From Candidatus Enteromonas sp. (GTDB lineage: Bacteria; Bacillota_I; Bacilli_A; RFN20; CAG-826): a stretch of DNA of 64,000 bases. The position numbers and the translations under genes are program-made. Below the pieces are notes generated by a model. That model had not been told where the DNA came from and searched no databases. It was given only the letters and a program-made list of their open reading frames with translations. Shown here one piece after another: positions 1 through 64,000 of the stretch. Where the stretch lies: positions 28,819-92,818 of the forward strand of contig JAXDTZ010000014.1 of the NCBI GenBank assembly GCA_034089705.1, in the 5' to 3' direction. Position 1 is the first letter of the stretch, and the number at the start of each line of letters is the position of its first letter.

Positions 1-127
1 TCCCATATCCCAGAATCCATGCCCAAAGGTAGGTCGTGCGTTCGACCGCCCCTTCTTTTAATCCAAGTAGCGAAGAAGCGAGGGCGACGAGGGTGATCCC
101 CGCCCCGATAAGGACGGAGACGCCCAT
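1..127 (-). CDS. N-terminal fragment of a hydrophobic (membrane/secreted) protein, truncated by window start
   Basis: ATG at 127..125 on minus strand opens an unbroken frame to position 1 (MGVSVLIGAGITLVALASSLLGL...); hydrophobic N-terminus; no clear RBS; missed by the >=60 aa ORF track. Confidence 0.25.
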   Translation of the reverse strand, partial: MGVSVLIGAGITLVALASSLLGLKEGAVERTTYLWAWILGYG

Positions 128-180
128 GGTTTTGGAGAGAGAAAGCGCGGAAGAGCGCGGAGAAGAGTCGCGACTGGGGT

Positions 181-2289
181 TCATATGGCCTCCTTTGCGG
201 CGGAAACGAGAGTGCTGCGGGCGGGAACAATGATTTTCCCTCCTTCCGAATGGGCCTCTTTTGTTGAAAGAAGGACGGTTTGGTTGCCTTCTAAGGTGAA
301 AGGAATGTCGTGGTCGGTGGGATTAAAGAAGAATTCCAAATGGGTGAAGGGCTCAATCAGGCACTTATGGGTCGCGATTAAGCGGACGCAGCCATCGAAA
401 TCGGTGACGATGATGCCCCCATCAATGACCTTCGGATCGTAAACGTGGAGGAAGCGGGTGCGTTTGCGGAACAAAATGAATTTCGAAAGGGTTTCGACCA
501 TGTCGTAGCGTTCGTCCACGAGGAGCCCGGAAAGTTTGTTGTAGTCGTCCCCTTTGTTGTAGGTGTTTTCTTCCCCCCATTTGGAAGCAGCGATCTCTTG
601 CCCCATGTGGAGGAAAGGAACCCCGAAACTGAGCAAAACGGCGGCGCTGGCAGCCAAGACGAGTTCTTTTTTCTCTTGCTCGCCGAGGTCTTTCCTTCGG
701 GAAGAAAGAATGTCGAAATAGGTTCCGTTATCGTGGCATTCGATGTAATTGATGCTTTGCCTCGCGTCGAGGAACATCGGATTTTGGAAAAAGGGAAGCG
801 AAGAAGAAACGAGGGAGAATTTGAATTCGGGAATCGAATAGAAATCCCCGGAGAAGAAGCGTTTCGTGGCTTCGCGGTACGTATCGTTGAAGAAACCATA
901 CCCGGGAAGGAGCTTATAATTTTGCATTCTGCCGAGAGGAATCTTGGTTTCACCCCCCATGTTCCAACCTTCCCCGTATAACAAGAAATTGGGTTTGATC
1001 GCTTTGGCTTTCGTTTCGATTTCTTGGAGGGTTTTGACATCGATGATCCCCATGAGGTCGAAACGGAACCCATCCACGCGATAGAACTTCACCCACCAGA
1101 GGGCGCTATCGACGATGAGTTTCCTCACCATCGGGCGTTCGGTGTCGAGGTCATTCCCGCATCCGCTGGTATTGGCCCTTCTCCCGTCGCTGTTTCTTCG
1201 GAAATAGTAGTTCGGAACGGCTTTTTCGAAGATGCTGCGGGTGCTTTCGTAAACGTGATTGTACACCACGTCCATCACGACTCCGATGCGCGTATCGTGC
1301 AAAACGGAAATCATCCGTTTGCATTCCTCAATGCGGGAATAAGGATCGCGGGGATCGGTCGCGTAACTGCCTTCCGGGACAAAATACTGCATGGGGTCAT
1401 AACCCCAGTTGTAACGGGAGGAAGGATGCAGTTCGTCGACGGTCTGATAATCGTAGATCGGGAGGAGTTGGACGTGGGAGGGCCCAAGGGTTTTGAGATA
1501 ATCCAAAGCCGCAGGATGGCCTCCGATGGTCTTTCTGCCTTTTTCCACGAAGCCGAGGAACTTCCCCTTGTGCTCGATGTCCGTTTTCAAGGAAATCGTG
1601 AAATCGCGGACATGGGTTTCGTAAATCACCGCATCGGTGGGGGAAGGAATCACGGGAAGGGCGTCTTCGTTGTTTTGGATATGGTCAAAACGGGAGAAAT
1701 CAACGACCGCGGAAGCGCGCCCGTTTTCGACGCTCGCTTTGGCGTAGGGATCGGGGATTAGGTGCATCGTTTCGCTGTTGAGGACCGCGTATAGGTATTC
1801 ATACCCGTCCAAATCGCCTTCGATTTCCGCCACGAAAACCCCGCAATCGAGGCGCGTCGCTTCTTTGGCGAGGTAGGTTTCCTTGCTCCCGGCCTTGCGG
1901 AAACGGACTTCCACGAAACTCGCGACCGGGGCGAAAATTTTAAACACCGTTTTTTCTTTGGAGTAATTAGCGCCCAAATCATCGCCTTCGTAATGGTAAC
2001 GTTCGTCGAATCCTTCAAAGCTCGGGAATTCGTTCACGTCGAGATTCACCAATCCGAAGGGTTCGAGGCCAACAAAATAATGGTGGCCGAGTTCCAGGGG
2101 CTTGGCCAAATCGTAATCCCGAACGTAAAGCAGACCAAGGGAGGTTGATTTGGAAGGGGTCAACGCGATGGGTTCCTGCGAATCGATGATCAAGCAAGGC
2201 TTGGCGGAAGACAAAGGAAGGGAAGTAAAGGCCGCGATTCGGATTTTGTTGGGAGCGACGAGTTTGGCTCCGAGAAAAGAATTCTTCAT
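181..2289 (-). CDS. pulA: type I pullulanase (GH13 debranching enzyme)
   Basis: 702-aa ORF with GH13 catalytic-region motifs (YNWGYDP, DGFRFDLMG, GEGWN, VYNHV, ECHDN) and N-terminal CBM41/48-like region. Confidence 0.85.
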   Translation of the reverse strand: MKNSFLGAKLVAPNKIRIAAFTSLPLSSAKPCLIIDSQEPIALTPSKSTSLGLLYVRDYDLAKPLELGHHYFVGLEPFGLVNLDVNEFPSFEGFDERYHYEGDDLGANYSKEKTVFKIFAPVASFVEVRFRKAGSKETYLAKEATRLDCGVFVAEIEGDLDGYEYLYAVLNSETMHLIPDPYAKASVENGRASAVVDFSRFDHIQNNEDALPVIPSPTDAVIYETHVRDFTISLKTDIEHKGKFLGFVEKGRKTIGGHPAALDYLKTLGPSHVQLLPIYDYQTVDELHPSSRYNWGYDPMQYFVPEGSYATDPRDPYSRIEECKRMISVLHDTRIGVVMDVVYNHVYESTRSIFEKAVPNYYFRRNSDGRRANTSGCGNDLDTERPMVRKLIVDSALWWVKFYRVDGFRFDLMGIIDVKTLQEIETKAKAIKPNFLLYGEGWNMGGETKIPLGRMQNYKLLPGYGFFNDTYREATKRFFSGDFYSIPEFKFSLVSSSLPFFQNPMFLDARQSINYIECHDNGTYFDILSSRRKDLGEQEKKELVLAASAAVLLSFGVPFLHMGQEIAASKWGEENTYNKGDDYNKLSGLLVDERYDMVETLSKFILFRKRTRFLHVYDPKVIDGGIIVTDFDGCVRLIATHKCLIEPFTHLEFFFNPTDHDIPFTLEGNQTVLLSTKEAHSEGGKIIVPARSTLVSAAKEAI

Positions 2290-2302
2290 GAGATCACCTC
2301 AA

Positions 2303-5089
2303 TTATTCGTTATCCCCGGGAAGGGTCAATCGGTCCTTCGGGGCAGGAGTTTCATCTAGATTGTGACGGAGAACGGGGCAGCCTTTGGCACTGTTTCCTT
2401 GGCTTGGCCCGATGATGCCTTCTTCTCGCAGCCTTCGGAAGAGCTTGGAAGCCCGGGGATAGCCGACGTTGAAAGCCTGGGTGATTTGGGAAATCGAGGT
2501 GGAATCCCTCGCCATCACGTATTCCCTCACCCGACGGTAAATGCTCTCCTCGGTCATCCCATTGGCGTTCATGGATGGAGGAGTTTCTTCGGCAAGGGGC
2601 GCATCCGGGGTTTCTTCCTCTTCCTCGAGATTCAAGAAACGATCAAAGAATTGCTGGGGCCGTTTGGAGGCCGCGTCGTTGACGATGCGGTGGATTTCGG
2701 AGACTTCGATCAAGCATCCTTGGGCCCTGGTGAAGCCTTGGGCGCTCACTTCCCCCGAAGAAATCAGCATATCTCCGTATTTTAAGAGGGTTTCGGCTCC
2801 TCCTTGGCCTAAAATCGTCATGGAATCGACGACGCTTTGGACTTTTAAGGCGACGCGGGTCGTGAAGTTGGCCTTGATCGTTCCGTTGATGACTTTGGAA
2901 TCGGGGCGTTGGGTCGCGATGATCAAATGGATGCCGGCGCTTCGGGCTTTGGAAGCGAGGCGCAGCACCGGAGAAGTGACCTTCTCTTTTTGGGTTTCGA
3001 CGAGGTCGGCGAATTCGTCGACGATGCAAATCAGATACGGCATCGGGGGGAGGCCATGCTCCTTGCAATAATAGCCGTTATAGGATTCCACGTCGCGCAC
3101 TTCCGCTTCTTGGAAGATTTTGTTGCGCTCCTCCATTTCGTCCACGAGCCTCCCCAAGGCCGCGCCCGCTTGGGCGACGTCGCTGATGAGCGGGCAGGCG
3201 AGGTGGGGGTCTTTCCGATACATCGTGGTTTCCGTGCCTTTGGGGTCGATGAGGATCAAGCGCAAGGCATCGGGGGAATTCCGCATGAGCAGGGCGCAAA
3301 TGATCGAATGCATGAAAATGGATTTGCCGCTTCCGGTGGCCCCGCAAACGAGCATGTGGGGGAATTTGCGCAAATCCCCTTGGACCAGGCGGTTCTTGAT
3401 GTTGATGCCAAAAGGAATCATCAAGGGCGATTTGGTGGAAAGCTGCTCCATTATTTCGCGGAAAGGCACCGTGCGTCTCGTGGAATTGGGCACTTCCACC
3501 GCATAATTGTCCGTTCCGATGACGCGGTCGTTAAACCGGCAGAATTCCCCATAGAGTTTGCGGTCCAAGTTGGGGATGATCCGCGTGATGGAAGAAAGGG
3601 GAAGGCCCGGGCCGGGTTTGATTTCGTATAAGGTGACGGAAGGGCCGATCGAATAATCGACCACGTGGACGTCGAGACCGAATTCTTGGAAGAAAGAGTC
3701 GATGATTCCGGCGGTTTTGTTGCATTCTTCCGCCAAAGTGGCTTCCGTTTCTTCCGCGGTGGTGCTCTTCGGTTCGGTCAAATCCAATCCCGGAAGGGCG
3801 TAGGCCATTTGTTGAGCGAGTTCTCCATAACCGGCGAACGGCGTGTAACGGAATAACGGTTCGGGAGTCGGGGTGAAATGAGGCGCTTCTAAAGAAGGGG
3901 TAGGAACGCTTACCGAAGCGGGCGGAGGAGGAAGAGGAGTCTCTTCCTTCGTCGAGGTGGGCGCGAACGTAGCTTCCGGGGCTTCTTCAGGAGTAGGAAG
4001 GGGAGAAGGCACGGGGTCTAGCAAGGGGATTTCTTCCATCTCCGGAGCAAAAGAATCCGGTTCTTCTGCTTCAGAAGGAGAAGGGAGGGGAGTCGAAGGA
4101 ACTTCTTCTACCGGAAGAGTTGGCGAAGGAACGGCGATTTCTTCTTCGCTATCTTCTTCGCTCAAATAAGCGGGGATCAAGCCGCTGCGACGGGGAGGAA
4201 GGTCGTGCATGTAAGCCGGAGGCAAACCGCTTCCCTCTCCCAAAGGACTGTACCGTGGGGGTTCTGGACGAGAAAGGGGCATCGTCTCCGTAGATCGATA
4301 TGGGGCGGAGGAGGCGCGGACGAAACCCCCGAATTCCTTTCGGGGGGAATCCTCCGTTTCCACAAAGGGAGAAGCGGGCTCTTCCTCTTCTTCGGGAGGG
4401 AGGGGAGGCATCACGAAAACTTCTTTCTTTTCTTCCATAGGAGGCATATCGGGCTCACTTTGCAAGAAAGGAGGAAGGGTTTCTTCGGGTTCTTCTTCCT
4501 CTTCCGCGCTTTTTCTGGCTTTGGACAAGGCCTTACGGGCGGACAGGTAGGCGAAAAGTTTCCGAAGCAATGGCGAAAAATAAACCGTCAAGGAAAAAAT
4601 GAAGAGTAGGGTCACCGTCAAGACGGTCAAGAAAACCAAATCGGCTTGCTGGAGGGAAACCGCGAAAAGGAACCCGAGCATCCCCGTTCTGGTTTCGGGG
4701 GAAACAAAGAGCCCAAATGGGGTCTTTCCGGCCTCGAAAAACCCTTCCATAAAGGAAGGAAGGCTCGTCGGATCCTCATAAGCCCATGGGCCAATGAGGC
4801 CGAATAAGCCCGAAAGGGCGAGGCTAAGCAAGATGGTTCCAAGCCAAAACGGAAGGGGCAAACGGGCGTTTCCCCGTTTTTCTTTGGCAAACAAAGCGAT
4901 GCCCTGGGCAAAAAGGAAGGAAGGAACCAAAAGGTAACTCCCCATCCCGAAAAGGAGCATCAGCAGATAGCCAACCCCGTAAAACCGGGAGAAGGGGGCG
5001 AGAAGGAAGAACAAAGAAAGCAGCAATAGGAAAATCCCGCCCATTCGGGTCAAAGACGTTTTGCTTGGCTTCCCTTTTCTTTCCTTCAT
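2303..5089 (-). CDS. ftsK: DNA translocase FtsK/SpoIIIE
   Basis: 928 aa; N-terminal multi-TM region, long P/E-rich linker, C-terminal motor with Walker A (GATGSGKS), Walker B (IVDEFADL) and winged-helix gamma domain. Confidence 0.9.
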   Translation of the reverse strand: MKERKGKPSKTSLTRMGGIFLLLLSLFFLLAPFSRFYGVGYLLMLLFGMGSYLLVPSFLFAQGIALFAKEKRGNARLPLPFWLGTILLSLALSGLFGLIGPWAYEDPTSLPSFMEGFFEAGKTPFGLFVSPETRTGMLGFLFAVSLQQADLVFLTVLTVTLLFIFSLTVYFSPLLRKLFAYLSARKALSKARKSAEEEEEPEETLPPFLQSEPDMPPMEEKKEVFVMPPLPPEEEEEPASPFVETEDSPRKEFGGFVRASSAPYRSTETMPLSRPEPPRYSPLGEGSGLPPAYMHDLPPRRSGLIPAYLSEEDSEEEIAVPSPTLPVEEVPSTPLPSPSEAEEPDSFAPEMEEIPLLDPVPSPLPTPEEAPEATFAPTSTKEETPLPPPPASVSVPTPSLEAPHFTPTPEPLFRYTPFAGYGELAQQMAYALPGLDLTEPKSTTAEETEATLAEECNKTAGIIDSFFQEFGLDVHVVDYSIGPSVTLYEIKPGPGLPLSSITRIIPNLDRKLYGEFCRFNDRVIGTDNYAVEVPNSTRRTVPFREIMEQLSTKSPLMIPFGINIKNRLVQGDLRKFPHMLVCGATGSGKSIFMHSIICALLMRNSPDALRLILIDPKGTETTMYRKDPHLACPLISDVAQAGAALGRLVDEMEERNKIFQEAEVRDVESYNGYYCKEHGLPPMPYLICIVDEFADLVETQKEKVTSPVLRLASKARSAGIHLIIATQRPDSKVINGTIKANFTTRVALKVQSVVDSMTILGQGGAETLLKYGDMLISSGEVSAQGFTRAQGCLIEVSEIHRIVNDAASKRPQQFFDRFLNLEEEEETPDAPLAEETPPSMNANGMTEESIYRRVREYVMARDSTSISQITQAFNVGYPRASKLFRRLREEGIIGPSQGNSAKGCPVLRHNLDETPAPKDRLTLPGDNE

Positions 5090-5092
5090 GGC

Positions 5093-6763
5093 TTATTCCA
5101 CTTCTACGAGCAAGGGGATGACGAGGGGGTCTTTTCCCAGTTGCCGCCTGGCGGCGCGGGAAATGCGTTCATGCATGTTTTGGCGGAGTTCGGAGATGTT
5201 GTATCCGCCGGGACGCATGAATTCGGCGATGGTGGCTTCGAAAACCCGGATGAATTCCCGTTCGACGGATTCGAGTTCGCGCCCCATCGGGAACCCTTTG
5301 ATCTGCAAATCGGGCCCCGCGACGACGTCGTTGGCGCTCCGAGAGAGGGTCGCGGCCAAAATGACCAATCCTTCTCCCAAGCGTTGGCGGTCGCTTAAGA
5401 CTTCTTTGGAGACATCCCCGATGCCGGAGCCGTCAATCATGATGTCGCCATGAGGAACCGCTCCATCGAGAAGTTTGGCGCCTTTTTCATCGATCTGCAG
5501 AGTGAGCCCATTTTCGAGGACGAACACGGAATTGTGGTTCAAATTGATGCCCATTTCGAGGGCGAGGGAGGCGTTGGCGAGCAAATCCTTGAAGAGGCCT
5601 TTGACCGGAATGTAATATTTCGGCTTCAAAATCGAGGCCATCATTTTGAGGTCTTCTTCCGAAGCGTGCATCTTGAGGAACGCTTTCTTGGGGACGATCG
5701 TCACCTTGGCCGGGGAACGATAGAGTTCATCCGCCGCGTCGACGTATTCGATTTCGGTATTGTCGTTGGAGGGATTGGCCATAATGAAATGGTCGGTTTC
5801 CTTCAGGCGAACGCGGCGATCTTCGTTTTGCCCGGAAGCGAGCAAGGCGATTCGGTTGAACAGCTTCGATCCATACCCAAGCATGATGATGACGAGTTCG
5901 GGATCGCGGATGCGGAGAATGTCATCCAAAGAAGCGTAATTGGTCGGGGGAATGATGAGCTGCCCAGCGCTTGCCATTTCGTCGATCGCGGATTTGGTGG
6001 AAGCGTCATAGCAAATGACTTTTTTGCCATAGGCTTTCGACAAACGGATGATTTCCTCGAGGTTGTAGAGGTTGGCTTGGGACAAGGAGACGAATATGCG
6101 CCCTTCCGCGTTTTTGAAAATGGAATCGATGTGCGGCGTCAGTTTGTACAAAGGGGCTGTGTACCCGGCTTTTGACGCGTAAAGGGATTCGCTAAGAAGC
6201 GCAAGGGTGGGGACTTCGGCGAGGTTGGCTATGGCGTTCATGTCGCACAAATAGGCCGGGTCGGCGCTATTTTCAATCACGAAATCGCCGGTGAAAACGA
6301 TGTTTCCCAGGCTCGTTTCGATCGCGAGCCCCGAAGAGTGCGCGATATTGTGCGCGGTATGGAAGAAATGAAATTTCCGGCCTGCGATTTTGAATACGTC
6401 CGTCGCTTTAACCGGGCGAAGATCGTAATGGATATCCTTCTTTACGTGGAGGGTGAAAATCTCCAAAAGCTTCAAAGTGACCGAGCTTCCGTAGATCGGA
6501 GCGGGCACTTCTTCGTAAATGAAAGGCAACGCCCCGATTTCGTCGTCGTGGCCATGGAGCAAGATGTAAGCTTTCACGCGCTCCTTGTTTTCGATCAAGA
6601 AGTCGATACGGGGGATCACGTAATCCACTCCAGGCATCGTTTTATCCGGAATGAGGGCTCCGGTTTCCACGACGAAAATGTCGTCGTTGATGCAAACGCA
6701 GGTCATGCATTTGCCAATTTCATCTAACCCGCCGAGGGGGATAATTCGAATGGTATCGTTCAT
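5093..6763 (-). CDS. rnj: ribonuclease J (metallo-beta-lactamase/beta-CASP RNase)
   Basis: 556 aa; GGLDEIGKNC-like start, HGHDDEIGALP zinc motif, beta-CASP and C-terminal domain; 3 nt from ftsK. Confidence 0.9.
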   Translation of the reverse strand: MNDTIRIIPLGGLDEIGKCMTCVCINDDIFVVETGALIPDKTMPGVDYVIPRIDFLIENKERVKAYILLHGHDDEIGALPFIYEEVPAPIYGSSVTLKLLEIFTLHVKKDIHYDLRPVKATDVFKIAGRKFHFFHTAHNIAHSSGLAIETSLGNIVFTGDFVIENSADPAYLCDMNAIANLAEVPTLALLSESLYASKAGYTAPLYKLTPHIDSIFKNAEGRIFVSLSQANLYNLEEIIRLSKAYGKKVICYDASTKSAIDEMASAGQLIIPPTNYASLDDILRIRDPELVIIMLGYGSKLFNRIALLASGQNEDRRVRLKETDHFIMANPSNDNTEIEYVDAADELYRSPAKVTIVPKKAFLKMHASEEDLKMMASILKPKYYIPVKGLFKDLLANASLALEMGINLNHNSVFVLENGLTLQIDEKGAKLLDGAVPHGDIMIDGSGIGDVSKEVLSDRQRLGEGLVILAATLSRSANDVVAGPDLQIKGFPMGRELESVEREFIRVFEATIAEFMRPGGYNISELRQNMHERISRAARRQLGKDPLVIPLLVEVE

Positions 6764-6776
6764 GAAAGCCTCCTAA

Positions 6777-7337
6777 TCAGTACAAATCGAGAGTCGCCAA
6801 GGGCAAATCGTCATCGAGTTTTCGGATCTCGAGCCGAAGCCCATCCATCACCCCGTACGTCGGGGGGTTCCCGTTTTTGGGGAAAGAGGGGGATCCGGGA
6901 TTGAAATAGACGACGCCGTCGGCTTTTTTTAACATATAGACATGGGTGTGCCCGAAGAAGAGGATGTCTCCCCGTTGCACTTCGAGCAAATCGCTCGTGA
7001 GCAAATCCCCATGGATCAAATCGCAGCGAAAACCGTTGAGGTAATGCACTTTCGAATCGCTGGAAATATCGAAGTGCAAGAGGGTTTGGTCCACCCTGGA
7101 ATCGCAATTGCCCCGCACGGCGATGATGCGGCGGGACCATTTGTTGAACAAGGCGGCGCAACCCATGGGATCGTAATCGAGGGGCACGCCGTTTCGGGGT
7201 CCGTTATTGAGAGCGTCCCCCAAAAAGAGAATCTGGTCGGGTTGGAAGGTGGCGAAAAGAGTATCGAGCTTTTTCAAAACTTCGATACGTCCATGGGTAT
7301 CCGAAATGATCAGGGCCCTCAACGCTTCTTCCTCCAA
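6777..7337 (-). CDS. YfcE/MJ0936-family metallophosphoesterase
   Basis: 186 aa; motifs ISDTHG, GDALNNG, VRGNCDS, GHTHV typical of calcineurin-like phosphodiesterases. Confidence 0.75.
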   Translation of the reverse strand: MEEEALRALIISDTHGRIEVLKKLDTLFATFQPDQILFLGDALNNGPRNGVPLDYDPMGCAALFNKWSRRIIAVRGNCDSRVDQTLLHFDISSDSKVHYLNGFRCDLIHGDLLTSDLLEVQRGDILFFGHTHVYMLKKADGVVYFNPGSPSFPKNGNPPTYGVMDGLRLEIRKLDDDLPLATLDLY

Positions 7338-7349
7338 AATACGGGCGGA

Positions 7350-7721
7350 TCATTCTAACAAATCCCGCGTAGCGACCAAGTCTACGCCCGTACCGCCGAT
7401 ATTATGCACAATGACGTCGCCCAAATGAATGGGAACGTGAACAAATTGGCGGTTGACCTCGTGCATCAAATGGAGTTGGGATTCTTTGGGGATCGGCCCG
7501 GTCGTCTTGACGGGGCAAACCCGAAATACCACCGAATCGCATTTCACGGTGGTGGTGAGGGTGCGCATGGGGTGCGTTACTTCTTGGCGCCCATAGGCCG
7601 CCCCACGAGGGCAGAAATTGCCCGTGACGTTTCCGTTTTCGTCCACGACGAGGGAACACCCCCGCGGGCAAACGATGCAAGTTAATTCGGTTTTCATTGG
7701 ACCTCCTCCTTGCTCAGGCAT
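7350..7721 (-). CDS. DUF1667 domain protein (Cys-rich partner of GlpA-like dehydrogenases)
   Basis: 123 aa; CxxC pairs (CIVCPRGC, CPRGAAYG); overlaps the upstream oxidoreductase by ~28 nt as in clostridial glpA clusters. Confidence 0.65.
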   Translation of the reverse strand: MPEQGGGPMKTELTCIVCPRGCSLVVDENGNVTGNFCPRGAAYGRQEVTHPMRTLTTTVKCDSVVFRVCPVKTTGPIPKESQLHLMHEVNRQFVHVPIHLGDVIVHNIGGTGVDLVATRDLLE

Positions 7722-8947
7722 TCGACGATGAGGTCGCCTTCTTTGGAAAGGAGTTTCTTCGGCAAGCGGAAGATTTCCATTTCGCTAGGAACCATCGCGA
7801 GTTTCGGCGTCTTCTTAAGGATGGTCCCGTTTTGGGAATAGGTGATGACGACGTTGCGGCAAGGCTTTCGGACGCGGAATTTGATGGGGACCGTCCCTTC
7901 TTCTCCTATGGCGATCCGGCCAGGAACCACGTAAGAGATCCCTTTTCCGGGCTTGGCGGAAATATAGGTTTTCTCTTCCAATCCGTTCAAAAGATAAGAT
8001 GCGGCGGCTTTCCCTGCTTCTTTCCCTTCTTCCACCACGTAATCGACGAGGTCGTGGACGTGGAGGACGTTCCCGCAGCTGAAGACGCCGGGGATCGTCG
8101 TTTGGAGGGAATCGTCGACTTCCGAACCGCGGGTGGGGGATTTTTTTGCCCCCATCTTGTTGAGGAGGCCGTTATTGGGGAGTAGGCCCACCGAAAGCAG
8201 GAGGGTATCGACGTCGAAGCGCTTTTCCGTTCCGGGAATCGGCTTCAGGGATTCGTCCACCTGGCTGATTTCCACCCCTTCGAGGTGGCGTTTGCCATAA
8301 CAATTGGTGACGGTGTGGGAAAGGTACAAGGGGATGTCGAAATCCTTGAGGCACTGCTGGATGTTGCGGGCGAGGCCGTTGGAATAGGGCATGAGTTCCG
8401 CGACCCCCAAAACCCTGGCCCCTTCGAGAGTCATCCTTCGGGCCATGATGAGGCCGATGTCCCCCGATCCGAGGATGAAAACGCGCTTGCCGACCATATA
8501 GCCGTATTCATTGAGGTAAAGTTGGGCTTGGCCGGCGGTGATGATGCCCGCGGGGCGTTCCCCCGGGATGCCGATCGCCCCGGCGCTGCGTTCCAAGCAT
8601 CCGCTCGCCATGATGATGGCTTTGGCTTGGACTTCTTCCGCTCCTTTGGGGGAGATGTAGGTCACCACTTTGGTAGGGGAGATGGCGACGACGCTGGCTT
8701 TGGTTTCGCAGCGAATATCGCGTTTTTTGGCTTCGCGGACGAAACGGGTCAGAAATTCTGGGCCGGTCAGCTCTTCTTTGAATTCGTGGAGGCCGAAGCC
8801 GTTATGCACGCATTGGTTCAGGATGCCGCCGAGCACCTTTTCCCGCTCGAGGACCAGAATATCGCGGACGCCTTGGTCGAATGCGGATACCGCCGCGGAA
8901 AGGCCGGCCGAGCCGCCTCCGACAATCAGCAAATCAACGGTTTTCAT
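7694..8947 (-). CDS. FAD/NAD(P)-binding pyridine nucleotide-disulfide family oxidoreductase
   Basis: 417 aa; two Rossmann dinucleotide-binding motifs (VGGGSAGLSAA; ILGSGDIGLIMA); 4-nt overlap with upstream gene. Confidence 0.8.
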   Translation of the reverse strand: MKTVDLLIVGGGSAGLSAAVSAFDQGVRDILVLEREKVLGGILNQCVHNGFGLHEFKEELTGPEFLTRFVREAKKRDIRCETKASVVAISPTKVVTYISPKGAEEVQAKAIIMASGCLERSAGAIGIPGERPAGIITAGQAQLYLNEYGYMVGKRVFILGSGDIGLIMARRMTLEGARVLGVAELMPYSNGLARNIQQCLKDFDIPLYLSHTVTNCYGKRHLEGVEISQVDESLKPIPGTEKRFDVDTLLLSVGLLPNNGLLNKMGAKKSPTRGSEVDDSLQTTIPGVFSCGNVLHVHDLVDYVVEEGKEAGKAAASYLLNGLEEKTYISAKPGKGISYVVPGRIAIGEEGTVPIKFRVRKPCRNVVITYSQNGTILKKTPKLAMVPSEMEIFRLPKKLLSKEGDLIVECLSKEEVQ

Positions 8948-10383
8948 TCTTTGGACTCCTCCGCTAAAACATGGGATCCCGCTCGGGAATAGAGGACTTC
9001 GAGAGGCGAAATATGGAAGTGCTTAGCCAACAATAAAAGCACCTTGGGTTGGCAGAAGCCGCCTTGGCATTTGCCGAATCCCGCCCGCGTCCTCTTTTTG
9101 ATGGCGCGGATGGAACGGGCAGGAACGGAACGGGAAAGCACGTCTTCGATTTCTCCGAGGGTCACTTTTTCGCAATGGCAAATGACTTCGCCATAATGGG
9201 GATTCGATTCAATGAGGGCGTCGCGTTTTTGCTTGTTGAGCTTCAGCGGATGGACGTAGGGACGGACGCAGGGGTTCCAATCCAGCTTCTTTTGGAGCCC
9301 AAGAATCGGGGCGACGAGCGTTTCGGCCACGTATTGCCCAATCGCGGGGGCGGAAGCCAAACCCGGGGATTCGATGCCGGCGACATTGATGAATCCGGGG
9401 ACTGCTTTCGATTCCTCGATGATAAAGTCATGGGTCGTGGGAGTGGCACGAAGGCCCGAGAACACGCGAATCTGTTCGGGGAAGGGGATGGAGGGAATCA
9501 TTTTCAAAGCCGACGCCTTGATTTTCCCAAGCGTCGCCGTGTCGGTGGAAAGGTCTTCGGCTTCCATCGTAAGTTCGCTCGAAGGTCCTACGAGGTAATT
9601 GCCCGAAGTGGTCATCGTGACGAGAACGCCTTTCCCTTTCTTGGTGGGGAGAGGGAACACCACGTGGCGCACGAGGCCCGGGGCATAATGGTCGAGAACG
9701 AAATATTCCCCTTTCCTCGGGGTAATATCCCAAGGGACTTTTTCCACCATGGTGGCGATGCGGGCGCTTCCTAAGCCCGCGCAGTTGATGACCATTTTGG
9801 TTTCGTAAGAACCCCGTTCGGTCGTCACGGTGAAGGTTTCCCCGCGTTTTTCAATGGAAACCACTTCCTCGCTCAAATGGAGTTTCACCCCGTTGTCCAC
9901 GGCGTTTTCCATCGCGTGGATCGTGAGGGTGAAGGGATTGACGATGCCGGCGGTTGGGCAAAGCAGCGCCCCGGCGATTTCGGGGTTCAAGTTCGGTTCG
10001 ATCGCGAGGGCTTCTTCTTTGGAAAGAAGTTGGGTCGGAACACCGTTTTTCGCCCCGTTTTCGGCCAAGGCTTGCAGCCCAGGCAAATCTTCGGGATTCA
10101 TTGCGACGTTGAGGGACCCGACGTTCCCGTATTCAAAGTCGAGTTCTTTGGACAGGGCGGCAAACATCGCGCAGCCCTTGACGTTGAAATAGGCTTTTTT
10201 GGTGCCGGGGACGGGATCCACCCCGGAATGGACGATTGCGCTATTGGCCATCGAAGTCACGTCGCATACGTCGCATTCTTTTTCGAGGACCAAGATTTTA
10301 GCGGAATACTGGGAGAGATATCGGGCCACGAAAGCGCCGATGACCCCACCACCTACGATAATGATGTCTTTCATATGTGCCAT
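8944..10383 (-). CDS. FAD-dependent glycerol-3-phosphate dehydrogenase-like oxidoreductase with C-terminal BFD-like [2Fe-2S] domain
   Basis: 479 aa; N-terminal GGGVIGAFVA FAD motif, DAO-family core, C-terminal CHCEKVTLGEIED...CQGGFC BFD motif; alternative start ATG at 10374. Confidence 0.8.
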   Translation of the reverse strand: MAHMKDIIIVGGGVIGAFVARYLSQYSAKILVLEKECDVCDVTSMANSAIVHSGVDPVPGTKKAYFNVKGCAMFAALSKELDFEYGNVGSLNVAMNPEDLPGLQALAENGAKNGVPTQLLSKEEALAIEPNLNPEIAGALLCPTAGIVNPFTLTIHAMENAVDNGVKLHLSEEVVSIEKRGETFTVTTERGSYETKMVINCAGLGSARIATMVEKVPWDITPRKGEYFVLDHYAPGLVRHVVFPLPTKKGKGVLVTMTTSGNYLVGPSSELTMEAEDLSTDTATLGKIKASALKMIPSIPFPEQIRVFSGLRATPTTHDFIIEESKAVPGFINVAGIESPGLASAPAIGQYVAETLVAPILGLQKKLDWNPCVRPYVHPLKLNKQKRDALIESNPHYGEVICHCEKVTLGEIEDVLSRSVPARSIRAIKKRTRAGFGKCQGGFCQPKVLLLLAKHFHISPLEVLYSRAGSHVLAEESKE

Positions 10384-10488
10384 TATTATACATTAGTCTT
10401 TGACTAATAACAGCACCATCCCTCTCCTTTTTCTTTCTTTTTTCTAACAAGGCGGATAACATCAATAGCAACGGCTTCATTTCCCATT

Positions 10489-11553
10489 ATGGCAAGCATC
10501 CCAACCAAGAAATTCTTCGAAGCCATTGTTAAAGCAATGGAAGAAAACATCGATTCCGACGCCTTTTTCAACGAAATCCTCTTTCGCCTGGAAGAAAACG
10601 AGCGCGATGAAATCGCGTTAAAAAGCAAAACCGGCCAGAATCCGGGAATTTCCGCGAAAGAAGTCTTGTATCCCCTTCTTGGGAAAACGGAAAGGCAGAT
10701 TCTTAAAACCGCGCTTGGCTTTTCGGGGCTTTCGGAAGTTCAAACCCTCTCTGCCAAAGAACTCGGCAAAGACCCTTATTTTTCATTGCTTTCGAAAGTG
10801 GAGGAGGCCTCCTTGGGATCCATTCGCTTCGGTTGGGAAACCTTGGAGGCGAATCGCTTTTTCCTCGCGGGAGATAAGCGCTCCGCGGACGAAGTTTTTC
10901 ACGAATATTCTCCTCTTGGAATCTTAGATGAACCCCTGGACTATCCGGTTTTGGAAAAAGACGGCGTCCCTTGGATGAGCCTTGTCCCCCACGAACTGTT
11001 GACGATGAAAGAGCCAATCCGCGAAGCGAAGGGGAAGGTCGCGACCTGCGGGCTCGGGCTTGGCTATTTTGCCTTTTCCGCATCCCAAAAAGAAGACGTT
11101 TCGGAAGTCCACGTTTACGAACTGGACCCCGAAATCATCGACTTTTTCCAAACGCGTCTTCTTCCCTTGTTCCCTCATAAAGAAAAGATCGTCATCCATC
11201 AAAAAGACGCCTTCTCTTATGTAGAAGACGGGCCTTACGATTTCGTTTTCGTTGACACCTACCATAACGCGGATGACGGGACGCCCCAATACCTCCGTTA
11301 TTTGGCGTTAGAAAACGGAAAAACTCCCGTTGCTTATTGGATTGAAGGGACGCTTCTTTGCTATTTCCGGAGAGCGGTCATTTATTCCCTCGCTTGTTGG
11401 GGCGAAAGCGAATCGTTCCTGAAAGAAGAGATTCCCCTCATCTATGCCTCTTGGCGTGCCTTAAAAGCGACCGGGATTCCCAAAAACCTCGGGCGTTTCC
11501 TGTCCGATGATGGTCTCAAGGAATTCGCCCAATTAGTAGCGAGCAAAATATAG
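10489..11553 (+). CDS. spermidine synthase-like class I SAM-dependent transferase family protein (function uncertain)
   Basis: 354 aa; GLGLGYFA (GGGDGG-like) motif, VYELDPEIIDF and DFVFVDTYHN blocks resembling the polyamine aminopropyltransferase fold; no obvious RBS. Confidence 0.5.
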   Translation: MASIPTKKFFEAIVKAMEENIDSDAFFNEILFRLEENERDEIALKSKTGQNPGISAKEVLYPLLGKTERQILKTALGFSGLSEVQTLSAKELGKDPYFSLLSKVEEASLGSIRFGWETLEANRFFLAGDKRSADEVFHEYSPLGILDEPLDYPVLEKDGVPWMSLVPHELLTMKEPIREAKGKVATCGLGLGYFAFSASQKEDVSEVHVYELDPEIIDFFQTRLLPLFPHKEKIVIHQKDAFSYVEDGPYDFVFVDTYHNADDGTPQYLRYLALENGKTPVAYWIEGTLLCYFRRAVIYSLACWGESESFLKEEIPLIYASWRALKATGIPKNLGRFLSDDGLKEFAQLVASKI

Positions 11554-11597
11554 AAGAAAAGAAAATGGCAACCAAATGGCTGCCATTTTTTGTTGAA

Positions 11598-13829
11598 TTA
11601 TCGCTTCCCGTTGCGACGGTCATTTCCGCGGGGGTGGGAGGTAAACTTCCCTCCGCGACGATCGTTGCTGTTATGGGGGCGGGATTCGCGTTCCGGGCGT
11701 TCGACGTAGCCTTCGGGCTTCTCCTCGAATTCGCGGTGCGAGACTTTGACCTTGCCTTTTTCGTCAAGTCCGATGACGACGACTTTGAGCTTGTCTCCGA
11801 CGGAAACGAGGTCGCTGGCGTTATCCACGTAATCCCATTTGAGGCGGGAAACGTGGCAGAGGCCGTCGCAATCTCCGAAGAGGTTGACGAAGCATCCGTA
11901 ATCTTCCACGCGGGTGACGGTTCCTTCGAAGATCTCCCCGACATGGGCTTCGCGGGTGATTTCGTCGATCATGGCTTTCGCCTTCTCGATCATCTTGCGG
12001 TCGCTGTGGTAAATGGTGATGGTTCCATCTTCTTCCACGTCGATCGCGGCGCCGCCGCATTCGCGGACCATGCCTTGGATGGTTTCTCCGCCTTTGCCGA
12101 TGACATCGCGGATCTTATCGGTCGGAATCTTGAAGGTGACCATCTTCGGAGCGTATTCCGAAACTTCCTTGCGGGGTTCAGGAATGGCTTTGGCGATGGC
12201 GGCGCGGATTTCCGCACGGGCGCGCTTGGCTTGCTCGAGGGCTTCAGAGAGGACTTCGCGGGTGACGCCGTGGATCTTGATGTCCATTTGAAGGGCGGTG
12301 AGGCCTTTCGCGGTGCCGGCACATTTGAAGTCCATGTCGCCGAAGTGGTCTTCTAAGCCTTGGATATCGGTGAGGATGGTGTAGGGGTGATTGCCATCAA
12401 AGGGGCCCGAGGAGATGAGGCCCATGGCGATGCCGGAAACGATGCCCTTGATGGGGACGCCCGCCGCCATGAGGGACATGCAGTTGGCGCAGATGGAGGC
12501 TTGGGAAGAGGAACCGTTGGATTCGACGACGTCGGCGACGCAGCGGATCGTGTAGGGGAATTCCTCTTCGCTCGGAAGGACGTAGCTAAGGGCGCGCTCG
12601 CCGAGTTTCCCGTGTCCGATTTCGCGGCGGCCGGGGCTTCCCATGCGTCCGATTTCGCCCACCGAATAAGGCGGGAAATTGTAATGGTGCATGAAGCGGC
12701 GCTCTTCTTCGCTCGTGAGGTTGTCGATGAGTTGCTTGTCGGCGAGAGGCCCAAGGGTGGTCGTTCCGATGACTTGGGTTTGGCCGCGGGTGAACATGGC
12801 GGAACCATGGGCGCGGGGAAGGAGGTCGACTTGGCAATCCAGCGGGCGGATTTCGTCGACTTTGCGTCCGTCGGGGCGGATCTTTTCTTCCGTGATGAGG
12901 CGGCGGACTTCAGCGGCGACCATGCCTTCGAGGATGTCGAAGACCATGAGCATCGACATCTTGTGGTCGTGTTCGTCTTCGTATTCGCGGTGGTCGTAAT
13001 CGTCGATGATTTCCTTCTTCAAAGCGTCGACCGCGTCTTGGCGTTCGAGTTTATCGACGATGGAAATGGCCTTCTTGAGGCGTTCTCCAATGCGGGATTC
13101 GATGTCGGCTTTGATGACGGGATCGGCGGAATAGAGTTGGATTTCGCGCTTGGGCTTGCCGATTTCGGCGATGATGGTCTTTTGCCAGGCGCAGAGTTTC
13201 TTGATGGCTTCGAAGCCGAACATGATGGCGTCGAGCATCTCTTCTTCCGGGACTTCCGCGGCGCCGGCTTCGACCATCATGATGGCCTCTTCGGTACCGG
13301 CGACGGCGAGGTCGATGTCGGAAACCTTCTTTTGCTCTTCGGTCGGATCGATGATGAGTTGCCCATCGACGCGTCCGACGTAGACTCCAGCCACCGGCCC
13401 GTCAAAGGGGATGTCGGAGATGCAGAGGGCCAAGGAGGCGCCGAGCATGCCGGTCATTTCCGGGGTGTTGTCGCGGTCGCAGGACATGACCGTGGCGACG
13501 ATTTGGACTTCGTTGCGGAAGCCATCGGCGAACAAGGGGCGAATCGGCCGGTCAATCAAACGGGCTGAAAGGGTCGCGTGTTCTCCAGGGCGGCCTTCGC
13601 GGCGGAGGAAGGATCCGGGGATTTTGCCAACGGCGTAGGATTTTTCTTCGTAGTTGACGGTAAGGGGGAAGAAGTCCCCTTCTTTGGGTTCATCGGCGCA
13701 GCAGGCGGTGGCTAGGACCACGGTGTCGCCGAAACGCACGAAAACAGAACCGTCGGCCTGTTTCGCGATTTCGCCGGTTTCGACGGAAAGCTTCCGTCCG
13801 GCGAATTCGGTTTCAAAAACTTTTTTCAT
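11598..13829 (-). CDS. pnp: polyribonucleotide nucleotidyltransferase (PNPase)
   Basis: 743 aa; two RNase PH domains, KH and S1 domains; unusual basic C-terminal tail (RESRPHNSNDRRGGKFTSHPRGNDRRNGKR). Confidence 0.95.
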   Translation of the reverse strand: MKKVFETEFAGRKLSVETGEIAKQADGSVFVRFGDTVVLATACCADEPKEGDFFPLTVNYEEKSYAVGKIPGSFLRREGRPGEHATLSARLIDRPIRPLFADGFRNEVQIVATVMSCDRDNTPEMTGMLGASLALCISDIPFDGPVAGVYVGRVDGQLIIDPTEEQKKVSDIDLAVAGTEEAIMMVEAGAAEVPEEEMLDAIMFGFEAIKKLCAWQKTIIAEIGKPKREIQLYSADPVIKADIESRIGERLKKAISIVDKLERQDAVDALKKEIIDDYDHREYEDEHDHKMSMLMVFDILEGMVAAEVRRLITEEKIRPDGRKVDEIRPLDCQVDLLPRAHGSAMFTRGQTQVIGTTTLGPLADKQLIDNLTSEEERRFMHHYNFPPYSVGEIGRMGSPGRREIGHGKLGERALSYVLPSEEEFPYTIRCVADVVESNGSSSQASICANCMSLMAAGVPIKGIVSGIAMGLISSGPFDGNHPYTILTDIQGLEDHFGDMDFKCAGTAKGLTALQMDIKIHGVTREVLSEALEQAKRARAEIRAAIAKAIPEPRKEVSEYAPKMVTFKIPTDKIRDVIGKGGETIQGMVRECGGAAIDVEEDGTITIYHSDRKMIEKAKAMIDEITREAHVGEIFEGTVTRVEDYGCFVNLFGDCDGLCHVSRLKWDYVDNASDLVSVGDKLKVVVIGLDEKGKVKVSHREFEEKPEGYVERPERESRPHNSNDRRGGKFTSHPRGNDRRNGKR

Positions 13830-13919
13830 TCCAAATTCCTTTTTTCAAACGCGATTAGTCTACCACGGCTGTTGCGATAGTCCTAGGGCGAAATTGAAAC
13901 TTTATGAAATAAAGCAAAG

Positions 13920-13949
13920 AAAAAACCTCCCGGATGTCCCAGGGAGGTT
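13920..13949 (-). terminator. rho-independent terminator / rpsO-pnp intercistronic hairpin
   Basis: minus-strand transcript AACCUCCC-(10 nt)-GGGAGGUU followed by U6, 8 nt downstream of the rpsO stop. Confidence 0.6.
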
Positions 13950-13956
13950 CGCCGTC

Positions 13957-14226
13957 TTATTTGCGGAGACCAAGCTTCGCGATGAGGGCCGAATAGCGTT
14001 CGGCGTCGTTTTCGCGGAGGTAGTCAAGAAGGCTGTGACGCTTGCCGACCAAGATGAGCAGAGCGCGGCGGGCGCCGGCGTCTTGCTTGTTGGCTTGGAG
14101 GTGGGCGGTGAGATCTTTGATGCGAGCGGTGAGAAGGGCGATTTGGACTTCGGACGAACCGGTGTCTTTTTCGTTCTTGCCGTACTTCTTGATGATCGCG
14201 GAGGTCTCGGCTTTCGAGAGTGCCAT
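13957..14226 (-). CDS. rpsO: 30S ribosomal protein S15
   Basis: 89-aa [16 protein letters not shown]...; AAAGGAG RBS 9 nt upstream of ATG at 14226 (longer track ORF starts further upstream). Confidence 0.95.
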
Positions 14227-14310
14227 GGTGAATTTCTCCTTTCTTTGGACTTGGCGAATCCCACGCGGAATCAAGGAGATTGGTGTCCGCGACGGATTGC
14301 TGCAGGTGTA

Positions 14311-14339
14311 ACAATAGTGGAAAGCGAGGCGTTTGACAA
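14311..14339 (-). promoter_or_regulatory. candidate sigma-A promoter for rpsO (-35 TTGTCA, 17-nt spacer, -10 TATTGT)
   Basis: minus-strand reading of 14339..14311; ~77-nt leader to the rpsO start. Confidence 0.35.
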
Positions 14340-14450
14340 GCGAAAATCGCCGAAATGGTAACGAAATTGGTAAGAGGACTCCATTTGGTGGTTGCGAGCG
14401 CGCATGCGGGGGACTAAAATTTGCCCCGGCTAACCCAGGAGGTCCCTATT

Positions 14451-16277
14451 ATGAACATGAGAAACATCGCCATCATCGCCCACGTCGACCATGGCAAAAC
14501 CACCCTCGTCAACGCCCTTCTCACCAAATCCGGGACCTTCCGCACCAACGAGGAAGTCGCCGACCGCGCGATGGACAGCAATCCCCAAGAGAGGGAACGC
14601 GGCATCACCATTTTGGCCAAGACCACCTCGGTCATGTACCGCGACACCAAAATCAACATCGTGGACACCCCGGGGCACGCGGATTTCGGCGGGGAAGTCG
14701 AACGCATCATGCACATGGTCGATGGGTGCTTATTGCTCGTCGACGCGTTCGAAGGGACGATGCCCCAAACCCGTTTCGTTTTGAAAAACGCCCTGGAAAA
14801 CCACATCAAGCCGATCGTCGTCATCAACAAAGTCGACCGCCCGAACGCCGACCCCCAAAAAGCCGTCGACGAAGTCCTCGACCTCCTTATTCAACTCGGA
14901 GCCCCCGATGACTTGCTCGAATTCCCGGTCGTCTACACGAGCGCGCTGAACGGAACTTCTTCTTATTCTCCGGACCCCGCGAGCCAAAAGGAGGGGATGG
15001 ACCCCGTCTTCGAGACGATTCTAAAAGAGATTCCGGAACCCACCTGCGACCCAAGCGCCCCCTTCTGCTTCCAACCCGCGCTTCTAGATTACAACGGATT
15101 CGTCGGGAGAATCGGCATCGGCACCATCCGGGGAGGCAAAGCCAAAGTCGGCGACACCATCCAAGACATCGATGAAAATGGGCAAACCCACGACTTCAAA
15201 ATCATGAAGCTCTTCACCTTCCACGGCCTTCGCCGAGTCGAGGTGGACCACGTCGATTGCGGCGACATCTGCGCGATCGCCGGTTACGACCAAATGAACG
15301 TCGGGGACACCTTCTGCGCCCGGGGAGGCACCGCGCTGCCCCGTCTTCGCGTCGACGAACCGACCCTCCAAATGGAATTCGGGACCAATTCTTCCCCCCT
15401 TCGCGGGCAAGATGGGAAATTCGTGACCGCCCGCGTCATCGAGGACCGCCTCTTCCAGGAAGTCCAACGCGACGTCTCCCTCCGTTTCCGCCGCATCCCC
15501 AACACCGAAACCTGGGTGGTCTCGGGCCGGGGCGAACTCCATCTCGGGGTTTTGATCGAAACCATGCGGAGAGAAGGGTACGAACTCGAGGTTTCCAAAC
15601 CCCACGTCATAATCAAGGAAATCGATGGGCAAAAATGCGAACCTTACGAAGATTTGCAAATCGACGTCCCCAGCGAATACGTCGGGGACATCATGCAGAC
15701 CCTCGGGGAACGGGGTGCTTCCCTCCTCGACATGCTGGAAGCCAACGGCCAAAGCCGCCTGACCTACGTCATTCCTTCCCGCGGCCTCCTTGGCTTTGTC
15801 AACAACTTCCTCACCCTCACCAAGGGATATGGCATCATCAACCACACCTTCAAGGAATACCGGCCCATGTACGCCAAATCCGTCGGGGAACGCCAAATCG
15901 GGGTCCTCGTTTCGGTGGATAACGGGGCCAGCACCCCGTATTCGATCGAAAAAGTCGAAGAGCACGGGACGATGTTCATCCTTCCCGGGACCATTTGCTA
16001 CGAGGGGATGATCGTCGGGGAGCACCGTTACCCGACCGACCTCGCGGTCAACGTCACGGCCGCCAAACCGCAAACCAACATCCGTTCCTCCAACAAGGAC
16101 CAAACCGTGGTCTTGAAATCCCCCCGCAAGATGTCGTTGGAGGCTTGCCTCGACTACATCAATTCCGATGAACTCGTGGAAGTCACCCCGACCGCCTTCC
16201 GCATGCGCAAACGCATCCTTTCCACCCCGGAACGGAAGAAATTCGACGCGAAGAAAAAAGCCGAAGCGGCGAACTAA
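14451..16277 (+). CDS. typA: translational GTPase TypA/BipA
   Basis: [20 protein letters not shown]1 motif, [13 protein letters not shown]; AGGAGG RBS 8 nt upstream; track ORF starts earlier at a TTG. Confidence 0.93.
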
Positions 16278-16280
16278 CGA

Positions 16281-16310
16281 AAACGGCAGCAACCCGCTGC
16301 CGTTTTATTT
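16281..16310. terminator. bidirectional rho-independent terminator between convergent typA and ribF
   Basis: AAACGGCAGC-AACCC-GCUGCCGUUU hairpin flanked by A-run and U-run; overlaps the ribF stop codon. Confidence 0.7.
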
Positions 16311-17204
16311 ACCAAGCAAATCCAGGCTTCTTAGCCAGGCTTCGTCGGTTTGGAGTTGCGTTTTCAATTCTTCCAATCCGGAGAATTTCTTTTCGCCCCT
16401 TCCCGAAGCAACAAACGACAAATAGACCGTTTTCTCGTAGCAATTCCCGGAATAACCGAGCAAATGGGCTTCCACCAAAACTTCGTCCAATTCCCCGAAC
16501 GTGGGATTTTTGCCCACGTTGATGAGGGCTTCGTAGGGTTTGCCCAGCAGATAGCAGATCCCTCCGTATATCCCTTCTTTTGGCAAAAGATAGGGAGCTT
16601 TGAGGCGGAGGTTCACCGTGGGGTATCCGATGGTTCTTCCCCGGGCTTTCCCATGCACCACCGTTCCGCAGATTTCGTAAGGGCGGCCCAGCAATGCGGC
16701 GGCTTCTTCGACTTTTCCTTCGCGAATGAGGGTTTTGAGCCGCGTGGAAGAGATTTTAGTTCCGTCTTCGAGAACGAGCGGGAGGACAAAAGTCCGGAAG
16801 TGGCGCTTCAGGTCTTCCGGAGTCCCTTTCCCCTGGGCCCCGAAAGCGTAATCTTCCCCGACGACCGTTTGGCTCACTCCGAGGGGAAGGAGGAAATCCG
16901 TTATGAATTCTTCGGGGGAAAGGGCGAAGAATTCGGGGGTGGTGTCCAACACATAGGCAAAATCGATCCCCGTGCCGTAAAGAAACCGAATCTTGTCTTC
17001 GAGGGACATCAAGCAGCTCCCCCCCTCCCCTTTAAAGGGCATGGAGGAAAATAACAACACGGCGCTATCGCCGGTCGCGCAATACCGGGCCTTATTTAGC
17101 AGGGCCTGGTGGCCGCGGTGCATCCCGTCGAAAAACCCGAGAACCATCGTGAGGTTCTTCCGTTTTTCCGGGAGATTTGGATAAGTGAAACGAACGATTT
17201 CCAT
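16305..17204 (-). CDS. ribF: bifunctional riboflavin kinase / FMN adenylyltransferase
   Basis: 299 aa; GFFDGMHRGH nucleotidyltransferase motif and C-terminal riboflavin kinase domain; start overlaps truB stop by 1 nt (TGATG). Confidence 0.9.
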   Translation of the reverse strand: MEIVRFTYPNLPEKRKNLTMVLGFFDGMHRGHQALLNKARYCATGDSAVLLFSSMPFKGEGGSCLMSLEDKIRFLYGTGIDFAYVLDTTPEFFALSPEEFITDFLLPLGVSQTVVGEDYAFGAQGKGTPEDLKRHFRTFVLPLVLEDGTKISSTRLKTLIREGKVEEAAALLGRPYEICGTVVHGKARGRTIGYPTVNLRLKAPYLLPKEGIYGGICYLLGKPYEALINVGKNPTFGELDEVLVEAHLLGYSGNCYEKTVYLSFVASGRGEKKFSGLEELKTQLQTDEAWLRSLDLLGK

Positions 17205-18064
17205 CAGAAGAGTCCTCGGAAAGCGACATAGAGGTCCTTTTCCTTTTTGGTATAAACCGCGACGGCCTCGCCGCGATGGGTCAATAGTACTTCTTTTTCT
17301 TCCTTGGGAAGAGACAAGGCAACCCCGTTTTTGGCTTTACGGTAGTCCTCTTCCCCGAGTTCCACTTGGGGGAGGTGGGCAAGATAAGGAAGCGGGTTTT
17401 TGAGCGCTTGGAAGTCCACTTTCGAGAGGGGGATGGCATCTTTTACGTCGTAATAGCCGACTTTGGTTCGGCGAAGGGAAAAAAGATAGCCTAGCGTTCC
17501 AAGGGCTTTGGCGATGTCTTCCCCCAGCACGCGGATATAAGTGCCTTTGCTCACTTTGGCTTCGAATCGAAGGAAGGTATCCCCCAGTTCCAGCAAACGG
17601 AGGGAATCGATATGGACGGGGCGGGGGGCGCGTTCGATCTCTTGGCCTTTATGGGCCAAAACGTAGAGGGCTTGGCCTTGCACCTTGATGGCGCTTGTCA
17701 TCGGGGGAATCTGTTCCCCATCCCCCAAAAAGGAAGAAAAGACCGCTTCCACGGATTCTTGGGACAAGGCCGGAATGGGCTTTTCCCCGTTCTTTTCCCC
17801 GTCTTTGTCCCCCGTGGTCGTGGAAGTTCCGAGTTCCAACCTCGCTTCGTAGGTTTTTTCCCCATCATCGAGGAAAGCGAGGGTTTTGGTGGCCTTGTTG
17901 ACCGCGACGATGAGCAAACCCGTGGCGAAAGGGTCGAGCGTCCCGAGGTGCCCGACTTTTTTGGTGCGGAACATCTTTTGCATCGCGTTATCGATTTTGC
18001 GGGAGGAAATGCCTTCTTCTTTGTCGATGAACAAGAGGCCAGAAGGGGAGGAAAGGGAATTCAT
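17204..18064 (-). CDS. truB: tRNA pseudouridine(55) synthase
   Basis: GLLFIDKEEGISS ... HLGTLDPFATGLL catalytic Asp motif; ATG at 18064 preferred, in-frame GTG at 18100 possible. Confidence 0.88.
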   Translation of the reverse strand: MNSLSSPSGLLFIDKEEGISSRKIDNAMQKMFRTKKVGHLGTLDPFATGLLIVAVNKATKTLAFLDDGEKTYEARLELGTSTTTGDKDGEKNGEKPIPALSQESVEAVFSSFLGDGEQIPPMTSAIKVQGQALYVLAHKGQEIERAPRPVHIDSLRLLELGDTFLRFEAKVSKGTYIRVLGEDIAKALGTLGYLFSLRRTKVGYYDVKDAIPLSKVDFQALKNPLPYLAHLPQVELGEEDYRKAKNGVALSLPKEEKEVLLTHRGEAVAVYTKKEKDLYVAFRGLF

Positions 18065-18153
18065 GGAACATAATATACCCGATATTGCTTCTCTTTTCAC
18101 CCATTCGAGTCTTGAGAAGACTTCGAAAACGGGTATGATTTTACGGAATCATT

Positions 18154-19284
18154 ATGCGAAGCATTCGAAAAGTTTTGGCGGCCCTTCGAAAAGCGGATGA
18201 ACTCTTCTCCTTGATCGACGAGAAGGACCGCATCGCCTTGGGCATCTCGGGAGGAAAGGATTCCTTGGCCTTGCTTTTGGCCATGAGCCTCTATTCCAAA
18301 TTCTCCAAGAAGGATTTCACCATCGTCCCCATCACCCTCGATTTGGGGTTCGACGGGTTCGACGCGGATCCTCTTTTGGAATATTGCCAAAGCCTCGGCA
18401 TCTCCCTGCACGTGGAAAACTGCCAGGAGGTCTATCCGATTTTGAAGGCCAACACGAAGCCGGGGGGCCATATCCCTTGCTCCATCTGCTCCCGGATGAA
18501 AAAAGCCGCGATCAACGAAGCGGCGAAGAAATACGGTTGCAACAAAGTGGCCTTCGCCCATCACAAGGACGACGCGATCGAAACCCTGTTCATGAACATG
18601 ATCCACGGGGGTAGGGTCGCGACCTTCGAACCCAAGATGCACCTTGACCGCGCGGGGATCACCTTCATTCGTCCCTTGGTTTTGGCGGAAGAGAAGGATC
18701 TTGCCTCCCTTGCGAAAGAAGAATCTCTCCCGGTGGTCAAAAAAACCTGCCCCGCGGACGGGTTCACCGAACGGGAATGGACGAAACAGCTGCTGGCTTC
18801 GATTTACCAAAGCCGACCCGAAGCGGTCGCGAACTTGTCCAAAGCCTTATACAATTACCAGGATTTCGGCCTCTATTTTTCCCATATCGAAACCAAGGAA
18901 AACGACGGGAGCCCCTATTCTTTGAAACCTTGTTTGTCCGCCAACGACGCCTTGGATTACGAACATTTCGCCCAGAAAAACGGGTTAAAAGGGCTCGTCC
19001 CGGGCTGCGTCCACGTTTTGCTCTTGAAGGCTCACCGCCTCATGGGGGCGATTTCCTATTCTTCCCCTCGCCACCACGAGATCGAAATCGTAGCCTGCGA
19101 CGCGATCGACAAGAACGACCTGAAGGAATTCCTCCTTCGGTTCGAAACTTCCCTCGCCAAAAAAGAAAACCCCTTGGACATCCAATTCCTCGGATACAAG
19201 AACAAGGGGGTTTTCGAGCGCTTGGGGTACCAAAAATTCTCGCGGAACGGCAAGAACGCTTATCGGAAGAAAATCATTCGCTGA
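18154..19284 (+). CDS. TtcA-like PP-loop ATPase (tRNA 2-thiocytidine synthetase family) with C-terminal extension
   Basis: 376 aa; SGGKDS PP-loop, CSICS and CPADG cysteine pairs in N-terminal ~240 aa; ~130-aa C-terminal region of unknown fold. Confidence 0.7.
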   Translation: MRSIRKVLAALRKADELFSLIDEKDRIALGISGGKDSLALLLAMSLYSKFSKKDFTIVPITLDLGFDGFDADPLLEYCQSLGISLHVENCQEVYPILKANTKPGGHIPCSICSRMKKAAINEAAKKYGCNKVAFAHHKDDAIETLFMNMIHGGRVATFEPKMHLDRAGITFIRPLVLAEEKDLASLAKEESLPVVKKTCPADGFTEREWTKQLLASIYQSRPEAVANLSKALYNYQDFGLYFSHIETKENDGSPYSLKPCLSANDALDYEHFAQKNGLKGLVPGCVHVLLLKAHRLMGAISYSSPRHHEIEIVACDAIDKNDLKEFLLRFETSLAKKENPLDIQFLGYKNKGVFERLGYQKFSRNGKNAYRKKIIR

Positions 19285-19723
19285 GGAAAGCGAGGGCGTG
19301 CGACGCCGCTTCCTTGGGTTTGCTGGAGATTTCGCGGTATACGAGGATTCCTTCCTCGTTGATGATAAAGGTGCTGCGGAGGACGCCGGGCTTAAAAACG
19401 CCAAGGGTTTTCTTTTCCCCATACGCCCCGAGGTAACGGATGAGTTCCTTCTCCGTGTCCAAAAGAAGGGAGAAGGGCAAGGCGTATTTGTCCTTAAACC
19501 GGAGGTGGGACGCCTTGGAAGAAGGGCTGACTCCATAAACTTCGTAGCCGAGTTTTTTGAATTCCTCGTAATGGGCGGCGAAATCTTGGGCTTCGATTGT
19601 GCACCCGGGGGTTAAATCCGCGGGATAAACGTAAATGACGGATTTGCGAAAAGACGCGACCTCCCGTTCGGCTTGGTTTTTCACACTCGGGAACTCAAAA
19701 CGATCACCAATCGAAATTGACAT
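19274..19723 (-). CDS. bcp: thioredoxin-dependent thiol peroxidase (Bcp/PrxQ-type peroxiredoxin)
   Basis: 149 aa; AhpC/TSA fold with peroxidatic Cys context VYPADLTPGCTIEAQDF; convergent 11-nt overlap with the TtcA-like gene. Confidence 0.8.
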   Translation of the reverse strand: MSISIGDRFEFPSVKNQAEREVASFRKSVIYVYPADLTPGCTIEAQDFAAHYEEFKKLGYEVYGVSPSSKASHLRFKDKYALPFSLLLDTEKELIRYLGAYGEKKTLGVFKPGVLRSTFIINEEGILVYREISSKPKEAASHALAFLSE

Positions 19724-20504
19724 GTTTTTTCTCCTTTTCTGGTTCTTCTTTCAGTATAAAGACCCAATGGGAATTTGTCGAAGAAAACGGATCGTAAACT
19801 AGTCCACTAGGAGTGAGGGAAAGGATTTCTTCTTTGGTTTGCGCCTGCCTTAGAGCGATCTCCCTCGCCATGGCTCCGCGGCATTGCTTGGAAAAGACGG
19901 AGGAAGAAACCCGTTTACCGCCCTTTTCAAGGAAAAAAGAAACGTCGATCACTTCGCTGGGGTCGAGGTATTTCCGGAGGGGCTCGAAGTATTCTTGGCT
20001 CGCGAGGTTGAGGTAAGGTCCGGGGGCATCGATTAGCGTTGCGATTTTCTCTCCAAAATAACGGGCTAAGGATTGGCCCTCCACCTTGTAAGGGTCTCCA
20101 TAATCCAGGCGATAAAAAGGGATGCCATCCATCGGGAGCAATAACCCATAAGCAGCGGAGAAGATCCGGAGGTGCTCTTGGAGGAAAGACAGGCTAACTT
20201 GGGGCAATGTTTCGGGGCTTAAGGAAACGTAGGCCACCCCGTCGTAACGGAAAATCGCGGGGCATAAACCAGGGTTTTGGAACCGCGACACGACGGAGGA
20301 AGCGATGGCGTCCGAGCAACGATAAAACCGTTTCGCCTCGGGCACGTCCATGGCGCGAAGTTTGGCCAAAATGGCGTTCCCTTCTTTTAGTAGCGCCGGG
20401 AGAGAAGAGTAGGGGAAGGAAGATTCCTTCATGGATTTGGCGGGGGATAAAAATAGCAGCATAATTGTGAAAAACCCAGGACCGAAAGGCCCTGGGGGAG
20501 TCAT
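19704..20504 (-). CDS. yaaA: peroxide stress protein YaaA (DUF328/UPF0246)
   Basis: contains the YaaA N-terminal signature MLLFLSPAKSM after a 14-aa extension; ATGA overlap with the rbfA stop supports the 20504 start (alternative ATG 20462). Confidence 0.78.
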   Translation of the reverse strand: MTPPGPFGPGFFTIMLLFLSPAKSMKESSFPYSSLPALLKEGNAILAKLRAMDVPEAKRFYRCSDAIASSVVSRFQNPGLCPAIFRYDGVAYVSLSPETLPQVSLSFLQEHLRIFSAAYGLLLPMDGIPFYRLDYGDPYKVEGQSLARYFGEKIATLIDAPGPYLNLASQEYFEPLRKYLDPSEVIDVSFFLEKGGKRVSSSVFSKQCRGAMAREIALRQAQTKEEILSLTPSGLVYDPFSSTNSHWVFILKEEPEKEKKHVNFDW

Positions 20505-20872
20505 TCTTCGCCTTCTTCCTTCGGGAAAGAAGCGATTTGGGCGCTTTCCCGGGCGAGGGCTTCTTCGATGCGCGAAGCCGAGAGGGAGGTTTCGTCGAGG
20601 ACGAAGCGCACTTTCGGGACCTTGTAAATCGAGAGTTTCTTCGCGAGGGAAGAACGGACGAACCCCTCGGTTTTCTTGAGTTCGGCGATCTTTTGATGGG
20701 GGTATTTCTCCCCCAAGAAGGTGACGTAGACGTCCGCGTAAGAATAGTCGTCGCTGACGATGACTTCGTTGACGCAGACGAGGCCGATGCTCGGCTTTTT
20801 GAGCTCGCCGCGGACGATTTCGGCGATATAACGGGAGATTTCCGATTTGATTCGGCCGGATTTGTTCGCCAT
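20501..20872 (-). CDS. rbfA: ribosome-binding factor A
   Basis: 123 aa with the RbfA KH-like core; immediately downstream of infB with 1-nt overlap. Confidence 0.9.
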   Translation of the reverse strand: MANKSGRIKSEISRYIAEIVRGELKKPSIGLVCVNEVIVSDDYSYADVYVTFLGEKYPHQKIAELKKTEGFVRSSLAKKLSIYKVPKVRFVLDETSLSASRIEEALARESAQIASFPKEEGEE

Positions 20873-22743
20873 TAAGCGGCTCCCTTCTCCACCATCTCGT
20901 AGCCTTCGACGATGTCGCCGGCCTTGATGTCGTTATACCCTTCGACCATGAGTCCGCATTCGTAACCTTCCTTGACTTCCTTCACGTCGTCTTTGTAGCG
21001 GCGAAGGGAGGCGAGTTTGCCATCGTAAACGACGACGCCGTCGCGGATCAAGCGGATCTTCGAGGAGGATTTGATGCAGCCGCTCGTGACGTAGCTGCCC
21101 CCGATGGTGCCGACTTTGTCCATCTTGAAGATGTGGCGGATTTCGGCTTGGCCGGTCACTTGTTCGGTGACTTCCGCCTTCGCCATGCCTTTCATCAGGG
21201 CTTCCATGTCGTCGAGGAGTTCGTAAATGATCTTGTGGAGGCGGATTTCCACGTGGTTCTCTTCCGCTTTTTGGCGGACGCGGGCGTCGGGGCGGACGTT
21301 GAACCCGAAAATCAAGGCGCGGGAGGCCGAAGCGAGCAAGACGTCGTTGTCGGAGATCGCTCCGGCGGAAGCCATGAGGACGTGGACGTGGATGGTGTCG
21401 CTCGACATCTTCTCCAAATTGACCTTCAAGGCTTCGGCGGTGCCGTCGCTGTCGGCTTTCACGAGGATGTTGATGTCGGTGATTTTGCCCGCGTTAACGA
21501 GGTTATTGAGGTCGGCGAGGGTCATCGCGGCGGTTCCGCTGCGCTCCTTTTCCTGTTTGGAAAGGGCGCGCTTTTCGGCGATTTCCTTGGCTTGCCGCTC
21601 TTCGGGGAAGGCCATGAATTTGTCTCCGGCTCCCGGAACGGCGCTCAATCCGATGACGGAAACCGGGGTGCCCGGTCCGGCGGATTTCAAGACTTGGCGG
21701 AATTCGTTGGTCATGCGGCGGATTTTTCCATACGTCTCGCCGACGACCACGTAATCCCCGGCGGTCAAGGTTCCGTTTTGGACAAGAAGGGTGGCTTTGG
21801 GCCCTTCTCCGCGGGAGAGTTCGGATTCAAGGACCGCTCCGATCGCGTAACGGCTGGGGTTGGCCTTGAGTTCGAGCATTTCGGCTTTTAAGAGAATCAT
21901 GTCGAGCAAATCGTCGATTCCCATGCCTTTTTTGGCCGAAATCTCGACGCACATGACGTCTCCCCCGTATTCTTCGGCGATGACGTCGTGCTGCATGAGT
22001 TCCTCTTTGACGCGATGGGGGTCCGCGCCCGCCTTATCCATTTTATTGATGGCGACGATGATGGGGACGCCCGCGGCTTTGGCGTGGTCGATGGCTTCGA
22101 TCGTTTGCGGCATGACCCCATCGTCGCCGGCGACCACGAGGACGACGATGTCGGTGACGGAAGCCCCACGAGCGCGCATCGCGGTGAACGCGGCGTGCCC
22201 CGGGGTATCGATGAAGGTGATCTTCTTTCCGTGGACTTCCTTTTGGTAGGCGCCGATTTCTTGGGAAATGCCTCCGGCTTCGGTGTCGACGATGTGGGAG
22301 GAGCGGATCGCGTCGATCAACGTGGTTTTGCCATGGTCGACATGGCCCATGATGGTGACGACCGCGGGGCGTTCGCGCAAATCCTCTTCGGCGTCTTCGA
22401 CTTCGAGGTCTTCGAAATGCTCTTCATCGACGATCTTCTCTTTTTTGAAGTCGTAACCGAATTCCAAGCAGATGGTGCCGATGGCTTCGTCGTCGAGGAT
22501 TTGGTTGATCGTGACGGCCTTTCCGTTCAAGAAAAGGAATTTGATAATCGCGGGAGTCGGGACGTTGATGGCTTTGGAAAGCTCCGCGACGGTCAGGGGT
22601 TTGGAATAAACGAAAACCCCTCCGTTCACTTTCGCGTATTGGTCTTTCTTCTGGCGGGGTTGGAAATTCGACACGCGGGAATTGCCGCTAGGCTTCCCTT
22701 TCTTTTGGTCGCTTTTCTTGGCTCCGTAATTCGGTTTTTTCAT
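20872..22743 (-). CDS. infB: translation initiation factor IF-2
   Basis: GTPase G-domain ([19 protein letters not shown]), domains II-IV; AAAGGAG RBS before ATG 22743, ATGA overlap with the L7Ae stop; track ORF extends 7 codons upstream. Confidence 0.95.
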
Positions 22744-23039
22744 TCGTCTTCTCCTTTCTTCCATTTTGCTTCAAGGGCCCGGCTTGCTTTCCGGTCCTTG
22801 ACGTAAACGGCGGTGAGTTCGGGGTAGCCTAGGGCGCTCCCGAGCTCGGATTTGCTCACCCCTCGGAGGATGGTCGTTTTGGCGCGGAGGGCTTTTTCCT
22901 CTAGCCGCTTGGCGGTGGCAGAGTTTCCACTAGCCAAAATCAAGACTTCCCCTTCTTTGAGGTGATGGAGGATCGTTTCCCCGATGAGCGTCTTTCCTCC
23001 GCGGTTCAGAAGGCCAAGGAAGAGCAAGGCTTCATTCAT
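22740..23039 (-). CDS. ylxQ: L7Ae-family ribosomal-protein-like protein (YlxQ)
   Basis: ~100 aa L7Ae/L30e fold between ylxR and infB, the conserved Bacillota position; start ATG 23039 overlaps the ylxR end (ATGAATGA). Confidence 0.78.
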   Translation of the reverse strand: MNEALLFLGLLNRGGKTLIGETILHHLKEGEVLILASGNSATAKRLEEKALRAKTTILRGVSKSELGSALGYPELTAVYVKDRKASRALEAKWKKGEDE

Positions 23040-23286
23040 GGATGAGTTCCTCCAACTGGGCAAGGACTCCTTCTTGGAGCGGGGGGAGTTTCTTTTTCAA
23101 AAGCAGCCTCCCATCCCGCAACGCCCGGATGGTTTCCGCGGTTTTGGCCACGTAATACCCTCTTCCGGGGAGGTTTTGGGAAAGATCCAGAAGAAGAAAC
23201 CCGTCTTGGGCGACCAGACGGAAAAGAGAGGATTTCGCCTCCTTTTTCCGCGTGATGAAGTCGGTGCGCAAAACGGGTTTTTCCAT
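23032..23286 (-). CDS. ylxR: YlxR/DUF448 RNA-binding protein
   Basis: 84-aa protein immediately downstream of nusA (2-nt gap), conserved operon position. Confidence 0.78.
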   Translation of the reverse strand: MEKPVLRTDFITRKKEAKSSLFRLVAQDGFLLLDLSQNLPGRGYYVAKTAETIRALRDGRLLLKKKLPPLQEGVLAQLEELIHE

Positions 23287-23288
23287 GC

Positions 23289-25145
23289 TTATTTCTCGTC
23301 GTCGTAATATTCGTCGTAATCTTCGTAGTCGATGTCATCGTCCGGCAAGTCGGAATCGAGGGAGGCATTGCGGTCCTCTTCTTCCATTTGGGCGAGTTCT
23401 TGCTCGGTGTAGATTTCCATTCCGCTGCCGGGGATTTTCGGGGCGGCTTCGCGTTTGACTTCTTCTTCGGAAATCTTGCGCGGGCGCTTAGAACCCTTGG
23501 AGTAGGAAGGCTTGGAGGAAGAATGGCGGCTGCTTTCGAGCTCCTCTTCGAGGGCGGAAAGGGTGGTCGTGGTTTTGACTTCGCGCTTTTCTTCGACCGG
23601 TTCGGGGATCGGCGCAGCTTCGGGAGCAACCGGCGCGCCTTCTTCCGGGGTCGCCTCTTCGGTAGCGGCATCGCGAGCTTGGGCGGCCAAGGCGCGTTGG
23701 CTTTGGAGGGCGGCGAGGGCGGCGGCGGCGGGGTTGATGGCTTCCGCGGGGAAGTCGCTTTCGCTGGCGCTGGCCTTCGGGGTGACCGCGGGCATCTCGG
23801 GAAGGGGTTCGACGCGGGCGAGGCGGGAAGCGCGTTCGGCTTCTTCCTTCTTGCGGCGTTCTTCTTCGAGGGCGGCGAGGCGTTCGGCTTCTTTGCGTTC
23901 CGCTTCCGCGCGGGCTTCTTCCTCGCGCTTCTTCGCTTCTTCGGCGGTCTTGCGGCGGTATTCCTCTTCCGCGGCCGCCTTCTTCAAGCGGGCCTCTTCT
24001 TCTTCGGCTTCCTTGACGGTGATGAAGGAGATGCCGCTTGCGAGGGCTTCGTTCAAGCCAATGAGCTCAATGCGATACCCGGTGAGGCGGGAAGCGAGCG
24101 GGAGGTTTTGGCGATAACGGCCCATTTGTTGGCGGTAAACTTCTTCGGCGAGGACCACTTTGGCGAACTTGTTTTCTTCGTCGATCGAAACCCCGAGGGC
24201 GAGGATCGGGCGAACCGAATCCATGATGAATTTCGGGGCGTAATCGCTCCATTCGATGATGTCGATCTTTTCCTTGTTGCGGGAATTGCCGAGCTGGTTG
24301 ACGATCTTCGTGATGCGGCTTCCGCCCGGACCGATGCAGGCGCCGGTGGCGTCCACCCCTTCTTTGGTGGAGGTGACGGCGATTTTGGACCGAATGCCCG
24401 CGGCGCGACTGATGCCTTTAATGACGACCGATCCGTCGTAAATTTCGTGGATTTCCTCTTCGAACAAGCGCTTGAGGAAGCCTTCGGAGGCGCGGGTGGC
24501 TTCGATCATCGGCCCGCGTTTTTTGCCATTGACGTCTTCGCTGGGGCGAACTTCTTGGATGTAAACCTTGATGGGGTCGCCTTGCTTGAAGTATTCGTCG
24601 CGGATGAGTTCGCGGCGGGTCATTTCGATTTGGGCGCGTCCGATGTCGACGACGACCGTGCGATCATCGGCTTTGAGGACGGTTCCGGTCACCATTTCCC
24701 CGATGTGATCTTTGTAGATGTCGTAGAGTTCGGCGCGTTCGGCTTCGGCGAGGGAACCGCGGAAATAGTTCATCATCGCTTTGGTCGCGGCGTTGGAGAT
24801 GTCGTCGAAATCCGCGGGGATCGCAAAGCGGTCTCCGGGGGCGTAGGTGACGCCTTCCGGGGCCATTTCGTTGGCTTCGGATTCTTCGATCTGCAAATAA
24901 TCGTCTTCGACTTCGTCGTCTTTGCGGACTTCCTTGATTTGGGCGAGGAAAAGTTCGCCGGTTTCCGGGTTGATGTGGCATTCGACGACGGCGTCATCGC
25001 CTCCGCCGAGCACGCGAATGTAACCTTTGATGAGCGCGCTTTCCAAAGCGGAGAGGACGGCGTCGAGGGGAAGGTGTTTTTCCAGGGCGACGGCCTTGGC
25101 GGCGCTGAGCAAGTCGATTTGCTCGTCCTGTTTCTTCTTGGGCAT
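23289..25145 (-). CDS. nusA: transcription termination/antitermination factor NusA with long charged C-terminal extension
   Basis: N-terminal domain, S1 and KH1/KH2 core, then ~250 aa of E/K/R/A-rich and acidic low-complexity tail ending DDIDYEDYDEYYDDEK; AAGGAG RBS 8 nt before ATG 25145. Confidence 0.93.
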   Translation of the reverse strand: MPKKKQDEQIDLLSAAKAVALEKHLPLDAVLSALESALIKGYIRVLGGGDDAVVECHINPETGELFLAQIKEVRKDDEVEDDYLQIEESEANEMAPEGVTYAPGDRFAIPADFDDISNAATKAMMNYFRGSLAEAERAELYDIYKDHIGEMVTGTVLKADDRTVVVDIGRAQIEMTRRELIRDEYFKQGDPIKVYIQEVRPSEDVNGKKRGPMIEATRASEGFLKRLFEEEIHEIYDGSVVIKGISRAAGIRSKIAVTSTKEGVDATGACIGPGGSRITKIVNQLGNSRNKEKIDIIEWSDYAPKFIMDSVRPILALGVSIDEENKFAKVVLAEEVYRQQMGRYRQNLPLASRLTGYRIELIGLNEALASGISFITVKEAEEEEARLKKAAAEEEYRRKTAEEAKKREEEARAEAERKEAERLAALEEERRKKEEAERASRLARVEPLPEMPAVTPKASASESDFPAEAINPAAAALAALQSQRALAAQARDAATEEATPEEGAPVAPEAAPIPEPVEEKREVKTTTTLSALEEELESSRHSSSKPSYSKGSKRPRKISEEEVKREAAPKIPGSGMEIYTEQELAQMEEEDRNASLDSDLPDDDIDYEDYDEYYDDEK

Positions 25146-25173
25146 GGGTGTGTACTCCTTAATGTGTTGATGA

Positions 25174-25629
25174 TCAGAATTCAATGGCGAGGCGGGCCTC
25201 GTCGATGGTCGAATAGGGGAAGGAACGCTCGACCACGCGCGTTTTTACCTTTTGGGTCAAGACGACGGTTTCCCCGACGCTTTTTAAGGTTCCTTCGAGG
25301 ATGTTGTCCCCTTGGACCGGGGTCGAGAGGTGCAGGTGGACGTACCGCCCGAGGTAAGCGGGCAATTCTTCGAGGGCGATGCGTTTTTCCGCCCCCGCGC
25401 TGGAGAGGTCAAGGGTGTAGGCCCCGGGAATGGGGTCCTTTTCATCGAGCAAGGCGCTCACGAAGGAACTGAGTTCCACGATGTCTTCCAGCCCGATGGG
25501 GGCGGGACGGTCCACGACGACTTCGAGGACGGATTCCTTGGCTTGTTTGAATTTAACTTCGTAAAGGGAATAGCCTTTTTGCTTCAAAGGCTCGGTCAGA
25601 ATCTCAGAGACGACTTTCGCTTCGTTCAT
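25174..25629 (-). CDS. rimP: ribosome maturation factor RimP
   Basis: ~150 aa RimP (YlxS) fold directly upstream of nusA; GGAGG RBS before ATG 25629/25632. Confidence 0.85.
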   Translation of the reverse strand: MNEAKVVSEILTEPLKQKGYSLYEVKFKQAKESVLEVVVDRPAPIGLEDIVELSSFVSALLDEKDPIPGAYTLDLSSAGAEKRIALEELPAYLGRYVHLHLSTPVQGDNILEGTLKSVGETVVLTQKVKTRVVERSFPYSTIDEARLAIEF

Positions 25630-25657
25630 CATTACCTCCTGGGAAACCATCAAGAAA

Positions 25658-25676
25658 GGGTGGTTTGCAACCACCC
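25658..25676 (-). promoter_or_regulatory. perfect stem-loop in the rimP-nusA leader (candidate attenuator/terminator-like element)
   Basis: GGGUGGUU-UGC-AACCACCC (8-bp GC-rich stem) on the minus strand, followed by CUUUCUU, ~25 nt upstream of the rimP start. Confidence 0.45.
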
Positions 25677-25757
25677 AAAAGTTTTCTTGGCTTTACGGAA
25701 CCGCGACGGGATTTCCGCAACGAAAGTATACCGAATCCTTTTCCCTTTGGGAAGAGG

Positions 25758-26672
25758 TCAATTTCGCTTCTTTTGCTGGTGGAACAAGGTGGCCAAAAGA
25801 TAAGCCATCGGGGGAAGGATGTTGATGAGGTAGAGAAGAATTGGGCCAATGGGCAAGGAAACCAAAAAATCCAAAGGGAAGGCGAAGGTGAGGGATTCGG
25901 CGATCGCTTGGGGGTCATAGGCGGAAGCAAAATAGCCATAAATCGAGAACGCAAGCCCTAGGAGCAAGAAAATCGATCCGGCCTTCATGGTGACTTGGAA
26001 ATGGCGGAAGCCATCGAGTTTCCGCAAGAAAAATTCGTAAAAGGCGAGTTCCACGAGGGGCAAGAGCATGAGCATGTACCAGGGGAGGGTCGCGAAGAAA
26101 TGGGCGAAAGTGAAGTCGTAAGTGAGGAAAAAGAGGGTGATGGGGACGGAGAAAAAGGCGGCGATTCCGCAATACAGGGGAATCAATAGATCGAGGATTA
26201 CGATTCGCTTCCAAAGGGGGATGGGAAGGAATTCCACTTCGTCGTTCTTCGCCTTTTTGATGCCATAGAGGAACCAAAAGAGGCCAACAAAATCAAATAA
26301 GAAACCAAAAATCATGCTGTCGAGGGGGTAAATCCAGGTGATTCCGCCCTCCACCAAAGAATCGAAGGTTCCGTTAGCGAACAAAAGAATCGAAGAAATG
26401 GCGCTTCCGGCCCCAAATAGGCAAGTGAGGGCCCCACCAAGGACAAAGGCTAGGCGATAGGTGGTCTTGCTCCTTGGATGGAGGGCGACGTGCACGGAAA
26501 CCCCAAAGGAAAGCAAGGCGAAAGTGATGAAAAACAAAGGAAGGTAACGAAGGAAGACCGGGGCGTCGCTCGCGAGTTGGCTCACTAGCCCGGGAAGAGA
26601 AACCGAAAGGGCCATTCCTCCCAAAGCAAAGAAGATGGCTTCGAGAACCTCCAACACCCATTTCCGTTTCAT
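25758..26672 (-). CDS. polytopic integral membrane protein (unknown function)
   Basis: ~304 aa with ~9 hydrophobic segments; start ATG 26672 forms an ATGA overlap with the upstream metallophosphoesterase stop. Confidence 0.6.
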   Translation of the reverse strand: MKRKWVLEVLEAIFFALGGMALSVSLPGLVSQLASDAPVFLRYLPLFFITFALLSFGVSVHVALHPRSKTTYRLAFVLGGALTCLFGAGSAISSILLFANGTFDSLVEGGITWIYPLDSMIFGFLFDFVGLFWFLYGIKKAKNDEVEFLPIPLWKRIVILDLLIPLYCGIAAFFSVPITLFFLTYDFTFAHFFATLPWYMLMLLPLVELAFYEFFLRKLDGFRHFQVTMKAGSIFLLLGLAFSIYGYFASAYDPQAIAESLTFAFPLDFLVSLPIGPILLYLINILPPMAYLLATLFHQQKKRN

Positions 26673-27796
26673 GCGAACACCTCCTCTTGGGAAAACCCGT
26701 TCCCCCCTTCGTAAGAATCTTGGTAACTTTGGTAGCAACGGGTGAAATGGACGCTGCCATCCACGGCGATTTCGCTTAAGGTTCCTCCGATCATCCCTTC
26801 TTGGAAGTAGAGGCCATCCCCGGTTTTTAAGCCGTATCCAATGGCGATTTTGGGGGAAGTCTCCTCCAAGGAATATTCGGCGATGAAATCGTTGACGTGA
26901 TCATGGCCGAAGAAGACCCCTTTCCCGTTATGCTCGCTCATTTTGGCGAACATCGAGGTCCTCTTGTATCCGACGTAGCTTCGGGAAACCCCGAGTTCTT
27001 CGCTGGAAATGCTGTCTTTTTCGAGCATCACCCCCGAATAACGCGACAAGAATCCCGGGGCGCTCCCCGTTCCCGGGCGTCCCTTTCCTTCTTCGAGGCT
27101 TTCCCCTTTGTCTCCGGCGAGGCGGAAGGCGAATTCGAGTTCGTGCAGAGGGATATGGCAATAGACCAGGTTCGGAACGTTTTGGGCTTCTTCTTGAACT
27201 TCTTCGTACCAGCGGATTTGGTCATCGTGGATGACGTCGTAATCGTAACGGGAGGCTTGGAGTTGGGTATAGGAATTGCTGTCGATCAAAACGATGTTCC
27301 ATTTGGTTTCCTCCCCTTTTGTGAGGGAGATGGCGAAATTGGAATCTCCGGAGAGTTCGTCGTCGACTTCTTTGCAGATCGCGTATTCGCTTTTTAAGAA
27401 GGCGTCCCTCCAAGCGTTGCGGTGGTAAAAGCCTTGCCGATCATGGTTGCCATAGGTGGTCGCGTAACGAAAATGGTGCTTTTTGGCGAGTTCGTCCATC
27501 GTGGAGACGAAGGAAGAGATCGTTTTGGTGTTGGCGAGCATCGAGTTGTCGCCGGTAAAGACGACGAGGTCCGGGGAAGAGTTCGTCAGCAAGGCGTCGA
27601 GATAGGCTTTTTGGCGGGGAACATCCGTCCCGTAGGTCCAATGCAAATCGGTGAGTTGGAGCACCTTCGCGGTGTCTTTGCCCGAAAAGACATCCAACGT
27701 TTCTATATAAGAAGATAAAGGGATTTCGCCTTTGCCGCAGGAAGCAAGCAATAAGGGGAAAGCGCCCAATAACAATGCGATGGTTCGGCGTTTCAT
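26669..27796 (-). CDS. lipoprotein calcineurin-like metallophosphoesterase
   Basis: 375 aa; lipobox LLLASCG; metallophosphoesterase motifs (TDLHW, GDNS, GNHD, GHDH); ATGA overlap with the upstream gene. Confidence 0.75.
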   Translation of the reverse strand: MKRRTIALLLGAFPLLLASCGKGEIPLSSYIETLDVFSGKDTAKVLQLTDLHWTYGTDVPRQKAYLDALLTNSSPDLVVFTGDNSMLANTKTISSFVSTMDELAKKHHFRYATTYGNHDRQGFYHRNAWRDAFLKSEYAICKEVDDELSGDSNFAISLTKGEETKWNIVLIDSNSYTQLQASRYDYDVIHDDQIRWYEEVQEEAQNVPNLVYCHIPLHELEFAFRLAGDKGESLEEGKGRPGTGSAPGFLSRYSGVMLEKDSISSEELGVSRSYVGYKRTSMFAKMSEHNGKGVFFGHDHVNDFIAEYSLEETSPKIAIGYGLKTGDGLYFQEGMIGGTLSEIAVDGSVHFTRCYQSYQDSYEGGNGFSQEEVFA

Positions 27797-28716
27797 GAAA
27801 GATCCTCCGTATTGGTCTTGACCGAGCAGTGGCGTTTGGCCAAGAAGGTTTCGATGGCCCGTTCAGTATAGGGCTTGGAATACAAAGAGTCGAGGTATTG
27901 GGAAAGCGCGATGCGTTCGCCCCGGGTTTTCTCATCGAAAGCAAGACCGCGGAGAAGCGGGGTGAGTTGGTCTTTTCCATAATAGCAAGGCGCGTCGAAG
28001 AAAAAGGAACGGTACGCGGGGTTGTTCGGAAGGAACAAGGGCTTATGGAAGCGAATGGCGAAAAACGCCGACAAGGGGAAATCGGAAAAACTCGGCAAGG
28101 GGAGGATGGCGTCGCTATGGATGGCGTAAGGCAAAACCTCGTCCAAAGACTTCGCGGGGACGAGGGAAAAGTTGGCTTTCTTTTTGGGTTCTTTGGCCAA
28201 GGGGTTAAAAAGAACCAATTGGAAATCGGGGTTTTCTTTGGCCAAATCCATGGCGAAATCTTCCCCTTCCCCGTATTCGCTAAAAAGGAACACGCGGAAC
28301 CGGGCGGAAGAGTTTTGGAATAAAGAGGGGATTTCGCAGGAAGAGTTGACGGGAAAATCCAAGAAAGGTGGGATGAAAACCACTCTTTTTCGGTTCTCCC
28401 GGGTGATAAGCTCTTGGCTTAAGACCATGGCGAAGGCGGAACGTTGGAGCCTCACCCAATCCCAAAGCCGGCGAAATCGGTTTTTCGAAGATCGGGAAGA
28501 GACGAGGAAACTGATACGATCTTTCTTGGATGGGATCCGCTTCGATCCTTCCTCTTTGACAACCAAGGCACGGGAAGAGGATTTCGGGGTCATTTTTTCA
28601 TAAGCCCCATCCAGAAAGTGAGCATATTCTTGAAGCGCCAAATCCCCCAAAAAACGGGAAGCTTTGTTTCCGCGGATGGGGTAGATGGAGAAAAAAGGCG
28701 AGTTCGGCATACCCAT
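27793..28716 (-). CDS. hypothetical protein, first gene of a translationally coupled 3-gene operon
   Basis: 307-aa ORF with no motif I recognise; codon usage like neighbours; upstream region carries promoter-like and palindromic elements. Confidence 0.5.
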   Translation of the reverse strand: MGMPNSPFFSIYPIRGNKASRFLGDLALQEYAHFLDGAYEKMTPKSSSRALVVKEEGSKRIPSKKDRISFLVSSRSSKNRFRRLWDWVRLQRSAFAMVLSQELITRENRKRVVFIPPFLDFPVNSSCEIPSLFQNSSARFRVFLFSEYGEGEDFAMDLAKENPDFQLVLFNPLAKEPKKKANFSLVPAKSLDEVLPYAIHSDAILPLPSFSDFPLSAFFAIRFHKPLFLPNNPAYRSFFFDAPCYYGKDQLTPLLRGLAFDEKTRGERIALSQYLDSLYSKPYTERAIETFLAKRHCSVKTNTEDLS

Positions 28717-28725
28717 ATTATCCCC

Positions 28726-28771
28726 GATTTTCCCCGAATGGGGAAGATGGGGAAAATCCTTGAATGTTCAA
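28726..28771 (-). promoter_or_regulatory. pair of palindromes in the upstream region of the 27793-28716 operon
   Basis: GATTTTCCCC-(13 nt)-GGGGAAAATC perfect 10-bp inverted repeat (28726..28758) followed by TTGAATGTTCAA (28760..28771). Confidence 0.35.
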
Positions 28772-28950
28772 TATTGGATGGCAAGAAAAGTTTCGGCCCC
28801 CGCAAAAAAATCAAAAAAATTAACCTGGGACTGTCCAAAAGTTACTGATTCGCCGCGACTTGTTCCTAGTTCCGTTGGAAATATGCTAAATTAAGCGGGC
28901 AAAAAGGGGAACGGGAAAGGAAACTTTCTCGTTATGCTTCGCAAAAAAGG

Positions 28951-28990
28951 GGAGCAAAAAGGTCACCGCGAATGGGGTGACCTTTTTGCA
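28951..28990. terminator. rho-independent terminator downstream of the nucleotidyltransferase gene
   Basis: A5-GGTCACC-GCGAATGG-GGTGACC-T5 hairpin; A-run and T-run on both sides. Confidence 0.7.
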
Positions 28991-29002
28991 TGAATGAATC
29001 GG

Positions 29003-29914
29003 TTATTTGTCCCAAAGCGGACGGGGGTATTCCCCGCGGTCGACGAGGGCTTTGATGGAGGCGACCACTTCCGGCTTGTCTTCGCGATAGGTGACTCCAT
29101 ACCAAACGGCGGAGGTGTCAAGGACGGCGACTTGGGCGCCTTTTTCCTTCATGGCATCGCTTACGAGGGAAGGGAGGAGGTATTCGCAATCGTTGAGGTG
29201 GTCTTTGTTGGCCTCCAAGAATGGGGCGAAGCCTTCTTCGATGTGCTGCATGATGTCGCTTGTGAAGCAGAACATATTCATGGAAACGAGGGAATCGGGA
29301 TCGATGTAATGCTTGGTTCCGCCTTCTAACGGGGTCGCGGCGATCAATCCATTCTCGTGTTCGAGCTTGGATTCGACGAGTTCCACGAGGCGGTTGTTTT
29401 CATCCATGACGAGGACTCCGCGCTTGACGGAACCGTTCTCGGTCATGGTGTTTTTGGCGCGATATCCGATGTTCGCGTAGACGTTCTTGCTGCCTTTGGG
29501 CAGGGAAGAGAGGAATTTCGCGGCGACTTCAAACGCATCGCGGCCATAGAAATCGTCCGAATTGATCATGACGAAGGAATCCGAGCCGACGACGTCTTTG
29601 CAGGCCAGAATCGCTTGGGCGGTGCCAAGGGGTTTCACGCGTCCCTCGGGGAGGGTATAGCCTTCCGGCAAGAGGGAGAGTTTTTGGAAAACGTAATGGG
29701 TTTCGATCTTGTCTTCGACCCGTTTGCCGATGGTGCTTTTGAAAATTTCGAGGTTCTCTTCTTTGATAATGAAGATGACTTTGTCAAAACCGGCTTTTTT
29801 GGCGTCGTATATCGAATAGTCGATAATGAAATTTCCCGCTTCGTCGATCGGTTCGATTTGTTTGAGTCCGCCGAAGCGGCTGCCCATTCCGGCAGCAAGG
29901 ATAACGAGGTCCAT
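29003..29914 (-). CDS. sugar-phosphate nucleotidyltransferase (NTP_transferase family, LicC/GlmU-N-like)
   Basis: 303 aa; N-terminal LAAGMGSRFGGLKQ pyrophosphorylase signature, GTAQAIL motif. Confidence 0.72.
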   Translation of the reverse strand: MDLVILAAGMGSRFGGLKQIEPIDEAGNFIIDYSIYDAKKAGFDKVIFIIKEENLEIFKSTIGKRVEDKIETHYVFQKLSLLPEGYTLPEGRVKPLGTAQAILACKDVVGSDSFVMINSDDFYGRDAFEVAAKFLSSLPKGSKNVYANIGYRAKNTMTENGSVKRGVLVMDENNRLVELVESKLEHENGLIAATPLEGGTKHYIDPDSLVSMNMFCFTSDIMQHIEEGFAPFLEANKDHLNDCEYLLPSLVSDAMKEKGAQVAVLDTSAVWYGVTYREDKPEVVASIKALVDRGEYPRPLWDK

Positions 29915-29986
29915 GATGAATTGCTCCTAAACGTCATCATTGTACGCGCAAAATACGAGCGCGCAAAGTTCAAAAATGCCCTATGA

Positions 29987-30799
29987 CTATTTCTTTTTGC
30001 CCTTTGGGGCGAATCGTTCTTTCCAGGCGGAACGCCGGCGTTCCTTTCGATGGATTTTTTCGGCTTGGGCGCTTGCGGTTCTCTCTTCGCCCAGCTTCTT
30101 TTTCTTGGCTAGGAATTCTTCGTGGGCTTCGTCGAGTTCCTTCCGGAGCTTGGTCTCGTAAGGGCCCGCTTCTTTGGGGAGTTCCACGGTGGGAACGTAA
30201 CCCGCGAAGCTGTCGGCGACTTTGGAAATTCCGGATTTCCATTTGTTGGAAATGGATTCTTTGACGTAATCGACGACGAGGTTTTTCACGTCATCCCCCA
30301 AGGTTTTCCGATCTTCTTCTAAGGATAAGCGAAACAGATCGATATAATGGAACACGAAGGATTTGAGCAGTTCGAAGCCGATTTGGACGACGACGAGGAC
30401 CACCATCCCGATAGCGAGGAAGCGCTCGGCGTCATGGACTTCGAGGAAGCAAATGCTCACGAGGGAAATCATCGCGGCGATGAAGCGGAGCCCGATGATG
30501 CAATAGGACAAAAAAGCCCGGACTTGCTCATGGGAATAGCGGCGTTCCAGTTCCCGATTCGATTTCCCCGAAAGGTAAACGGCGAACACCGCGACGGAAA
30601 TGCCGGCGATCAAAGAATAGATGCTGAGGCGAACCCAATGGGCTTGGGTCGCGTGGATGAAAATCGAATAACCGAAAAATAAGAGGGAAACGCAAAAGGA
30701 AATGATTCCGATCGCGAATACGATTTGGGCGATGTTTTTCTGGAGTTTGTCTAGCAAGGCTCGCGTGTAAGTTAGAGGTTCGTTTCCCATCCTTATCAT
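29987..30799 (-). CDS. membrane protein with 4-5 TM segments and a charged K/E/R-rich C-terminal tail
   Basis: 270-aa ORF; hydrophobic helices in first 160 aa, then coiled-coil-like charged tail ending RFAPKGKKK. Confidence 0.55.
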   Translation of the reverse strand: MIRMGNEPLTYTRALLDKLQKNIAQIVFAIGIISFCVSLLFFGYSIFIHATQAHWVRLSIYSLIAGISVAVFAVYLSGKSNRELERRYSHEQVRAFLSYCIIGLRFIAAMISLVSICFLEVHDAERFLAIGMVVLVVVQIGFELLKSFVFHYIDLFRLSLEEDRKTLGDDVKNLVVDYVKESISNKWKSGISKVADSFAGYVPTVELPKEAGPYETKLRKELDEAHEEFLAKKKKLGEERTASAQAEKIHRKERRRSAWKERFAPKGKKK

Positions 30800-30942
30800 T
30801 ATATTGCTTCTTGCTCATTTTGGGGAAACGCAATTCCGCCTTAAATTAAGGGAGAACGGGGTCGAATTCGGGGGATTCGATGGCTCTTTAAAAAGTTAGC
30901 GACGTCATTCATTTCGGGGATAGCGGCTTCCGTCAATCCAGG

Positions 30943-30948
30943 TATAAT
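30943..30948 (+). promoter_or_regulatory. consensus -10 box (TATAAT) placed 7 nt before the ABC ATPase start codon, implying a leaderless mRNA
   Basis: CCAGGTATAATCTAAACCATG; no Shine-Dalgarno between the -10 and ATG 30956. Confidence 0.45.
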
Positions 30949-30955
30949 CTAAACC

Positions 30956-31957
30956 ATGATTGAAGTAAAACACGTCAAAAAGTATTTCTCGCGCCCTTTT
31001 CGCGAACCGGGGTTGATTGGCGCCGTCAAAAGCCTTTTCACCCGCAAGAAAATCATCACGAAAGCCGTCGATGACGTGTCATTCGCCATCACGGACGGGG
31101 AGATCGTCGGTTACATTGGCTCCAATGGGGCGGGGAAAAGCACCACCATCAAAATGATGACGGGGATCTTAACCCCAAGCGAAGGGGAAATCCTTTACGA
31201 CGGCAAGCGCCCTTATGACCATCATGACCGCCGCTCCTTGCTCAAAGACATCGGCGTCGTTTTCGGGCAGAGAACCCAGCTTTGGTGGGATTTGCCCTTG
31301 CGCGATTCCTTCGATCTTTACCGAGATATCTACGAAATCCCCAAGGACGAATACGAGGCGCGCGTCCAATATCTCAGCGAATTGCTCGGGCTAGAGCCCC
31401 TATGGATGTCCCAGGTCCGGACCATGTCCTTGGGCCAACGGATGCGAGCCGATTTGGCGGCGAGTTTGATCCATCGCCCGAAAGTTTTGTTCTTGGACGA
31501 ACCGACCATCGGCCTCGATGTGCTCGTCAAAGACAAAATCGTCGAAGCCATCCATTCCATCAATCGGGATTTCGGGACCACCGTCATCTTGACCACCCAC
31601 GACATGAAGGACATCCAGAACCTTTGCGAGCGAATCATCATCCTCGATGAAGGGAAAATCCTCTATGACGGGCCGCTTTCCACCATCAAGGAACGCTTTG
31701 GCGACATTCGGAAACTCCGCCTTTTGACCGAAGATGAAATCGATCTTTCCGCCCTCCAAGGGGCTTTCCCTGGAGTGCAGGAAATCAAAAAGAGCGAGGA
31801 CGGGTATTCGGAAATCGCTTATAACGCCTCAAAAGTTTCCCCCGAGGACTTGCTCCAATACCTCATCGGCAAGATTCATTTTACCGACATCAAAATGGAG
31901 GAAACGAGCCTCGCCGATATCGTCAAGCGCATCTACGCGACCAAGGAGATCGGATGA
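30956..31957 (+). CDS. ABC transporter ATP-binding protein (DrrA/ABC-2 type with C-terminal accessory domain)
   Basis: Walker A GSNGAGKST, signature LSLGQRMR, Walker B LFLDEPT; ~90-aa C-terminal extension. Confidence 0.9.
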   Translation: MIEVKHVKKYFSRPFREPGLIGAVKSLFTRKKIITKAVDDVSFAITDGEIVGYIGSNGAGKSTTIKMMTGILTPSEGEILYDGKRPYDHHDRRSLLKDIGVVFGQRTQLWWDLPLRDSFDLYRDIYEIPKDEYEARVQYLSELLGLEPLWMSQVRTMSLGQRMRADLAASLIHRPKVLFLDEPTIGLDVLVKDKIVEAIHSINRDFGTTVILTTHDMKDIQNLCERIIILDEGKILYDGPLSTIKERFGDIRKLRLLTEDEIDLSALQGAFPGVQEIKKSEDGYSEIAYNASKVSPEDLLQYLIGKIHFTDIKMEETSLADIVKRIYATKEIG

Positions 31958-32808
31958 GAAAATACCGCGGATTCATCAAAGCGAGCTTCCTTGAGGTTTT
32001 TGCGTTCCGCTTCGACATTTGGAGTTGGATCGTCCAAGACATTTTGACGGTCATCTGCACGGTTTTCCTTTGGCTCGCGATTTACGCCCAACAAGATTCC
32101 GGGGCGTCGATTTCCGGGTACAAGGAAGCCGAATTGATTGGGTATATGGTCTTCATTTCCCTCAGCCTCACTTGGAGCGGGGCCACCAACACATTCCGAA
32201 ACGTCGGGGACGACATTTACCAAGGCAACATCGCCAACAGTTTGACCAAGCCGATCCATTACCGGAGATGGCAATTCTTCAACGCGATTGGGCAAATGCT
32301 CGCGAACTTCACCCTCTTTTTCCTTCCGATGTTAGTGGCGAGCGCGCTATTTTTGCAGTTGATCTTCGCTTCTAGCGGAGGGCTTGGGGCGATCTTCTCC
32401 TCCTTTTCTTGGTGGAACGTCCCTTTCTACCTCATCGCTGGGCTCCTCGCCCTCGTCATTACCGACAGCCTCGATTTCATCATCGCCCAACTCAGTTTCC
32501 TCACCAAATCGGTTTTCGGATTGATGATCATCAAATCCACCATCTTCGCGTTTTTAAGCGGGGGAATGATTCCTTTTTCCTTCTTCCCCAAAGGCGTTCA
32601 AGAAGCCCTTGCCTATTTGCCGTTTGCCTCTTTGGCTTCCACCCCCGTCAACCTGCTTTTGGGGCGATATAGCCTGACGAGTTCCGTTCCTTTGCAAAAC
32701 GCTTGGTTCGTTTTGGGGCTGAGCGCCTTATACGCGATTGCCCTCTACGCGGCAAGCGAGATGGCGTGCGCGAAAATGATCCGCCACGTCGAAAGCGCGG
32801 GAGGTTAG
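31954..32808 (+). CDS. ABC-2 family transporter permease
   Basis: 284 aa, 6 predicted TM helices; ATGA overlap with the ATPase stop. Confidence 0.8.
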   Translation: MRKYRGFIKASFLEVFAFRFDIWSWIVQDILTVICTVFLWLAIYAQQDSGASISGYKEAELIGYMVFISLSLTWSGATNTFRNVGDDIYQGNIANSLTKPIHYRRWQFFNAIGQMLANFTLFFLPMLVASALFLQLIFASSGGLGAIFSSFSWWNVPFYLIAGLLALVITDSLDFIIAQLSFLTKSVFGLMIIKSTIFAFLSGGMIPFSFFPKGVQEALAYLPFASLASTPVNLLLGRYSLTSSVPLQNAWFVLGLSALYAIALYAASEMACAKMIRHVESAGG

Positions 32809-32809
32809 C

Positions 32810-33664
32810 ATGATCCGGAAATACTTCAAACTCTACCCGCATTACCTCGCGATGGCGGTGAAAAGCAAACTGATTTACCGCCTCGATGCGGCCCTTGGCA
32901 TCATCGGGTTCTTCTTCAGCAACGGGGCGACCTTCCTTTCCCTTTATTTGGCCTTGAGCTCCATCGGCGGGCTCGGGAAATGGAGTTTCATGCACATCAT
33001 TTTCCTCTATGGGTTCTTGATGATTCCGATGGGCATCGACCACATGCTGACCGACCGGCTTTGGAATTACGGAGGCTGGCTCATCCATAATGGCGAACTC
33101 GATCGCATTTTGATGAAGCCGTTGAATCCCCTCTTCCAAATGTGCGCGGAATTCTTCCAAGAAGGGGGCATCGGGGAGATTGTCCTCGGCGTGGCCTTCA
33201 TCGCCATCAGCGCCCCCAACATCTCGGTGACCATCTCCTTCTCGAGCGTCATGGCTTTGATCGTCGGGGGATTTTTCTCGATCTTCATCTATTTCGCCAT
33301 CAAACTTGGGTCAATGAGCGTCGCTTTCTACACCCATCGTTCCATCTCCTTGATGTCGGCGCTTTACAACGTCAAGGATTTCGGGCGTTACCCCGGGAGC
33401 ATCTACCATTCGTCCCCCAAGAAAGTTATCGGCAACGTCTTCTACAATATCTTGCTGTTCCTCTTGCCTTTTGGCTTAGTTGGATATCTGCCGGTATCCT
33501 GCATTTTGTTCCCCGGCGACCCCATTCCCTTCTTGTGGTTCTCCATTCCCCCTTCTTCTTGGCTCGTCGCCGGCATCATCGCCGTGGTGGCGATCGCTCA
33601 CTTCTCCTTTGCCTATTGGTTGTTCCGGCGAGGCATTCGCCGTTATGGCTCCGCCGGGTCGTGA
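32810..33664 (+). CDS. ABC-2 family transporter permease (second subunit)
   Basis: 284 aa, 6 TM; GGGAGG RBS; 1 nt after the previous stop. Confidence 0.8.
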   Translation: MIRKYFKLYPHYLAMAVKSKLIYRLDAALGIIGFFFSNGATFLSLYLALSSIGGLGKWSFMHIIFLYGFLMIPMGIDHMLTDRLWNYGGWLIHNGELDRILMKPLNPLFQMCAEFFQEGGIGEIVLGVAFIAISAPNISVTISFSSVMALIVGGFFSIFIYFAIKLGSMSVAFYTHRSISLMSALYNVKDFGRYPGSIYHSSPKKVIGNVFYNILLFLLPFGLVGYLPVSCILFPGDPIPFLWFSIPPSSWLVAGIIAVVAIAHFSFAYWLFRRGIRRYGSAGS

Positions 33665-33684
33665 TTGTTTTTGGGTTAGTTTCC

Positions 33685-33715
33685 TTGCAAAATTTCAGGG
33701 TTACTATATAGTAAC
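33685..33715 (+). promoter_or_regulatory. sigma-A-like promoter (TTGCAA-16 nt-TATAGT) with a perfect 16-bp palindrome GTTACTATATAGTAAC over the -10 box
   Basis: -35 at 33685..33690, -10 at 33707..33712, palindrome 33700..33715, ~25 nt upstream of the first lipoprotein gene. Confidence 0.5.
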
Positions 33716-33741
33716 TGGGTTTGAAAAGGAAAAGATGTCGT

Positions 33742-35661
33742 ATGAAAAAATATTCTTCTGCCTTATTTGCGTTAGCGGCTTCTGCGTTGCTGCTCGTTTC
33801 TTGTAGCGTCGGGAACTCCGCTTCTTCGCTTGATTCTATTGCCCCGTCGAATTCGGAAACTTCGAAGGAGCCAACCCCCGACTCCTCGAAAGAGACGAGT
33901 TCGGAGGATTCCGAATCGCTGGTTTCTTCCGAAGAAGAGAGCAAAAGCGAAACGGTCACCGAACCGAGCGAAGAGCCCCAGGAATTCACGATTTCCCTCG
34001 TGGGGGATCCTTCTTCCGTAGGCGTCGAGGTGCAAGCCCCTTCTTCCGCGATCGAAGGGTCGACGGTCACTTTGGAAGTCACCGTTAGTGAGGGCCATAT
34101 CCTCGAATACATCCGTCTTTACGCCCCAACTAGCGCCGGTGGCGGGGTGCGCGTGAGCCCGGACGAAAAGGGAGCCTATACGTTTGTGATGCCTTCCCAA
34201 AATCTCACGATTTATTACAAAGGCGTCGTGGGATACACCGTCTCATTTGCCAGTGACCACGCGAGCGCCGTTTTGGCGGAAGATTCCGCGCCTTATGACC
34301 TTTTTGGGGAAGGCTATCCCGTCTACGTCATGAAAAACACCGTGGAAGAAGGGTATTCCTTCACCGGCTTCACCGTGGAAGATGAAAACGGGAATTCCAT
34401 CGAAACTTGGAACGACCGCATCGACCAAGTGGGATTCCTCATGCCCGCGGGCAACGTGACCGTCACTGCCCACGCGGTGGCGGTGGACGCCGTTTTCGTC
34501 GAACTGGCCGAGACCTATTCCAACGGATGGGCCATTGACATGAACGAACCCGCGAGCGGATTCGAACTTCAGATCGACATCGACGGGCGCATCACCCTCA
34601 AGACCGACTGGGCGGATCCCTATTGGACGGGCATCGCGACCTATTCGGGGGGAGTTCTTTCCGCTGACCTTTGCCATTTGACGGGCGATGGGTATTATAC
34701 CGACGCGTTCCGCCATTTCGACGCGACCTTCCATCAGGACCGCGATTACGTGACTGCAAAACTCTCGAGCGGGGAAACCGTTTACAACTACCTCTTCGCC
34801 AGAACGAGCGAAGCGATGGTGGTGAAGAAGATCTTCGCTTCCGATGCCTTGGATGGGGGATACGTCTTGAAGCACCGCATCGCCCTGGTAAGCGCCGCCA
34901 GCGGCGACTTCTTCTGCTATACGACCCCAGACCGCAAGGCCAGCTATTCCTTCTTGCGCGCTTTCGAAGCCTCGAGCGGCGAAGAAGTCCATAACCTCTT
35001 TAAAGGCGGGAACTACGTCTTAAAGGACGCTAGCGGCAACGAAGTCGTCGCGGTGAGCTATGACGGAAGCAAAATCTCCGTTTCGGGGCTCGAAAGGGGG
35101 ACCTACGCGGTCGATGAGTCCACCTCCATCTCCTTGGACGGGTTCGGAAATTACTCCAAAGGCGAAGAAACGGGAACCTACGTGCTCAAAGGCGACCAAT
35201 TGAAGCTCTCAAGCGGGGAAGAATACACGATCGACCGCGAAGCAAAAACGGCCACGCGCGTAGAAAAAACCGCTGCCCATCCTTTTTCAGGCAAAACTTA
35301 CGCGACAAGCGAAACCAATCCCATCAAGATTTTCGAAGAGAGCTATGACGATTACGCACCCAACGATTTCCAATTCCTCATCCAATTCGGACTCGGGGAA
35401 GGGGAGATCGAACAAGTCTCCTTCTTGCGGCTAGGAGACCCCTGGCCCCAAGTGGGCAGCACGAAAACCCTCACGACCAACATTTCCTACACCTATAGCG
35501 AAACCACCGGGCGTTTGACGGCAAGGCTGGGAAACGACACCGCGACGATGGTCTACGACGCGGAGAGCGATTCCTTCCGTTATTCCGGCACGATCTGGTA
35601 TTCCAATCAAGGGGATTACCAGACGAACAACAAAGACCTCACCTTGACCCTTAAGGCATAA
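33742..35661 (+). CDS. lipoprotein (640 aa) with S/E-rich linker and two copies of a recurrent ~85-aa module
   Basis: signal peptide with lipobox LLVSCS; AGGAAA RBS; modules ending TFVMPSQNLTIY and FLMPAGNVTVTAHA. Confidence 0.8.
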   Translation: MKKYSSALFALAASALLLVSCSVGNSASSLDSIAPSNSETSKEPTPDSSKETSSEDSESLVSSEEESKSETVTEPSEEPQEFTISLVGDPSSVGVEVQAPSSAIEGSTVTLEVTVSEGHILEYIRLYAPTSAGGGVRVSPDEKGAYTFVMPSQNLTIYYKGVVGYTVSFASDHASAVLAEDSAPYDLFGEGYPVYVMKNTVEEGYSFTGFTVEDENGNSIETWNDRIDQVGFLMPAGNVTVTAHAVAVDAVFVELAETYSNGWAIDMNEPASGFELQIDIDGRITLKTDWADPYWTGIATYSGGVLSADLCHLTGDGYYTDAFRHFDATFHQDRDYVTAKLSSGETVYNYLFARTSEAMVVKKIFASDALDGGYVLKHRIALVSAASGDFFCYTTPDRKASYSFLRAFEASSGEEVHNLFKGGNYVLKDASGNEVVAVSYDGSKISVSGLERGTYAVDESTSISLDGFGNYSKGEETGTYVLKGDQLKLSSGEEYTIDREAKTATRVEKTAAHPFSGKTYATSETNPIKIFEESYDDYAPNDFQFLIQFGLGEGEIEQVSFLRLGDPWPQVGSTKTLTTNISYTYSETTGRLTARLGNDTATMVYDAESDSFRYSGTIWYSNQGDYQTNNKDLTLTLKA

Positions 35662-35667
35662 CCATTT

Positions 35668-37500
35668 ATGAAAAAACAAGCATTATTTCTCTTATCTCTT
35701 TCCTTTTTGCTCGCTTCTTGCGGGCTAAACGCTTCCAGTTCTTCTTCCGATTCCATCGAGGAATCGCCCGTTTCCAGCGAATCCCTCCCTTCGAGCGAAT
35801 CGGTGGATTCTTCCCTTTCAAGCGATGAGCCGTTTTACCCTTCCATCCCCGGGACTCCCGAGATGGACGATGAAGCGGAGCACGACGCGGGAGGCCTGAG
35901 CGAACTCGACGTCCGCGAGGCGCTTCTCGAAGCTTACGAATCCAAGAAGACCCTGCGTTCCAACGTGGTAAGGAGCCAAGTCTACCTTCGGGGCAACACC
36001 GAAGGGTATGGGGTGGAACTCACCGAAACCCATTACGACTTCTACGAATCCCCGACCTATGGGACCATCATGACCGGTCGGGCCGAATATCGAAAGGGAA
36101 GCGGGGTTTATTCCCCCGTGATCGACCAAGATAGCGGCTACGGGTACCACATCCAAAGCTACGTGGACGGGGGATACCTCCATTACCTCGAAAAGGCCGA
36201 CGAGGGGGTCACTAGCCGCGTCAGTTACGACAACGTTTCGAAGAACAACCGCTACAACAACCTTTACACGATTTATTCGGCGAACCGCGACCTCGCCATC
36301 ATGGAAGACGTGCTCGATGCGATCGACAAGCAATACGGTTCCGCTTCCGAAACCGCAAGGTACATCGACACGATTGGGGATTCGATCATCTTCAAAATCA
36401 CGACTCACGAATACTCGCCCTACACCTACTACAATTACGACGATTTCTTCTATGTCCACCTCGACAAAACGACGAAAAAAGTCACCCGGGTGGATAGCGG
36501 ATTCCTCGTCTACGACCTCGGCGGGGATTTGAAAAACGAAGAGGCGATCCAAGCCATGCGAATCGATTCCGTTTCCCAATTCGATTACGAGAAACGGCCC
36601 GAGTTCCAAGGGACGCTCTACAACGAAAACGACGTGGAGAAGGTCTATGGACTCGCTCCCCAGCACAAAGTGGACTACTCCTCTTGGGAAGATGGGGTCT
36701 TGAGCACCGATCGTAGCGTCGAGATTCTCCAAAACCTCCAAACCTTCGCCGAAGGCACGACTTCTTCTACGGCGACCTTCCATTACGGCGGTTTCGTCGA
36801 TCCCCAATCCCAAGCCGACGAAGACAGCGGGGAATACGCCATCTTAGGCGAAGCTAGCGGCACCGCCACGACCACCCTCTACGAAGGGGATTTCGCCGAA
36901 ATCCAAGGACAGATCTCGCTCGTCAACAAAGAGGGAACCAAGGAAATCTCGATGGTTTCCCAAACAATCGCCGACGACGAAGGGATGCGCATCGCGACGG
37001 CGTATTCGGATGTGTTAAAGAGCCATAAACACGTTTTCAAAGCCAGCGAAGTCTCCGACACCGACCCGTATTTGGGCATCTCTCCCATCTATCGTCCGGA
37101 AGTCTTCCATCCTTTTGAAATCGCCGCCGGATGCGGGCTCAATTGCGACAAGAATTCCCCGATCAACGACGACAGCAACACCTACACTTCCGCGGGGGCC
37201 TTGAGCAAATCCGGGAATGTGATCACGGGCAAACTCACCAAGGTGTACCACAAGAACGTCTGGACGCCTTATTGGACTTACAGCGCTTCCTTTACCATCG
37301 AAGATGGCTTCTTGAGTTCCATCACTTTGGACGTTTCTACCTACCGCGAAAGCGATACCGCGCATTACGAATTCGATTCTTCCTTTGCCTTCGCGATGAA
37401 AAAAGGCGAGCCGGTTCTCCCCTTCTCTGGGGACATCCTTGATGTTTCTTCGTTAAAAGAAGGATCGGTCATGGCCAAGAACGAATGGATTTACATGTAA
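35668..37500 (+). CDS. lipoprotein (610 aa), unknown function
   Basis: MKKQALFLLSLSFLLASCG lipobox followed by S/E/D-rich low-complexity linker; 6 nt after the previous gene. Confidence 0.8.
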   Translation: MKKQALFLLSLSFLLASCGLNASSSSSDSIEESPVSSESLPSSESVDSSLSSDEPFYPSIPGTPEMDDEAEHDAGGLSELDVREALLEAYESKKTLRSNVVRSQVYLRGNTEGYGVELTETHYDFYESPTYGTIMTGRAEYRKGSGVYSPVIDQDSGYGYHIQSYVDGGYLHYLEKADEGVTSRVSYDNVSKNNRYNNLYTIYSANRDLAIMEDVLDAIDKQYGSASETARYIDTIGDSIIFKITTHEYSPYTYYNYDDFFYVHLDKTTKKVTRVDSGFLVYDLGGDLKNEEAIQAMRIDSVSQFDYEKRPEFQGTLYNENDVEKVYGLAPQHKVDYSSWEDGVLSTDRSVEILQNLQTFAEGTTSSTATFHYGGFVDPQSQADEDSGEYAILGEASGTATTTLYEGDFAEIQGQISLVNKEGTKEISMVSQTIADDEGMRIATAYSDVLKSHKHVFKASEVSDTDPYLGISPIYRPEVFHPFEIAAGCGLNCDKNSPINDDSNTYTSAGALSKSGNVITGKLTKVYHKNVWTPYWTYSASFTIEDGFLSSITLDVSTYRESDTAHYEFDSSFAFAMKKGEPVLPFSGDILDVSSLKEGSVMAKNEWIYM

Positions 37501-37515
37501 ACGAGGTTTTCCGAC

Positions 37516-39042
37516 ATGAAAAAACGCATTTTGTTCCTTTCTTCTCTCCTCTCCCTCGCTTCTTGCAGCGCGGGGGGAATTTCTTCGAGCAAACCCCAAG
37601 AAAGCGGCCTTTCTACCTTCGATAGCGCCCTTTCCAGCGAATCGGCGGAAGAATCTTTGAAAGAAGAAACTTCTTCCCTTTCCGAGAAAGAGCAATTCCT
37701 TTCTTATTTGACTTCCTTGAATGAAACCCATCGCTACACCGCTCGCCTTTCCTATTCCGTCCTTTCGGAAGACGGGGAAGAGCACATGTTCCCGTATGGG
37801 ATTCAAGAGCAATACGGCGATCAGGCCCTTCTTTGGTTGGACGAAGAGAGGGCCATCAATTCCGGGGTCCTCATCAACGGGGAACAAGGGGTGTTCGATT
37901 TCTCGATCGTAAACGGCGAGTTGGTCTTAGGGAACTTCTCTTTCTTCGATGCCGGAGAGCCCATGGGAGAGCTCTACAGCACCCCCATCGACTTCGCCAA
38001 CCCCCGTTATTGGGTGGAAGACGAGGAAGGCGGATTCCACAGCAATTCCCGCCAAGTTTCTAGCGCCCTGGCTTCCTTAAGCGGCCTTCAGGACTTGGAG
38101 AACTACTATGGCGTCGAATTCAGCGCCGGGACAGCGTTCGCCTCCCTTTCCGACAACGGATTCTCCGTGCGGATGGATGCCTTGCTCGAAGGCGAAGTGG
38201 CCGCAAGAGGCTATATTGAGGTCGTGGATATCGGCGAAACGAGCAACCAAATCGTGGAGGATTATTTGAAGAATCCCCGCGTCGTTACCGCGAGAACGCA
38301 GTGGAGCGACGACGATCTGACCACCATCTCCCACTACTTTGCGGGCGATCTTCCCTTTCCCGAAGGGGCGAGCTACACCTTGTCGGTGAATTCGCTCGAC
38401 GATTACCTCGAAGTCATCATCGCCGATTGCGCTTCCGGGGACCTATCCGCCTCTTATAAAGCGCAGCTCGAAGCTCTCGGATACCACGTCGAATTTAAAT
38501 CCGAACATAGCCAATACGTCGCGGAGAAGGAAACCGTCGGGGAGAAGGAAATCGCCACCGACCTCGTGATTTTCTCCTATTTTTCCCAAAGCGAGATCGA
38601 ACAAGCCTATGGCAAAGAAACCGCGGAATTCTATCCTTATGGGCGCTTCCAAATCGAAGCCTACACCGACACCGTGGAAATCCACACCTACGAAGAAGGA
38701 ATCGCCGCGTTAGCAAAATACAGCCAATTCCCCACGCCGAGTTTTTCTGACGTGAGCCACACGGTCATCAATGACCTCACCGAATCCTTCGGGGCGTATC
38801 TGAGCGCCTACGTCACCGTTTCCTTCTATTGCGAGAACCAAACCGTCGCCACCGCCAACCTCAACGCTTACGCCGAGGTTTTGAAGGAAGCCGGTTTTAC
38901 GCTCGATGCCGATTCCACCGAAACCCACATCGCCTTGACGAGCAGCACCGGAGAAAAGGCGAAATACGTCGACCTCAACTTGGCATTGACGGAAGATAAT
39001 TCTTACCTTGGATATTTTGAGGTCACGTATATCGCGGAGTAA
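37516..39042 (+). CDS. lipoprotein (508 aa), unknown function
   Basis: MKKRILFLSSLLSLASCS lipobox, S/E-rich linker. Confidence 0.8.
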   Translation: MKKRILFLSSLLSLASCSAGGISSSKPQESGLSTFDSALSSESAEESLKEETSSLSEKEQFLSYLTSLNETHRYTARLSYSVLSEDGEEHMFPYGIQEQYGDQALLWLDEERAINSGVLINGEQGVFDFSIVNGELVLGNFSFFDAGEPMGELYSTPIDFANPRYWVEDEEGGFHSNSRQVSSALASLSGLQDLENYYGVEFSAGTAFASLSDNGFSVRMDALLEGEVAARGYIEVVDIGETSNQIVEDYLKNPRVVTARTQWSDDDLTTISHYFAGDLPFPEGASYTLSVNSLDDYLEVIIADCASGDLSASYKAQLEALGYHVEFKSEHSQYVAEKETVGEKEIATDLVIFSYFSQSEIEQAYGKETAEFYPYGRFQIEAYTDTVEIHTYEEGIAALAKYSQFPTPSFSDVSHTVINDLTESFGAYLSAYVTVSFYCENQTVATANLNAYAEVLKEAGFTLDADSTETHIALTSSTGEKAKYVDLNLALTEDNSYLGYFEVTYIAE

Positions 39043-39044
39043 CC

Positions 39045-40826
39045 ATGAAAAAGAAAACATTCGCTATTTGCAGCATTTCCTTCCTTCTTCCGCTTGCTTC
39101 TTGTGGCCCTGCCGCTAGTGAAATCTCTTCTTCCAGCAAGTCAGAGATCCCTTTTGTCATGCCCCAGGGCTTGTTTCTCCGTTTGGAGATTGGGGAAGCC
39201 AAGGCCGTGGATTTGGCCGAAACGATTCAAGGGGATTTCACCCTGGCAAGCGAATCGCCCAACATCCTTCTTTCCGGGACCAAAGTCATCGGAATGGATT
39301 ACGGACCTTTCGAGGTGAAAGTCTTGCACAACGATGAACAGCACCGGATTTCCGGAGAAGTCATCACCAAGCAATCCAAGGAAATGGAAATCTACCTTAG
39401 CGATCTGCAATCGACTTACGTCGCGTTCGATTCCTTTTCCGGGGTCACCTTAAGCGGGGACGATTATTATGCCTTCATGATCGGGCAAGACGAGAATTCG
39501 GGAGCCTATCTTTATTCCGGCGGAATCCAGGATCCTTCTTCTTCCCTCTATATTCCTTTTTATCTGGGGTCCACCCCACTCCAGGAACTCGGGGAGGAAA
39601 TGGTTTTCTCCAAGGCCAGTTATTACGCGGGCTATGAACGGAGCAAAGAGAGCCTCTCCATGGAAGGATGGACTTTGTCGTTCTATGAACTCGAGGAACA
39701 GCATGACGGGAGCGGGGATTCCACCGGGGAATTCGTCTACCTTCCCGAAGACCCTTCCCTCGTTTATTCCCTTTACCGTTCGTTGCTTGGGTCAGAAAAC
39801 CCCTTGCCCAACTTGATTTTTTCTTATGGGGGCGCTGCTGGCCTCAGCTTGAAGCTCACCCCTTCCTCCTTGCGGATTTTGCCAATAGACCAAAAGAAAA
39901 ACCCGATTTCTTCCGTTTCGGTCTCGGGGTATAGCATCCCCACCGAAATCCATCTTTGGGGGAGCGATCTCATGATTCCCGCTTTCGAGGAGTGGCGGAA
40001 CAAACCCACGATTCCCCCGCAATTCCCACGAAACGAATTGCCGGAATATTTCCAATCCCTCCAAAAGGCGGATTCCTTTACTTACACCATCGATGCGAGC
40101 TGGCAAAACCCCGAAACGGGGGCCAAGACGGCTTCCCCATCCACTTTCGTATTCTCCGACACGGGGACGACCATGTTCAGTTCCTTTGCCCTAAAAGGGG
40201 TTTATCAGGGTTCGGCATTAGAAAAAACCGTGGTGGAAATCGAAGAAAAAGCCACCTCTTTGTCGGGGCATCTCCCCAAGAAAAGGGATCGAACCTTGGA
40301 ACGCATTTCCTCTTCCGCCGTTGGGAAAAGCTTTCAGACGTGGAAGGGCGAAGAAACCGAAGAAGGGTTCCTTTACGGGAACCGGAGCTCGGTTCCTTCC
40401 CGTTATTCCGATTTCTTTTCCGCGAACATCCTCCCCGGGGCACTAGCCGCCTCTTCGTTATGGGACCAAGCCTCGATCGTGGCCAAAACAAGCGAAGAAG
40501 ACGGAACCATTCGCTTCGTTTACACCCCGAATGGGTCCGACTTCTCTTCCTATTCCTACAACTCTTTCCTCGGGGGAATCCCTTACGCCTTCCATGGCAT
40601 GGATTACGGGGATCTGAGTTTATGCGGATTGCTTTATCTCTATTATTTGGAATTCGCCTGGACGAGTTGCGCGTTTGAACTTGCGGTGAACCCCCTCTCC
40701 CAAGAGTTCTCTTTCTTAGTCGAATTCCAGTATTCTTCCGAGCTCGTTTACCGTTATTCCTTGTCCATTTTCGGCATCAATTCTTCTTCCTTATCCCCCG
40801 AAGCCCTCCAGGCGATCGAGGGGTAA
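39045..40826 (+). CDS. lipoprotein (593 aa), unknown function
   Basis: MKKKTFAICSISFLLPLASCG lipobox; 2 nt after the previous stop. Confidence 0.75.
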   Translation: MKKKTFAICSISFLLPLASCGPAASEISSSSKSEIPFVMPQGLFLRLEIGEAKAVDLAETIQGDFTLASESPNILLSGTKVIGMDYGPFEVKVLHNDEQHRISGEVITKQSKEMEIYLSDLQSTYVAFDSFSGVTLSGDDYYAFMIGQDENSGAYLYSGGIQDPSSSLYIPFYLGSTPLQELGEEMVFSKASYYAGYERSKESLSMEGWTLSFYELEEQHDGSGDSTGEFVYLPEDPSLVYSLYRSLLGSENPLPNLIFSYGGAAGLSLKLTPSSLRILPIDQKKNPISSVSVSGYSIPTEIHLWGSDLMIPAFEEWRNKPTIPPQFPRNELPEYFQSLQKADSFTYTIDASWQNPETGAKTASPSTFVFSDTGTTMFSSFALKGVYQGSALEKTVVEIEEKATSLSGHLPKKRDRTLERISSSAVGKSFQTWKGEETEEGFLYGNRSSVPSRYSDFFSANILPGALAASSLWDQASIVAKTSEEDGTIRFVYTPNGSDFSSYSYNSFLGGIPYAFHGMDYGDLSLCGLLYLYYLEFAWTSCAFELAVNPLSQEFSFLVEFQYSSELVYRYSLSIFGINSSSLSPEALQAIEG

Positions 40827-41139
40827 AAAGGCCGAAATCCAATTTGTCGACCGATACCTGAAAGCGCTTTCAAAAGTACGTGTTATTTTTTGGCGTTTAT
40901 TCTGTCAATGAAAAACGGAAATTTCTTCAATCATCCTGACGAATAACCAAAATTTATTTGAAACCGCGCATTATTCAACGTTTTTAAATTTGAAGGGAAG
41001 TTCGTCAATTCTAACTTGATAAATTAGAAAGAGCGAAAAATGTCAGTCAAAACCGTTTTTCACGCAGGTACGCGTAAAAAAACCCTTGACCGATTTCAAA
41101 CGGCTTTTATTGTAAATTTGTTACTCTCAGGAGGATTCC
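40827..41139 (+). promoter_or_regulatory. 313-bp AT-rich intergenic spacer; probable internal promoter/regulatory region for the giant lipoprotein genes
   Basis: GC far below flanks; TTGACC (41086..41091)-16 nt-TATTGT candidate; AGGAGG RBS 7 nt before ATG 41140; small palindrome GAAAGCGCTTTC near 40858. Confidence 0.4.
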
Positions 41140-44100
41140 ATGAAAAACAGAAAAACCATGTTGTTTGTCCTCTCCACGGTGGCTCTTCTCGGCCTTGCCG
41201 CCTGTGGTACTCCAAACAGCAGCCTAACCCCCTCTGAGGAAGAATCGTCGACGATTAGCTCTGACGTCGAAGAAAGCGTTGGCTCGGAATTCGTATCCGA
41301 ATCCGATTCCGAACCTCAAGTTCGAAAATACGCCATCATCGACGATGCCGGGGACCACGTCTTCCTCAAAAACCTCCCCAGCGAAGCCGCGATGGGAGAA
41401 AAGATCACTTTCTCCATTGAAGCGGCCGAACCGGGATACGCCTTCACGGGAACCGTAAAAGGCACCTTCTTCGACAAATCGGCGGAGTTCCCCATCGCGA
41501 AGAACGAAGATGGAACTTACAGCTTCAAAATGATTTCCGCCGACGTCACAATCGTCGCCGAAACCGAGCCGATGGTCGTCCGTCTCAACTACGACCTCCC
41601 CGCGAACCGGGATCTCGCGGTCGACTTCTACCAAAAGGTCGATTTGCACACCTATGCGACCGCCGAATACCGCGCGGTTGCCGGCGTTTACCAGGGCGCC
41701 TGCAAAGACGGGACCTACGATCGTTTCTTCCGCCTCACCCTTGGCTACGACCGCACGTTTGTCATCGTGCGCGCCTCTTCGGAAGCCAACTTGGAGCAAT
41801 CCCCGGAAGTCACTTTCACCGGGACATATGTTTCCGAAGACCGCGGAGATGGTAACTACATCATCACCGTTCAGTACGAAACCTGCGATTCCGGCTATTA
41901 TTCCTCGCTCACTGGGGAAATCTACGTTACCTCGAACGCGGAAGGGCGCGCGGTCACCGCGATTGACCTGATCACCTCCGCCAGCGGAAGCTACCGTTAT
42001 GGTTTCCAAACCGGAAGCGGCGCTTTCATCGAAGGAGCCAAAGAATTCGAAGAAGGGACTTATCGTTACATCAAATGCGACGGGAAGCCCCAATACGGCT
42101 ACTACCAAGACGCGCTCTACGTGAAGCCGATCGCCAACAATTATTACGAAGAATCCGTCGTCATGGTCGATGACACGGTCTGCGAGAAGAACGAGGACGG
42201 ATACTATGTGGCCTCGCTTCCCTTCCATACCGCCACGATCAAAGTCGACAAACGCGTCCGTTATTCGCCCATCGTCATCCAGAAAGACAGCGAATATGTT
42301 AATGTTCGCGCCTATACCCGCGCGGAAGCCAAGGTGGACGGGGAAGTTGTCAAAGACGAATCTGGCAACACCGTTTACGAATACACCGAGGTCACGGAAG
42401 CCAAATACCAAGACGAAATCTACTTCAAGATCGAAGTGGACGAAGTGGAAGGATTCAAATTCAACGGCATGCGCGTCCGTTACGGCAGCAAGGCCTCCGA
42501 TTTCGTTGACACCCTGACCCACGCCTCCCAATTCACTCAAAACGCGGATGGCTATTATCACGCCTCTTGGACCAAGATGACCGACATGGACTATGGCATG
42601 ATCGCCACCGTCCAAACCGCCACCGCCTGGGCCACGGGGGATGACGCCGCCTTTGTCGTCACCGGGCAATCCCGCCAATTCGGCAGCACCCTCACGAGCG
42701 AATTCTCCGTGAACGAATACGGCGAAGCGGCCTTCGGAACCAAGAAATTCTTCTTCGGGAAAGACGATTATGACCCCGCCACCGGAAAAGTGGCTTGGCA
42801 CGCCTACCAAGAATCCGTCACCTACGACGGATATTACGAAGGCGGCCTTTACGTGGTCAGCGCCGTCAATACCTCAACTTCGATCAACAACGTTTATTTC
42901 GGCGTCAAGAACCTCTATGACGAAGAAGAAGCCGCGCTTCCCATCACTTACACCGAAACCAAAACGGCGGCCGGAGATTTCGCGATTGTCGACATCGCCC
43001 AAGGCGAATCCACCAAGACCGTCGTTCTCGGCGACTTCGATCCGGAAACCGGAACCGATGATAACGGCGTTTTCCACGATGCCATCACGGTTCATGGGAA
43101 CTACGAACTTCGCGTCCTCAATGGCGCGGAGAGCTACACCACTCCGGGCGCGGTTGTCGATGTTATGGACGGCGAAACCGTCCTCGCGACGTACAAGAAT
43201 TACAACTCGGTCCTCAAACCGTTCGTCAAAGGAACCGCGGGAACCTTTACCGCGGAAGGCCTTCCGACCATCGTTACGGACGGCTTTGGCGGCGTGACCA
43301 TCACCGCCAACCCCGGATCGGAAGAAGAAACGGTTGTGAACGCCTTCTTGACCTCCAGCGAAGCCACGGAAGAAGGCAAGGAAAACCTTTCGGTCTTGGC
43401 TACCAACGCGGACGGACACGTGGTCCTCTACGCCGTGACCCTCGACGTGGAAGCAAAAACCTATGTCGCTGGGAAAACCTTCGGCACCGTCATTTCGGGC
43501 AAAAACTATCGCGGCGTTTCCATCAATAACACCACTGCAGGAGTTTCCGGAGGCAGCGTCTACCTTCTCACCATCGGGGAAGGGGACAAACTTGGCACCG
43601 CCGTCTTCTATCAAGGGTCTTCGAGCACCGCTTACAAAGACATGGCCCTTTCTTCGGATGGCTCCATCACCGTCACGACCCCGGATTCCACGAATTATAA
43701 GGTGAATTTCACCGCCGACGGATCCTCGGTCATCGCCCGTCACAGCAATCCGAATAATTCCTCCGTCATCCTCACCGACAAGATCACCGCCACCTATGCG
43801 AGCTACTTTACCTTTAATAAGGTGAACGTCGCTGGCGGCGTCTTGGTGGAATTCACCCCATCCTATTCGAGCTATGGCACGCGAACCGGGCATCCGTTCT
43901 TCGTCCGGGAACTCGGCAACAACTGGGACATCGAATTCGTTGACGTTACCTACGCCGAAGGAAGCGAACAAGCCTTCGAAAAGGAAGGCGCGCGCTTCTC
44001 CTTGACTTTGGATGGCGAAGAATACGGGCCGTATTACAATACCGGCACCGCCATCGTCGCCGACGTTTCGGGAACCTATGTCATCGACGAAACCACCAAT

Positions 44101-44706
44101 TTGGAGATTGTCGGCGATAAGGTGACCTACAACGGGATGACCAAGACCTTCACCTTCGACACGACGACCAATACCGGTTCCTTCACGAATTTGGAAACCA
44201 CCGAGGAAGGCTCTTTCTTCAAAACCTATGAATTCGTTTTGGATACGGAAGCCATGACCGCCACCATTGAAGTGGTCAGCTCCGTTGCCATGGTGATTCC
44301 GACCATCGCCGACGAAGGATCCCTCTCTGGCTATGTCTGGACGCAGCAAGAGGATGGTTCTTGGGTTTCCCCGGGCGCCTTCAAATCCAACACCGCATGG
44401 CTCAACATCACCTGCGATACTTCCGGAACCTTGACGTTCGATTATCAAATCGGTTCTGAAGCCGGTTACGATTACCTCACCATCCAAACCAAGGTTGGCG
44501 ATGGATCCTGGACGACTCTCTCGGGATATTCTACCAGCGACAAATCCAGCAATTCCGGCGTTGTTTCCGGCTCGATCACTTTGGAAGTCGAAGCTGGGAC
44601 CGTGGTCCGCGTTGGCTATTACAAAGATAGCAGCGGGGATAAAAACGGCGACACAATCGTCGTTTCCAACGTCCTCATTGCCCCTTCGGCCGTGACCGAA
44701 GAGTAA
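41140..44706 (+). CDS. giant surface lipoprotein (1,188 aa), paralog A
   Basis: lipobox LGLAACG, S/E-rich linker, N-terminal recurrent module (…DGTYSFKMISADVTIVAETEP), long beta-rich body, conserved C-terminal ~115-aa domain (…DYLTIQTKVGDGSWTTLSGYS…). Confidence 0.85.
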   Translation: MKNRKTMLFVLSTVALLGLAACGTPNSSLTPSEEESSTISSDVEESVGSEFVSESDSEPQVRKYAIIDDAGDHVFLKNLPSEAAMGEKITFSIEAAEPGYAFTGTVKGTFFDKSAEFPIAKNEDGTYSFKMISADVTIVAETEPMVVRLNYDLPANRDLAVDFYQKVDLHTYATAEYRAVAGVYQGACKDGTYDRFFRLTLGYDRTFVIVRASSEANLEQSPEVTFTGTYVSEDRGDGNYIITVQYETCDSGYYSSLTGEIYVTSNAEGRAVTAIDLITSASGSYRYGFQTGSGAFIEGAKEFEEGTYRYIKCDGKPQYGYYQDALYVKPIANNYYEESVVMVDDTVCEKNEDGYYVASLPFHTATIKVDKRVRYSPIVIQKDSEYVNVRAYTRAEAKVDGEVVKDESGNTVYEYTEVTEAKYQDEIYFKIEVDEVEGFKFNGMRVRYGSKASDFVDTLTHASQFTQNADGYYHASWTKMTDMDYGMIATVQTATAWATGDDAAFVVTGQSRQFGSTLTSEFSVNEYGEAAFGTKKFFFGKDDYDPATGKVAWHAYQESVTYDGYYEGGLYVVSAVNTSTSINNVYFGVKNLYDEEEAALPITYTETKTAAGDFAIVDIAQGESTKTVVLGDFDPETGTDDNGVFHDAITVHGNYELRVLNGAESYTTPGAVVDVMDGETVLATYKNYNSVLKPFVKGTAGTFTAEGLPTIVTDGFGGVTITANPGSEEETVVNAFLTSSEATEEGKENLSVLATNADGHVVLYAVTLDVEAKTYVAGKTFGTVISGKNYRGVSINNTTAGVSGGSVYLLTIGEGDKLGTAVFYQGSSSTAYKDMALSSDGSITVTTPDSTNYKVNFTADGSSVIARHSNPNNSSVILTDKITATYASYFTFNKVNVAGGVLVEFTPSYSSYGTRTGHPFFVRELGNNWDIEFVDVTYAEGSEQAFEKEGARFSLTLDGEEYGPYYNTGTAIVADVSGTYVIDETTNLEIVGDKVTYNGMTKTFTFDTTTNTGSFTNLETTEEGSFFKTYEFVLDTEAMTATIEVVSSVAMVIPTIADEGSLSGYVWTQQEDGSWVSPGAFKSNTAWLNITCDTSGTLTFDYQIGSEAGYDYLTIQTKVGDGSWTTLSGYSTSDKSSNSGVVSGSITLEVEAGTVVRVGYYKDSSGDKNGDTIVVSNVLIAPSAVTEE

Positions 44707-44718
44707 AGGAGAACCCCA

Positions 44719-47700
44719 ATGAAACCATCGAAATTTCTTCTTGTTTTATCGGCGCTCGGGGCGATGACTCTCGCCTCCTGCTCCGTCGGGACGGATCCGG
44801 CTCCCAGTTCTTCTGAGCCGGTTTCCTCCCTTCCTAGCGACGTTAGCTCCGAAAGTTCGGTTTCCAGCGAATCGAGCGAACCGAGCGAACCCGAGGTCGA
44901 AAAATTCGACATCGTCGACGCCGTTGGCGACCACATCTTCGTCCATGGCCCCGTCCAGGCAGCCGAAGGCGAAGCCGTTTCCTTCCGCATCGACGTCGAG
45001 ATCGGGTATTCCTTCAGCGGAGTTATCGTGGCGAAGGATTCGGAACAAAACGTCCTCGACCTCGCCTTGAACGATGGGGAATACACGTTCACGATGCCGG
45101 CCTCCGCGGTCACCATTTCCGCCGAAACCATGGCCGCTTCTTACCTCCTCTCCTACTCTACTCCGGAAGAGCTTTCCCTCTCTGCTTATGAAATCGTGAA
45201 GGAAACCGAACTCGCGACGGAGGACCGGGAAGCCGTCGCCGGCGTTTACACCGGAACCCTCCAATATTACGACTATGGTTACGCGAATTGTGGACCCCTC
45301 ACCATCACCCTCGGGTACGATGGCTCCATCCACTTTGTGGAAGCCACCAGCGCCAGCGACTCCAGCGTGAAGTATGAAGCCGAAGGCGTTTATGAAGTCG
45401 AATGCCTCGGCGACGATACCTACGTCGTTCGTTTCGACCTCAAAACCGAAACCGGGGTTGCCGTGACTGGAAAGATGAAAATCGTCTCCAAAGTCGTTCC
45501 CGAAAGCGAGGTAGAAGGCGTTAATGTCCCCGAACACCGCGAAAGGACCTACACCGCCTCTTCCACTTACTACCTTGAAGTCAGCGGCAAGAAATACAAC
45601 CAAGGCAGCATTTCCGCCACGGGCGAAGCCGCGGAACTCGATCCGGAAAAAGACGTCTACCGCAAACTCGATGCCCTTCCCCAAGTTTGGGACTATTTGG
45701 ACCACTTCTATCTGAAGTCTTCCATCACTGACGAATACGTCGCCGGCTCCCTTTCGCTGAACGGGGAAGTGCTCGAAGCCAACGAAGAGGGTTATTACCG
45801 CATCGACATGCCGCATCACGCTTCGCGGATCGAATTGACCAAAGCCACCCGTTACGCTCCGATCGTTTCGGAAACCGATTGCCCGGGGCTCGAACTCAAA
45901 TCCTACGTCAAAGTGGTGGACGAACCGGTGGAGGAAGGCGGAGAAGCCACCTACCATTACGAAGAGGTCACCCAAGCCAAATTCAACGACCAAATCTATT
46001 TCAAAGCCGTGGATAAGGCCGACAGCGAAGTCCGTTATGGCTTAATCGGCATGACGGTCACCTATGGCCCGGGTTCGAGCAATTCCGTCAACTCCGTCTA
46101 CTCCATCAAGCTGAACGCCGATGGGTATTACGAATCCACTTGGCTCAAAATGTCCAATATGGATTTCGGCATGAGCGTTTCCTTCGTCGCGAATCCGGAA
46201 CTCCCGGAAAGCGAAGAACGTTTCGCCCTCGGTGCCGCCCTCACGGGTTTCGACTCCTATTCCTCCACAAAGGATTTCGCCGTGAACGAATTCGGCAAAG
46301 TCCTCTTCAACGGTTCGGAATATTACTACTCCACCGATGACATCGCCGAAGACGGCAGCGTCACCATGCACCGCTATACCTATGACGCCAGCCACGACAT
46401 CAAAGCCTACCGTCATAACGGCACCTGGGTTTTCCTCAAAGATTTGTCCAGCAACAAGCTCTCCTACTACGCCATCGGCGAAGCGGGAATTCCCGGCGCA
46501 GAGGGGGAAGAAGACCAAAAACCGTCCTTCTCCTTCTTGATGGATGCCTCGAGCGCTTCTAACGCTTCGACCGCCTTGGTGAACGTCACCCATGCCGACG
46601 GAACCTCTTCTTACGTCCAAATCGCCGACCTCGATCCGGAAACCGGCAAGGATTCCGAAACCGGCGTCGATCACGATGCCAAAACCATCCTCTGGGACGT
46701 AGACGTCGAGATCCTCAACGGGAAAGCGAGCATCGCCGACAAGGATGCCATCTTCGACATCAAGAAGGATGGCGAGATCGTGAGCACCCACATCAATGAA
46801 GGCGGCGTCATCGCCTCCTACGAAAAAGGGCCGAGCGGCACCTTCACCCGCGGTGAAGACGTGATCGTTTCTAACGGTGCGGGCCTCGTCACCTTCAACG
46901 GAGTCAATGTCCTGAGCTCCGCTTATGGCAATAGCGACGAAGGGAAAACCATCTCCTTCCTCGCCAAAGATGGCAATGTCGTTCGCCTCTACACGGTCGT
47001 CGTGGACGAAACCGCGAACACTTTTGCCCCGGCGAGCGGCAAGTCTTATGGAACCCCGGTCACGGGCGTTCGTCGCGGCGGATATTACAGCACCAGCGCC
47101 ACCATCAACTCTTCTAGTTATACGGTGAACCTCGGCGCGACCACCGAAACGGGAGAATTCGCTGAAGAAACCGCCGATGGATGCTATGTAAAAGTCGGTT
47201 GGACCGCTTATATTGGCACCTACAAGGTCAACTCCGATGGAAAAGTCGTCGCAAGCGTCGACGCTTCCGGAAGCACTTACAACTATGTCTTCGACTTCTC
47301 GGATGACGGTGAACTCGCCTTCTTCTACAAAGATGGCGATTCCTCCAAGTTCTACCTCTACTCCACCTTGGCGACGAGTGCCATGTCCTCGTCCAACACC
47401 AAACTCCTCGTTTCGAACTTCGGTTCGAAGAAGGTCTTCGCCTTGGTGCAAAACGGTTCAACCGCCGGCATCAGCGAATCGACCAACGTCCTCGTGCAAA
47501 ACGGATCGGAATACGCGCTCGGTAAGGTAACGCTTAGCGGCGAATTCGCTTCCTGGCATACCGAAGGAGCCACCTTCACTCTCACCGTCAACGGCGCGAC
47601 GAGCGGAGAACTCTCCTATGTCGGCGGGGAAATAAAGGCCAACATCACCGGCGATTACACCGTGGAAGGACACGACAACCCCGTTCACATCGACAATACG

Positions 47701-48273
47701 GGGACGATCACCGTCGATGGAGTGGATTACGTCTTCACGATGAAGGATGATGGGACTTTGAGTTACACCATCATGGATATTCAAGAGGAAGCGGGCAAAA
47801 TCGTGTTCACGACTTACACGGTGACCTACGATGTGGAAGCGAAAACCGCGACCATTGCCCAAACGGGCGTCCGCGAAACCGGGCTCTTCATTCCTTCCGA
47901 TGCCGGAAGCGATACGAGCAAGGTTTGGACGGAATCCGAAGGCGTTTGGACCTCTCCGAGTGGATTTAGCAGCAAAGCCATCTACCTCAACGTCGAATTC
48001 TTCGGCGCGGGGACCTTCTCCTTCCACGCCAAGATTTCTTCCGAGTCCGGGTGGGATTACCTCACCATCCAGACGAAGGCGGCCGGAGCCACTTCCTTCA
48101 CCACCCTTTCTGGATACTCCTCTTCCGAAAAGAAAGCGAATTCCGGGGAAAAGGAATTGGACATCACCATCGAAGTCACCGCTGGCATGGTGGTCCAAAT
48201 CGGCTACTACAAAGATGGCAGCGGAAATTCCGGTTCCGACTGCATCGTCGTCTCCAACATGGTTCTTGCTTAA
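44719..48273 (+). CDS. giant surface lipoprotein (1,184 aa), paralog B (tandem duplicate of 41140..44706)
   Basis: lipobox MTLASCS; collinear similarity to paralog A (KFDIVDAVGDHIFV / KYAIIDDAGDHVFL; AVAGVY; RYAPIV / RYSPIV; WDYLTIQTKAAG…VVSNMVLA); AAAGGAG RBS. Confidence 0.85.
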   Translation: MKPSKFLLVLSALGAMTLASCSVGTDPAPSSSEPVSSLPSDVSSESSVSSESSEPSEPEVEKFDIVDAVGDHIFVHGPVQAAEGEAVSFRIDVEIGYSFSGVIVAKDSEQNVLDLALNDGEYTFTMPASAVTISAETMAASYLLSYSTPEELSLSAYEIVKETELATEDREAVAGVYTGTLQYYDYGYANCGPLTITLGYDGSIHFVEATSASDSSVKYEAEGVYEVECLGDDTYVVRFDLKTETGVAVTGKMKIVSKVVPESEVEGVNVPEHRERTYTASSTYYLEVSGKKYNQGSISATGEAAELDPEKDVYRKLDALPQVWDYLDHFYLKSSITDEYVAGSLSLNGEVLEANEEGYYRIDMPHHASRIELTKATRYAPIVSETDCPGLELKSYVKVVDEPVEEGGEATYHYEEVTQAKFNDQIYFKAVDKADSEVRYGLIGMTVTYGPGSSNSVNSVYSIKLNADGYYESTWLKMSNMDFGMSVSFVANPELPESEERFALGAALTGFDSYSSTKDFAVNEFGKVLFNGSEYYYSTDDIAEDGSVTMHRYTYDASHDIKAYRHNGTWVFLKDLSSNKLSYYAIGEAGIPGAEGEEDQKPSFSFLMDASSASNASTALVNVTHADGTSSYVQIADLDPETGKDSETGVDHDAKTILWDVDVEILNGKASIADKDAIFDIKKDGEIVSTHINEGGVIASYEKGPSGTFTRGEDVIVSNGAGLVTFNGVNVLSSAYGNSDEGKTISFLAKDGNVVRLYTVVVDETANTFAPASGKSYGTPVTGVRRGGYYSTSATINSSSYTVNLGATTETGEFAEETADGCYVKVGWTAYIGTYKVNSDGKVVASVDASGSTYNYVFDFSDDGELAFFYKDGDSSKFYLYSTLATSAMSSSNTKLLVSNFGSKKVFALVQNGSTAGISESTNVLVQNGSEYALGKVTLSGEFASWHTEGATFTLTVNGATSGELSYVGGEIKANITGDYTVEGHDNPVHIDNTGTITVDGVDYVFTMKDDGTLSYTIMDIQEEAGKIVFTTYTVTYDVEAKTATIAQTGVRETGLFIPSDAGSDTSKVWTESEGVWTSPSGFSSKAIYLNVEFFGAGTFSFHAKISSESGWDYLTIQTKAAGATSFTTLSGYSSSEKKANSGEKELDITIEVTAGMVVQIGYYKDGSGNSGSDCIVVSNMVLA

Positions 48274-48288
48274 TTCCCATTAAGCAGC

Positions 48289-48323
48289 AAAGCCGAGTCC
48301 TTCGAGGCTCGGCTTTTTCTTTT
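48289..48323 (+). terminator. rho-independent terminator after the giant lipoprotein pair
   Basis: AAGCCGAGUC-CUUCGA-GGCUCGGCUU 10-bp stem followed by UUUUUCUUUUCUU. Confidence 0.75.
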
Positions 48324-48451
48324 CTTCGATATTTGCTTCCTTATTTTCCATTGACGTGAATTTTTCAAAACGATATTCCATATTTCTCGCGCGCGTGTAT
48401 GATATTTTTCGTGCGCCCGTTTTGAGCGCTTGTCCATAATCGAGGTCACTT

Positions 48452-49675
48452 ATGAAACGAACTCCATTTCCTTATCTCCTTCTTGCCGGCTTATTGCTTG
48501 TTGGCTGCAACGCTTCTTCCGGGAAAGATAACAATTCCCAATCTTCCGAATCGGTTTCTTCCCTCGTTCCCAGCGTTAGCGAAGAAGAGAGCGCCTCTTC
48601 TGTAGAAGAAACTTCTTCTAATGCGGAAATCCCTAGCGTTTCTTCTTCGCAAGAAGAGAGCGCTGAGATTTCCTCCGAAGAAATCGCTTCTAGCGAAGAA
48701 GCCTCTTCGTCCATGGAAGAAAGCAGCGAAATCACCACTTTCGCCATCGCCAAGAAAACCGCCGGTTTTTCCATCGTCTTCTTGGGCGAAGGATTTGATC
48801 CAAATAAGGTCCAGCTTGGAGAAACCGTTCGTTTTACCTTGAGCGCTTTGGCGGATTATTACGAACTGAGCAAAGTCTATTACGCCACTTCGGACAACCT
48901 CAAAATCGATATCGGCCAAAATGAAGGGGTGTACTCCTTCCCCATGCCAAGCGGGAATATCACCATTCACGTGGAAAGCATCCGGAAATACGGATTAACC
49001 GTCGACTCGCCTTTCGCGACCCTCACCTTCTTGAACGAAGAGGAAACTTATTACAAAAGCGGAACGCGGATTTCCTTCTCGGTTGCCCCCATGGAAGGCT
49101 ATAGCCTCCGCAAAATCGAATACCGGTTCGACACTTCCTCTTTCGAATTGAACCCCACGGAAGAAGGGAACTACTCCTTCTCGATGCCGAGCGCCAACGC
49201 GACCATCGTCGTCACCGCGACCGAAATCATCGATGCCTCCCAAGATCCTTGGGCGGGAAAAGACGTGACTTACGGGGCTGAATTGATCCGAACTTACGAC
49301 CAAAAACTGATATGGACCCTTCATTTCAAGGGAGATGGAACGCTGGATTATCAGTCCCTCCTTTACGTAGATTATGGCGATTATGGCGATTATTACGAGG
49401 CTCCGAACGGGCAATTTGGGCCGGGAAGCATCCTTAGGGCGTGGGAATTCAACAAAATCGCGGCCGAGGAAAAAAACGCGACCTACTCGATCAACGAGGA
49501 AACCGGGTATTGCGAAGTGAGCCTTCCTACCGGTTATGCGCAGAACATGGCCACCGCGTCCTTTGAACTTTCTTCCGAACTTACCAACGGAGTCCCTTCG
49601 AAAATCACCTTGAAGAATTCCTTCTCGAACCACGATTTCGCCCCAGTCAAAGGAACGGTGTTCACCATCCAATAA
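48452..49675 (+). CDS. lipoprotein (407 aa) with two copies of the recurrent ~85-aa module
   Basis: lipobox LLLVGCN; S/E-rich linker; modules ending VYSFPMPSGNITIHVES and NYSFSMPSANATIVVTAT; own promoter-like region (TTGACG … TATGAT) at 48352..48400. Confidence 0.8.
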   Translation: MKRTPFPYLLLAGLLLVGCNASSGKDNNSQSSESVSSLVPSVSEEESASSVEETSSNAEIPSVSSSQEESAEISSEEIASSEEASSSMEESSEITTFAIAKKTAGFSIVFLGEGFDPNKVQLGETVRFTLSALADYYELSKVYYATSDNLKIDIGQNEGVYSFPMPSGNITIHVESIRKYGLTVDSPFATLTFLNEEETYYKSGTRISFSVAPMEGYSLRKIEYRFDTSSFELNPTEEGNYSFSMPSANATIVVTATEIIDASQDPWAGKDVTYGAELIRTYDQKLIWTLHFKGDGTLDYQSLLYVDYGDYGDYYEAPNGQFGPGSILRAWEFNKIAAEEKNATYSINEETGYCEVSLPTGYAQNMATASFELSSELTNGVPSKITLKNSFSNHDFAPVKGTVFTIQ

Positions 49676-49687
49676 GGAGATGCCCCC

Positions 49688-52600
49688 ATGAAAAAAACCA
49701 TTTTATTTTCTTTAGCCGCCGCTTCATTGCTCCTTCTTGCTTCTTGCGGAGGAAACAAGCCCGAAGCGCCTTCTAGCGAAGATTCTTCTTCCGAATCCAT
49801 CGTGAAAAAATACACCGTCCATTTCGACTTGAACGGAGGGGTGTTGCCAAGTGGAACGACCATCGAAGACCAACTCGTGGAAGAGGGGCATTGGGCGACC
49901 AAACCCTTGATTTCCCCGAGCAAAGCCCACAGCACCTTCTTGGGTTGGTTCACGGAGGACGGGTTCCAATGGAACTTCATGTCCCCCGTCATGGGCAACC
50001 TCAACTTGTTCGCCCATTATTCGGTGAACGAGGAATCCAAAGTCACCTTGACCTTCAACCCGAATAACGGCGAATCCTCTTACACGGTCGATACCTTCAT
50101 CGGGGATACCATTTCCACGAAGATCCCCTCCAAAGAAGGATTCGTCTTCAAAGGTTGGTATTACGGGGAAGGGAACCGCTTCACCGGTTACGTTTCCGAA
50201 GAAGTGGCCAAAGCCAAAACGTTGACGGCCCAATACGTCCAACAGGATTTCAACTACTATTTCGAGGTGAACGAAGACGACACGGTGACCATCACGGGCA
50301 TCCGCGACGTCAACTCCGTCGTCGTGTCCTTCCCGAACCAAATCAACGGGCGCGCGGTTACCCGAATCGGGAAAACCGCCCTCCAAAGTCGGATTTACGT
50401 CGAATCGGTCACCATTCCCGCCTCCGTGAAAGAGATCGAACCCCAATTTTGCAATGGGGCGAGGAGAATGGCGAGTTTCGAAGTCGAAGCCGGGAATACG
50501 GCGTACAAAGCGGAAAACGGAATTTTGTACAATGCCGATTTCACCGTGCTCGTCCGCGTGCCGGCGAAAGCCTTTTTGAGTTCTTCTTGCGTCATCCGTT
50601 CCTCGGTCAAGGAAATCGGGGCGTATGCCTTCTACGACCAAAAAGACGAAGGCATCAATAACGTCACCTTCCCCGAAACCTTAGAAACCATCGGGGAATA
50701 CGCCTTCTATGGCTGGAACAAAGCCACGAACCTCGCCTTCCCGGATTCCCTGAAAACCATCGGAAGCCACGCCTTCTGCGCGTTTGACACCGCCGAAAAG
50801 CTCACGATCAAGTGGGGAAATGGGCTAGAGGAAATCGGGGAGGCCGCCTTCTTCGGCCAATACGTCCACGACATCCTCGTCCTTCCCGAGGGATTAAAAA
50901 AAATCGGGGTCCACGCGTTCTCTTGCACGAATGGGGGCAACGCCATCACGAGCGTCGTCTTGCCTTCGAGCCTTGAAACCTTCGAAGGCGGGGTCTTCGC
51001 CAATTGCTATGGCATCGCCAAAGTCTCGATGAACGGGGAAAGCCCCGCCTACAAAGTCGAGGACAACATGCTGCTTAGCAAAGACGGCAAAAAACTCGTT
51101 TGGGTTCCTAGCGACCACAAGGGCAACATCGTCATCCCCGAGGGCGTGGAAGAAATCGGGGAATACGCCTGCGGGGAAATCCGGTACTACGATTCCCTGA
51201 CCTTCCCTTCCACCTTATCCAAAATCGCCCCTTACGCCTTCTTCTACAACGCGACCCTCACCAGCATCGAAATCCCTTCTTCGGTCAAAGAGATCGGGGA
51301 AAGCGCCTTCGACCGTTGCGAAAAGCTCGCTTCGGTCCAATTGAACGAAGGGCTCCAGCGCATCGGGCGGTACGCCTTTGCCGAGATTTCCGCTTCGAGC
51401 ATCTCCTTCCCCTCAAGTTTGAAAACGATCGGGGAGAACGCGTTCTTCGGATGCCGTTTCTCTTCCATCTCCTTCGCGGAAGGACTAGAAGAAATCCAAG
51501 ACGGGGCCTTCTATTTCCTCACCTCGAGTTACGAAGAAGATTCCTACGATTCCTATACTTCCTCTTTGGTGAATCTCTCCTTCCCCAATAGTTTGGTTTC
51601 CATCGGCGACCGCGCGTTTGCTAACCACGAAGCCCTCAAATCCATCACCTTTGGGAATGGATTGACCCACTTGGGGAGCGAAGCCTTCAGCGGGGCGAAG
51701 CCCACCCAATTGAGCGTTGCTTCGGGAGGAAACCTCGTCGTGAAAGACCTCGGGCTCTATTCGAGCGACTTCTCGACCCTCTTCTACGAATCTCCGGGAA
51801 AAACCGGCGAACTCTCCTTGCCTAGCGGCTTGAAGACGATCGCCCCCTACGCGTTAAGCAAAGTCGAAGTCACGGGAATCACCCTCCCGAATACCTTGGA
51901 AATCATCGGGGAAGGGGCGTTCTATGGCGCGTTTGACCGTAGCAGCGACATCTCTTTGACCTTCCCTTCTTCCTTGAAAGAAATCGGGGAAGGGGCGTTC
52001 TATGGCGCGAAAACCGATTCCATCGATTTCTCCACCGCCACCTCCTTAGAGACCATCGGGGCTTCCGCGTTCGAAATGAACGACGGCATTCAGGATCTCC
52101 ATTTCGCTTCCTCCTTGAAGGAAATCGGCAAAGATGCTTTCTATGCCTGCCCTACCACGAGCCTGCATTTCTCCGAAGGCCTCCTTTCGATCGGGGAATC
52201 CGCCTTCTTCGGGAACAAAAACTTGGGAGGGGAAGTCGTCCTCCCCGCCTCCTTGACTTCTTTGGGCGATTCGGTCTTCGGATCTTGGGGGAACACGACC
52301 GCTTCGGGGAACGAAATCACTTCCTTGCGGGTCGCGGAAGGATCTTCTTCCTTCTTTAGCGAGAACAACGTTGTCTACAACGCTTCGAAAACCGATGTTT
52401 ACGCGGTTGCGGGAAAGGCTAGCGGAACCATCTCCTTGCCTAGCACCGTGACGACCATCCATCCCTTCGCCTTGGCCGACGCGACTTTGGTCAGCGGCTT
52501 CTCTTTGCCCGAAGGCCTCCTCCACATTGGGGATTACGCCTTCTCCGGGGACGTGAGCGTTTCCCTCCTCACCCTTCCTTCGACCGTTTTGACCATGGGC

Positions 52601-52732
52601 GAACGCCTCTTCCATTCCTGGGGGACGAACCAAACGGTCAAAATCCCCCATAGCCTCGATTATTGCGAACGGCATTACCAATCCTATTGGAGGGATTCGA
52701 GCCGGGCGAACTTCGTATACGACGGGGAATGA
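49688..52732 (+). CDS. BspA-like leucine-rich-repeat (LRR_5) surface lipoprotein with two N-terminal Listeria-Bacteroides (Flg_new) repeats
   Basis: lipobox LLLASCG; YTVHFDLNGG…GWF…W.F and TLTFNPNNG…GWYY repeats; >20 tandem ~23-aa IG.YAF…SL repeats. Confidence 0.85.
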   Translation: MKKTILFSLAAASLLLLASCGGNKPEAPSSEDSSSESIVKKYTVHFDLNGGVLPSGTTIEDQLVEEGHWATKPLISPSKAHSTFLGWFTEDGFQWNFMSPVMGNLNLFAHYSVNEESKVTLTFNPNNGESSYTVDTFIGDTISTKIPSKEGFVFKGWYYGEGNRFTGYVSEEVAKAKTLTAQYVQQDFNYYFEVNEDDTVTITGIRDVNSVVVSFPNQINGRAVTRIGKTALQSRIYVESVTIPASVKEIEPQFCNGARRMASFEVEAGNTAYKAENGILYNADFTVLVRVPAKAFLSSSCVIRSSVKEIGAYAFYDQKDEGINNVTFPETLETIGEYAFYGWNKATNLAFPDSLKTIGSHAFCAFDTAEKLTIKWGNGLEEIGEAAFFGQYVHDILVLPEGLKKIGVHAFSCTNGGNAITSVVLPSSLETFEGGVFANCYGIAKVSMNGESPAYKVEDNMLLSKDGKKLVWVPSDHKGNIVIPEGVEEIGEYACGEIRYYDSLTFPSTLSKIAPYAFFYNATLTSIEIPSSVKEIGESAFDRCEKLASVQLNEGLQRIGRYAFAEISASSISFPSSLKTIGENAFFGCRFSSISFAEGLEEIQDGAFYFLTSSYEEDSYDSYTSSLVNLSFPNSLVSIGDRAFANHEALKSITFGNGLTHLGSEAFSGAKPTQLSVASGGNLVVKDLGLYSSDFSTLFYESPGKTGELSLPSGLKTIAPYALSKVEVTGITLPNTLEIIGEGAFYGAFDRSSDISLTFPSSLKEIGEGAFYGAKTDSIDFSTATSLETIGASAFEMNDGIQDLHFASSLKEIGKDAFYACPTTSLHFSEGLLSIGESAFFGNKNLGGEVVLPASLTSLGDSVFGSWGNTTASGNEITSLRVAEGSSSFFSENNVVYNASKTDVYAVAGKASGTISLPSTVTTIHPFALADATLVSGFSLPEGLLHIGDYAFSGDVSVSLLTLPSTVLTMGERLFHSWGTNQTVKIPHSLDYCERHYQSYWRDSSRANFVYDGE

Positions 52733-52734
52733 TT

Positions 52735-53880
52735 ATGAAATGGTTTTCTTTTCTTCCTAGCCTCGCCTTGCTCCTTTCTTCTTGCGAGCAGCCCTCTTCT
52801 CCTTCTTTCACCACCTTTCACCAAAACATCGTTTCGGGCGATTCCACGGTTCTTTTCGAGGTGAAAAAAGACGCAGAAGGCAAGATAACGGCCCCCGCGG
52901 TCCCTTTATACAAGAACTACGTATTCGACGGATGGTACCCCTCCCCCAAAGGCGGGGAGCGATTCGATTTTTCTACCCCAGCCCCGAGCGATTTGTACGC
53001 CCATTGGGTCGTCTACAGTGATTTGAGCGACGGAGAGAAACTCACCCGTTACATCTCCCGCATCCAAGACCTCTGCCCTTTGGTTTCCTCGACCCGAGGG
53101 TATGTGGAAACCGCCGTCCAATACAGCACCGCGGAAGGGATTTTCACTTCCGTCGACATCTTGCGCGCGAAGCGGTACCAAGACATCACGGTCATCGACC
53201 ATTATTACCCGAAAGTCTGCGATTCTTCGAGCGATCTTTCTAACGAGGAGATCCAAGCCGGATACACCCCTGAGCAAATCAACGAAAAGAACCGCACCCT
53301 CACCGAGCAAGACTTTTTCGAGAATGGGAATTTCTACACCATCTTCGATTACAACGAAACCCATCCCAACTTCGACTCCGGCTCCCAAGACGGGAAATAC
53401 GTGAGCAAAGGAAAAGAAGATGAAGTCGACGCTTTCTTGAACATCGATTTCTCCAGTTATTTCATGGGATACCTCTCCCGCCTTGCGGGGCTAGTGAACG
53501 CGGAAGATTCCCCCATGGCCCCCGTTTCCTCCTTAAACGAGGAATTCGGGAACAACAGCTACTGGATCTCCGAAGTCAACGTCTCCGCCTTGGACGAGAC
53601 CAAGGAAAGTGGGGCTTTTGCCTTCGCTTACACCTCTTCCGCCCAAATGACCAGCGGAAACCTTTGGACCGAGCTCATCCAATCAAGCGTCGAATTCGCT
53701 TTGGTGAAAGGGAAAATCCTCCACGCGCAGGTGTCCAAAATGGTTTCCTATTACGTCGATGGGGATTGCATGATGTACTCCAACAGCCTCTCCGTCTTCG
53801 ATTTCGAAGCCTGCGAGGCCTACCTCCCCTTCGAAGGGGAACGCTTCTCCCCCGCCTCTTACCCCACCTACGAAGAATAA
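52735..53880 (+). CDS. lipoprotein (381 aa) with one Listeria-Bacteroides-type repeat
   Basis: MKWFSFLPSLALLLSSCE lipobox; …YVFDGWYPSP…LYAHWV repeat; 2 nt after the LRR protein stop. Confidence 0.72.
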   Translation: MKWFSFLPSLALLLSSCEQPSSPSFTTFHQNIVSGDSTVLFEVKKDAEGKITAPAVPLYKNYVFDGWYPSPKGGERFDFSTPAPSDLYAHWVVYSDLSDGEKLTRYISRIQDLCPLVSSTRGYVETAVQYSTAEGIFTSVDILRAKRYQDITVIDHYYPKVCDSSSDLSNEEIQAGYTPEQINEKNRTLTEQDFFENGNFYTIFDYNETHPNFDSGSQDGKYVSKGKEDEVDAFLNIDFSSYFMGYLSRLAGLVNAEDSPMAPVSSLNEEFGNNSYWISEVNVSALDETKESGAFAFAYTSSAQMTSGNLWTELIQSSVEFALVKGKILHAQVSKMVSYYVDGDCMMYSNSLSVFDFEACEAYLPFEGERFSPASYPTYEE

Positions 53881-53990
53881 GCCATTCGTTTTGCTGTTTC
53901 TTCGCTCCAATCATCCTTCCATTCTTTTTCCAAAGAAATGCGGTTTGGTTTTCGGAAAGAACCCATTCGATTAAGAGGTTTTGACGAAAG

Positions 53991-54027
53991 CAAAAGACGA
54001 ATCCCCATTCGGAATTCGTCTTTTTTG
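53991..54027. terminator. bidirectional rho-independent terminator between the lipoprotein array (+) and the Hpt gene (-)
   Basis: CAAAAGACGAAU-(11-nt loop)-AUUCGUCUUUUUUG. Confidence 0.7.
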
Positions 54028-54067
54028 TTGATGCGTAAAGAATGGAGGGTTGTTTGGCAAACGAGGC

Positions 54068-54415
54068 TCAATCGAGTTGCTCGATCGCCCGTTCGGTTCT
54101 TTGGAATTCTTCGACCAATGCCCGATAGGCATCTTGGTAACCTACTAAAACCCGAGGACGGAGGATTTCGGTGAGCTCGATCGCTTTTTTCGAGAGTTCG
54201 TCCAGGTGGAGGTTGAGCGACACGCCTTTTAGGGTATGCGCGGCGCGGAAGGCGGTTTCGGGGTCGCTTTCGGCAATGCCTTTGGCGAGGTTTTTCATCG
54301 ATTCGTCCTTCTGGAGCATCTTTAAGAGGCGGGCGATCACCGCGTCGCTGCGGACGGCGGAGAAAATCGCGTTGTAGTCTCCGTGGAGTTCTTCGTAAAC
54401 TTGTTTCGGCGTCAT
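54068..54415 (-). CDS. stand-alone histidine phosphotransfer (Hpt) domain protein
   Basis: 115 aa; four-helix Hpt with AAHTLKGVSLNL phospho-His motif; ATGA overlap with the upstream response regulator. Confidence 0.8.
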   Translation of the reverse strand: MTPKQVYEELHGDYNAIFSAVRSDAVIARLLKMLQKDESMKNLAKGIAESDPETAFRAAHTLKGVSLNLHLDELSKKAIELTEILRPRVLVGYQDAYRALVEEFQRTERAIEQLD

Positions 54416-56808
54416 GCTTCTTCTCCTTCGTCGATGATGTGGAAGGTCCCTTTGCTTTCCTTGGCGAGGTAGAGGGCGGAGTCGGCTTTTTCGAATAGCT
54501 CGGCGACTCTTCCTCTCCCACGGACGGCTCCCGCGGAGGCCTTCAAGGCGAGCCCTTGGACGGACTCGGCGCGGATATGGGACAAGATGGATTCGAGTTT
54601 GGTTTCTAGGACGCGTCGCGGCATGTCCTCGAATAAGAGGAGGAATTCATCCCCGCCATACCGGATGATCTCGTCTTCCGCGCGAACGCAGGAGCGGATC
54701 GCGTCCACGACTTTTTTGAGGGCTTCGTCCCCGGCTTCGTGGCCGTAAGTGTCGTTGATTCTTTTGAAGTCGTCCATGTCGAGGATGGCAAGGCAATAAT
54801 TTCCGATCCGGTCCTTGGCTTTTTCGTCGTAAAACCGGCGGGTTTTGCATCCTAGCGTAGAATCGCGGTATAAGGCATAGGAAAGCGCGGCGACCGAATA
54901 GAGGCCTTCGTCTTCCTTAGAGAAGGAAGCGACGGAATCTTCGTCGATCCGCGAAATCATTTCCAGGGTGTAGGGCGCATTGAGGATCGTCAAAGGACGG
55001 GAAACCACGAAATAGAGTTCCCGGGCGTGGAGACGGAAGGCGCGGGTGGTTTTCTTGGGAATGAGCACGGGCTTGCCTTTGATGGCTTGATCATCCCAGA
55101 AGGGGGTGAAATCCATCGTGGCGAGGAATTTCCCTTCTTCGAGGCGGTACTCCTTCTTGAGTTCGTAGGAAATCAAACGGACCAAATCGAAGTTCTGTTG
55201 TTCCGCGTGGAGAAGGCTTTCGGCCTGCTCGAGGCTCAGATTCTCTTCGTCGAGAAGAGTTGGGGAATCGATGCGGGAAGAACGGGAAGAGAGTTCGTCG
55301 AAAGCGTGGACGATTTCGGAAGCGTCGGCGATTCTGCCGATGGCGAGGTAGGCCGAGCGGCGTTCGGAGAAAATGGCTTCCCCGATGACGTGGAACCATT
55401 TTTCCCCATGGGAGAAATGCAAGAGGAGATCAAATTCGAAGGAGGGCTCTTCCGGGGTCGTTTGCTGAATCGCTTTTTCCACGGTTCGGGCGGCTTCTTG
55501 GTTGCGGGAACCGAAAACCGAAGAGACCGAGAAGGGGTCGTTGATGGTCAAGGGGAAGCCGAACTTCTTTTGGGAAGCGCGGTTGAAGGTGATGGTTTGG
55601 TGGTCTCCGAGTTCGAACCGGAACCACGCTTCGTCGGTGAGGTTCGCGAATCGGTCGCGGAGTTGGCGTTCTTGCAAAAGCAAGGAGGCATCCCGTTCGT
55701 CGCTTACGGAAGCATCCGAAGACCAAGCGGAAGCGTCTTCCTCTCCGGAAGCGTCGAGTTGAGCGATGATTTCGGGAATCTTGTCCTGAATGGCTTCGAA
55801 GCATTGGAGCAAGAAGGGGGAGAATGCCCCGCATTCCCCGTTTTTGATCATGGCGATGGCTTCTTCGTGAGAGAAGGCGCGCTTATAGCAACGGACGCTG
55901 GTGAGGGCGTCGTATACATCGGCGAGGCCCACGATTTGGGCCCAAACGGGAATGGCGTCGCCTTTCAGGCCGTCGGGATATCCCCTTCCGTCGTAGCGTT
56001 CGTGGTGATGGAGGCAGATATCGTGGGCGAAACGGACCAATTTCTCGTTTTGGAAGGCCCCGAGGCTTTCGAGGAGCTCCGCGCCTTTGCGGGAATGGGT
56101 CTTTATGATTTCGAATTCCTCTTGGGTCAGACGGCCCGGCTTATTGAGGATCTCTTCGGGGATGGAAATCTTCCCGATGTCGTGGAGGGAAGAAGCCATC
56201 TTGATCAAGGGGATGTCCCCACGAGAAAAGGGATATGCTTGGGTGGATTGGAGGACTTGCTCGCAAAGGAGCTCGGTCAAAGCGTTGATGTGCAAGACGT
56301 GGAGCCCGCTTTCGGCGTTGCGGAATTCGACGATGTGGGAAAGGATCGCGATCATGAGTTCGTTGTCCTTTTTCCTCGCGGCGAGTTGGGCGTTCACTTC
56401 CTCCATGAGAGCTTTTTGCTTGGCGAAGAGGAGAATGGTGTTTTGGATGCGGCGGAGAACGATTTCGCGTTCATAGGTGGAACGGGGGATGTAATCCACC
56501 GCCCCGAGGTCATAGGCCCGTTTCATGGTTTCGCTGCCGGTTTCGGCGGAAATCATGATGACGGGGGTTTCTTCGATATAGCCTCTCTCCCTCATGAGGC
56601 GCAGGACTTCTAGGCCGTCGCATCTTGGCATGATGATGTCGAGCAAGATGACCGAGATTTCCTCTTTGTGGGCTTCGTAGACTTCCAGGGCCTCTTGGCC
56701 GTCTTTCGCCTCAAGCACCCCAAAACCGCCTTCGAGCATGGTCGAAAGAATGACGCGATTGATTTCTTCGTCGTCTACGATTAACACGGTTTTTCGATTG
56801 CTGGCCAT
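54412..56808 (-). CDS. response regulator with REC, HD-GYP phosphodiesterase and GGDEF diguanylate cyclase domains
   Basis: 798 aa; REC (VLIVDDEEINR…LLDIIMPRCDG), HD-GYP (HDIGKI…HHERYDGRGYPDGL), intervening sensor-like region, GGDEF (RYGGDEFLLLF). Confidence 0.85.
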   Translation of the reverse strand: MASNRKTVLIVDDEEINRVILSTMLEGGFGVLEAKDGQEALEVYEAHKEEISVILLDIIMPRCDGLEVLRLMRERGYIEETPVIMISAETGSETMKRAYDLGAVDYIPRSTYEREIVLRRIQNTILLFAKQKALMEEVNAQLAARKKDNELMIAILSHIVEFRNAESGLHVLHINALTELLCEQVLQSTQAYPFSRGDIPLIKMASSLHDIGKISIPEEILNKPGRLTQEEFEIIKTHSRKGAELLESLGAFQNEKLVRFAHDICLHHHERYDGRGYPDGLKGDAIPVWAQIVGLADVYDALTSVRCYKRAFSHEEAIAMIKNGECGAFSPFLLQCFEAIQDKIPEIIAQLDASGEEDASAWSSDASVSDERDASLLLQERQLRDRFANLTDEAWFRFELGDHQTITFNRASQKKFGFPLTINDPFSVSSVFGSRNQEAARTVEKAIQQTTPEEPSFEFDLLLHFSHGEKWFHVIGEAIFSERRSAYLAIGRIADASEIVHAFDELSSRSSRIDSPTLLDEENLSLEQAESLLHAEQQNFDLVRLISYELKKEYRLEEGKFLATMDFTPFWDDQAIKGKPVLIPKKTTRAFRLHARELYFVVSRPLTILNAPYTLEMISRIDEDSVASFSKEDEGLYSVAALSYALYRDSTLGCKTRRFYDEKAKDRIGNYCLAILDMDDFKRINDTYGHEAGDEALKKVVDAIRSCVRAEDEIIRYGGDEFLLLFEDMPRRVLETKLESILSHIRAESVQGLALKASAGAVRGRGRVAELFEKADSALYLAKESKGTFHIIDEGEEA

Positions 56809-56897
56809 TGTCTTCCCCTAACCTTTGCTAATGATACAACAATTCATGGGAAAACCCCAATTTTCGGTGTCATATCCCTCGCAGTCTCCCGAAAGTG

Positions 56898-56906
56898 TGC
56901 TATATT
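56898..56906 (+). promoter_or_regulatory. extended -10 promoter element (TGcTATATT) upstream of rubredoxin
   Basis: TGCTATATT 33 nt upstream of ATG 56939; AAAGGAA RBS 7 nt before the ATG. Confidence 0.4.
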
Positions 56907-56938
56907 TACTTTGTGGCAATGCCAGAAAGGAATCGACC

Positions 56939-57097
56939 ATGAAATACGTTTGCCCGATGTGCGGTTGGGAATACGACGAGGAAGCCGGGGCTCCGGAATA
57001 CGGAATCGCCCCCGGAACCAAGTTCGAAGACCTTCCCGAAGACTTCTCCTGTCCCCTTTGCGGGGCGCCGAAAGATTCGTTCGGAGCCGCCGAATAA
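56939..57097 (+). CDS. rub: rubredoxin
   Basis: 52 aa [14 protein letters not shown]…[11 protein letters not shown] with two CxxCG knuckles. Confidence 0.9.
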
Positions 57098-57103
57098 GGA
57101 AAC

Positions 57104-57128
57104 GGACCCCGGAAGGGGTCCTTTTCTT
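57104..57128. terminator. bidirectional rho-independent terminator between rubredoxin (+) and tcdA (-)
   Basis: GGACCCC-GGAA-GGGGUCC followed by UUUUCUU; A-rich on the opposite side. Confidence 0.8.
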
Positions 57129-57143
57129 ATGTTCGATTCATTA

Positions 57144-57845
57144 CTATTTCATTAATTTTTGAATGGCGTACGTGGCCAGCAAGATGCCCGCGGAAGCCGG
57201 GGCGAAGGGATTGGAAGCCGGGGTGCGGGGGTTATTGTCCACGGGATGGACCGGGGTGAGGGGCGGTTCTTCGGAATAAACGACCGGATAGAAAGGGAGG
57301 TTCCTTTCCTTGGAGAGTTTCCGCATCACCTTGGCGAGGGGATCCCCTTTCGTGGAATAGATGTCCCCCACCACAAAACGTTCGGGATGCTCTTTGTTCC
57401 CGGCCCCCATGCAGGAAATGATGGGGACGCGGTGTTCCAAACAGGTTTGGATGAGCAACAATTTGCTGGATACCGAATCGATCGCGTCGAGGACGAAATC
57501 GAAGGAAGAGAAATCGAATTCCCCGATGGTGTCTTCCGAAAAGAAGAGGGAATAAGGATGGACGATCGTTTCGGGGAAGATATCTAGGACTCTTTGACGG
57601 GCCACTTCGGCTTTCTTGCAAGACAAGGTCTTCCGCGTAGCGAGGATTTGGCGGTTTAAGTTGCTTGGCTCGAAAGAGTCAGCGTCCACCAAGGTCAATT
57701 CCCCGATTCCAGCGCGGGCGAGGATTTCCAGGGCATATCCCCCGACTCCCCCTAGGCCGAAAAGGGCCACGTGGGCGGAACTCAGTTTCTGCAACGCCTC
57801 TTCCCCGTACAAAGCGAGGGTTCTTTCCTTCCCTAGCGATTCCAT
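57144..57845 (-). CDS. tcdA: ThiF/MoeB-family tRNA threonylcarbamoyladenosine dehydratase (TcdA/CsdL-like)
   Basis: GLGGVGGYALEILARAGIG Rossmann motif; start at M24 (ATG 57845) with GGAGG RBS; first codons overlap the end of the upstream gene. Confidence 0.78.
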   Translation of the reverse strand: MESLGKERTLALYGEEALQKLSSAHVALFGLGGVGGYALEILARAGIGELTLVDADSFEPSNLNRQILATRKTLSCKKAEVARQRVLDIFPETIVHPYSLFFSEDTIGEFDFSSFDFVLDAIDSVSSKLLLIQTCLEHRVPIISCMGAGNKEHPERFVVGDIYSTKGDPLAKVMRKLSKERNLPFYPVVYSEEPPLTPVHPVDNNPRTPASNPFAPASAGILLATYAIQKLMK

Positions 57846-60673
57846 GGTTCCTCCAAGAAGAGGAGAGCGCAAAGGCCGACGGCTTTGCTGGAGAGTAGCC
57901 TCCCGGAAGCGCAAAAGGCCTTCATTTCTCCGGATTTGGATTTTAAAGAAAGGTCAAACGCGTCGAATTCTTCCGTTTTCCCTTCCGGGACCTCCTTCTT
58001 TTGGAGGCGCGAAAGAATCTCTTTCCCTTGTTCTGGGCAAAGGGAGAGGAAGTCTTCGTTGCGTTGGAGGAAATCGGATTCCCCTTCAAATCCAAGAGCG
58101 GTCCAAAGGTATTCGTTGGAATAGATGATCGATCCATCCCCTAGAGCGGAGAAATAGAGGATTCCTCCGGGGATGTTGGAAAGGAAATCCGCGCGTTCGT
58201 AGACCGAAGATACGTCGCGGAACAAAGCGAAATAAACCTCGGATTCCCCTTCGTTTTTGAGGTAATGGGTTTCCACGTTCAACACGATGGGCTTTTTCGG
58301 GGTTTGGAAGCGGATGGCGGCGGATCTCCCATTCTGGAAGAAGAGAGAAGCGAACTGCTCGCGGTCTTCTTCGCTGCAGCCGATTTTCGAGAAATCCCCA
58401 ATCGAAGGATCCCCTTCGTTCCAATCAAGGGAAAGGAGGCGCACGAAGGTGAGATTGGCGCTGGTTAGGCGGACTTCCCCTTCCCGTTTTTCGAAGAAGG
58501 CGATGGGGCCAACGAGGGAAGCCACCGCTTCGTCGGGATAATCGACGTCGATGAGGATTCTCGCCACGTCGCTTCGGCGGAGGCGGTGGAAGGGCAATTC
58601 AAACAGAGCGTTTTTCCTCGGTTCGTAGGCTTCCATCAAGGCCTCGAATTCGTTTTCGGGCAAAGGGAGGGAGAAATAGAACCCTTGGATAACGTCGCAC
58701 CCGCTGCCGCGGAGGAAGAGGAATTGTTCGCGGGTTTCCACCCCTTCGGCGATGACCGTCATCCCCAAATCCTGAGCCAAATCCATGACGTGGGTCAACG
58801 TGATTTCCGCGCGGGGGTTTCCGATCAAATCGATGAGGGATTTGTCGATTTTGATCACGTCGAAATGGAGGATGTCCATGGAGTAGAGCGAAGAATACCC
58901 GGCTCCGAAATCGTCCATGTCGAGGACGAATCCTTTTTGGTAGAGGGCATCCGCAAAATCCTTGACGTCTCGAGAAGAGATGGCCGCGGTTTCGGTGATT
59001 TCCAAGGGGACGAGGTTCAGCGGGACCCCATATTCTTTGGCGATTTGGCTATAGACTTCCGCGACGGGAAATTGGAACAAGGTGTTTCGCGACAGATTGA
59101 CCGAGATGGGAAAGAGTTTTCTCCCCAAGGCGATGTTCTTGGCTTGGAAAGCGCAGACGGCGGAGAAGACATAACGATCCATCGCGATGATTCGTTCGTC
59201 GCGTTCGAATACCTTGATGAATTCGGTCGGGGAGAGGATTTCCCCGTTCTTGATCCAGCGAACCAAGGCTTCCGCGCCAAAGAGTTCTCCTGTTTTGGCG
59301 GTGTATTTCGGTTGGTAATACAAAACGAATTCTCGGTTTTCGATGCCGGATTCGAAATCCTCTTGGAATTTGAGTTCGCGAAACAGATCGTCTTGCATCG
59401 TCGGGGAATACACCGCGGCGGCAATGGGGGTTTTCCCGTTCAAGGAAGAAAGGGCCAAACGCCCCCGATTGATGGCTTCGTTGAGGGAAATGCCTGCGGG
59501 GAGGCTCTTCACGATGCCGAACCGGAAATGGAGGTTCCGCAAGGGGGCGTGAAGGGTTATTCGATCTTTGGATTCTTCGATGGTTTGGAGCGAGATGCGG
59601 TCATTGGAATGGGCCAACAGGCAAATCCGATCCCCTTCGTAGCGCCCGACGAAGATGGCTCCGGGGGTGAGGTAGCAGCATTTGGCGAGGTATTGGATCA
59701 CCGCGTCTCCGCTAGAAAGGCCGTAGACGTTATTGATCGTTTTGAGATCCACGATGTCGGCGAGGATCAAATCCAACGCCTCGTCTTTGGCGGAAGAGAG
59801 ATAGTGTTCCGCTTTCGTGACGAAAGCTTGGCGGGTGAGGATTCCCGTGAGTTCGTCCCGTTCGAGGGAAGTGATCTTGTTCTCCTCTTGTTGGATCAGC
59901 ACGATATTGCGGGCGAATCGAACGATGGCCTCTTCGCTTCGGGAAGAGGGTTCGGCGCAGATGGCCCCGAAAGAAGAAAGGAGAGAAACTTGTTCTTCGG
60001 TTTGGGAATCCAAATAGCAAAGGACAGGCAGGTTATTTAGTAGCGGGCATTGGCTTTTGTGGCGGATGAAGCGATAGATGTCCTCGGTAAGGGAAGGGGC
60101 GAAGAAAAGGAAGGCGGAATATTTGTTGTGGTCTTTTTCGATTTGACGGAAGGACTCCTGGGTGAGTTCGAAGGGAGTCACTTCAAAGGATTGCTTCAAA
60201 AAAGAACTGACGGGGACGAGATGGGAGTCATAGACGAGCAGGGATTGTTCGTTTCCCCCAAAGCCGGTGAGGCGGCTGAGGGAACGCGAAAGGACGTAGG
60301 AATCTTCATAGCCGAAACCCACGATCGCCTTTTTGGAGTCGTCTCCTTTCCGGACGGCTTTGGCCTTGATGAAATGGATGCCGTCATCTTTTACAATGCG
60401 GTAATGCAGGGTGAAGGTGGGGACTTCGGAGATCAGGGCTAGGCAGTTCTTGGGATCGAACGAAGCGAGGAATTTTTCCTTGTCCCCGGGATAGACGATG
60501 CGTTCCGCGTATTCGTAAACGAAGGAAGAGAGGTCGCTTTTTTGGCCATCTTGGTGCAAGGGGCTTTGATTTCCTTTCACAAAAGTGAACGAAAGCGTCT
60601 CGAAATCGACTTCGACGACATCCTCGAAATCCAACGAGAGATAACAAGAAGGGGACATGTTCTGGGAATCCAT
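57833..60673 (-). CDS. PAS - degenerate GGDEF - EAL - PAS-PAS c-di-GMP phosphodiesterase
   Basis: ~946 aa; GGDEF motif degenerated to RYEGDRI; intact EAL signatures (AEALVRW, EITETAA, DMDDFGAGYSS, EGVETREQ, QGFYFS); PAS-like segments at both ends; track ORF starts at upstream TTG 60691. Confidence 0.85.
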   Translation of the reverse strand: MDSQNMSPSCYLSLDFEDVVEVDFETLSFTFVKGNQSPLHQDGQKSDLSSFVYEYAERIVYPGDKEKFLASFDPKNCLALISEVPTFTLHYRIVKDDGIHFIKAKAVRKGDDSKKAIVGFGYEDSYVLSRSLSRLTGFGGNEQSLLVYDSHLVPVSSFLKQSFEVTPFELTQESFRQIEKDHNKYSAFLFFAPSLTEDIYRFIRHKSQCPLLNNLPVLCYLDSQTEEQVSLLSSFGAICAEPSSRSEEAIVRFARNIVLIQQEENKITSLERDELTGILTRQAFVTKAEHYLSSAKDEALDLILADIVDLKTINNVYGLSSGDAVIQYLAKCCYLTPGAIFVGRYEGDRICLLAHSNDRISLQTIEESKDRITLHAPLRNLHFRFGIVKSLPAGISLNEAINRGRLALSSLNGKTPIAAAVYSPTMQDDLFRELKFQEDFESGIENREFVLYYQPKYTAKTGELFGAEALVRWIKNGEILSPTEFIKVFERDERIIAMDRYVFSAVCAFQAKNIALGRKLFPISVNLSRNTLFQFPVAEVYSQIAKEYGVPLNLVPLEITETAAISSRDVKDFADALYQKGFVLDMDDFGAGYSSLYSMDILHFDVIKIDKSLIDLIGNPRAEITLTHVMDLAQDLGMTVIAEGVETREQFLFLRGSGCDVIQGFYFSLPLPENEFEALMEAYEPRKNALFELPFHRLRRSDVARILIDVDYPDEAVASLVGPIAFFEKREGEVRLTSANLTFVRLLSLDWNEGDPSIGDFSKIGCSEEDREQFASLFFQNGRSAAIRFQTPKKPIVLNVETHYLKNEGESEVYFALFRDVSSVYERADFLSNIPGGILYFSALGDGSIIYSNEYLWTALGFEGESDFLQRNEDFLSLCPEQGKEILSRLQKKEVPEGKTEEFDAFDLSLKSKSGEMKAFCASGRLLSSKAVGLCALLFLEEPWNR

Positions 60674-60705
60674 AGCACAAGAAAAATCCAACGATAAAAG
60701 TATAC

Positions 60706-60724
60706 CCTATATTTCAAATATAGG
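60706..60724. promoter_or_regulatory. perfect 19-bp palindrome CCTATATTT-C-AAATATAGG in the divergent promoter region
   Basis: 9-bp arms around a single central C; 33-51 nt upstream of the GGDEF-EAL ATG; contains TATA-like -10 candidates on both strands. Confidence 0.4.
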
Positions 60725-60893
60725 AATTCGAAAATGATTCTTTTTTCTTGCGCCGAGGAATCCAAAACCCTTCTCCTTTTCGAAACAGAGGATCGATTCA
60801 TTGCCAAAAAACAAAAAAGAATGGGGACAGGTATGCGAATTCGGGGGATTTTGGCAAACGAAAGAAGAAAGGAATAATGAAACGGAAAGGAAA

Positions 60894-61400
60894 ATGGATT
60901 ACAATCCTTGCATGTTCCACATCGTCCTCGTTGAACCGGAAATCCCGCAAAACACCGGGAATATCATTCGCTCCATCGCCGCGACGGGCGCAATGCTCCA
61001 TTTGATTGAACCCTTGGGATTCCAAATGGACGAAAAGCACCTAAGACGCGCGGGACTCGATTATTTCCCTTTGGCGAAAATCCTCATTCACCCTAGTTTT
61101 GAAGAATACGAGGCGCGTTATCCGGAATCCCGGAAGTTCTTCTTCTCTTCTCACGCGACCCAAAGTTTTACGGAAGTGTCTTACCAAGACGGCGACCATT
61201 TGGTGTTTGGTAAGGAATCCGTGGGATTGTCCAAAGAAATCGTGGAACGTTATTCATCAAATCTCGTTCGCATCCCCATGAAAAAGGAAGCCCGTTGCAT
61301 CAACCTCTCGAACGCGGTCGCGGTGGGTTTGTTTTTCGCTTTGTATCAAAATGGGTTTCCAGGCCTAGAATCTTCTTCCCCTGACCCTTATTTGCCCTAG
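60894..61400 (+). CDS. trmL: tRNA (cytidine/uridine-2'-O-)-methyltransferase TrmL (SpoU-TrmD class)
   Basis: MFHIVLVEPEIPQNTGNIIRSIAATG closely matches the TrmL N-terminus; ATG 60894 (or 60912) preferred over the long TTG-initiated track ORF. Confidence 0.85.
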   Translation: MDYNPCMFHIVLVEPEIPQNTGNIIRSIAATGAMLHLIEPLGFQMDEKHLRRAGLDYFPLAKILIHPSFEEYEARYPESRKFFFSSHATQSFTEVSYQDGDHLVFGKESVGLSKEIVERYSSNLVRIPMKKEARCINLSNAVAVGLFFALYQNGFPGLESSSPDPYLP

Positions 61401-61729
61401 TCCCCTCGATGAAGGGAAACTTCTTTGGAAAATCCGTTCGGGAATCGATGAGATAGTTTTTCGATGTTTTTATCGAAGATTTCCTCCAAGGGAATCTCCA
61501 AATAGGTGGCGAGTTCGGCGAGATACCAAGCGACGTCTCCGAGTTCTTCCACTATTTTTTCTTTTGAAAGAGGATGGCCCTGCGCGAGGTGTTTTTTCAC
61601 GAGGTCGATCACCTCGCCGGATTCCCCGCATAACCCCATGACCCCGTTGATGAGCAGGTCGTTCCCGGTGAGTTCGGGGTTGATGAATTTTTTGGCTTCT
61701 TCTTGGTACTTATTGGGTTTCATTGGCAT
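61397..61729 (-). CDS. small MazG-like nucleotide pyrophosphohydrolase
   Basis: 110 aa; EELGDVAWYL EExxE/D metal-binding helix typical of the MazG/YpjD all-alpha NTP-PPase fold; convergent CTAG stop overlap with trmL. Confidence 0.72.
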   Translation of the reverse strand: MPMKPNKYQEEAKKFINPELTGNDLLINGVMGLCGESGEVIDLVKKHLAQGHPLSKEKIVEELGDVAWYLAELATYLEIPLEEIFDKNIEKLSHRFPNGFSKEVSLHRGD

Positions 61730-61862
61730 TCCTCATCGAAATTTTGATTCTTCTTCCCCTTGGATGCAAGGGGATATGGGGAAAAGGCAATAGCCAAACA
61801 ACCAAAGGAAGGCAACTCGATAAAGGAGATGTCGAAAAGGAGCCTCAGGTAAAAGAGAATGC

Positions 61863-62792
61863 CTAGTTGCTTAAGCGATATGTACCAAATTTGAAAACTT
61901 TATCTTCCACATTCGTTTGGCTTTCGCCATGATGGTACAGTCCATCGATGACTATTGCCCCATCCGTTAATTCAAAATTGCCTCGTAGATAAAAAACTGG
62001 CGGGTAATCGCTAGAAAACGTCATATCGTATTTGTCGCGGTCTTCGCGCCTTATGTGCTCATAGGGGTCATGGTCAATATAAAGATATATTGTCTTTTTA
62101 TCAGCGGAAGTCCAGTAGACTCCTTCCACCACTTCATCTCCGTTTTTATATTGAAATAAAGCGTGAATATAGGGTTTCGGTATGACGCATGTCATAGATA
62201 CATTTTCATCTAATGAATATGTTCCTTCCGGGATCTGATATTGTTTTGCGTATTTGTAATTATCTTGATCCCGTTTATGTTCTTTGCCTTCTAGAACATA
62301 GGTTCCCAGTTTATAGGGGAGCTCGCTGATTCTATATACATGCGTATAGATTCTCCCATCATTCATGCCTTCGTATCTTTCTTCTTTGATGGTCGTAAAT
62401 TGGGTGAAATCGGTCTCGAAATCATCTACATAGGTATAAAGCCAGTCTTTCTTTTCCGCGCCGTCTCTAGATAAAACAAAATTGACCGTAAAAGTATTTG
62501 CGCCATCATTTGGGTCATAAACGACTCGATAATGGCCTTCATATTTATCTTGACCATCTTCCACATATTTAAATGACATGGCGTCTTTGCTTCCGTCAAA
62601 TTCAAAGAAAGTATCCGATTGATCTTTCAATATCCATTTGCCGGTTGATGAATCAAGCTCTTCATCGTATTCGATGGTGCTATCGCTTTGATTTGCAGTT
62701 CCGTTAAATAAGCCGCATGCGGTTAATGAAAAGCTAGTCAAAAGGCAAAAAGCAGAAGAGAGAATAGTTACTACCTTATTACGCACAATCAA
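61863..62792 (-). CDS. lipoprotein (309 aa) encoded in a low-GC segment
   Basis: signal peptide with lipobox SLTACG; AT-rich codon usage unlike the rest of the window; no linker or module shared with the main lipoprotein array. Confidence 0.7.
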   Translation of the reverse strand: MIVRNKVVTILSSAFCLLTSFSLTACGLFNGTANQSDSTIEYDEELDSSTGKWILKDQSDTFFEFDGSKDAMSFKYVEDGQDKYEGHYRVVYDPNDGANTFTVNFVLSRDGAEKKDWLYTYVDDFETDFTQFTTIKEERYEGMNDGRIYTHVYRISELPYKLGTYVLEGKEHKRDQDNYKYAKQYQIPEGTYSLDENVSMTCVIPKPYIHALFQYKNGDEVVEGVYWTSADKKTIYLYIDHDPYEHIRREDRDKYDMTFSSDYPPVFYLRGNFELTDGAIVIDGLYHHGESQTNVEDKVFKFGTYRLSN

Positions 62793-63091
62793 AGCCTCCT
62801 TCTTTTGGCTTTCATTTTAAATTTTCAATGCCGTTTTTACTACTCTTATTCCATGAGTGTCTTTGTCTTCCGACGCAGCGGACGCGTGGAAAGGAATCGA
62901 GCCAATGGCAATCCCTCTTTTTTTCGGCCGTATGCGCTAAAAAAAGAAAAGTCGTGGCTTTGGGCGGAATAAGCCCCTGATTTCCGTATCAAGGGCTAGA
63001 TTCTAAAATTGTTTGTAAATAACAATATAAAATAGATAGGCTAAATGCCCTAGGTGTAACAACAAATTTGATCCACTGGTGGAAGATAAGA

Positions 63092-63520
63092 TTAAATTAG
63101 GGTTAATAAATAGCCCAGTATTGGTCCAATGAATATTGCGATATAGATTAGAGTGATCCATGGTTGATATTCAACGTAGAATTGCTTGAATGTCAAACTC
63201 CACGGATGCTTGATAATCACCCAGCCAAAAACATCGAATACAATACAAATCGAAACCCATATTGCTCCAGTAATGAATGCTTCTGCTATTGTTGGATTGG
63301 ATAATCCGTTCATGTAGATGAATCCAAACACTGTGAAAATGACAATATTGTACAAAGGATGCCATGGTTTGGTTTTCTCATATCCTTCTCCCATGGACTC
63401 TTTATCCATTGGTTTCATATGGAGAACGTAAATATTGAATATTGTATGAAGCATTCCAATTAATGTGACAATGATATAGGCAATCCAAAACCATAGCATT
63501 GAGAGTCCGAAATCTTGCAT
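63092..63520 (-). CDS. small integral membrane protein (142 aa, 4 TM), low-GC
   Basis: GGGAGG RBS 9 nt upstream of ATG 63520; four hydrophobic helices. Confidence 0.6.
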   Translation of the reverse strand: MQDFGLSMLWFWIAYIIVTLIGMLHTIFNIYVLHMKPMDKESMGEGYEKTKPWHPLYNIVIFTVFGFIYMNGLSNPTIAEAFITGAIWVSICIVFDVFGWVIIKHPWSLTFKQFYVEYQPWITLIYIAIFIGPILGYLLTLI

Positions 63521-63561
63521 TATTTACAACCTCCCGATAGCCATTTTATTTACCCAGTGTT

Positions 63562-63894
63562 TTATAGTCCCGTCATTTTCCAAGATGCGAATATATTTTT
63601 GAATTGAAGTTTATTTAAGCCTAGAATTGCGATTAACTCCATAGTCGTAATATTAGGATTATTTCTCATTTCCGATACAATTCTATTCATATTTAATCGC
63701 GACTTGTTCACTTTTTGCTCACTTTCTTGCTCGCTTTCTTGCTCGCTTTTGGATGTTTTGCGAGCAACAACACGATTATATTTTATCGAAACTTTTATAT
63801 AATCGGGTCCAAAATAGAAAGCGTCTTTGCCATAAGCGTCAACAATTAGACTTGACCGTCTCGGAATGGCATTCCGAAAAGTACCGGAAACCAA
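63562..63894 (-). CDS. hypothetical protein with C-terminal winged-helix/HTH-like segment and internal SEQE repeat
   Basis: 110-aa ORF; C-terminal NPNITTMELIAILGLNKLQ resembles a wHTH recognition region; start codon uncertain. Confidence 0.45.
   Translation of the reverse strand: MVSGTFRNAIPRRSSLIVDAYGKDAFYFGPDYIKVSIKYNRVVARKTSKSEQESEQESEQKVNKSRLNMNRIVSEMRNNPNITTMELIAILGLNKLQFKNIFASWKMTGL
63715..63750 (-). repeat. three tandem copies of a 12-nt unit (TTGCTCRCTTTY) inside the 63562..63894 ORF
   Basis: ttgctcactttc / ttgctcgctttc / ttgctcgctttt on the + strand; encodes SEQESEQESEQK in-frame. Confidence 0.6.
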
Positions 63895-64000
63895 CGGTTT
63901 ATTGTTTTTTGAAAAAATTAATCATTGCTCTTTAATGCTGCATATTCCTCTTCCAAACTTAAAACAAAGGACTCATTAGGGTAAAGATGTAAATCAAAAT

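Follow-up and report, generated by a model that had tools for sequence, protein, structure and literature searches.

The DNA analyzed here, a stretch of 64,000 nucleotides to which we refer as the window, encodes on its minus strand the operon rimP-nusA-ylxR-infB-rbfA, preceded by a leader with two RNA hairpins that we call hairpin 1 and hairpin 2 in the order of transcription (Table 1). Homologues of its RimP place the window among uncultured gut Bacilli (Enteromonas-like), the nearest RimP relative being encoded in a 'Candidatus Enteromonas sp.' genome and 78% identical. Across the whole 64-kb window no Rfam family reached its gathering score, which means that the scan detected neither a tRNA nor an rRNA, riboswitch or T-box. 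The segment from 60001 to 64000 has a G+C content of 0.42, compared with about 0.53 in the remaining window, and could be foreign or otherwise distinct DNA.

Within the operon, rimP begins with adjacent in-frame ATG codons at 25632 and 25629 (25627-25632, minus strand). Because the second has the better and more usual spacing from the Shine-Dalgarno sequence AGGAGG, and because homologues align from residue 2, the annotated rimP start may be one codon early. The NusA proteins of the clade are about 550-630 aa long (loci L001-L080), compared with 372 aa in the B. subtilis group, and that of the window has a long, charged, Lys/Glu/Ala-rich C-terminal extension (23289-24000, minus strand) ending in a conserved acidic, Tyr-rich tail (...YTEEEL...DY.EYD.YYDDEK). 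The 107-aa open reading frame between ylxR and infB, for which no Pfam match was found at E <= 1e-5, occupies the place of the L7Ae-family gene ylxQ in Bacillus (L081 4410-4712). The terminator-like hairpin that directly follows rbfA is stronger than the hairpin in the leader, with 9 pairs, of which 7 are G-C, and an uninterrupted U5.

Table 1. Features of the rimP operon and its leader, in the order of transcription, with their coordinates in the window.
Feature	Position	Strand	Basis
-35-like hexamer TTCCCA, predicted rimP operon promoter	25748..25753	-	promoter scan
-10 box TATACT	25725..25730	-	promoter scan and comparison of relatives
Hairpin 1, GCGGAA-AUC-CCG-UCG-CGG-UUCCGU, bulged stem-loop	25695..25718	-	fold, model R3
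Linker, non-conserved, with CAAGAAA (25689..25683) able to pair with the U-tract UUUCUUG	25677..25694	-	alignment A5, fold
Hairpin 2, GGGUGGUU-GCA-AACCACCC	25658..25676	-	fold, terminator scan, model R2
Interrupted U-tract UUUCUUG	25651..25657	-	sequence reading
Shine-Dalgarno AGGAGG of rimP	25635..25640	-	sequence; (A)GGAGG conserved in alignments
rimP coding sequence	25174..25632	-	Pfam RimP_N and RimP C-terminal domain; homologues named RimP
nusA, 618 aa	23289..25145	-	Pfam NusA_N and NusA KH domain
Rest of operon: ylxR, 107-aa ORF, infB, rbfA	20501..23286	-	Pfam
ylxR	23032-23286	-	Pfam YlxR
107-aa ORF between ylxR and infB	22740-23063	-	ORF only
infB	20872-22764	-	Pfam IF-2 domains
rbfA	20501-20872	-	Pfam RBFA
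Terminator-like hairpin CCCAGGGCC-UUUC-GGUCCUGGG, then UUUUUCACAA, directly after rbfA	20475..20496	-	terminator scan

Architecture of the leader

The interval 25633-25757 is exactly the entire intergenic region upstream of rimP. At its upstream end, a promoter scan identified TTCCCA-17-TATACT, with 9 of 12 matches, and on the mRNA strand TATACT lies 6 nt from hairpin 1 (GCGGAAAUCCCGUCGCGGUUCCGU). A small inverted repeat, CUCUUCCC-AAA-GGGAAAAG (25739-25757, minus strand), overlaps the -35-like hexamer and stands directly 3' of the upstream stop codon. Similar repeats of other sequence occur over the -35 region in a subset of related loci (L001, L040, L005, L006, L013, L021 and L069); a generally conserved inverted repeat at this place was rejected, given its restriction to that subset and a mean z-score of -0.78.

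Hairpin 2 has a perfect stem of 8 bp, pairing 25676..25669 with 25665..25658 on the minus strand, around a loop of 3 nt. The mRNA strand reads ...CAAGAAAACUUUU GGGUGGUU GCA AACCACCC UUUCUUGAUGGUUUCCCAGGAGGUAAUGAUG..., and on the 3' side of the hairpin follow UUUCUUGAUGGUUUCCC, AGGAGG, UA and AUGAUG. The stem is trailed by UUUCUU (25657..25652) and ends 25 nt from the first rimP ATG and 28 nt from the second, some 11-17 nt 5' of AGGAGG. An earlier note on this DNA had described a perfect hairpin with a CUUUCUU-type tail about 25 nt before rimP; the stem, the tail and the distance stand as given there, and the loop that it reported, UGC, is the plus-strand reading of what is GCA on the transcript.

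The energy of hairpin 2 is -11.4 kcal/mol, and the terminator scan counts 8 pairs in its stem, including 5 G-C pairs. Considered as a single sequence, its significance is modest: when the 125-nt region was shuffled 400 times with its dinucleotides preserved, an equally good hairpin with a T-rich tail arose in 25 cases, and the terminator scan, being loose, has a high background (33 hairpins found, 19 +/- 4.5 expected). These statistics support the hairpin only weakly, and we judge it to be real because it is conserved among relatives, as described below.

The two hairpins are separated by a linker of 18 nt that shows no conservation (alignment A5), and the minimum-energy fold lengthens the hairpin 2 stem through the A-rich stretch of this linker. 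No competing antiterminator was visible in the folding ensemble of the leader, where hairpin 2 pairs with a probability of 0.998 in the window and of 0.999 as the median of 51 sequences. An RNA switch was rejected, the pairing probability of hairpin 2 being about 1 and nothing hinting at an alternative fold.

Conservation among related loci

Comparison was made with 80 species-level loci whose RimP proteins are 43-78% identical to that of the window. In 79 of them a hairpin plus T-rich tail was found directly, with its end 14-38 nt upstream of rimP (median 21). The exception, L024, has a mis-called rimP start, and a covariance model of the whole leader (R1) places its leader at L024 2315-2406; with L024 counted after this start-codon correction, a terminator-like hairpin is present in 80 of 80 related loci. 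The median energy of these hairpins is -12.5 kcal/mol.

Two further covariance models were used, one of hairpin 2 alone, made from this clade only (R2), and one of hairpin 1 (R3). R1 detects the leader in 62 of 81 sources, in each case directly upstream of rimP, and R2, run on the 64-kb window, has hairpin 2 as its sole significant match (29.2 bits, the next reaching 14.1). In the whole-leader alignment 95.5% of the cells are paired and double changes occur at 12 of 15 pairs, while the core of hairpin 2 has 100% of its cells paired and compensatory changes at 4 of 6 pairs; these counts lean towards structure, the alignment having been fitted to the model, and an unfitted MAFFT alignment gives the same compensatory pairs. 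None of 500 shuffles reached the pairing values of the leader, and controls in which the alignment was slid collapsed. The earlier note had offered conservation of the hairpin in related genomes as a check on its reading, and the hairpin proves to be both universal in the set and covarying, with no close relative found to lack it.

It is not the pairing alone that is retained. The clade consensus of hairpin 2 is GAGUGGcc..ggCCACUC UUUCUUUU, and among 42 distinct clade sequences the first three positions of the tail are U in 38-42. Position 4 is C in 23 of the 42 and something other than U in 30, the rest of the tail being U-rich. AT-rich relatives have the canonical tail UAUUUUUUU.

What is new in this clade is the second conserved hairpin, located at the predicted 5' end of the transcript. 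Hairpin 1 is built from an outer stem of 6 bp, a 3-nt bulge on the 5' side (AUC or AAC), an inner stem of 3-4 bp and a variable loop; the bulge and its flanking bases are conserved, and the outer stem shows changes on both sides at all 6 of its pairs. It scores 39.2 bits with R3, which finds no second significant copy in the 64-kb window and which, in the relatives, detects it in 57 loci, once in each and always in the rimP leader. Overall, about 57-62 of the 80 loci share hairpin 1. It is missing from the AT-rich clade members, which keep only the terminator with its canonical U-tract, and R3 did not find it in the Bacillus or E. coli loci.

The promoter is likewise maintained. In 49 of 54 leaders the base of hairpin 1 is preceded, at a distance of 6-7 nt, by a TATAAT-like hexamer, and the relatives have a -35-like element, such as TTGCAA, TTGAAA or TTCCCA, 16-18 nt upstream of this -10 box. 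Transcription is thus predicted to start at about 25719-25717. Since a conserved -10 box lies upstream of both hairpins, these would be transcribed as a leader; since only 25 nt separate hairpin 2 from the start codon, leaving no room for another promoter, rimP transcripts must cross hairpin 2. These observations bear out the placement of the hairpin by the earlier note, within the operon leader and downstream of the promoter, with rimP, nusA, ylxR, infB and rbfA following.

Relation to known rimP leaders

Hairpin 2 is a member of the already known rimP-leader and is not new as an idea. The rimP-leader was described across bacteria by Naville & Gautheret (2010, Genome Biol 11:R97, PMC2965389) as a short terminator that combines G-rich 5' and C-rich 3' arms with a T stretch and an unusually conserved stem sequence, standing 4-130 nt before rimP with no antiterminator and ranging over Firmicutes, Proteobacteria, Cyanobacteria and other phyla. 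The same study proposed NusA as the factor that recognizes and regulates through the element, named feedback by RimP as an alternative, and noted that the ribosome-binding site may lie within the leader (PMC2965389). The window agrees with this description in its location in the 5' UTR of rimP-nusA-infB, at a distance of 25-28 nt that falls within the published 4-130 nt, and in its single hairpin with G-rich and C-rich arms, a T stretch and no antiterminator.

Common to both is also the stem signature RRGUGG..CCRCYY-UU. Among the published leaders it is seen in Staphylococcus (GAGUGGGCAUAUACCCGCUCUUUUCUAUU), Rhizobiales (GAGUGGGCCG..GACCCGCUCUUUUUU), Rickettsia (AGGUGGGUUUAUCCCACCUUUUUU) and Clostridia, and clostridial rimP-leaders, such as GAGUGGGUUUUCCCACUCUUUCUUG, share the UUUCU tail of the window as well. 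As a strict pattern (RRGTGG, 3-22 nt, CCRCYY, TT), the signature matches 28 of the 42 published leaders that we copied from the supplement, together with the window and the B. subtilis-group leader; in the 80 related loci it has 53 matches in the rimP leader, compared with 9 elsewhere in 405 kb. The only other site in the window with RRGTGG..CCRCYY-TT, at 28364-28387 on both strands (GAGTGGTTTTCATCCCACCTTT), lies inside a 307-aa open reading frame, has a stem of 5 bp and scores 10.5 bits with R2; this match is probably due to chance.

There are differences from the published element as well. Its apex, GGGc(...)gCCC, is absent from the window in its literal form: there, GGGU...ACCC is found at the base of the stem, so that a GGGUGG/CCACCC stem is capped by an A-U-rich apex. 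Furthermore, no conserved element of larger size was reported in 2010, whereas this clade adds the bulged hairpin where the transcript is predicted to begin.

The leader of the B. subtilis group provides the closest link to experiment. The operon of B. subtilis has the same order as that of the window, rimP-nusA-ylxR-(ylxQ position)-infB, and its nusA is autoregulated by NusA-stimulated termination in the 5' leader (PMC12288461, citing Mondal 2016), a precedent on which the earlier note had drawn and which the literature thus confirms. Among the Bacillus and E. coli loci, the best match of R2 is a leader hairpin of B. inaquosorum, AGAGUGGGGAAACCCGCUCUUUUGUAU (AAAGAGUGGGGAAACCCGCUCUUUUGUAU), at 19.7 bits and E = 0.0023. 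A model made from this clade only therefore recognizes the B. subtilis-group leader hairpin, AGAGUGGGGAAACCCGCUCU-UUUGUAUU, which has an interrupted U-tract, as in the window. The full-leader model R1 gives the B. subtilis-group leader only 8.6 bits, because hairpin 1 and the spacing differ, and the model of hairpin 2 alone was needed for its detection.

In architecture the two leaders diverge. That of Bacillus is about 180 nt long, has no hairpin 1 and places the motif hairpin 130 nt before rimP, unlike the window with its single terminator 25 nt before rimP, after hairpin 1. It also has two tandem hairpins, the motif hairpin (L081 2347-2375) and a second one (L081 2421-2449), either of which may be the NusA-dependent one. 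The second hairpin of B. inaquosorum, CCCUGCU-CUUUUGA-AGCAGGG UUUUUAU, is more canonical and stands about 50 nt before rimP; a hairpin of this second type was entered for B. licheniformis in the 2010 supplement (PMC2965389).

The Rfam family RF01770, 'Gammaproteobacteria rimP leader', concerns the same operon and the same idea, and the general rimP-leader motif is found in it as the second hairpin (GGGCU..GCCC-UUUUUUU). Unlike the window, however, the family represents the tandem form of the gammaproteobacteria, in which a CCCCG..CGGGG terminator stands upstream and the U7 tract is perfect. RF01770 gave no match at E <= 10 between 25400 and 26000 and none at its gathering threshold (47 bits) anywhere in the window, nor did it match the Bacillus leader at E <= 10, while the E. 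coli control scored 102 bits. These scans also brought up no other relevant Rfam family, either for the window or for the Bacillus leader.

Probable attenuation and competing explanations

We consider it probable that hairpin 2 serves as the terminator in a transcription attenuator of the rimP-leader type, with NusA as the best candidate effector. The sigma-70-type promoter TTCCCA-17-TATACT would start transcription at about 25718, and the first ~24 nt of the transcript would fold into hairpin 1; ~18 nt later GGGUGGUU-GCA-AACCACCC would form, followed by UUUCUU. A fraction of the polymerases would stop at hairpin 2, releasing an RNA of ~65 nt, and the remaining polymerases would continue into rimP-nusA-ylxR-infB-rbfA. 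With NusA as the effector, negative feedback would ensue, more NusA giving more termination and hence less operon mRNA.

The signal in the window is suboptimal in its U-tract, UUUCUUG, alone, the 8-bp hairpin not being weak. Both the absence of an antiterminator and the break of the U-tract at position 4 fit with factor-dependent termination, and distal interruptions of the U-tract have been reported for NusA-dependent, and also for NusG-dependent, terminators of B. subtilis (PMC8060035). Given that there is no antiterminator, that the stem sequence is conserved and that the U-tract is suboptimal, it is most likely a protein, working on the elongation complex, that determines how efficiently termination occurs. 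That the stem sequence is conserved across phyla would point to sequence-specific recognition, presumably by NusA. NusA dependence has been measured in B. subtilis only, to which the window is likened by homology and sequence features. From this likeness we infer that termination occurs at hairpin 2 and that NusA acts as effector in the Enteromonas-like organism. The earlier note had assigned the hairpin to a class of weak-U-tract terminators that depend on NusA; the UUUCUU interruption is indeed of the reported kind (PMC8060035), and homology is what suggests the dependence on NusA here. Its broader interpretation, NusA autoregulation through a leader terminator, is supported by the comparative analysis.

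Several other explanations deserve consideration. An upstream membrane-protein gene (26738..25758) runs in the same direction and ends 82 nt before hairpin 2, and a co-directional open reading frame of ~300 aa precedes rimP in most relatives, so that hairpin 2 could be taken for the ordinary 3'-end terminator or insulator of that gene, with no role for rimP. Hairpin 2 will block some upstream read-through in any case. This explanation is nevertheless very unlikely: hairpin 2 is separated from the upstream stop codon by a conserved promoter, and the 25-nt gap to rimP obliges rimP transcripts to cross the hairpin. The upstream neighbor of rimP, moreover, varies and is divergent in at least 12 loci, and the leader remains unchanged next to unrelated or divergent genes encoding an HTH protein (L051), a short-chain dehydrogenase (L035), an AAA_14 protein (L010) and a NUDIX protein (L057). 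The stem signature, too, is specific to rimP leaders (53 leader matches against 9 elsewhere in the 80 loci) and is found upstream of rimP across phyla. On the varied and divergent neighbors and the conserved promoter, we reject a terminator of the upstream gene.

A purely post-transcriptional role, in which hairpin 2 would cause no meaningful termination and would instead stabilize or process the mRNA or control the access of ribosomes to the Shine-Dalgarno sequence, is suggested by the position of AGGAGG just about 11-17 nt past the stem, by the poor U-tract UUUCUUG and by the proposal that the leader may include the ribosome-binding site (PMC2965389); hairpin 1 is placed as a 5' stabilizer would be, at the predicted start of the transcript. 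Such a role would leave the conservation of the T-rich tail (U at positions 1-3 in 38-42 of 42 sequences) without a purpose, and AT-rich relatives carry the canonical UAUUUUUUU. The homologous Bacillus leaders lie 130 nt from the start codon, too distant for an effect on the ribosome-binding site, and termination in the B. subtilis leader has been reported experimentally (PMC12288461). We therefore regard this role as unlikely. The same holds for an attenuator whose effector is not NusA, with RimP, YlxR, RbfA or free 30S subunits recognizing the stem sequence, hairpin 1 or both. The conservation of the stem sequence across phyla, beyond mere pairing, speaks for sequence-specific recognition, feedback by RimP is the alternative named in the 2010 study (PMC2965389), and the 3-nt bulge of hairpin 1, conserved with its flanking bases, suggests a protein site; the arms GGAGUGG and CCACUCUUUCU might also be seen as loosely similar to Shine-Dalgarno and anti-Shine-Dalgarno sequences. 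The experimental precedents, on the other hand, all concern NusA, in E. coli in 1985 (as cited in PMC2965389) and in B. subtilis in 2016 (PMC12288461), and hairpin 1, missing from AT-rich clade members, Bacillus and E. coli, is not essential to the shared mechanism. An effector other than NusA accordingly seems improbable to us, and attenuation with NusA as the candidate effector is the explanation that we prefer.

As for hairpin 1, its simplest role, judged by position, looks like that of a 5'-terminal stabilizing stem-loop, and its conserved bulge leaves room for a candidate protein site. More speculatively, hairpin 1 might be a protein-recognition module that makes a generic terminator into a two-part sensor, serving for example as a high-affinity site for loading NusA, with its unusually long C-terminal extension, onto the nascent RNA, or as a site for YlxR or RbfA, and so tuning termination at hairpin 2 about 20 nt downstream; we hold this to be doubtful. 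Three further ideas were rejected. A K-turn for an L7Ae-like protein is contradicted by the lack of tandem G.A pairs beside the 3-nt bulge and by the lack of a Pfam match for the open reading frame in the ylxQ position. A repeated regulon element is contradicted by the single copy in the window and in each locus. No link to the C-terminal extension of NusA was found, that extension being present in the whole clade, with or without hairpin 1.

The confirmation of hairpin 2 leaves the established picture of rimP operon control as it was, and the clade-specific 5' hairpin is a small addition to that picture. Rfam 15 does not detect the non-gammaproteobacterial rimP-leader, and the leaders of the clade, which contribute about 60 new aligned examples with covariation, could serve as the seed of a family for it. 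Our findings add a large clade of uncultured, Enteromonas-like gut Bacilli with reduced genomes to the range of a known and very widespread attenuator, and confirm that a conserved stem sequence, beyond the hairpin alone, has been maintained over very long evolutionary distances.

Follow-up and report, generated by a model that had tools for sequence, protein, structure and literature searches.

A probable GT4 glycosyltransferase remnant heads a conserved lipoprotein phosphoesterase and membrane protein pair upstream of rimP-nusA in Candidatus Enteromonas

Positions 25758-30799 of the window, i.e., of the whole 64,000-nucleotide stretch of Candidatus Enteromonas DNA analysed here, harbour a translationally coupled three-gene operon, in which a conserved pair of a metallophosphoesterase and an eight-helix membrane protein follows what is probably a degenerate glycosyltransferase of family GT4. 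We are confident of the anatomy of the region and of the evolutionary identity of its parts, taken together. The explanation that on balance accounts best for all of the evidence, and that we favour with some reserve, combines a GT4 remnant with a phosphoesterase/membrane protein module that would hydrolyse lipid head groups.

Five minus-strand open reading frames cover the region and are followed by rimP-nusA-ylxR-L7Ae-infB. They form two units, the first of which encodes a 270-aa membrane protein (30799..29987) and a 303-aa sugar-phosphate nucleotidyltransferase (29914..29003), while the second, the three-gene operon, encodes a protein of 307 aa (28716..27793), a 375-aa lipoprotein metallophosphoesterase (27796..26669) and a 304-aa polytopic membrane protein (26672..25758). 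The genes of the operon are chained by ATGA stop/start overlaps, found at 27793..27796 and 26669..26672 exactly where an earlier, sequence-only reading of the stretch had located them, and the three overlapping genes are indeed a real and conserved unit, as that reading proposed. The order of all five genes is kept in four genomes. The minus-strand spacer between the operon and rimP (25658..25753) resembles a promoter at 25753..25725 and can form a terminator-like hairpin at 25676..25658; the likely start of rimP lies at 25629, with AGGAGG and then ATG visible in the sequence, and the rimP product comprises 151-158 aa in relatives.

The first gene of the operon probably starts at its second ATG (28710), which gives a protein of 305 aa and agrees with P0001 and with the alignment with L001. 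A search of 1.84 billion representative proteins brings up only 2 relatives of this protein, which also lacks a match in Pfam, NCBIfam and the PDB and had been regarded as devoid of recognizable homology, yet a remote relationship to GT4 emerges from comparison with its genomic counterparts. In the sister genomes L003, L004 and L011 the slot of the first gene is occupied by an intact GT4 of 353-365 aa, to which the 305-aa protein is linked by BLASTP (1e-10 and 2e-11), by hhalign (probability 95.8%, E 7e-9) and by HMM matches that are found in both directions and with no other ORF of the window or the loci. It aligns collinearly with the GT4 linker and the C-terminal Rossmann half, and the half thus retained is the fold-determining one. 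The N-terminal region of ~105 aa is shortened and unrecognizable, and a 15-residue deletion, as well as the loss of the Gly-rich loop, the R/K donor-phosphate motif and the second Glu of EX7E, can be read from the alignment. In a diacylglycerol-dependent GT4, hardly any activity is left once the corresponding Arg, Lys and Glu are mutated (PMC8231724). The motif losses and a relaxed purifying selection (dN/dS 0.28-0.38 vs 0.03-0.19 in the neighbouring genes) indicate that the 305-aa protein is probably a pseudo-enzyme of GT4 descent, its inactivity being deduced from the motifs.

The same features could also be produced by outright decay, i.e., by a functionless ORF that is open either because it is young or because the phosphoesterase needs it for translational coupling. 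Rapid evolution (40% identity vs 70-92% in the neighbours), the highest dN/dS of the cluster, the missing catalytic motifs and an extremely narrow taxonomic range would all be expected of a decaying pseudogene. We nevertheless hold this to be improbable: dN/dS is well below 1 (0.28), with a deficit of non-synonymous changes (p = 2e-4), the frame of ~305 codons is unbroken in three genomes, two of which have saturated synonymous sites (nominal dS ~1.6 between the two species), and 95 positions are invariant, among them long C-terminal blocks, e.g., YLDSLYS and AIETFL.

PF00534/PF13692 is detected in the intact GT4 proteins of L003, L004 and L011. In NCBIfam these proteins score best with the model of the IagA/BgsA LTA-glycolipid-anchor transferase (8e-39) and with that of the processive diacylglycerol glucosyltransferase (7e-27), in both cases far below the curated cut-offs (134 vs 460 bits). 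The proposal of a glycolipid module is hence borne out in part, in that the sister genomes encode an intact GT4 of the diacylglycerol/LTA-anchor type; since the window copy lacks the donor-binding and catalytic motifs, it is most probably unable to act as transferase in a working decoration module.

Within the operon, the phosphoesterase and its membrane partner constitute the conserved core. A scripted survey covered 93 loci; members of the phosphoesterase subfamily occur in 35 loci and in the window, and in all 36 cases the gene for the 304-aa partner lies directly 3' of the phosphoesterase gene. The two genes are likewise adjacent in each of 12 loci retrieved with exact protein sequences as queries. 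Their adjacency, usually with overlapping stop and start, holds irrespective of the surrounding genes, and the eight-helix protein is an obligate genomic partner of the phosphoesterase. The pair is hosted by uncultured, mostly wall-less gut Bacilli.

The 375-aa protein matches PF00149 Metallophos (5.2e-11) and has a lipobox (LLAS/C), which is found in 112 of 120 phosphoesterase homologues. Among 40 homologues the lipobox Cys20 and all metal and catalytic residues, namely D50, H52, D83, N117, H118, H214, H298 and H300, are invariant, and the protein is thus predicted to be a surface-anchored lipoprotein phosphoesterase with a complete dimetal site. LpxG is its commonest weak NCBIfam match (31/40 members, best E 4.5e-9), followed by YaeI (27/40); these matches, and those to SpdA, CpdA and SbcD, score far below the family cut-offs and mainly reflect generic N-terminal metal motifs. 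The 5_nucleotid_C domain, which is typical of surface nucleotidases, is absent from the protein.

The 304-aa partner had been credited with about nine transmembrane segments. Its AF2 model shows eight long helices instead, and hhalign detects a parallel 4+4 internal repeat (93-96%). The structure models are poor (pLDDT 38.6 and 53.9), and the latter value, i.e., a pLDDT of only 54, is that of the 304-aa protein. Pfam, NCBIfam and the PDB yield no match, which suggests a family not described before, and across the wider family nearly no polar residues are conserved; the protein may act as a carrier, an anchor or a scaffold. A GT-C, ligase or flippase fold had been considered; the searches demonstrate no such relationship and detect no signal of sulfatase/LtaS, GT-C, Wzx/MOP or a ligase.

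The unit upstream of the operon was initially thought to supply the module with an activation enzyme. The 303-aa protein matches PF00483 NTP_transferase (9.8e-13) and, over its full length, the PDB entry 3pnn (2.3e-71). Of the description as a LicC/GlmU-like enzyme, the NTP_transferase fold stands; all specific NCBIfam models, including those for LicC, GlmU, GalU, RmlA and MurU, score far below their cut-offs, and because of this a specific identity is unsupported. The protein is 92% identical in L001, and its dN/dS is 0.03-0.075. The 270-aa protein is, as had been read, a membrane protein with a charged tail (four hydrophobic helices and a cytoplasmic tail of ~110 aa), and its translation probably begins at the ATG at 30790. 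Pfam and NCBIfam return only sub-threshold noise and assign it to no curated family. The protein is 72% identical in L001 and 48% identical in L003, where it occupies the same place 5' of the nucleotidyltransferase gene, and evolves with a dN/dS of 0.17. The positions of both genes are kept in at least four genomes. The nucleotidyltransferase gene does possess its own intrinsic terminator (28989..28954, minus strand), a strong hairpin with a perfect 14-bp stem, an 8-nt loop and a T-run; hairpins with T-runs can also be read from the sequence 3' of the gene in L001, L003 and L004, and the L004 hairpin is additionally predicted by folding. The nucleotidyltransferase gene is thus part of a separate transcription unit, and it is missing from most loci that carry the pair.

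These data bear on an active envelope decoration pathway, in which a sugar or alcohol phosphate, once activated by the nucleotidyltransferase, would be transferred by the 307-aa protein, and a glycolipid or a teichoic-acid-like polymer would be finished or exported by the phosphoesterase together with the polytopic protein. Such a pathway would fit the five-gene order conserved in four genomes, the resemblance of the intact first-gene orthologue to LTA-anchor glycolipid transferases and the combination of an external metal-dependent phospho-enzyme with a polytopic membrane part, which we take to recall LtaS. We consider it very doubtful in view of the three motifs missing from the first gene of the window, of a nucleotidyltransferase that is separately terminated, under far stronger constraint and mostly absent from the pair loci, and of the failure to find sulfatase/LtaS, GT-C, Wzx/MOP or ligase signals. 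A further argument against it is that peptidoglycan is predicted to be absent from the family CAG-826 (order RFN20), to which Candidatus Enteromonas belongs, and standard teichoic-acid synthesis from these uncultured orders (PMC10868615).

Two candidate regulator sites had been proposed upstream of the first gene, only one of which gained some support. The perfect 10-bp inverted repeat, the arms of which (GATTTTCCCC/GGGGAAAATC) are separated by 13 nt (28726-28758, no strand assigned), is present as described and may act as an operator or as a 5' hairpin. Four ATYTTCCCC-like 9-mers make up a nested set to which the repeat belongs. The repeat is kept in L002 and has a related counterpart, TTTCCCTT/AAGGGAAA, at the equivalent place in L001. 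When the intergenic region is shuffled with its dinucleotides kept, 42 of 2000 sequences contain a perfect inverted repeat of at least 10 bp (p ~0.02), and the repeat is therefore unusual, not extreme; its RNA does not fold significantly better than shuffled sequences (z = -1.0). The adjacent TTGAATGTTCAA is not a true palindrome, but the imperfect TTGAA-NN-TTCAA (5+5, 2-nt spacer), a type of site that is common in the window (98 vs ~62 expected). It is broken (TGGAACATTCAA) in a strain whose first-gene product is 95% identical and missing in a congener. Finally, a -10-like hexamer (GATAAT or TATACT) precedes the first-gene ATG by 6-7 nt in the window, L001, L003, L004 and L011. In the window this hexamer is GATAAT (28717..28722, minus strand), 6 nt 5' of the start codon at 28710; it may serve as the -10 box, in which case the transcript would be leaderless, or belong to the ribosome-binding region.

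The genes surrounding the pair in other genomes point in two directions. A lipid theme is seen in some: besides the GT4 of L003, L004 and L011, DegV/FakB genes lie near the pair in L006, L011, L012, L014 and L073, and a weak Lipase_3 match is found beside it in L005. In the rimP-linked clade, a GT4 or its remnant, a DegV or a lipase-like gene is located upstream in 10 of 11 loci including the window, a count that comprises the weak lipase-like match and one DegV 3.8 kb away. Most pair loci have no GT4 or DegV nearby, and in some the neighbours are of a salvage type: L009 carries a nucleoside hydrolase, PfkB and Phosphodiest, L013 a phosphonate-type ABC transporter, and L005 a 5'-nucleotidase. 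These neighbours, and the scarcity of GT4 and DegV, would suit nutrient scavenging, in which extracellular nucleotides, cyclic nucleotides, glycerophosphodiesters or other phosphoesters are the substrates of the lipoprotein phosphoesterase, the eight-helix protein serves as a permease for the products, and the link to the glycosyltransferase is historical synteny only. The reduced, wall-less and host-dependent lifestyle of the host argues in the same direction, as do the weak matches to the phosphodiesterases YaeI, SpdA and CpdA and the source annotations, which name relatives "CpdA". We rate scavenging as rather unlikely, given that the 4+4 protein matches no transporter family and is without conserved polar binding-site residues, that the phosphoesterase is devoid of 5_nucleotid_C, and that the rimP-linked loci nearly all have the lipid-related neighbours counted above.

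As to how the preferred GT4 remnant/phosphoesterase module might work, we tentatively propose, by analogy, a lipid-head-group phosphodiesterase. The phosphoesterase and its eight-helix partner would assemble into a complex at the external side of the membrane. In the manner of a phospholipase C, this complex would split phosphodiester head groups off lipids that belong to the membrane or derive from the host, and diacylglycerol would be the product. In ancestral and sister genomes the adjacent GT4 would glycosylate the diacylglycerol, and the DegV/FakB encoded nearby would take charge of fatty acids. Enteromonas would have lost the transferase activity, and the remnant would persist as a non-catalytic, probably membrane-peripheral subunit. 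In favour of this reading we count the lipid-related neighbours, the weak LpxG matches and a host lineage that is predicted to be without peptidoglycan.

Several known systems share parts of this arrangement. The 3pnn-type nucleotidyltransferase resembles the 303-aa protein over its full length and in its NTP_transferase fold; its PDB name is merely "conserved domain protein" and gives no function. The GT4 diacylglycerol glycosyltransferases (IagA/BgsA, the processive DAG alpha-glucosyltransferase Dgs, Acholeplasma MGlcDAG synthase and Agt/GTcp) are the best families for the intact orthologues, from which the window protein differs by its eroded N-terminus, its deletion, the three absent motifs and the lack of any Pfam match. 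LpxG belongs to the same superfamily as the 375-aa family and acts on a lipid substrate, but the match is mainly to N-terminal metal motifs (19 bits for the window protein vs the LpxG cut-off of 350), and unlike LpxG, LpxH and YaeI, the 375-aa family is anchored as a lipoprotein and has ~75 aa inserted between motifs IV and V. A lipid A pathway is not to be expected in a wall-less organism of the Gram-positive type.

The proteobacterial PlcP-Agt lipid-renovation operon provides a functional parallel. PlcP is a Mn-dependent metallophosphoesterase with phospholipase C activity, whose gene often shares an operon with that of a GT4 glycolipid synthase, and as in the present case a PF00149 enzyme stands beside a diacylglycerol-type GT4 transferase (PMC4796936, PMC8231724). 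In contrast to intracellular PlcP, the 375-aa phosphoesterase is predicted to be an extracellular lipoprotein, and it has an obligatory eight-helix partner, none of which is reported for PlcP systems. Furthermore, the gene order is reversed, with the glycosyltransferase first, the host belongs to a wall-less Bacillota lineage, and the transferase of the window is probably dead. The likeness of the 375-aa protein to PlcP that is considered here lies at the level of the superfamily and of the gene pairing, which is intact in L003, L004 and L011 and a relic in the window.

Five open reading frames lie on the minus strand of the window upstream of rimP-nusA-ylxR-L7Ae-infB. The first two code for a 270-aa protein that combines four hydrophobic helices with a charged tail (30799..29987) and for a 303-aa nucleotidyltransferase with a PF00483 match (29914..29003). 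This unit is closed by a 14-bp perfect hairpin followed by a T-run (28989..28954), i.e., by the terminator that the sequence-only reading had assigned to the nucleotidyltransferase. The following three-gene operon codes for a 307- or 305-aa protein without family match (28716/28710..27793; termed the orphan), a 375-aa metallophosphoesterase with a PF00149 domain and the lipobox LLAS/C (27796..26669) and a 304-aa polytopic protein (26672..25758). The two ATGA overlaps reported to chain these genes are found exactly at 27796..27793 and 26672..26669, and, apart from small corrections, the earlier observation is borne out. The ATG at 30790 (MGNEPLTYTR) is the probable start of the 270-aa membrane protein; its orthologue in the sister genome L003 starts at the equivalent residue (30790-30799).

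The cumulative GC skew of the window peaks at ~31 kb (about 30.8-31 kb) and reaches its minimum at ~54 kb. Gene orientation switches at the peak, and the five-gene region therefore sits at a divergent strand-switch point. The divergent plus-strand genes (30956-40826) encode a 333-aa ABC ATPase and two permease-like proteins of 284 aa each, followed by a series of large ORFs (646, 610, 508 and 593 aa), of which the first two harbour lipoboxes (LLVSCS, LLASCG) and Ser/Glu-rich linkers; similarly sized ORFs flank the cluster in L001, a Candidatus Enteromonas metagenome-assembled genome (MAG), and in L003. On the other side, a 128-nt spacer (25629-25757) before rimP contains, ahead of AGGAGG-ATG, a promoter-like site at 25753..25725 (TTCCCA-17-TATACT) and at 25676..25658 a hairpin resembling a terminator (GGGTGGTTGCAAACCACCC with TTTCTT). 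The hairpin could act as operon terminator or as attenuator of the rimP-nusA leader. The annotated GTG start of rimP (25674) is probably too far upstream; the ATG at 25629 yields 151 aa, matching relatives. Scanning the window with Rfam at gathering cut-offs and for tRNAs gave no matches, and thus neither the operon nor rimP is preceded by a known riboswitch or leader. NusA (23289-25184, minus strand; 631 aa) carries a Lys/Glu/Ala-rich C-terminal extension of ~250 aa that ends in an acidic Asp/Tyr/Glu tail, and is likewise long in relatives (590-624 aa). The stretch 62001-64000 has a GC content of 37% vs about 53% in the rest of the window and may be foreign or intergenic DNA.

RFN20/CAG-826 bacteria, whose genomes measure about 1.2 Mb, are frequent in the gut and, to our knowledge, have never been cultured. 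L001 is the only relative in the genome collection, with the same gene order. Enteromonas corresponds to GTDB genus UBA733 (order RFN20, family CAG-826), and for one Enteromonas species a genome of ~1.2 Mb with 57% GC is described (PMC8035907). Peptidoglycan is predicted to be absent from CAG-826, and standard wall- and lipoteichoic-acid synthesis is predicted to be missing from these uncultured orders (PMC10868615). Accordingly, the “cell envelope” would here be a lipoprotein-studded membrane, which in a family predicted to be wall-less would be the sole envelope.

Homology searches started from the orphan returned next to nothing: a direct search found one 95% twin only, a HMMER scan across the full set of 1.84 billion representatives just this twin and the L001 protein, and Pfam, NCBIfam and PDB profile searches were all empty, while a single-sequence AlphaFold model was unusable (pLDDT 38.6). 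Between the window and L001 the orphan is 40% identical, compared to 70-92% for the neighbouring genes. Its ancestry was solved through the gene neighbourhoods on contigs of more distant phosphoesterase relatives. The sister genomes L003 and L004 reproduce the window order (281-aa membrane protein, 303-aa nucleotidyltransferase, the slot of the orphan, phosphoesterase, polytopic protein, rimP-nusA), and this slot is occupied by a 363-365-aa protein matching PF00534/PF13692, a glycosyltransferase of family GT4. A third sister genome, L011, carries an orthologous GT4 (61% identical), followed by DegV, phosphoesterase, polytopic protein and rimP. The window orphan and its L001 orthologue match the C-terminal half of the GT4 orthologue by BLASTP (E 1e-10 and 2e-11), hhalign relates the orphan to the GT4 orthologues with a probability of 95.8% (E 7e-9), and the HMMs of the two groups, run against every ORF in the window and in eight loci, match only each other. 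The alignment is collinear from a linker motif (ENITYIPNYVS vs KRVVFIPPFLD) to the C-terminus. Homology to the C-terminal Rossmann domain of GT4 is detectable via these orthologues, Pfam itself giving no match, and the former verdict that the first gene lacks recognisable homology no longer holds. A TagF-like (CDP-glycerol glycerophosphotransferase) identity, proposed from a motif resemblance, was dropped, as PDB and Pfam lent no support and the GT4 orthologues explain the same motifs.

The intact GT4 orthologues of L003 and L011 find their best NCBIfam matches in the IagA/BgsA transferase of the LTA glycolipid anchor (8e-39; 134 and 130 bits, cut-off 460) and in the processive diacylglycerol glucosyltransferase Dgs (7e-27; 94 and 92 bits, cut-off 500). 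Both equivalog cut-offs are missed by far, and since these are best matches only, the lipid acceptor of the intact enzymes is putative.

The orphan has lost the GT4 motifs for donor binding and catalysis. GT4 similarity is absent before residue 154 by hhalign and upstream of the linker at ~residue 105 by collinear alignment. The N-terminal Gly-rich loop SVSGQGVGS is missing (A--SRFLGD instead), and no N-terminal acceptor domain is recognisable. The Arg/Lys donor-phosphate motif, which reads GRVAxEKN in the diacylglycerol-dependent GT4 enzyme GTcp and GQVQTRKG in the orthologues, has been replaced by SEYGEGED or SEDGSGEN. Moreover, the EX7E motif is gone: SELFPMSILEA of the orthologues corresponds to SD-FPLSAFFA or ND-FPLSSFLA, with Phe or Leu in place of the second Glu and a deletion of one residue. 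A 15-residue segment of GT4 is lost as well. In GTcp, the R190A and K195A mutants are nearly inactive, and so is the enzyme with Ala at the equivalent Glu (PMC8231724).

Such erosion would be expected of a pure pseudogene, and the dN/dS of the orphan vs L001 (about 0.38) exceeds that of its neighbours (0.03-0.19). Yet, this explanation is very unlikely, given that the reading frame is open in 3/3 genomes and that vs the close strain dN/dS is 0.28, with non-synonymous changes below the neutral expectation (p = 2e-4). We read the orphan as a putative pseudo-enzyme, kept for what we infer to be a non-catalytic role. The first gene would then represent a clean, datable case of a glycosyltransferase becoming non-catalytic while retaining the translational coupling to its old partners, and this change explains its orphan appearance in sequence searches.

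The 303-aa nucleotidyltransferase is strongly conserved (92% identity between two Enteromonas genomes; dN/dS 0.03-0.075) and matches PDB 3pnn over its full length. A LicC/GlmU-like identity, as initially suggested, is not supported, since LicC, GlmU, GalU, RmlA and MurU models score 12-37 bits at best (cut-offs 250-505); what holds is membership in PF00483 at large and the relationship to 3pnn. Together with the 270-aa membrane protein the enzyme forms a separate unit, which accompanies the operon only in Enteromonas-near genomes. These results bear on the proposal that the cluster is an active module decorating glycolipids or teichoic-acid-like polymers. Its glycolipid connection survives in the GT4 ancestry of the first gene, but with the transferase dead in this copy, the nucleotidyltransferase outside the conserved unit and no teichoic-acid-like machinery present, active decoration is improbable.

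Upstream of the orphan, the perfect inverted repeat that had been noted as a candidate regulator site (10-bp arms, 13-nt spacer) is real (28726-28758) and moderately unusual (42/2000 dinucleotide shuffles match). It is retained in the close strain, and L001 carries a related repeat in the same place (TTTCCCTT/AAGGGAAA); the RNA folds no better than shuffles. The adjacent “TTGAATGTTCAA palindrome” amounts to TTGAA-NN-TTCAA only. As a regulator site it was rejected, because it is mutated in the strain with the 95%-identical orphan, absent in the congener and one of 98 such sites in the window; being frequent and not conserved, it is taken as chance. A -10-like hexamer (GATAAT or TATACT) is located 6-7 nt 5' of the GT4 or pseudo-GT4 start codon in 5/5 loci (window 28717-28722; L001 7065-7070; L003 about 5900; L004 about 5905; L011 88-93), and in L011 no Shine-Dalgarno sequence precedes the GT4 start codon. 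This constellation suggests a leaderless transcript; as a lead, the first-gene mRNA may be leaderless, in which case the inverted repeat would cover the promoter as its operator. XRE-type HTH genes are found directly beside the phosphoesterase/polytopic pair in two distant loci (L007 5290-5889, minus strand; L073 4842-5801) and are local-regulator candidates there, while none adjoins the pair in the window.

The 375-aa protein scores 43.8 bits against PF00149 (gathering threshold 21.5) and contains the metallophosphoesterase motifs DxH, GD, GNH(D/E), H, GH and GHxH. D50, H52, D83, N117, H118, H214, H298 and H300 are invariant among 40 homologues, as is Cys20, which follows a signal peptide in the lipobox MKRRTIALLLGAFPLLLAS/C; a lipobox is present in 112/120 phosphoesterase homologues. 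From the invariant Cys20, the invariant metal and catalytic residues and the frequency of the lipobox, the phosphoesterase is predicted to be a catalytically active lipoprotein anchored on the outer side of the membrane.

In 12/12 contigs retrieved by exact protein sequence look-up the phosphoesterase is directly followed by a 299-322-aa protein without Pfam match, usually with overlapping stop and start codons. A first metagenome scan with an Enteromonas-specific phosphoesterase alignment as query found nothing; a later metagenome scan yielded 80 further loci. Defining the subfamily by a phosphoesterase E-value of 1e-70 or better vs the family HMM and counting loci with downstream DNA, every locus examined has a 275-346-aa polytopic ORF directly after the phosphoesterase, and 36 of these partners form one family in iterated HMM searches. 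More distant phosphoesterases of another subfamily lack such a partner. Of the genes in this neighbourhood, the phosphoesterase and the polytopic protein form the conserved unit, to which the nucleotidyltransferase does not belong.

The partner has eight long helices in a structure model and is made up of two four-helix halves that are homologous to each other (hhalign 93-96%). A [YF]P[LI]D motif closes each half at the start of the last helix and, judged by the positive-inside rule, probably faces the outer side; it is less distinct in remote members, and across the whole family hardly any polar residue is conserved. The alignment of the 8-TM proteins offered no stretch of sufficient conservation for a metagenome scan. 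The protein has no Pfam or NCBIfam match, and an 8-sequence profile found no PDB match at E up to 10. AlphaFold with three sequences gave a weak model (pLDDT 53.9), for which Foldseek vs PDB returned nothing below E 0.8 and chance GPCR-like matches only. The earlier question of a GT-C, ligase or flippase fold is therefore answered negatively at this level: neither sequence nor low-confidence fold resembles GT-C, O-antigen ligase, Wzx/MOP, LtaS-type or other described families. The 8-TM partner represents a family without any description.

The surroundings of the pair vary and include rimP-nusA, def with RNase J (rnj), rpsD, a ParA-like gene with a low-molecular-weight phosphatase, a toxin-antitoxin pair and a phosphonate-type ABC transporter. 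In two related genomes a MazE-type antitoxin gene lies between the pair and rimP (L005 9233-9743, L012 7312-7557); in L005 a weakly YafQ-like gene comes next. The setting among core housekeeping genes (rimP-nusA, def/rnj, rpsD), the clear purifying selection (dN/dS 0.11-0.19) and the presence in every subfamily locus examined indicate that the pair is probably important, plausibly for building or feeding the membrane in RFN20/CAG-826. Current knowledge is not overturned, and the pair constitutes a concrete, testable target. What is new is modest but concrete: the orphan is explained as a pseudo-glycosyltransferase, and uncultured gut Bacilli turn out to pair a lipoprotein phosphoesterase with a fixed partner from an undescribed 8-TM family.

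The two genes are translationally coupled, and the partner is an obligate genomic neighbour. Phosphoesterase and 8-TM protein might form a complex that acts on phospho-head groups at the membrane surface. Lipid head groups are a possible substrate, which we put forward tentatively. In the rimP-linked clade, which comprises the window and 10/28 loci that have enough DNA downstream, the upstream neighbour is repeatedly lipid-related: the window, L001, L003, L004 and L011 have a GT4 or the relic of one; a DegV/FakB fatty-acid-binding protein overlaps the phosphoesterase start in L006 and L011, is one gene away in L014 and L073 and lies 3.8 kb upstream in L012; and L005 encodes a protein of 788 aa that weakly matches class-3 lipases. 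LpxG is the commonest named match of the phosphoesterase family, albeit a weak one. On the other hand, the named matches are generic, most loci have no lipid gene nearby, and some neighbours point to nucleotide/phosphate salvage. The latter favour a rather doubtful alternative, in which the phosphoesterase scavenges and the 8-TM partner takes up the product.

Developed further, the lipid-head-group reading assumes an undescribed two-component outer-face enzyme (lipoprotein phosphoesterase plus 4+4-TM partner), which would remove the phospho-head groups of host lipids or of the cell's own in wall-less gut Bacilli, in a phospholipase-C-like or phosphoglycolipid-remodelling manner, while the dead GT4 might serve as a cytoplasmic regulatory or scaffolding subunit; in this full form it is unlikely. 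Its precedent is the established lipid renovation of Proteobacteria, where PlcP, a metallophosphoesterase phospholipase C, is encoded beside a GT4 glycolipid synthase (PMC4796936, PMC8231724). The likeness is confined to the shared superfamily and the GT4 adjacency, and PlcP is intracellular. A phosphoesterase operon with a putative diacylglycerol-type GT4 is seen in L003, L004 and L011, persists as a dead relic in the window and is absent from most other loci. If the proposal were true, the pair would be the Gram-positive equivalent of PlcP-Agt lipid renovation, acting outside the cell and centred on a new membrane protein family.

Follow-up and report, generated by a model that had tools for sequence, protein, structure and literature searches.

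The stretch of DNA analysed here, which we call the window, is 64,000 nt long, and its proteins carry the NCBI name Candidatus Enteromonas sp. (Bacilli, RFN20), an uncultured organism represented by a metagenome-assembled genome (MAG). The genus Candidatus Enteromonas corresponds to UBA733 in GTDB (order RFN20, family CAG-826), and its genomes are approximately 1.2 Mb in size (PMC8035907). On the plus strand of the window, an ABC-2 exporter operon (30956–33664) is followed by an array of nine consecutive lipoprotein genes (33742 to 53880), all nine with a lipobox. The operon consists of an ATPase gene (30956–31957) and two permease genes (31954–32808 and 32810–33664), with Pfam matches to ABC_tran and ABC2_membrane_6; it is context here and lies outside the element under study. 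Its stop codon (TGA, 33662–33664) is separated by 77 nt from the ATG of lipoprotein gene 1 at 33742, and the product of that gene has the N-terminus MKKYSSALFALAASALLLVSC, which contains the lipobox. The first four lipoprotein genes on this strand (33742–35661, 35668–37500, 37516–39042, and 39045–40826, each with a lipobox) are 2–15 nt apart and are then followed by a 313-nt gap; together (33742–40826) they form the unit that is likely regulated by the element described below.

Features of the 77-nt gap can be compared with those of a sister species, in which the gene order is equal, the permease is 82% identical, and the lipoprotein is 66% identical. A consensus scan found a terminator-like hairpin (33642–33675, plus strand) which covers the permease stop codon and is followed by TGTTTTTGGG. 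RNA folding pairs GUUAUGGCUC with GGGUCGUGAU, and the presumed function is that of a terminator. The hairpin contains G-U pairs and is weaker than its sister-species counterpart, a clearer GGCCGG...CCGGCC hairpin and T-run straight after the permease stop. Ahead of the lipoprotein ATG lies a purine-rich ribosome-binding region, AAGGAAAAG (33726–33734, plus strand), with GAGGG at the matching place in the sister species.

Some observations on the rest of the window are recorded here for their own sake. The gene of the ABC ATPase seems to lack a leader (30943–30958): its ATG, at 30956, comes just 7 nt after TATAAT (30943–30948), and there is no ribosome-binding site, while the sister species has TATAAT, 8 nt, and then ATG. 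The ORF at 10489–11553 is not a called gene; the minus strand carries the true gene there, PNPase. A cluster (54068–60691) converges on the end of the lipoprotein array and encodes Hpt, response regulator, rubredoxin, ThiF-like, and GGDEF-EAL proteins, of which the response regulator has HD-type (PF01966 HD, PF13487 HD_5) and GGDEF domains; this is a cyclic-di-GMP signalling cluster without a DNA-binding output domain. Positions 62001–64000 have a GC content of 0.37, compared with 0.50–0.58 elsewhere in the window, and may be foreign or mobile DNA; the minus-strand ORFs 63092–63520 and 63562–63894 gave no Pfam match. The sign of the GC skew tracks gene orientation: it is positive in the minus-strand regions (1–30.8 kb and 54–62 kb) and turns negative where the lipoprotein array occupies the plus strand. 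The coding strand is therefore C-rich throughout, opposite to the usual Bacilli pattern.

Short palindromes also occur within the lipoprotein array. Just past lipoprotein gene 4 is a perfect 14-bp palindrome, TGAAAGCGCTTTCA (40859–40872), identical in the sister species (L004–L007), where it stands ahead of a clear terminator hairpin. It fits TGWAANCGNTNWCA, the consensus of the catabolite-responsive element, and may serve the lipoprotein units as a site of CcpA type. A 12-bp palindrome, TTTACATGTAAA (37490–37501), takes in the stop codon that ends lipoprotein gene 2, with gene 3 starting 15 nt further on, and the core of the palindrome, TTACATGTAA, is kept in the sister species; this conservation may be incidental because the sequence is coding.

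Promoter of the lipoprotein genes

A sequence-only reading had proposed a near-consensus promoter in the 77-nt gap, and direct reading agrees: TTGCAA (33685–33690, plus strand) and TATAGT (33707–33712, plus strand) are separated by 16 nt. The pair scores 9/12 against the consensus and has the properties of a sigma-70/sigma-A promoter, i.e., hexamers 16–18 nt apart and a −10 box whose second base is A and whose sixth is T. Standard sigma-70 geometry would place the transcription start 6–8 nt past the −10 box, at 33718–33720 on the plus strand. Matches of this quality are not enriched, with eight observed and 9.9 expected in shuffles (18 kb).

The sister species, which belongs with the window to what we call clade A, has TTGAAT-16-TATAGT, with the position and spacing of both hexamers kept and the −35 inside a CCTTG block that is invariant between the window and the sister contigs. 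Further clades were defined from orthologues of lipoprotein 1. Clade B (L137 and L138) has lipoproteins that are 46–49% identical to that of the window and 79% identical to each other, and clade C (L140) has one that is 49% identical. A promoter lies at an equal distance from the ATG in both of these clades: the −10 hexamer is invariant across clades A and B (TTGTCT-18-TATAGT in L138, merely a poor −35 in L137), and clade C has TTGACG-16-TAAGGT, at the window's distance from the ATG.

The ABC operon is absent upstream of the lipoprotein array in clades B and C. The gene upstream in clade B is not an ABC permease but a divergent orthologue (37% identity) of the window gene at 29987–30799, and clade C has the same divergent arrangement. 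An independent sigma-A-type promoter for the lipoprotein genes, apart from the ABC operon, is a well-supported prediction, because its position and spacing recur in three clades, it comes after a terminator, and it is present even where the upstream operon is missing. As for the operon itself, clade A is alone in having it between the gene at 29987–30799, which encodes a 270-aa membrane protein, and the lipoprotein array; in clades B and C (L137, L138, and L140) that gene and the array adjoin each other directly and are divergent. It follows that either clade A gained the ABC-2 operon by insertion or the other two clades lost it.

The promoter probably drives the first four lipoprotein genes only (33742–40826). 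A second lipoprotein unit has its own conserved promoter-like sequence, TTGACC-16-TATTGT (41086–41113), in the 313-nt gap, and a third has a promoter-like site at about 48350–48400, after a terminator at about 48290–48320. The suggestion that the lipoprotein array can be switched independently of the exporter is thus borne out regarding the separate promoter, with support from the sister species and clades B and C, but it needs to be narrowed from the whole array to what are probably genes 1–4.

A conserved palindrome over the −10 box

The −10 box forms part of the right half of a perfect 16-bp palindrome, GTTACTATATAGTAAC (GTTAC-TATATA-GTAAC, 33700–33715), which is its own reverse complement and therefore has no strand. 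The overlap with the −10 at 33707–33712 had been noticed from the sequence alone, and we confirmed it by direct reading. Relative to the predicted transcript start, this putative operator would span approximately −19 to −4.

A palindrome of this kind is unremarkable as such, because 81 of 100 simulated sequences contain at least one. The window has three perfect 16-bp palindromes, whereas simulating it with a first-order Markov model gives approximately 1.7. For the intergenic DNA (2.9 kb) the expected number is approximately 0.047, and for the 77-nt gap it is approximately 0.001. Neither the promoter match nor the palindrome is significant alone, and it is conservation that constitutes the evidence.

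All 16 palindrome bases are identical in the six sister-species contigs that were aligned to the window's gap (6/6), whereas the rest of the gap has only 25–28 identical bases in 70–71 aligned intergenic positions (approximately 37%). It is on this difference that the case for more than chance rests. The conservation also exceeds what a promoter needs: the −10 hexamer accounts for six of the 16 conserved bases, leaving ten beyond it, and clade C has its promoter but no palindrome. Since clade C loses the palindrome and keeps the promoter, the arms must be dispensable for promoter activity and serve something else.

In clade B the arms are kept (TTACTATA and TATAGTAA) but arranged as TTACTATA-T-TATAGTAA, giving the full site TTACTATAtTATAGTAA, with cTTACTATAtTATAGTAAt 25–27 nt before the ATG. 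Compared with clade A, the site has 3 additional bp at its centre (9 nt vs 6 nt, or 8-1-8 vs 8-0-8), and half-site spacing is consequently not constant among the orthologous sites. Because clade B keeps the arms without an ABC operon upstream, the element belongs to the lipoprotein genes. The exact site is carried by effectively two independent lineages only. Permease relatives at 64% identity or less provide no footprint because their downstream regions are not syntenic, and a scan of genome contigs with the permease added two distant loci, also non-syntenic.

Different palindromes occur near related lipoprotein genes. L139, an AT-rich relative whose lipoprotein is 40% identical, has another perfect palindrome: ATTACAATTGTAAT stands 30 nt ahead of the ATG. 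L140 has a perfect 16-bp palindrome centred on TATA, CCTTGATATATCAAGG (468–483), in a long intergenic region upstream of a gene for an 1184-aa lipoprotein.

The window and the related loci define no regulon for the palindrome. The 64-kb window contains no second copy of the 16-mer at up to three mismatches, a looser search (up to five mismatches plus spaced-arm patterns) gave nothing convincing, and the window's genes have no extra half-sites (7 nt or longer) near them. Across approximately 337 kb of related loci, each locus has only its orthologous copy.

How the palindrome may act

The site GTTAC-N6-GTAAC has two-fold symmetry and covers part of the spacer, the −10 box and what follows as far as about −4. 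Its most likely binding partner is a dimeric helix-turn-helix protein whose gene lies in another part of the approximately 1.2-Mb genome. When bound, such a protein would keep RNA polymerase off the −10, and its release would switch the four-gene lipoprotein operon on. We consider it probable that the palindrome is the operator of a dimeric repressor acting on the independent lipoprotein promoter, a reading which is favoured because a symmetric site at about −19 to −4 is the standard layout for excluding RNA polymerase. The sequence-only reading had described this layout as that of a repressor operator: the extra, conserved, symmetric element over the −10 stands, and from its position and symmetry we infer the rest, i.e., that a protein binds it and that the effect is repression rather than activation.

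The longer centre in clade B is awkward for this proposal, as one rigid dimer should not accept both lengths. Three readings are possible: the regulator may differ by clade, the bases that are recognised may differ from the arms, or the element may be a hairpin with a variable loop. The last of these would make the palindrome a structural element in RNA or single-stranded DNA (a 5′ stem-loop, a read-through attenuator, or a cruciform), and arms that are kept around a centre which differs between the clades (6 nt in A, 9 nt in B) do resemble a stem of that kind; the fold itself has a 7-bp stem and a 4-nt loop. However, it is a weak stem rich in AU, with just −8.1 kcal/mol for the fold of the whole 56-nt region; no T-run follows, and a terminator separates the palindrome from the upstream operon. 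The conserved −35 and −10 would start the transcript downstream of the palindrome, which would therefore not be in the RNA. Rfam covariance models gave no match over 33400–34000 at E-values up to 1, so we rejected a known RNA family, and we consider a structural role in general to be very unlikely.

The symmetric flanks could instead be parts of the promoter, arising either from spacer or discriminator preferences or from two back-to-back −10 boxes for divergent transcription, with no dedicated regulator. TATAGT can indeed be read on either strand of the palindrome, divergent genes flank the region in clade B (where a symmetric −10 could serve both), and promoter-quality matches alone are at chance level. 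This explanation seems unlikely to us, however, as clade C keeps its promoter in place without the symmetry and there is no palindrome upstream of the window's divergent gene. Its bidirectional form we rejected, because the symmetry is dispensable in clade C and a minus-strand start in clade A would serve no gene: the upstream gene there is co-directional, and such a start would merely make antisense RNA to the permease gene. The geometry also fits poorly, since the mirrored hexamers are offset by 4 bp and would give starts approximately 23 bp apart, while symmetric bidirectional promoters have starts roughly 18 bp apart. If a protein does bind, it might be an activator, a dual-function factor, or a nucleoid-type factor instead of a repressor, and help in recruiting polymerase is conceivable at a −35 that is imperfect in the window (TTGCAA) and the sister species (TTGAAT) and very weak in L137. 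Activators usually bind at or upstream of the −35, or in a 19–20-nt spacer (MerR-type), whereas this site is centred at approximately −11.5, over the −10, which is a standard position for repression, and the spacer here is 16 nt; we find a non-repressor quite improbable. A recombinase site, a mobile-element end, or an invertible-promoter switch (i.e., lipoprotein phase variation of the mycoplasma type) might be suspected at a lipoprotein array in a Tenericutes-like lineage, the more so as gene content at the junction varies by clade (ABC operon present or absent). But a spacerless palindrome cannot itself invert anything, and the window contains no second copy, no half-site, no inverted repeats flanking the promoter, and no recombinase gene or domain. 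The six sister contigs all have the site in one orientation. The invertible promoter was rejected on these grounds, and the wider group of recombination-based readings is barely credible.

If the palindrome is indeed a repressor's operator, it suggests conditional expression of surface lipoproteins, and the conserved site can be used as a DNA bait or search motif for the regulator and its regulon. To our knowledge, nothing is known about gene regulation in RFN20 or Enteromonas, which are uncultured gut bacteria with small genomes. A palindrome that occludes a −10 is a textbook mechanism, so the finding adds an instance and not a principle.

Candidate regulators and known systems

The statement that no regulator gene is nearby holds: among the window ORFs tested with Pfam, and in the precomputed annotation, there is no DNA-binding domain. 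We also found no ArsR homologue in the 64-kb window (of a genome of approximately 1.2 Mb) or in 337 kb of related loci. Metagenome contigs were scanned for the exact 16-mer, yielding at least 120 stretches with at least 103 distinct sequence contexts; these matches were selected by exact identity, and their tallies give no measure of enrichment over chance. At least 71 of the contexts (of at least 103) lie outside open frames of 100 aa or more. Among the matches listed, there is no Enteromonas-like locus and most are from unrelated organisms. A scan of viral sequences gave 13 matches.

Two groups of genes adjoin the 16-mer among the listed metagenome matches. On at least 16 contigs, a gene for a protein with a winged helix and a nucleotidyltransferase domain starts directly downstream of it. 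On at least three others (L025, L059, and L085, from unrelated bacteria), an ArsR-family gene starts 0–34 nt after it. In L025 (842–857), the 16-mer overlaps the −10 of TTGACA-17-TATATA, and in L085 (1007–1022) it fills the spacer of TTGACA-18-TATTAT. The L085 ArsR protein has an AHSA1/SRPBCC domain (Pfam), and that of L059 (16-mer at 483–498) has a C-terminal extension which ends at the contig edge. Weak similarity links the two groups of proteins (E = 2e-5). Two of the three ArsR genes look leaderless, and the gene divergent from ArsR in L085 is an FAD-dependent oxidoreductase.

The first group is worth a description of its own. Its members (on L019, L022, L035, L036, L050, L068, L073, L081, L091, L093, L105, L115, L116, L122, L123, and L127) are approximately 196 aa long and combine a winged helix with a minimal nucleotidyltransferase (GS...DxD motif), and their contigs are AT-rich and archaeal-looking. 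Each gene is preceded by TTTATATA, then by TATAGTAAC-N5-GTTACTATATAGTAAC-N5-GTTAy, and then by the ATG. This resembles an HTH-MNT protein that regulates its own gene through an operator with three centres.

For the second group, we picked six plasmid-borne homologues of the L085 protein (ArsR/SRPBCC) by protein similarity alone, without using the motif. Five of the six have 16-bp 5-6-5 inverted repeats in the promoter region: GTGAC-TAAATG-GTCAC in Arthrobacter, GACAC-CAATTA-GTGTC (twice) in Metabacillus, GATAC-CATAAG-GTATC in Phaeobacter, and GCAAG-N6-CTTGC in both Deinococcus and Paraburkholderia. The sixth, from Ralstonia, has the last of these with one arm mismatch. Because GTTAC-TATATA-GTAAC shares the 5-6-5 build, an ArsR-like winged-helix protein is a reasonable lead. 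Palindromes of 5-6-5 build are used by many protein families, and we name an ArsR-like protein as the regulator only tentatively and by association. Literature searches were of little help: one with the palindrome sequence returned nothing but a banana paper, and one for ArsR with SRPBCC and an operator returned nothing useful.

A fuller version of this idea is that an unlinked ArsR-like sensor controls the four-gene lipoprotein operon through the site, and that related winged-helix domains, both bacterial ones and those on archaea-like contigs, use the same 16-mer as their operator. This is speculative, and we would put it forward as doubtful. If true, a reduced-genome, Tenericutes-like gut bacterium would switch its surface coat in response to a small-molecule, metal, or stress signal, and not by DNA rearrangements of the mycoplasma type.

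Several known binding sites can be set aside. Fur/PerR/Zur 7-1-7 boxes, NrdR boxes, LexA variants, cre, PrfA/CRP sites, HutC-type GntR sites, parS, and dif are, in their standard forms, out of register with the palindrome. The phase-variable lipoprotein promoters of Mycoplasma, which work by invertible promoters and repeat-length switches, offer a biological parallel, as they too are dedicated promoters over a surface-lipoprotein array in a wall-less-type Bacilli lineage. They differ in mechanism: the flanking inverted repeats, spacer homopolymer or tandem repeat, and recombinase of such systems have no counterpart in the window.

The cop box of the CopY/CopR-BlaI-MecI group was defined as TACANNTGTA and later refined to RNYKACANNTGTMRNY (PMC7253601). 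Like the window's site, it is an AT-rich 16-bp palindrome with TAC...GTA arms over a Gram-positive promoter, and it is bound by a winged-helix dimer. Unlike the cop box, which has TAC-N4-GTA, the window's site has TAC-N6-GTA (TACT...AGTA around a 4-nt centre), and it fails the consensus (KACANNTGTM within RNYKACANNTGTMRNY) because the ACA/TGT core is missing (PMC7253601). The window contains no CopY/BlaI or BlaR1-type gene. The L139 palindrome ATTACAATTGTAAT, in contrast, does contain the cop-box core.

Exact identity is seen with the approximately 196-aa winged-helix and nucleotidyltransferase family, which has GTTACTATATAGTAAC itself directly upstream of the gene on at least 16 contigs. Those sites differ from the window's in lying downstream of a TTTATATA box and in having extra half-sites at a 5-nt spacing, and the family is absent from the window and occurs in unrelated, apparently archaeal organisms. 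Autoregulated ArsR/SmtB operators (SRPBCC/AHSA1-linked) usually adjoin the regulator gene, whereas the window's site adjoins none and precedes lipoprotein genes. In build and placement they are nonetheless like it, with a 16-bp 5-6-5 inverted repeat on or between the −35 and −10, and the identical 16-mer is found on at least three metagenomic ArsR promoters.

Follow-up and report, generated by a model that had tools for sequence, protein, structure and literature searches.

Four lipoproteins encoded close together in the window (the whole stretch of 64,000 nucleotides analysed here) appear to open their mature part with one and the same short module, which raises the question of what this module is and what it does so close to the membrane. 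The original prediction had counted six copies of it in the four proteins, quoting the end motif of each. All six copies and all quoted motifs are present in the translations, with 79-84 aa per copy. The four proteins (P1 to P4) belong to a run of nine consecutive genes on the + strand, spanning 33.7-53.9 kb, and a signal peptide with a lipobox is predicted on 9/9 of the products (33742 to 53880). We regarded as a lipoprotein any product with an N-terminal signal peptide ending in a lipobox L-[ASV]-[GAS]-C, the pattern of Lgt/LspA substrates, and all four module-bearing proteins have it; their predicted lipoboxes are LVSC (P1), LAAC (P2), LASC (P3) and LVGC (P4), placing the anchor Cys at residues 19-22. 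The proteins and their modules are as follows.

33742..35661, + strand: lipoprotein P1, 639 aa; lipobox LVSC, 59-aa acidic Ser-rich tether, two tandem modules and a C-terminal region of ~390 aa
33982..34227, + strand: module P1a, aa 81-162, of Flg_new_2 type; no Pfam match on its own
34228..34479, + strand: module P1b, aa 163-246, of Flg_new_2 type, abutting P1a; PF18998 at 25.5 bits
41140..44706, + strand: giant lipoprotein P2, 1188 aa; lipobox LAAC, tether of 38 aa, a single clear module, then a long middle and, at the C-terminus, a conserved domain
41320..41568, + strand: module P2, aa 61-143, with MI where the family has MP; no Pfam match on its own
42088..42249, + strand: tentative, degenerate second module of P2, aa 317-370, ending ...EDGYYVASLPFHTATIKVD
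44719..48273, + strand: giant lipoprotein P3, 1184 aa, a paralog of P2 with 31% identity over the full length; lipobox LASC
44896..45132, + strand: module P3, aa 60-138; PF18998 at 19.6 bits, E 8.9e-4, below cut-off
45679..45840, + strand: tentative, degenerate second module of P3, aa 321-374, ending ...EEGYYRIDMPHHASRIELT and aligned jointly with that of P2 (alignment A6)
48452..49675, + strand: lipoprotein P4, 407 aa; lipobox LVGC, 74-aa tether, two tandem modules and a C-terminal region of ~150 aa
48731..48982, + strand: module P4a, aa 94-177; no Pfam match on its own
48983..49225, + strand: module P4b, aa 178-258, abutting P4a; PF18998 at 21.4 bits, E 2.4e-4, below cut-off

The placement at the start of the mature part held in all four proteins, the first copy beginning 38-74 residues past the lipid-anchor Cys. 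This intervening stretch consists to 68-82% of S, E, D, T and P in P1-P4, forming an acidic Ser-rich tether, and the tandem pairs in P1 and P4 abut with no linker between them. The ATG start of P1 at 33742 agrees with the start of a 95%-identical NCBI fragment (P0001).

To establish the surroundings of these genes, we compared them with database records and with a related contig. The host, Candidatus Enteromonas, a taxon described on the basis of chicken gut metagenomes, corresponds in GTDB to UBA733, a genus of family CAG-826 in order RFN20 (PMC8035907). At NCBI, the hypothetical protein SOV58_04190 of a Candidatus Enteromonas sp. MAG matches P4 with 100% identity, and a second such protein matches P2 with 98%. 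Homologs of the whole proteins were very few, with 2 and 5 found among 5.8 billion database sequences. The same genes lie in syntenic order, one giant gene inverted, on the related contig (L002), whose proteins have the same architecture, with modules at positions equivalent to those of the window, in 2, 2 and 1 copies; no variation in module copy number was seen between the two. No tRNA gene was found in the window. Existing annotation said little of the module: NCBI product names are 'hypothetical', the precomputed Pfam field in the window genome was empty for P1, P2, P3 and P4, and an NCBIfam scan of P1-P4 returned no family. On the related contig, precomputed Pfam gave PF18998 as a weak or faint match for the P1 and P4 orthologs.

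Pairwise identity among the six copies is only 20-42%, and we therefore relied on profiles in which every copy of one protein, or of both giant paralogs, had been left out. Such leave-one-protein-out profiles recovered the omitted copies, with per-copy E values from 1.6e-3 to 2e-16 and per-protein E values from 5.7e-11 to 6.4e-18. P1a, for instance, was found at E 4e-6 by the profile lacking P1, P4a at E 8.6e-8 by the profile lacking P4, and module P2 at E 1.8e-11 by the profile lacking both P2 and P3. The homology of the six copies is far beyond chance. Of the 511 ORFs in the six frames of the window, no other reached E<0.03 in these profile searches. A further motif, G[YF].F[ST]G, had been ascribed to every copy; it was present in only three of the six (P1b, P2 and P3), the corresponding site reading GYSLRK in P4b, DYYELS in P4a and GHILEY in P1a.

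A first indication of what the module is came from PF18998 (Flg_new_2, 'Divergent InlB B-repeat domain'), listed in InterPro as 'Bacterial repeat domain'. Scanned singly, P1b, P4b and P3 matched it at 25.5, 21.4 and 19.6 bits respectively, so that one copy in six exceeded the gathering cut-off of 23.6 bits; P1a, P2 and P4a (3/6) gave no match to PF18998. When, reciprocally, the six-copy profile was run exhaustively with HMMER against 1.84 billion cluster representatives, it retrieved 11,583 proteins at E<=1e-3; those matched best are 568-6,654 aa long with 5-28 matched stretches each. All ten of the top matches that we scanned proved to be strong PF18998 proteins (E 5e-19 to 6e-85), and in 8/10 of them the best Pfam stretch coincided with the module-profile match in the same register, within a few residues. 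A profile built from only the three Pfam-negative copies (P1a, P2 and P4a) retrieved the same 10/10 top proteins and no shuffled sequences. Furthermore, hhalign of the six copies (alignment A1) against ten Pfam-delimited repeats gave 98.7% probability and E 2.6e-16 over 70 columns. A word-indexed search with the six-copy profile yielded a single match, a 95%-identical fragment, this method being too insensitive for a profile of 80 aa.

As a further guard against circularity, the identification was checked from the opposite direction with an outside-only HMM, made from 143 repeats and zero window sequences, the repeats having been picked by the six-copy profile. On the window it found exactly the six copies, at E values of 1.1e-9 to 4.5e-14 (P1a 6.1e-12, P1b 1.1e-9, P2 5.8e-12, P3 4.5e-14, P4a 7.2e-13, P4b 5.6e-13), and nothing beyond them among the 511 ORFs. 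In alignment A4, composed of the six window copies and 50 of the outside repeats, PF18998 was found on 46/56 members scanned individually; every member has the F of F.MP, and conservation is >=90% for the hairpin G as well as for M, P and T. Outside repeats end "...YTFTMPASDVTV.ATF", the very signature from which the module had been recognised, and G.Y.F.MP..N.T[IV] is accordingly a real signature, namely that of the PF18998 family itself. This family is a small all-beta domain of ~75-80 residues; in most cases it forms long arrays, joined head to tail, within giant surface proteins of bacteria. We conclude with high confidence that the module is a divergent PF18998 member; the folded part of each of the four lipoproteins begins with one or two clear copies of it, which would serve as a membrane-proximal stalk.

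The same data bear on three other views of what the module is. That it might constitute a new domain, or an uncharacterised sub-family, was the reading of the original prediction, and the empty precomputed Pfam field, the 'hypothetical' product names, the three Pfam-negative copies and the lack of a sequence match in the PDB (nothing below E 0.13 with the profile) would all fit a new family whose likeness to known repeats is no more than superficial. This view is contradicted by the PF18998 matches, by reciprocal profile searches that agree in register, and by the hhalign result of 98.7% and E 2.6e-16; together with the profile of the Pfam-negative copies and the outside-only HMM, these refute it, and we consider it the least probable of all. 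The part of the prediction that stood is the placement in an InlB-B-repeat-like group distinct from Flg_new; the claim of novelty fell, as PF18998 covers the module. As regards identity, the domain is thus an already annotated one. As regards function, our literature search found PF18998 mentioned in two papers, both times in passing, and turned up no functional study of such a domain and no experiment with one. A canonical Listeria-Bacteroides repeat (Flg_new, PF09479 / TIGR02543) was a natural candidate, with such repeats encoded next door: the neighbouring LRR_5 lipoprotein (49688-52732) contains two canonical Flg_new repeats and the gene after it (52729-53880) contains one. Nevertheless, PF09479 reached at best 19.0 bits, on P1b, against a cut-off of 27, and did not match the other five copies; TIGR02543 gave 12.1 bits and E 0.19 against a cut-off of 20.95; the six-copy profile did not score the Flg_new repeats of the LRR protein (E 2.1); and hhalign against the three repeats of the window, a shallow three-sequence profile, gave 0.3%. 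The module had been called clearly distinct from its neighbour's repeats, and so it is; the hhalign value and the sub-cut-off scores make a canonical Flg_new repeat very improbable. To a similarly slight degree one may entertain a generic bacterial Ig-like domain (Big or filamin-type) in which the shared motif is convergent. A remote superfamily relation of the module to Flg_new is possible.

The number of modules in the giant paralogs may be higher than one each. A second region shared by P2 and P3 (alignment A6) aligned by hhalign at 93% and E 3e-7 to the 56-sequence A4, window copies included, and at only 19% and E 1.2e-3 to the profile of ten outside repeats. The outside-only HMM gave a weak match at the equivalent place in the orthologs (E 0.0014-0.0075), and a third internal region of the giant paralogs reached 59% in hhalign. 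It is therefore possible, judging from the sequences, that our count is low and that a degenerate second copy exists at aa 317-370 of P2 and aa 321-374 of P3.

What might the module do? Tandem repeats of beta-grasp and Ig-like domains, termed 'periscope' domains, space or project other domains off the cell surface (PMC12415215). By analogy, lipidation and signal-peptidase II cleavage would leave each protein attached to the membrane through the N-terminal Cys and a flexible tether, and the rigid beta modules that come next would form a membrane-proximal stalk, spacing and presenting the distal, protein-specific domains. A membrane-proximal stalk or presentation module is the most likely role, given the architecture and what is known of such repeats, and we infer that long PF18998 arrays elsewhere act as stalks likewise. 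With one or two domains such a stalk would be very short, about 3-8 nm by our estimate.

Conservation within the giant proteins gives some weight to another possibility. Among P2, P3 and their orthologs, identity is 38-44% in the module and 40-52% in the C-terminal ~130 aa, as against 22-32% in the middle regions. A pure spacer would not need a module conserved above the middle regions, which hints at a specific interaction. The copies could then be a specialised, lineage-specific Flg_new_2 subtype whose main task is binding, either docking to a shared surface partner or acting as an adhesin for host or dietary glycans. In keeping with this, three different protein families encoded by one conserved gene array all carry the module at the same N-terminal site, most copies have diverged beyond the Pfam cut-off, and the InlB B-repeat is reported to bind a receptor in addition to spacing (PMC12415215). 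However, every signature position is ordinary for the family, as the conservation in A4 attests, no distinguishing motif was found in the copies, and the proteins that the six-copy profile matched best are multi-repeat PF18998 proteins of the ordinary kind. We regard a binding subtype as unlikely, though deserving of attention. Its more specific form, in which an anchor-proximal, lineage-specific Flg_new_2 subtype would be the common docking or adaptor element tying unrelated lipoproteins of the nine-gene array to a shared partner or ligand, and not a passive spacer, is more doubtful still.

With the module read as a divergent PF18998 domain, the domain itself is one already catalogued, and what is new are divergent members that automated annotation had missed: the Pfam cut-off overlooks divergent PF18998 copies in the Candidatus Enteromonas lineage (order RFN20). 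An annotation gap is thereby filled, since the label 'hypothetical' on four surface proteins of this uncultured gut lineage can give way to that of Flg_new_2-repeat lipoproteins.

Finally, we compared the modules with the systems that they most resemble. They share with PF18998 repeats their length (~75-84 aa) and register, the Y.[IV]T start, the G..V hairpin, the GY.[FL] middle and the Y[ST]F.MP..[DN]VT[IV] end, and copies follow one another in tandem without linkers both in the window and in the outside arrays. Several window copies have nevertheless lost the GY or the MP of the signature (GH in P1a, DY in P4a, MI in P2). The top PF18998 matches typically have 5-28 matched stretches, whereas one or two clear copies are found here, and in contrast to typical PF18998 proteins these copies lie N-terminally in lipid-anchored proteins, just past an acidic Ser-rich tether. 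Unlike the InlB B-repeat or Listeria-Bacteroides repeat (PF09479, TIGR02543, PDB 2Y5P), the module lacks G[WF] after GY.F. The AlphaFold2 model of the P3 copy (pLDDT 92.4) is all-beta, and generic Ig-like domains fit it at least as well as does the solved beta-grasp B-repeat 2Y5P. With 'periscope' stalk repeats it has in common the placement of rigid beta domains between an anchor and functional distal domains, but only 1-2 copies (perhaps 3) are present here, and the proteins would be held by an N-terminal lipid, where 'periscope' proteins of Gram-positives have a C-terminal LPXTG.

Each of the two giant lipoprotein paralogs (41140..44706 and 44719..48273, both on the + strand) may carry a degenerate second copy of the Flg_new_2-like repeat (42088-42249 in one, 45679-45840 in the other). 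Alignment of these regions by hhalign gave 93% against the 56-sequence profile, built from the six window copies and 50 outside repeats, but only 19% against the profile of ten Pfam-delimited outside repeats. A third, interrupted Flg_new_2-like copy is possible in both paralogs at 42391-42561 and 45967-46134 (59%).

For the lipoprotein P1 (33742..35661), the mechanical ORF list gave TTG 33721 as the start. Translation from ATG 33742 (MKKYSS...) yields a normal signal peptide and agrees with the start of its NCBI homolog, a 95%-identical fragment. Further along this protein, the C-terminal region (aa 413-489; window 34978-35208) matched Lipocalin_4 weakly, under the cut-off (E 0.015).

This gene opens an array on the + strand (33742-53880) in which nine of nine successive genes encode a lipoprotein signal peptide with the lipobox L-[ASV]-[GAS]-C, followed in the array proteins by Ser/Glu-rich low-complexity stretches. 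Searches of Pfam, NCBIfam and the module returned no match for the array genes at 35668, 37516 and 39045. Within 49688-53880, a BspA-type LRR_5 lipoprotein bears two canonical Flg_new repeats. Its stop shares a 4-base overlap with the start of the next gene downstream, which encodes a 383-aa lipoprotein with a single Flg_new repeat. The array gene set was found again on a related contig (L002, 2041-20847), with one gene inverted relative to the window.

An ABC-2 type transporter lies immediately upstream of the array on the same strand, and a cyclic-di-GMP signalling gene cluster occupies 54412-60691 on the - strand, with an Hpt protein and a rubredoxin nearby:

30956-33664, + strand: ABC-2 type transporter, one ATPase (PF00005) and two permeases (PF06182)
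within 54412-60691, - strand: response regulator carrying both an HD and a GGDEF domain
within 54412-60691, - strand: GGDEF-EAL protein that matches PAS_9 weakly, under Pfam's cut-off (E 1.7e-4)

G+C content is 0.37 at window 62001-64000, compared with 0.50-0.58 elsewhere in the window.

The best conserved part of the giant paralogs is their C-terminal ~130 aa (window 44284-44706 and 47881-48273), sharing 52% identity. This region, which may be a jelly-roll ligand-binding domain, showed two weak similarities: one with PF20773, the InhA-like MAM domain (E 0.01 and 0.036), the other with a CBM25 starch-binding module (PDB 2c3v; E 0.015).
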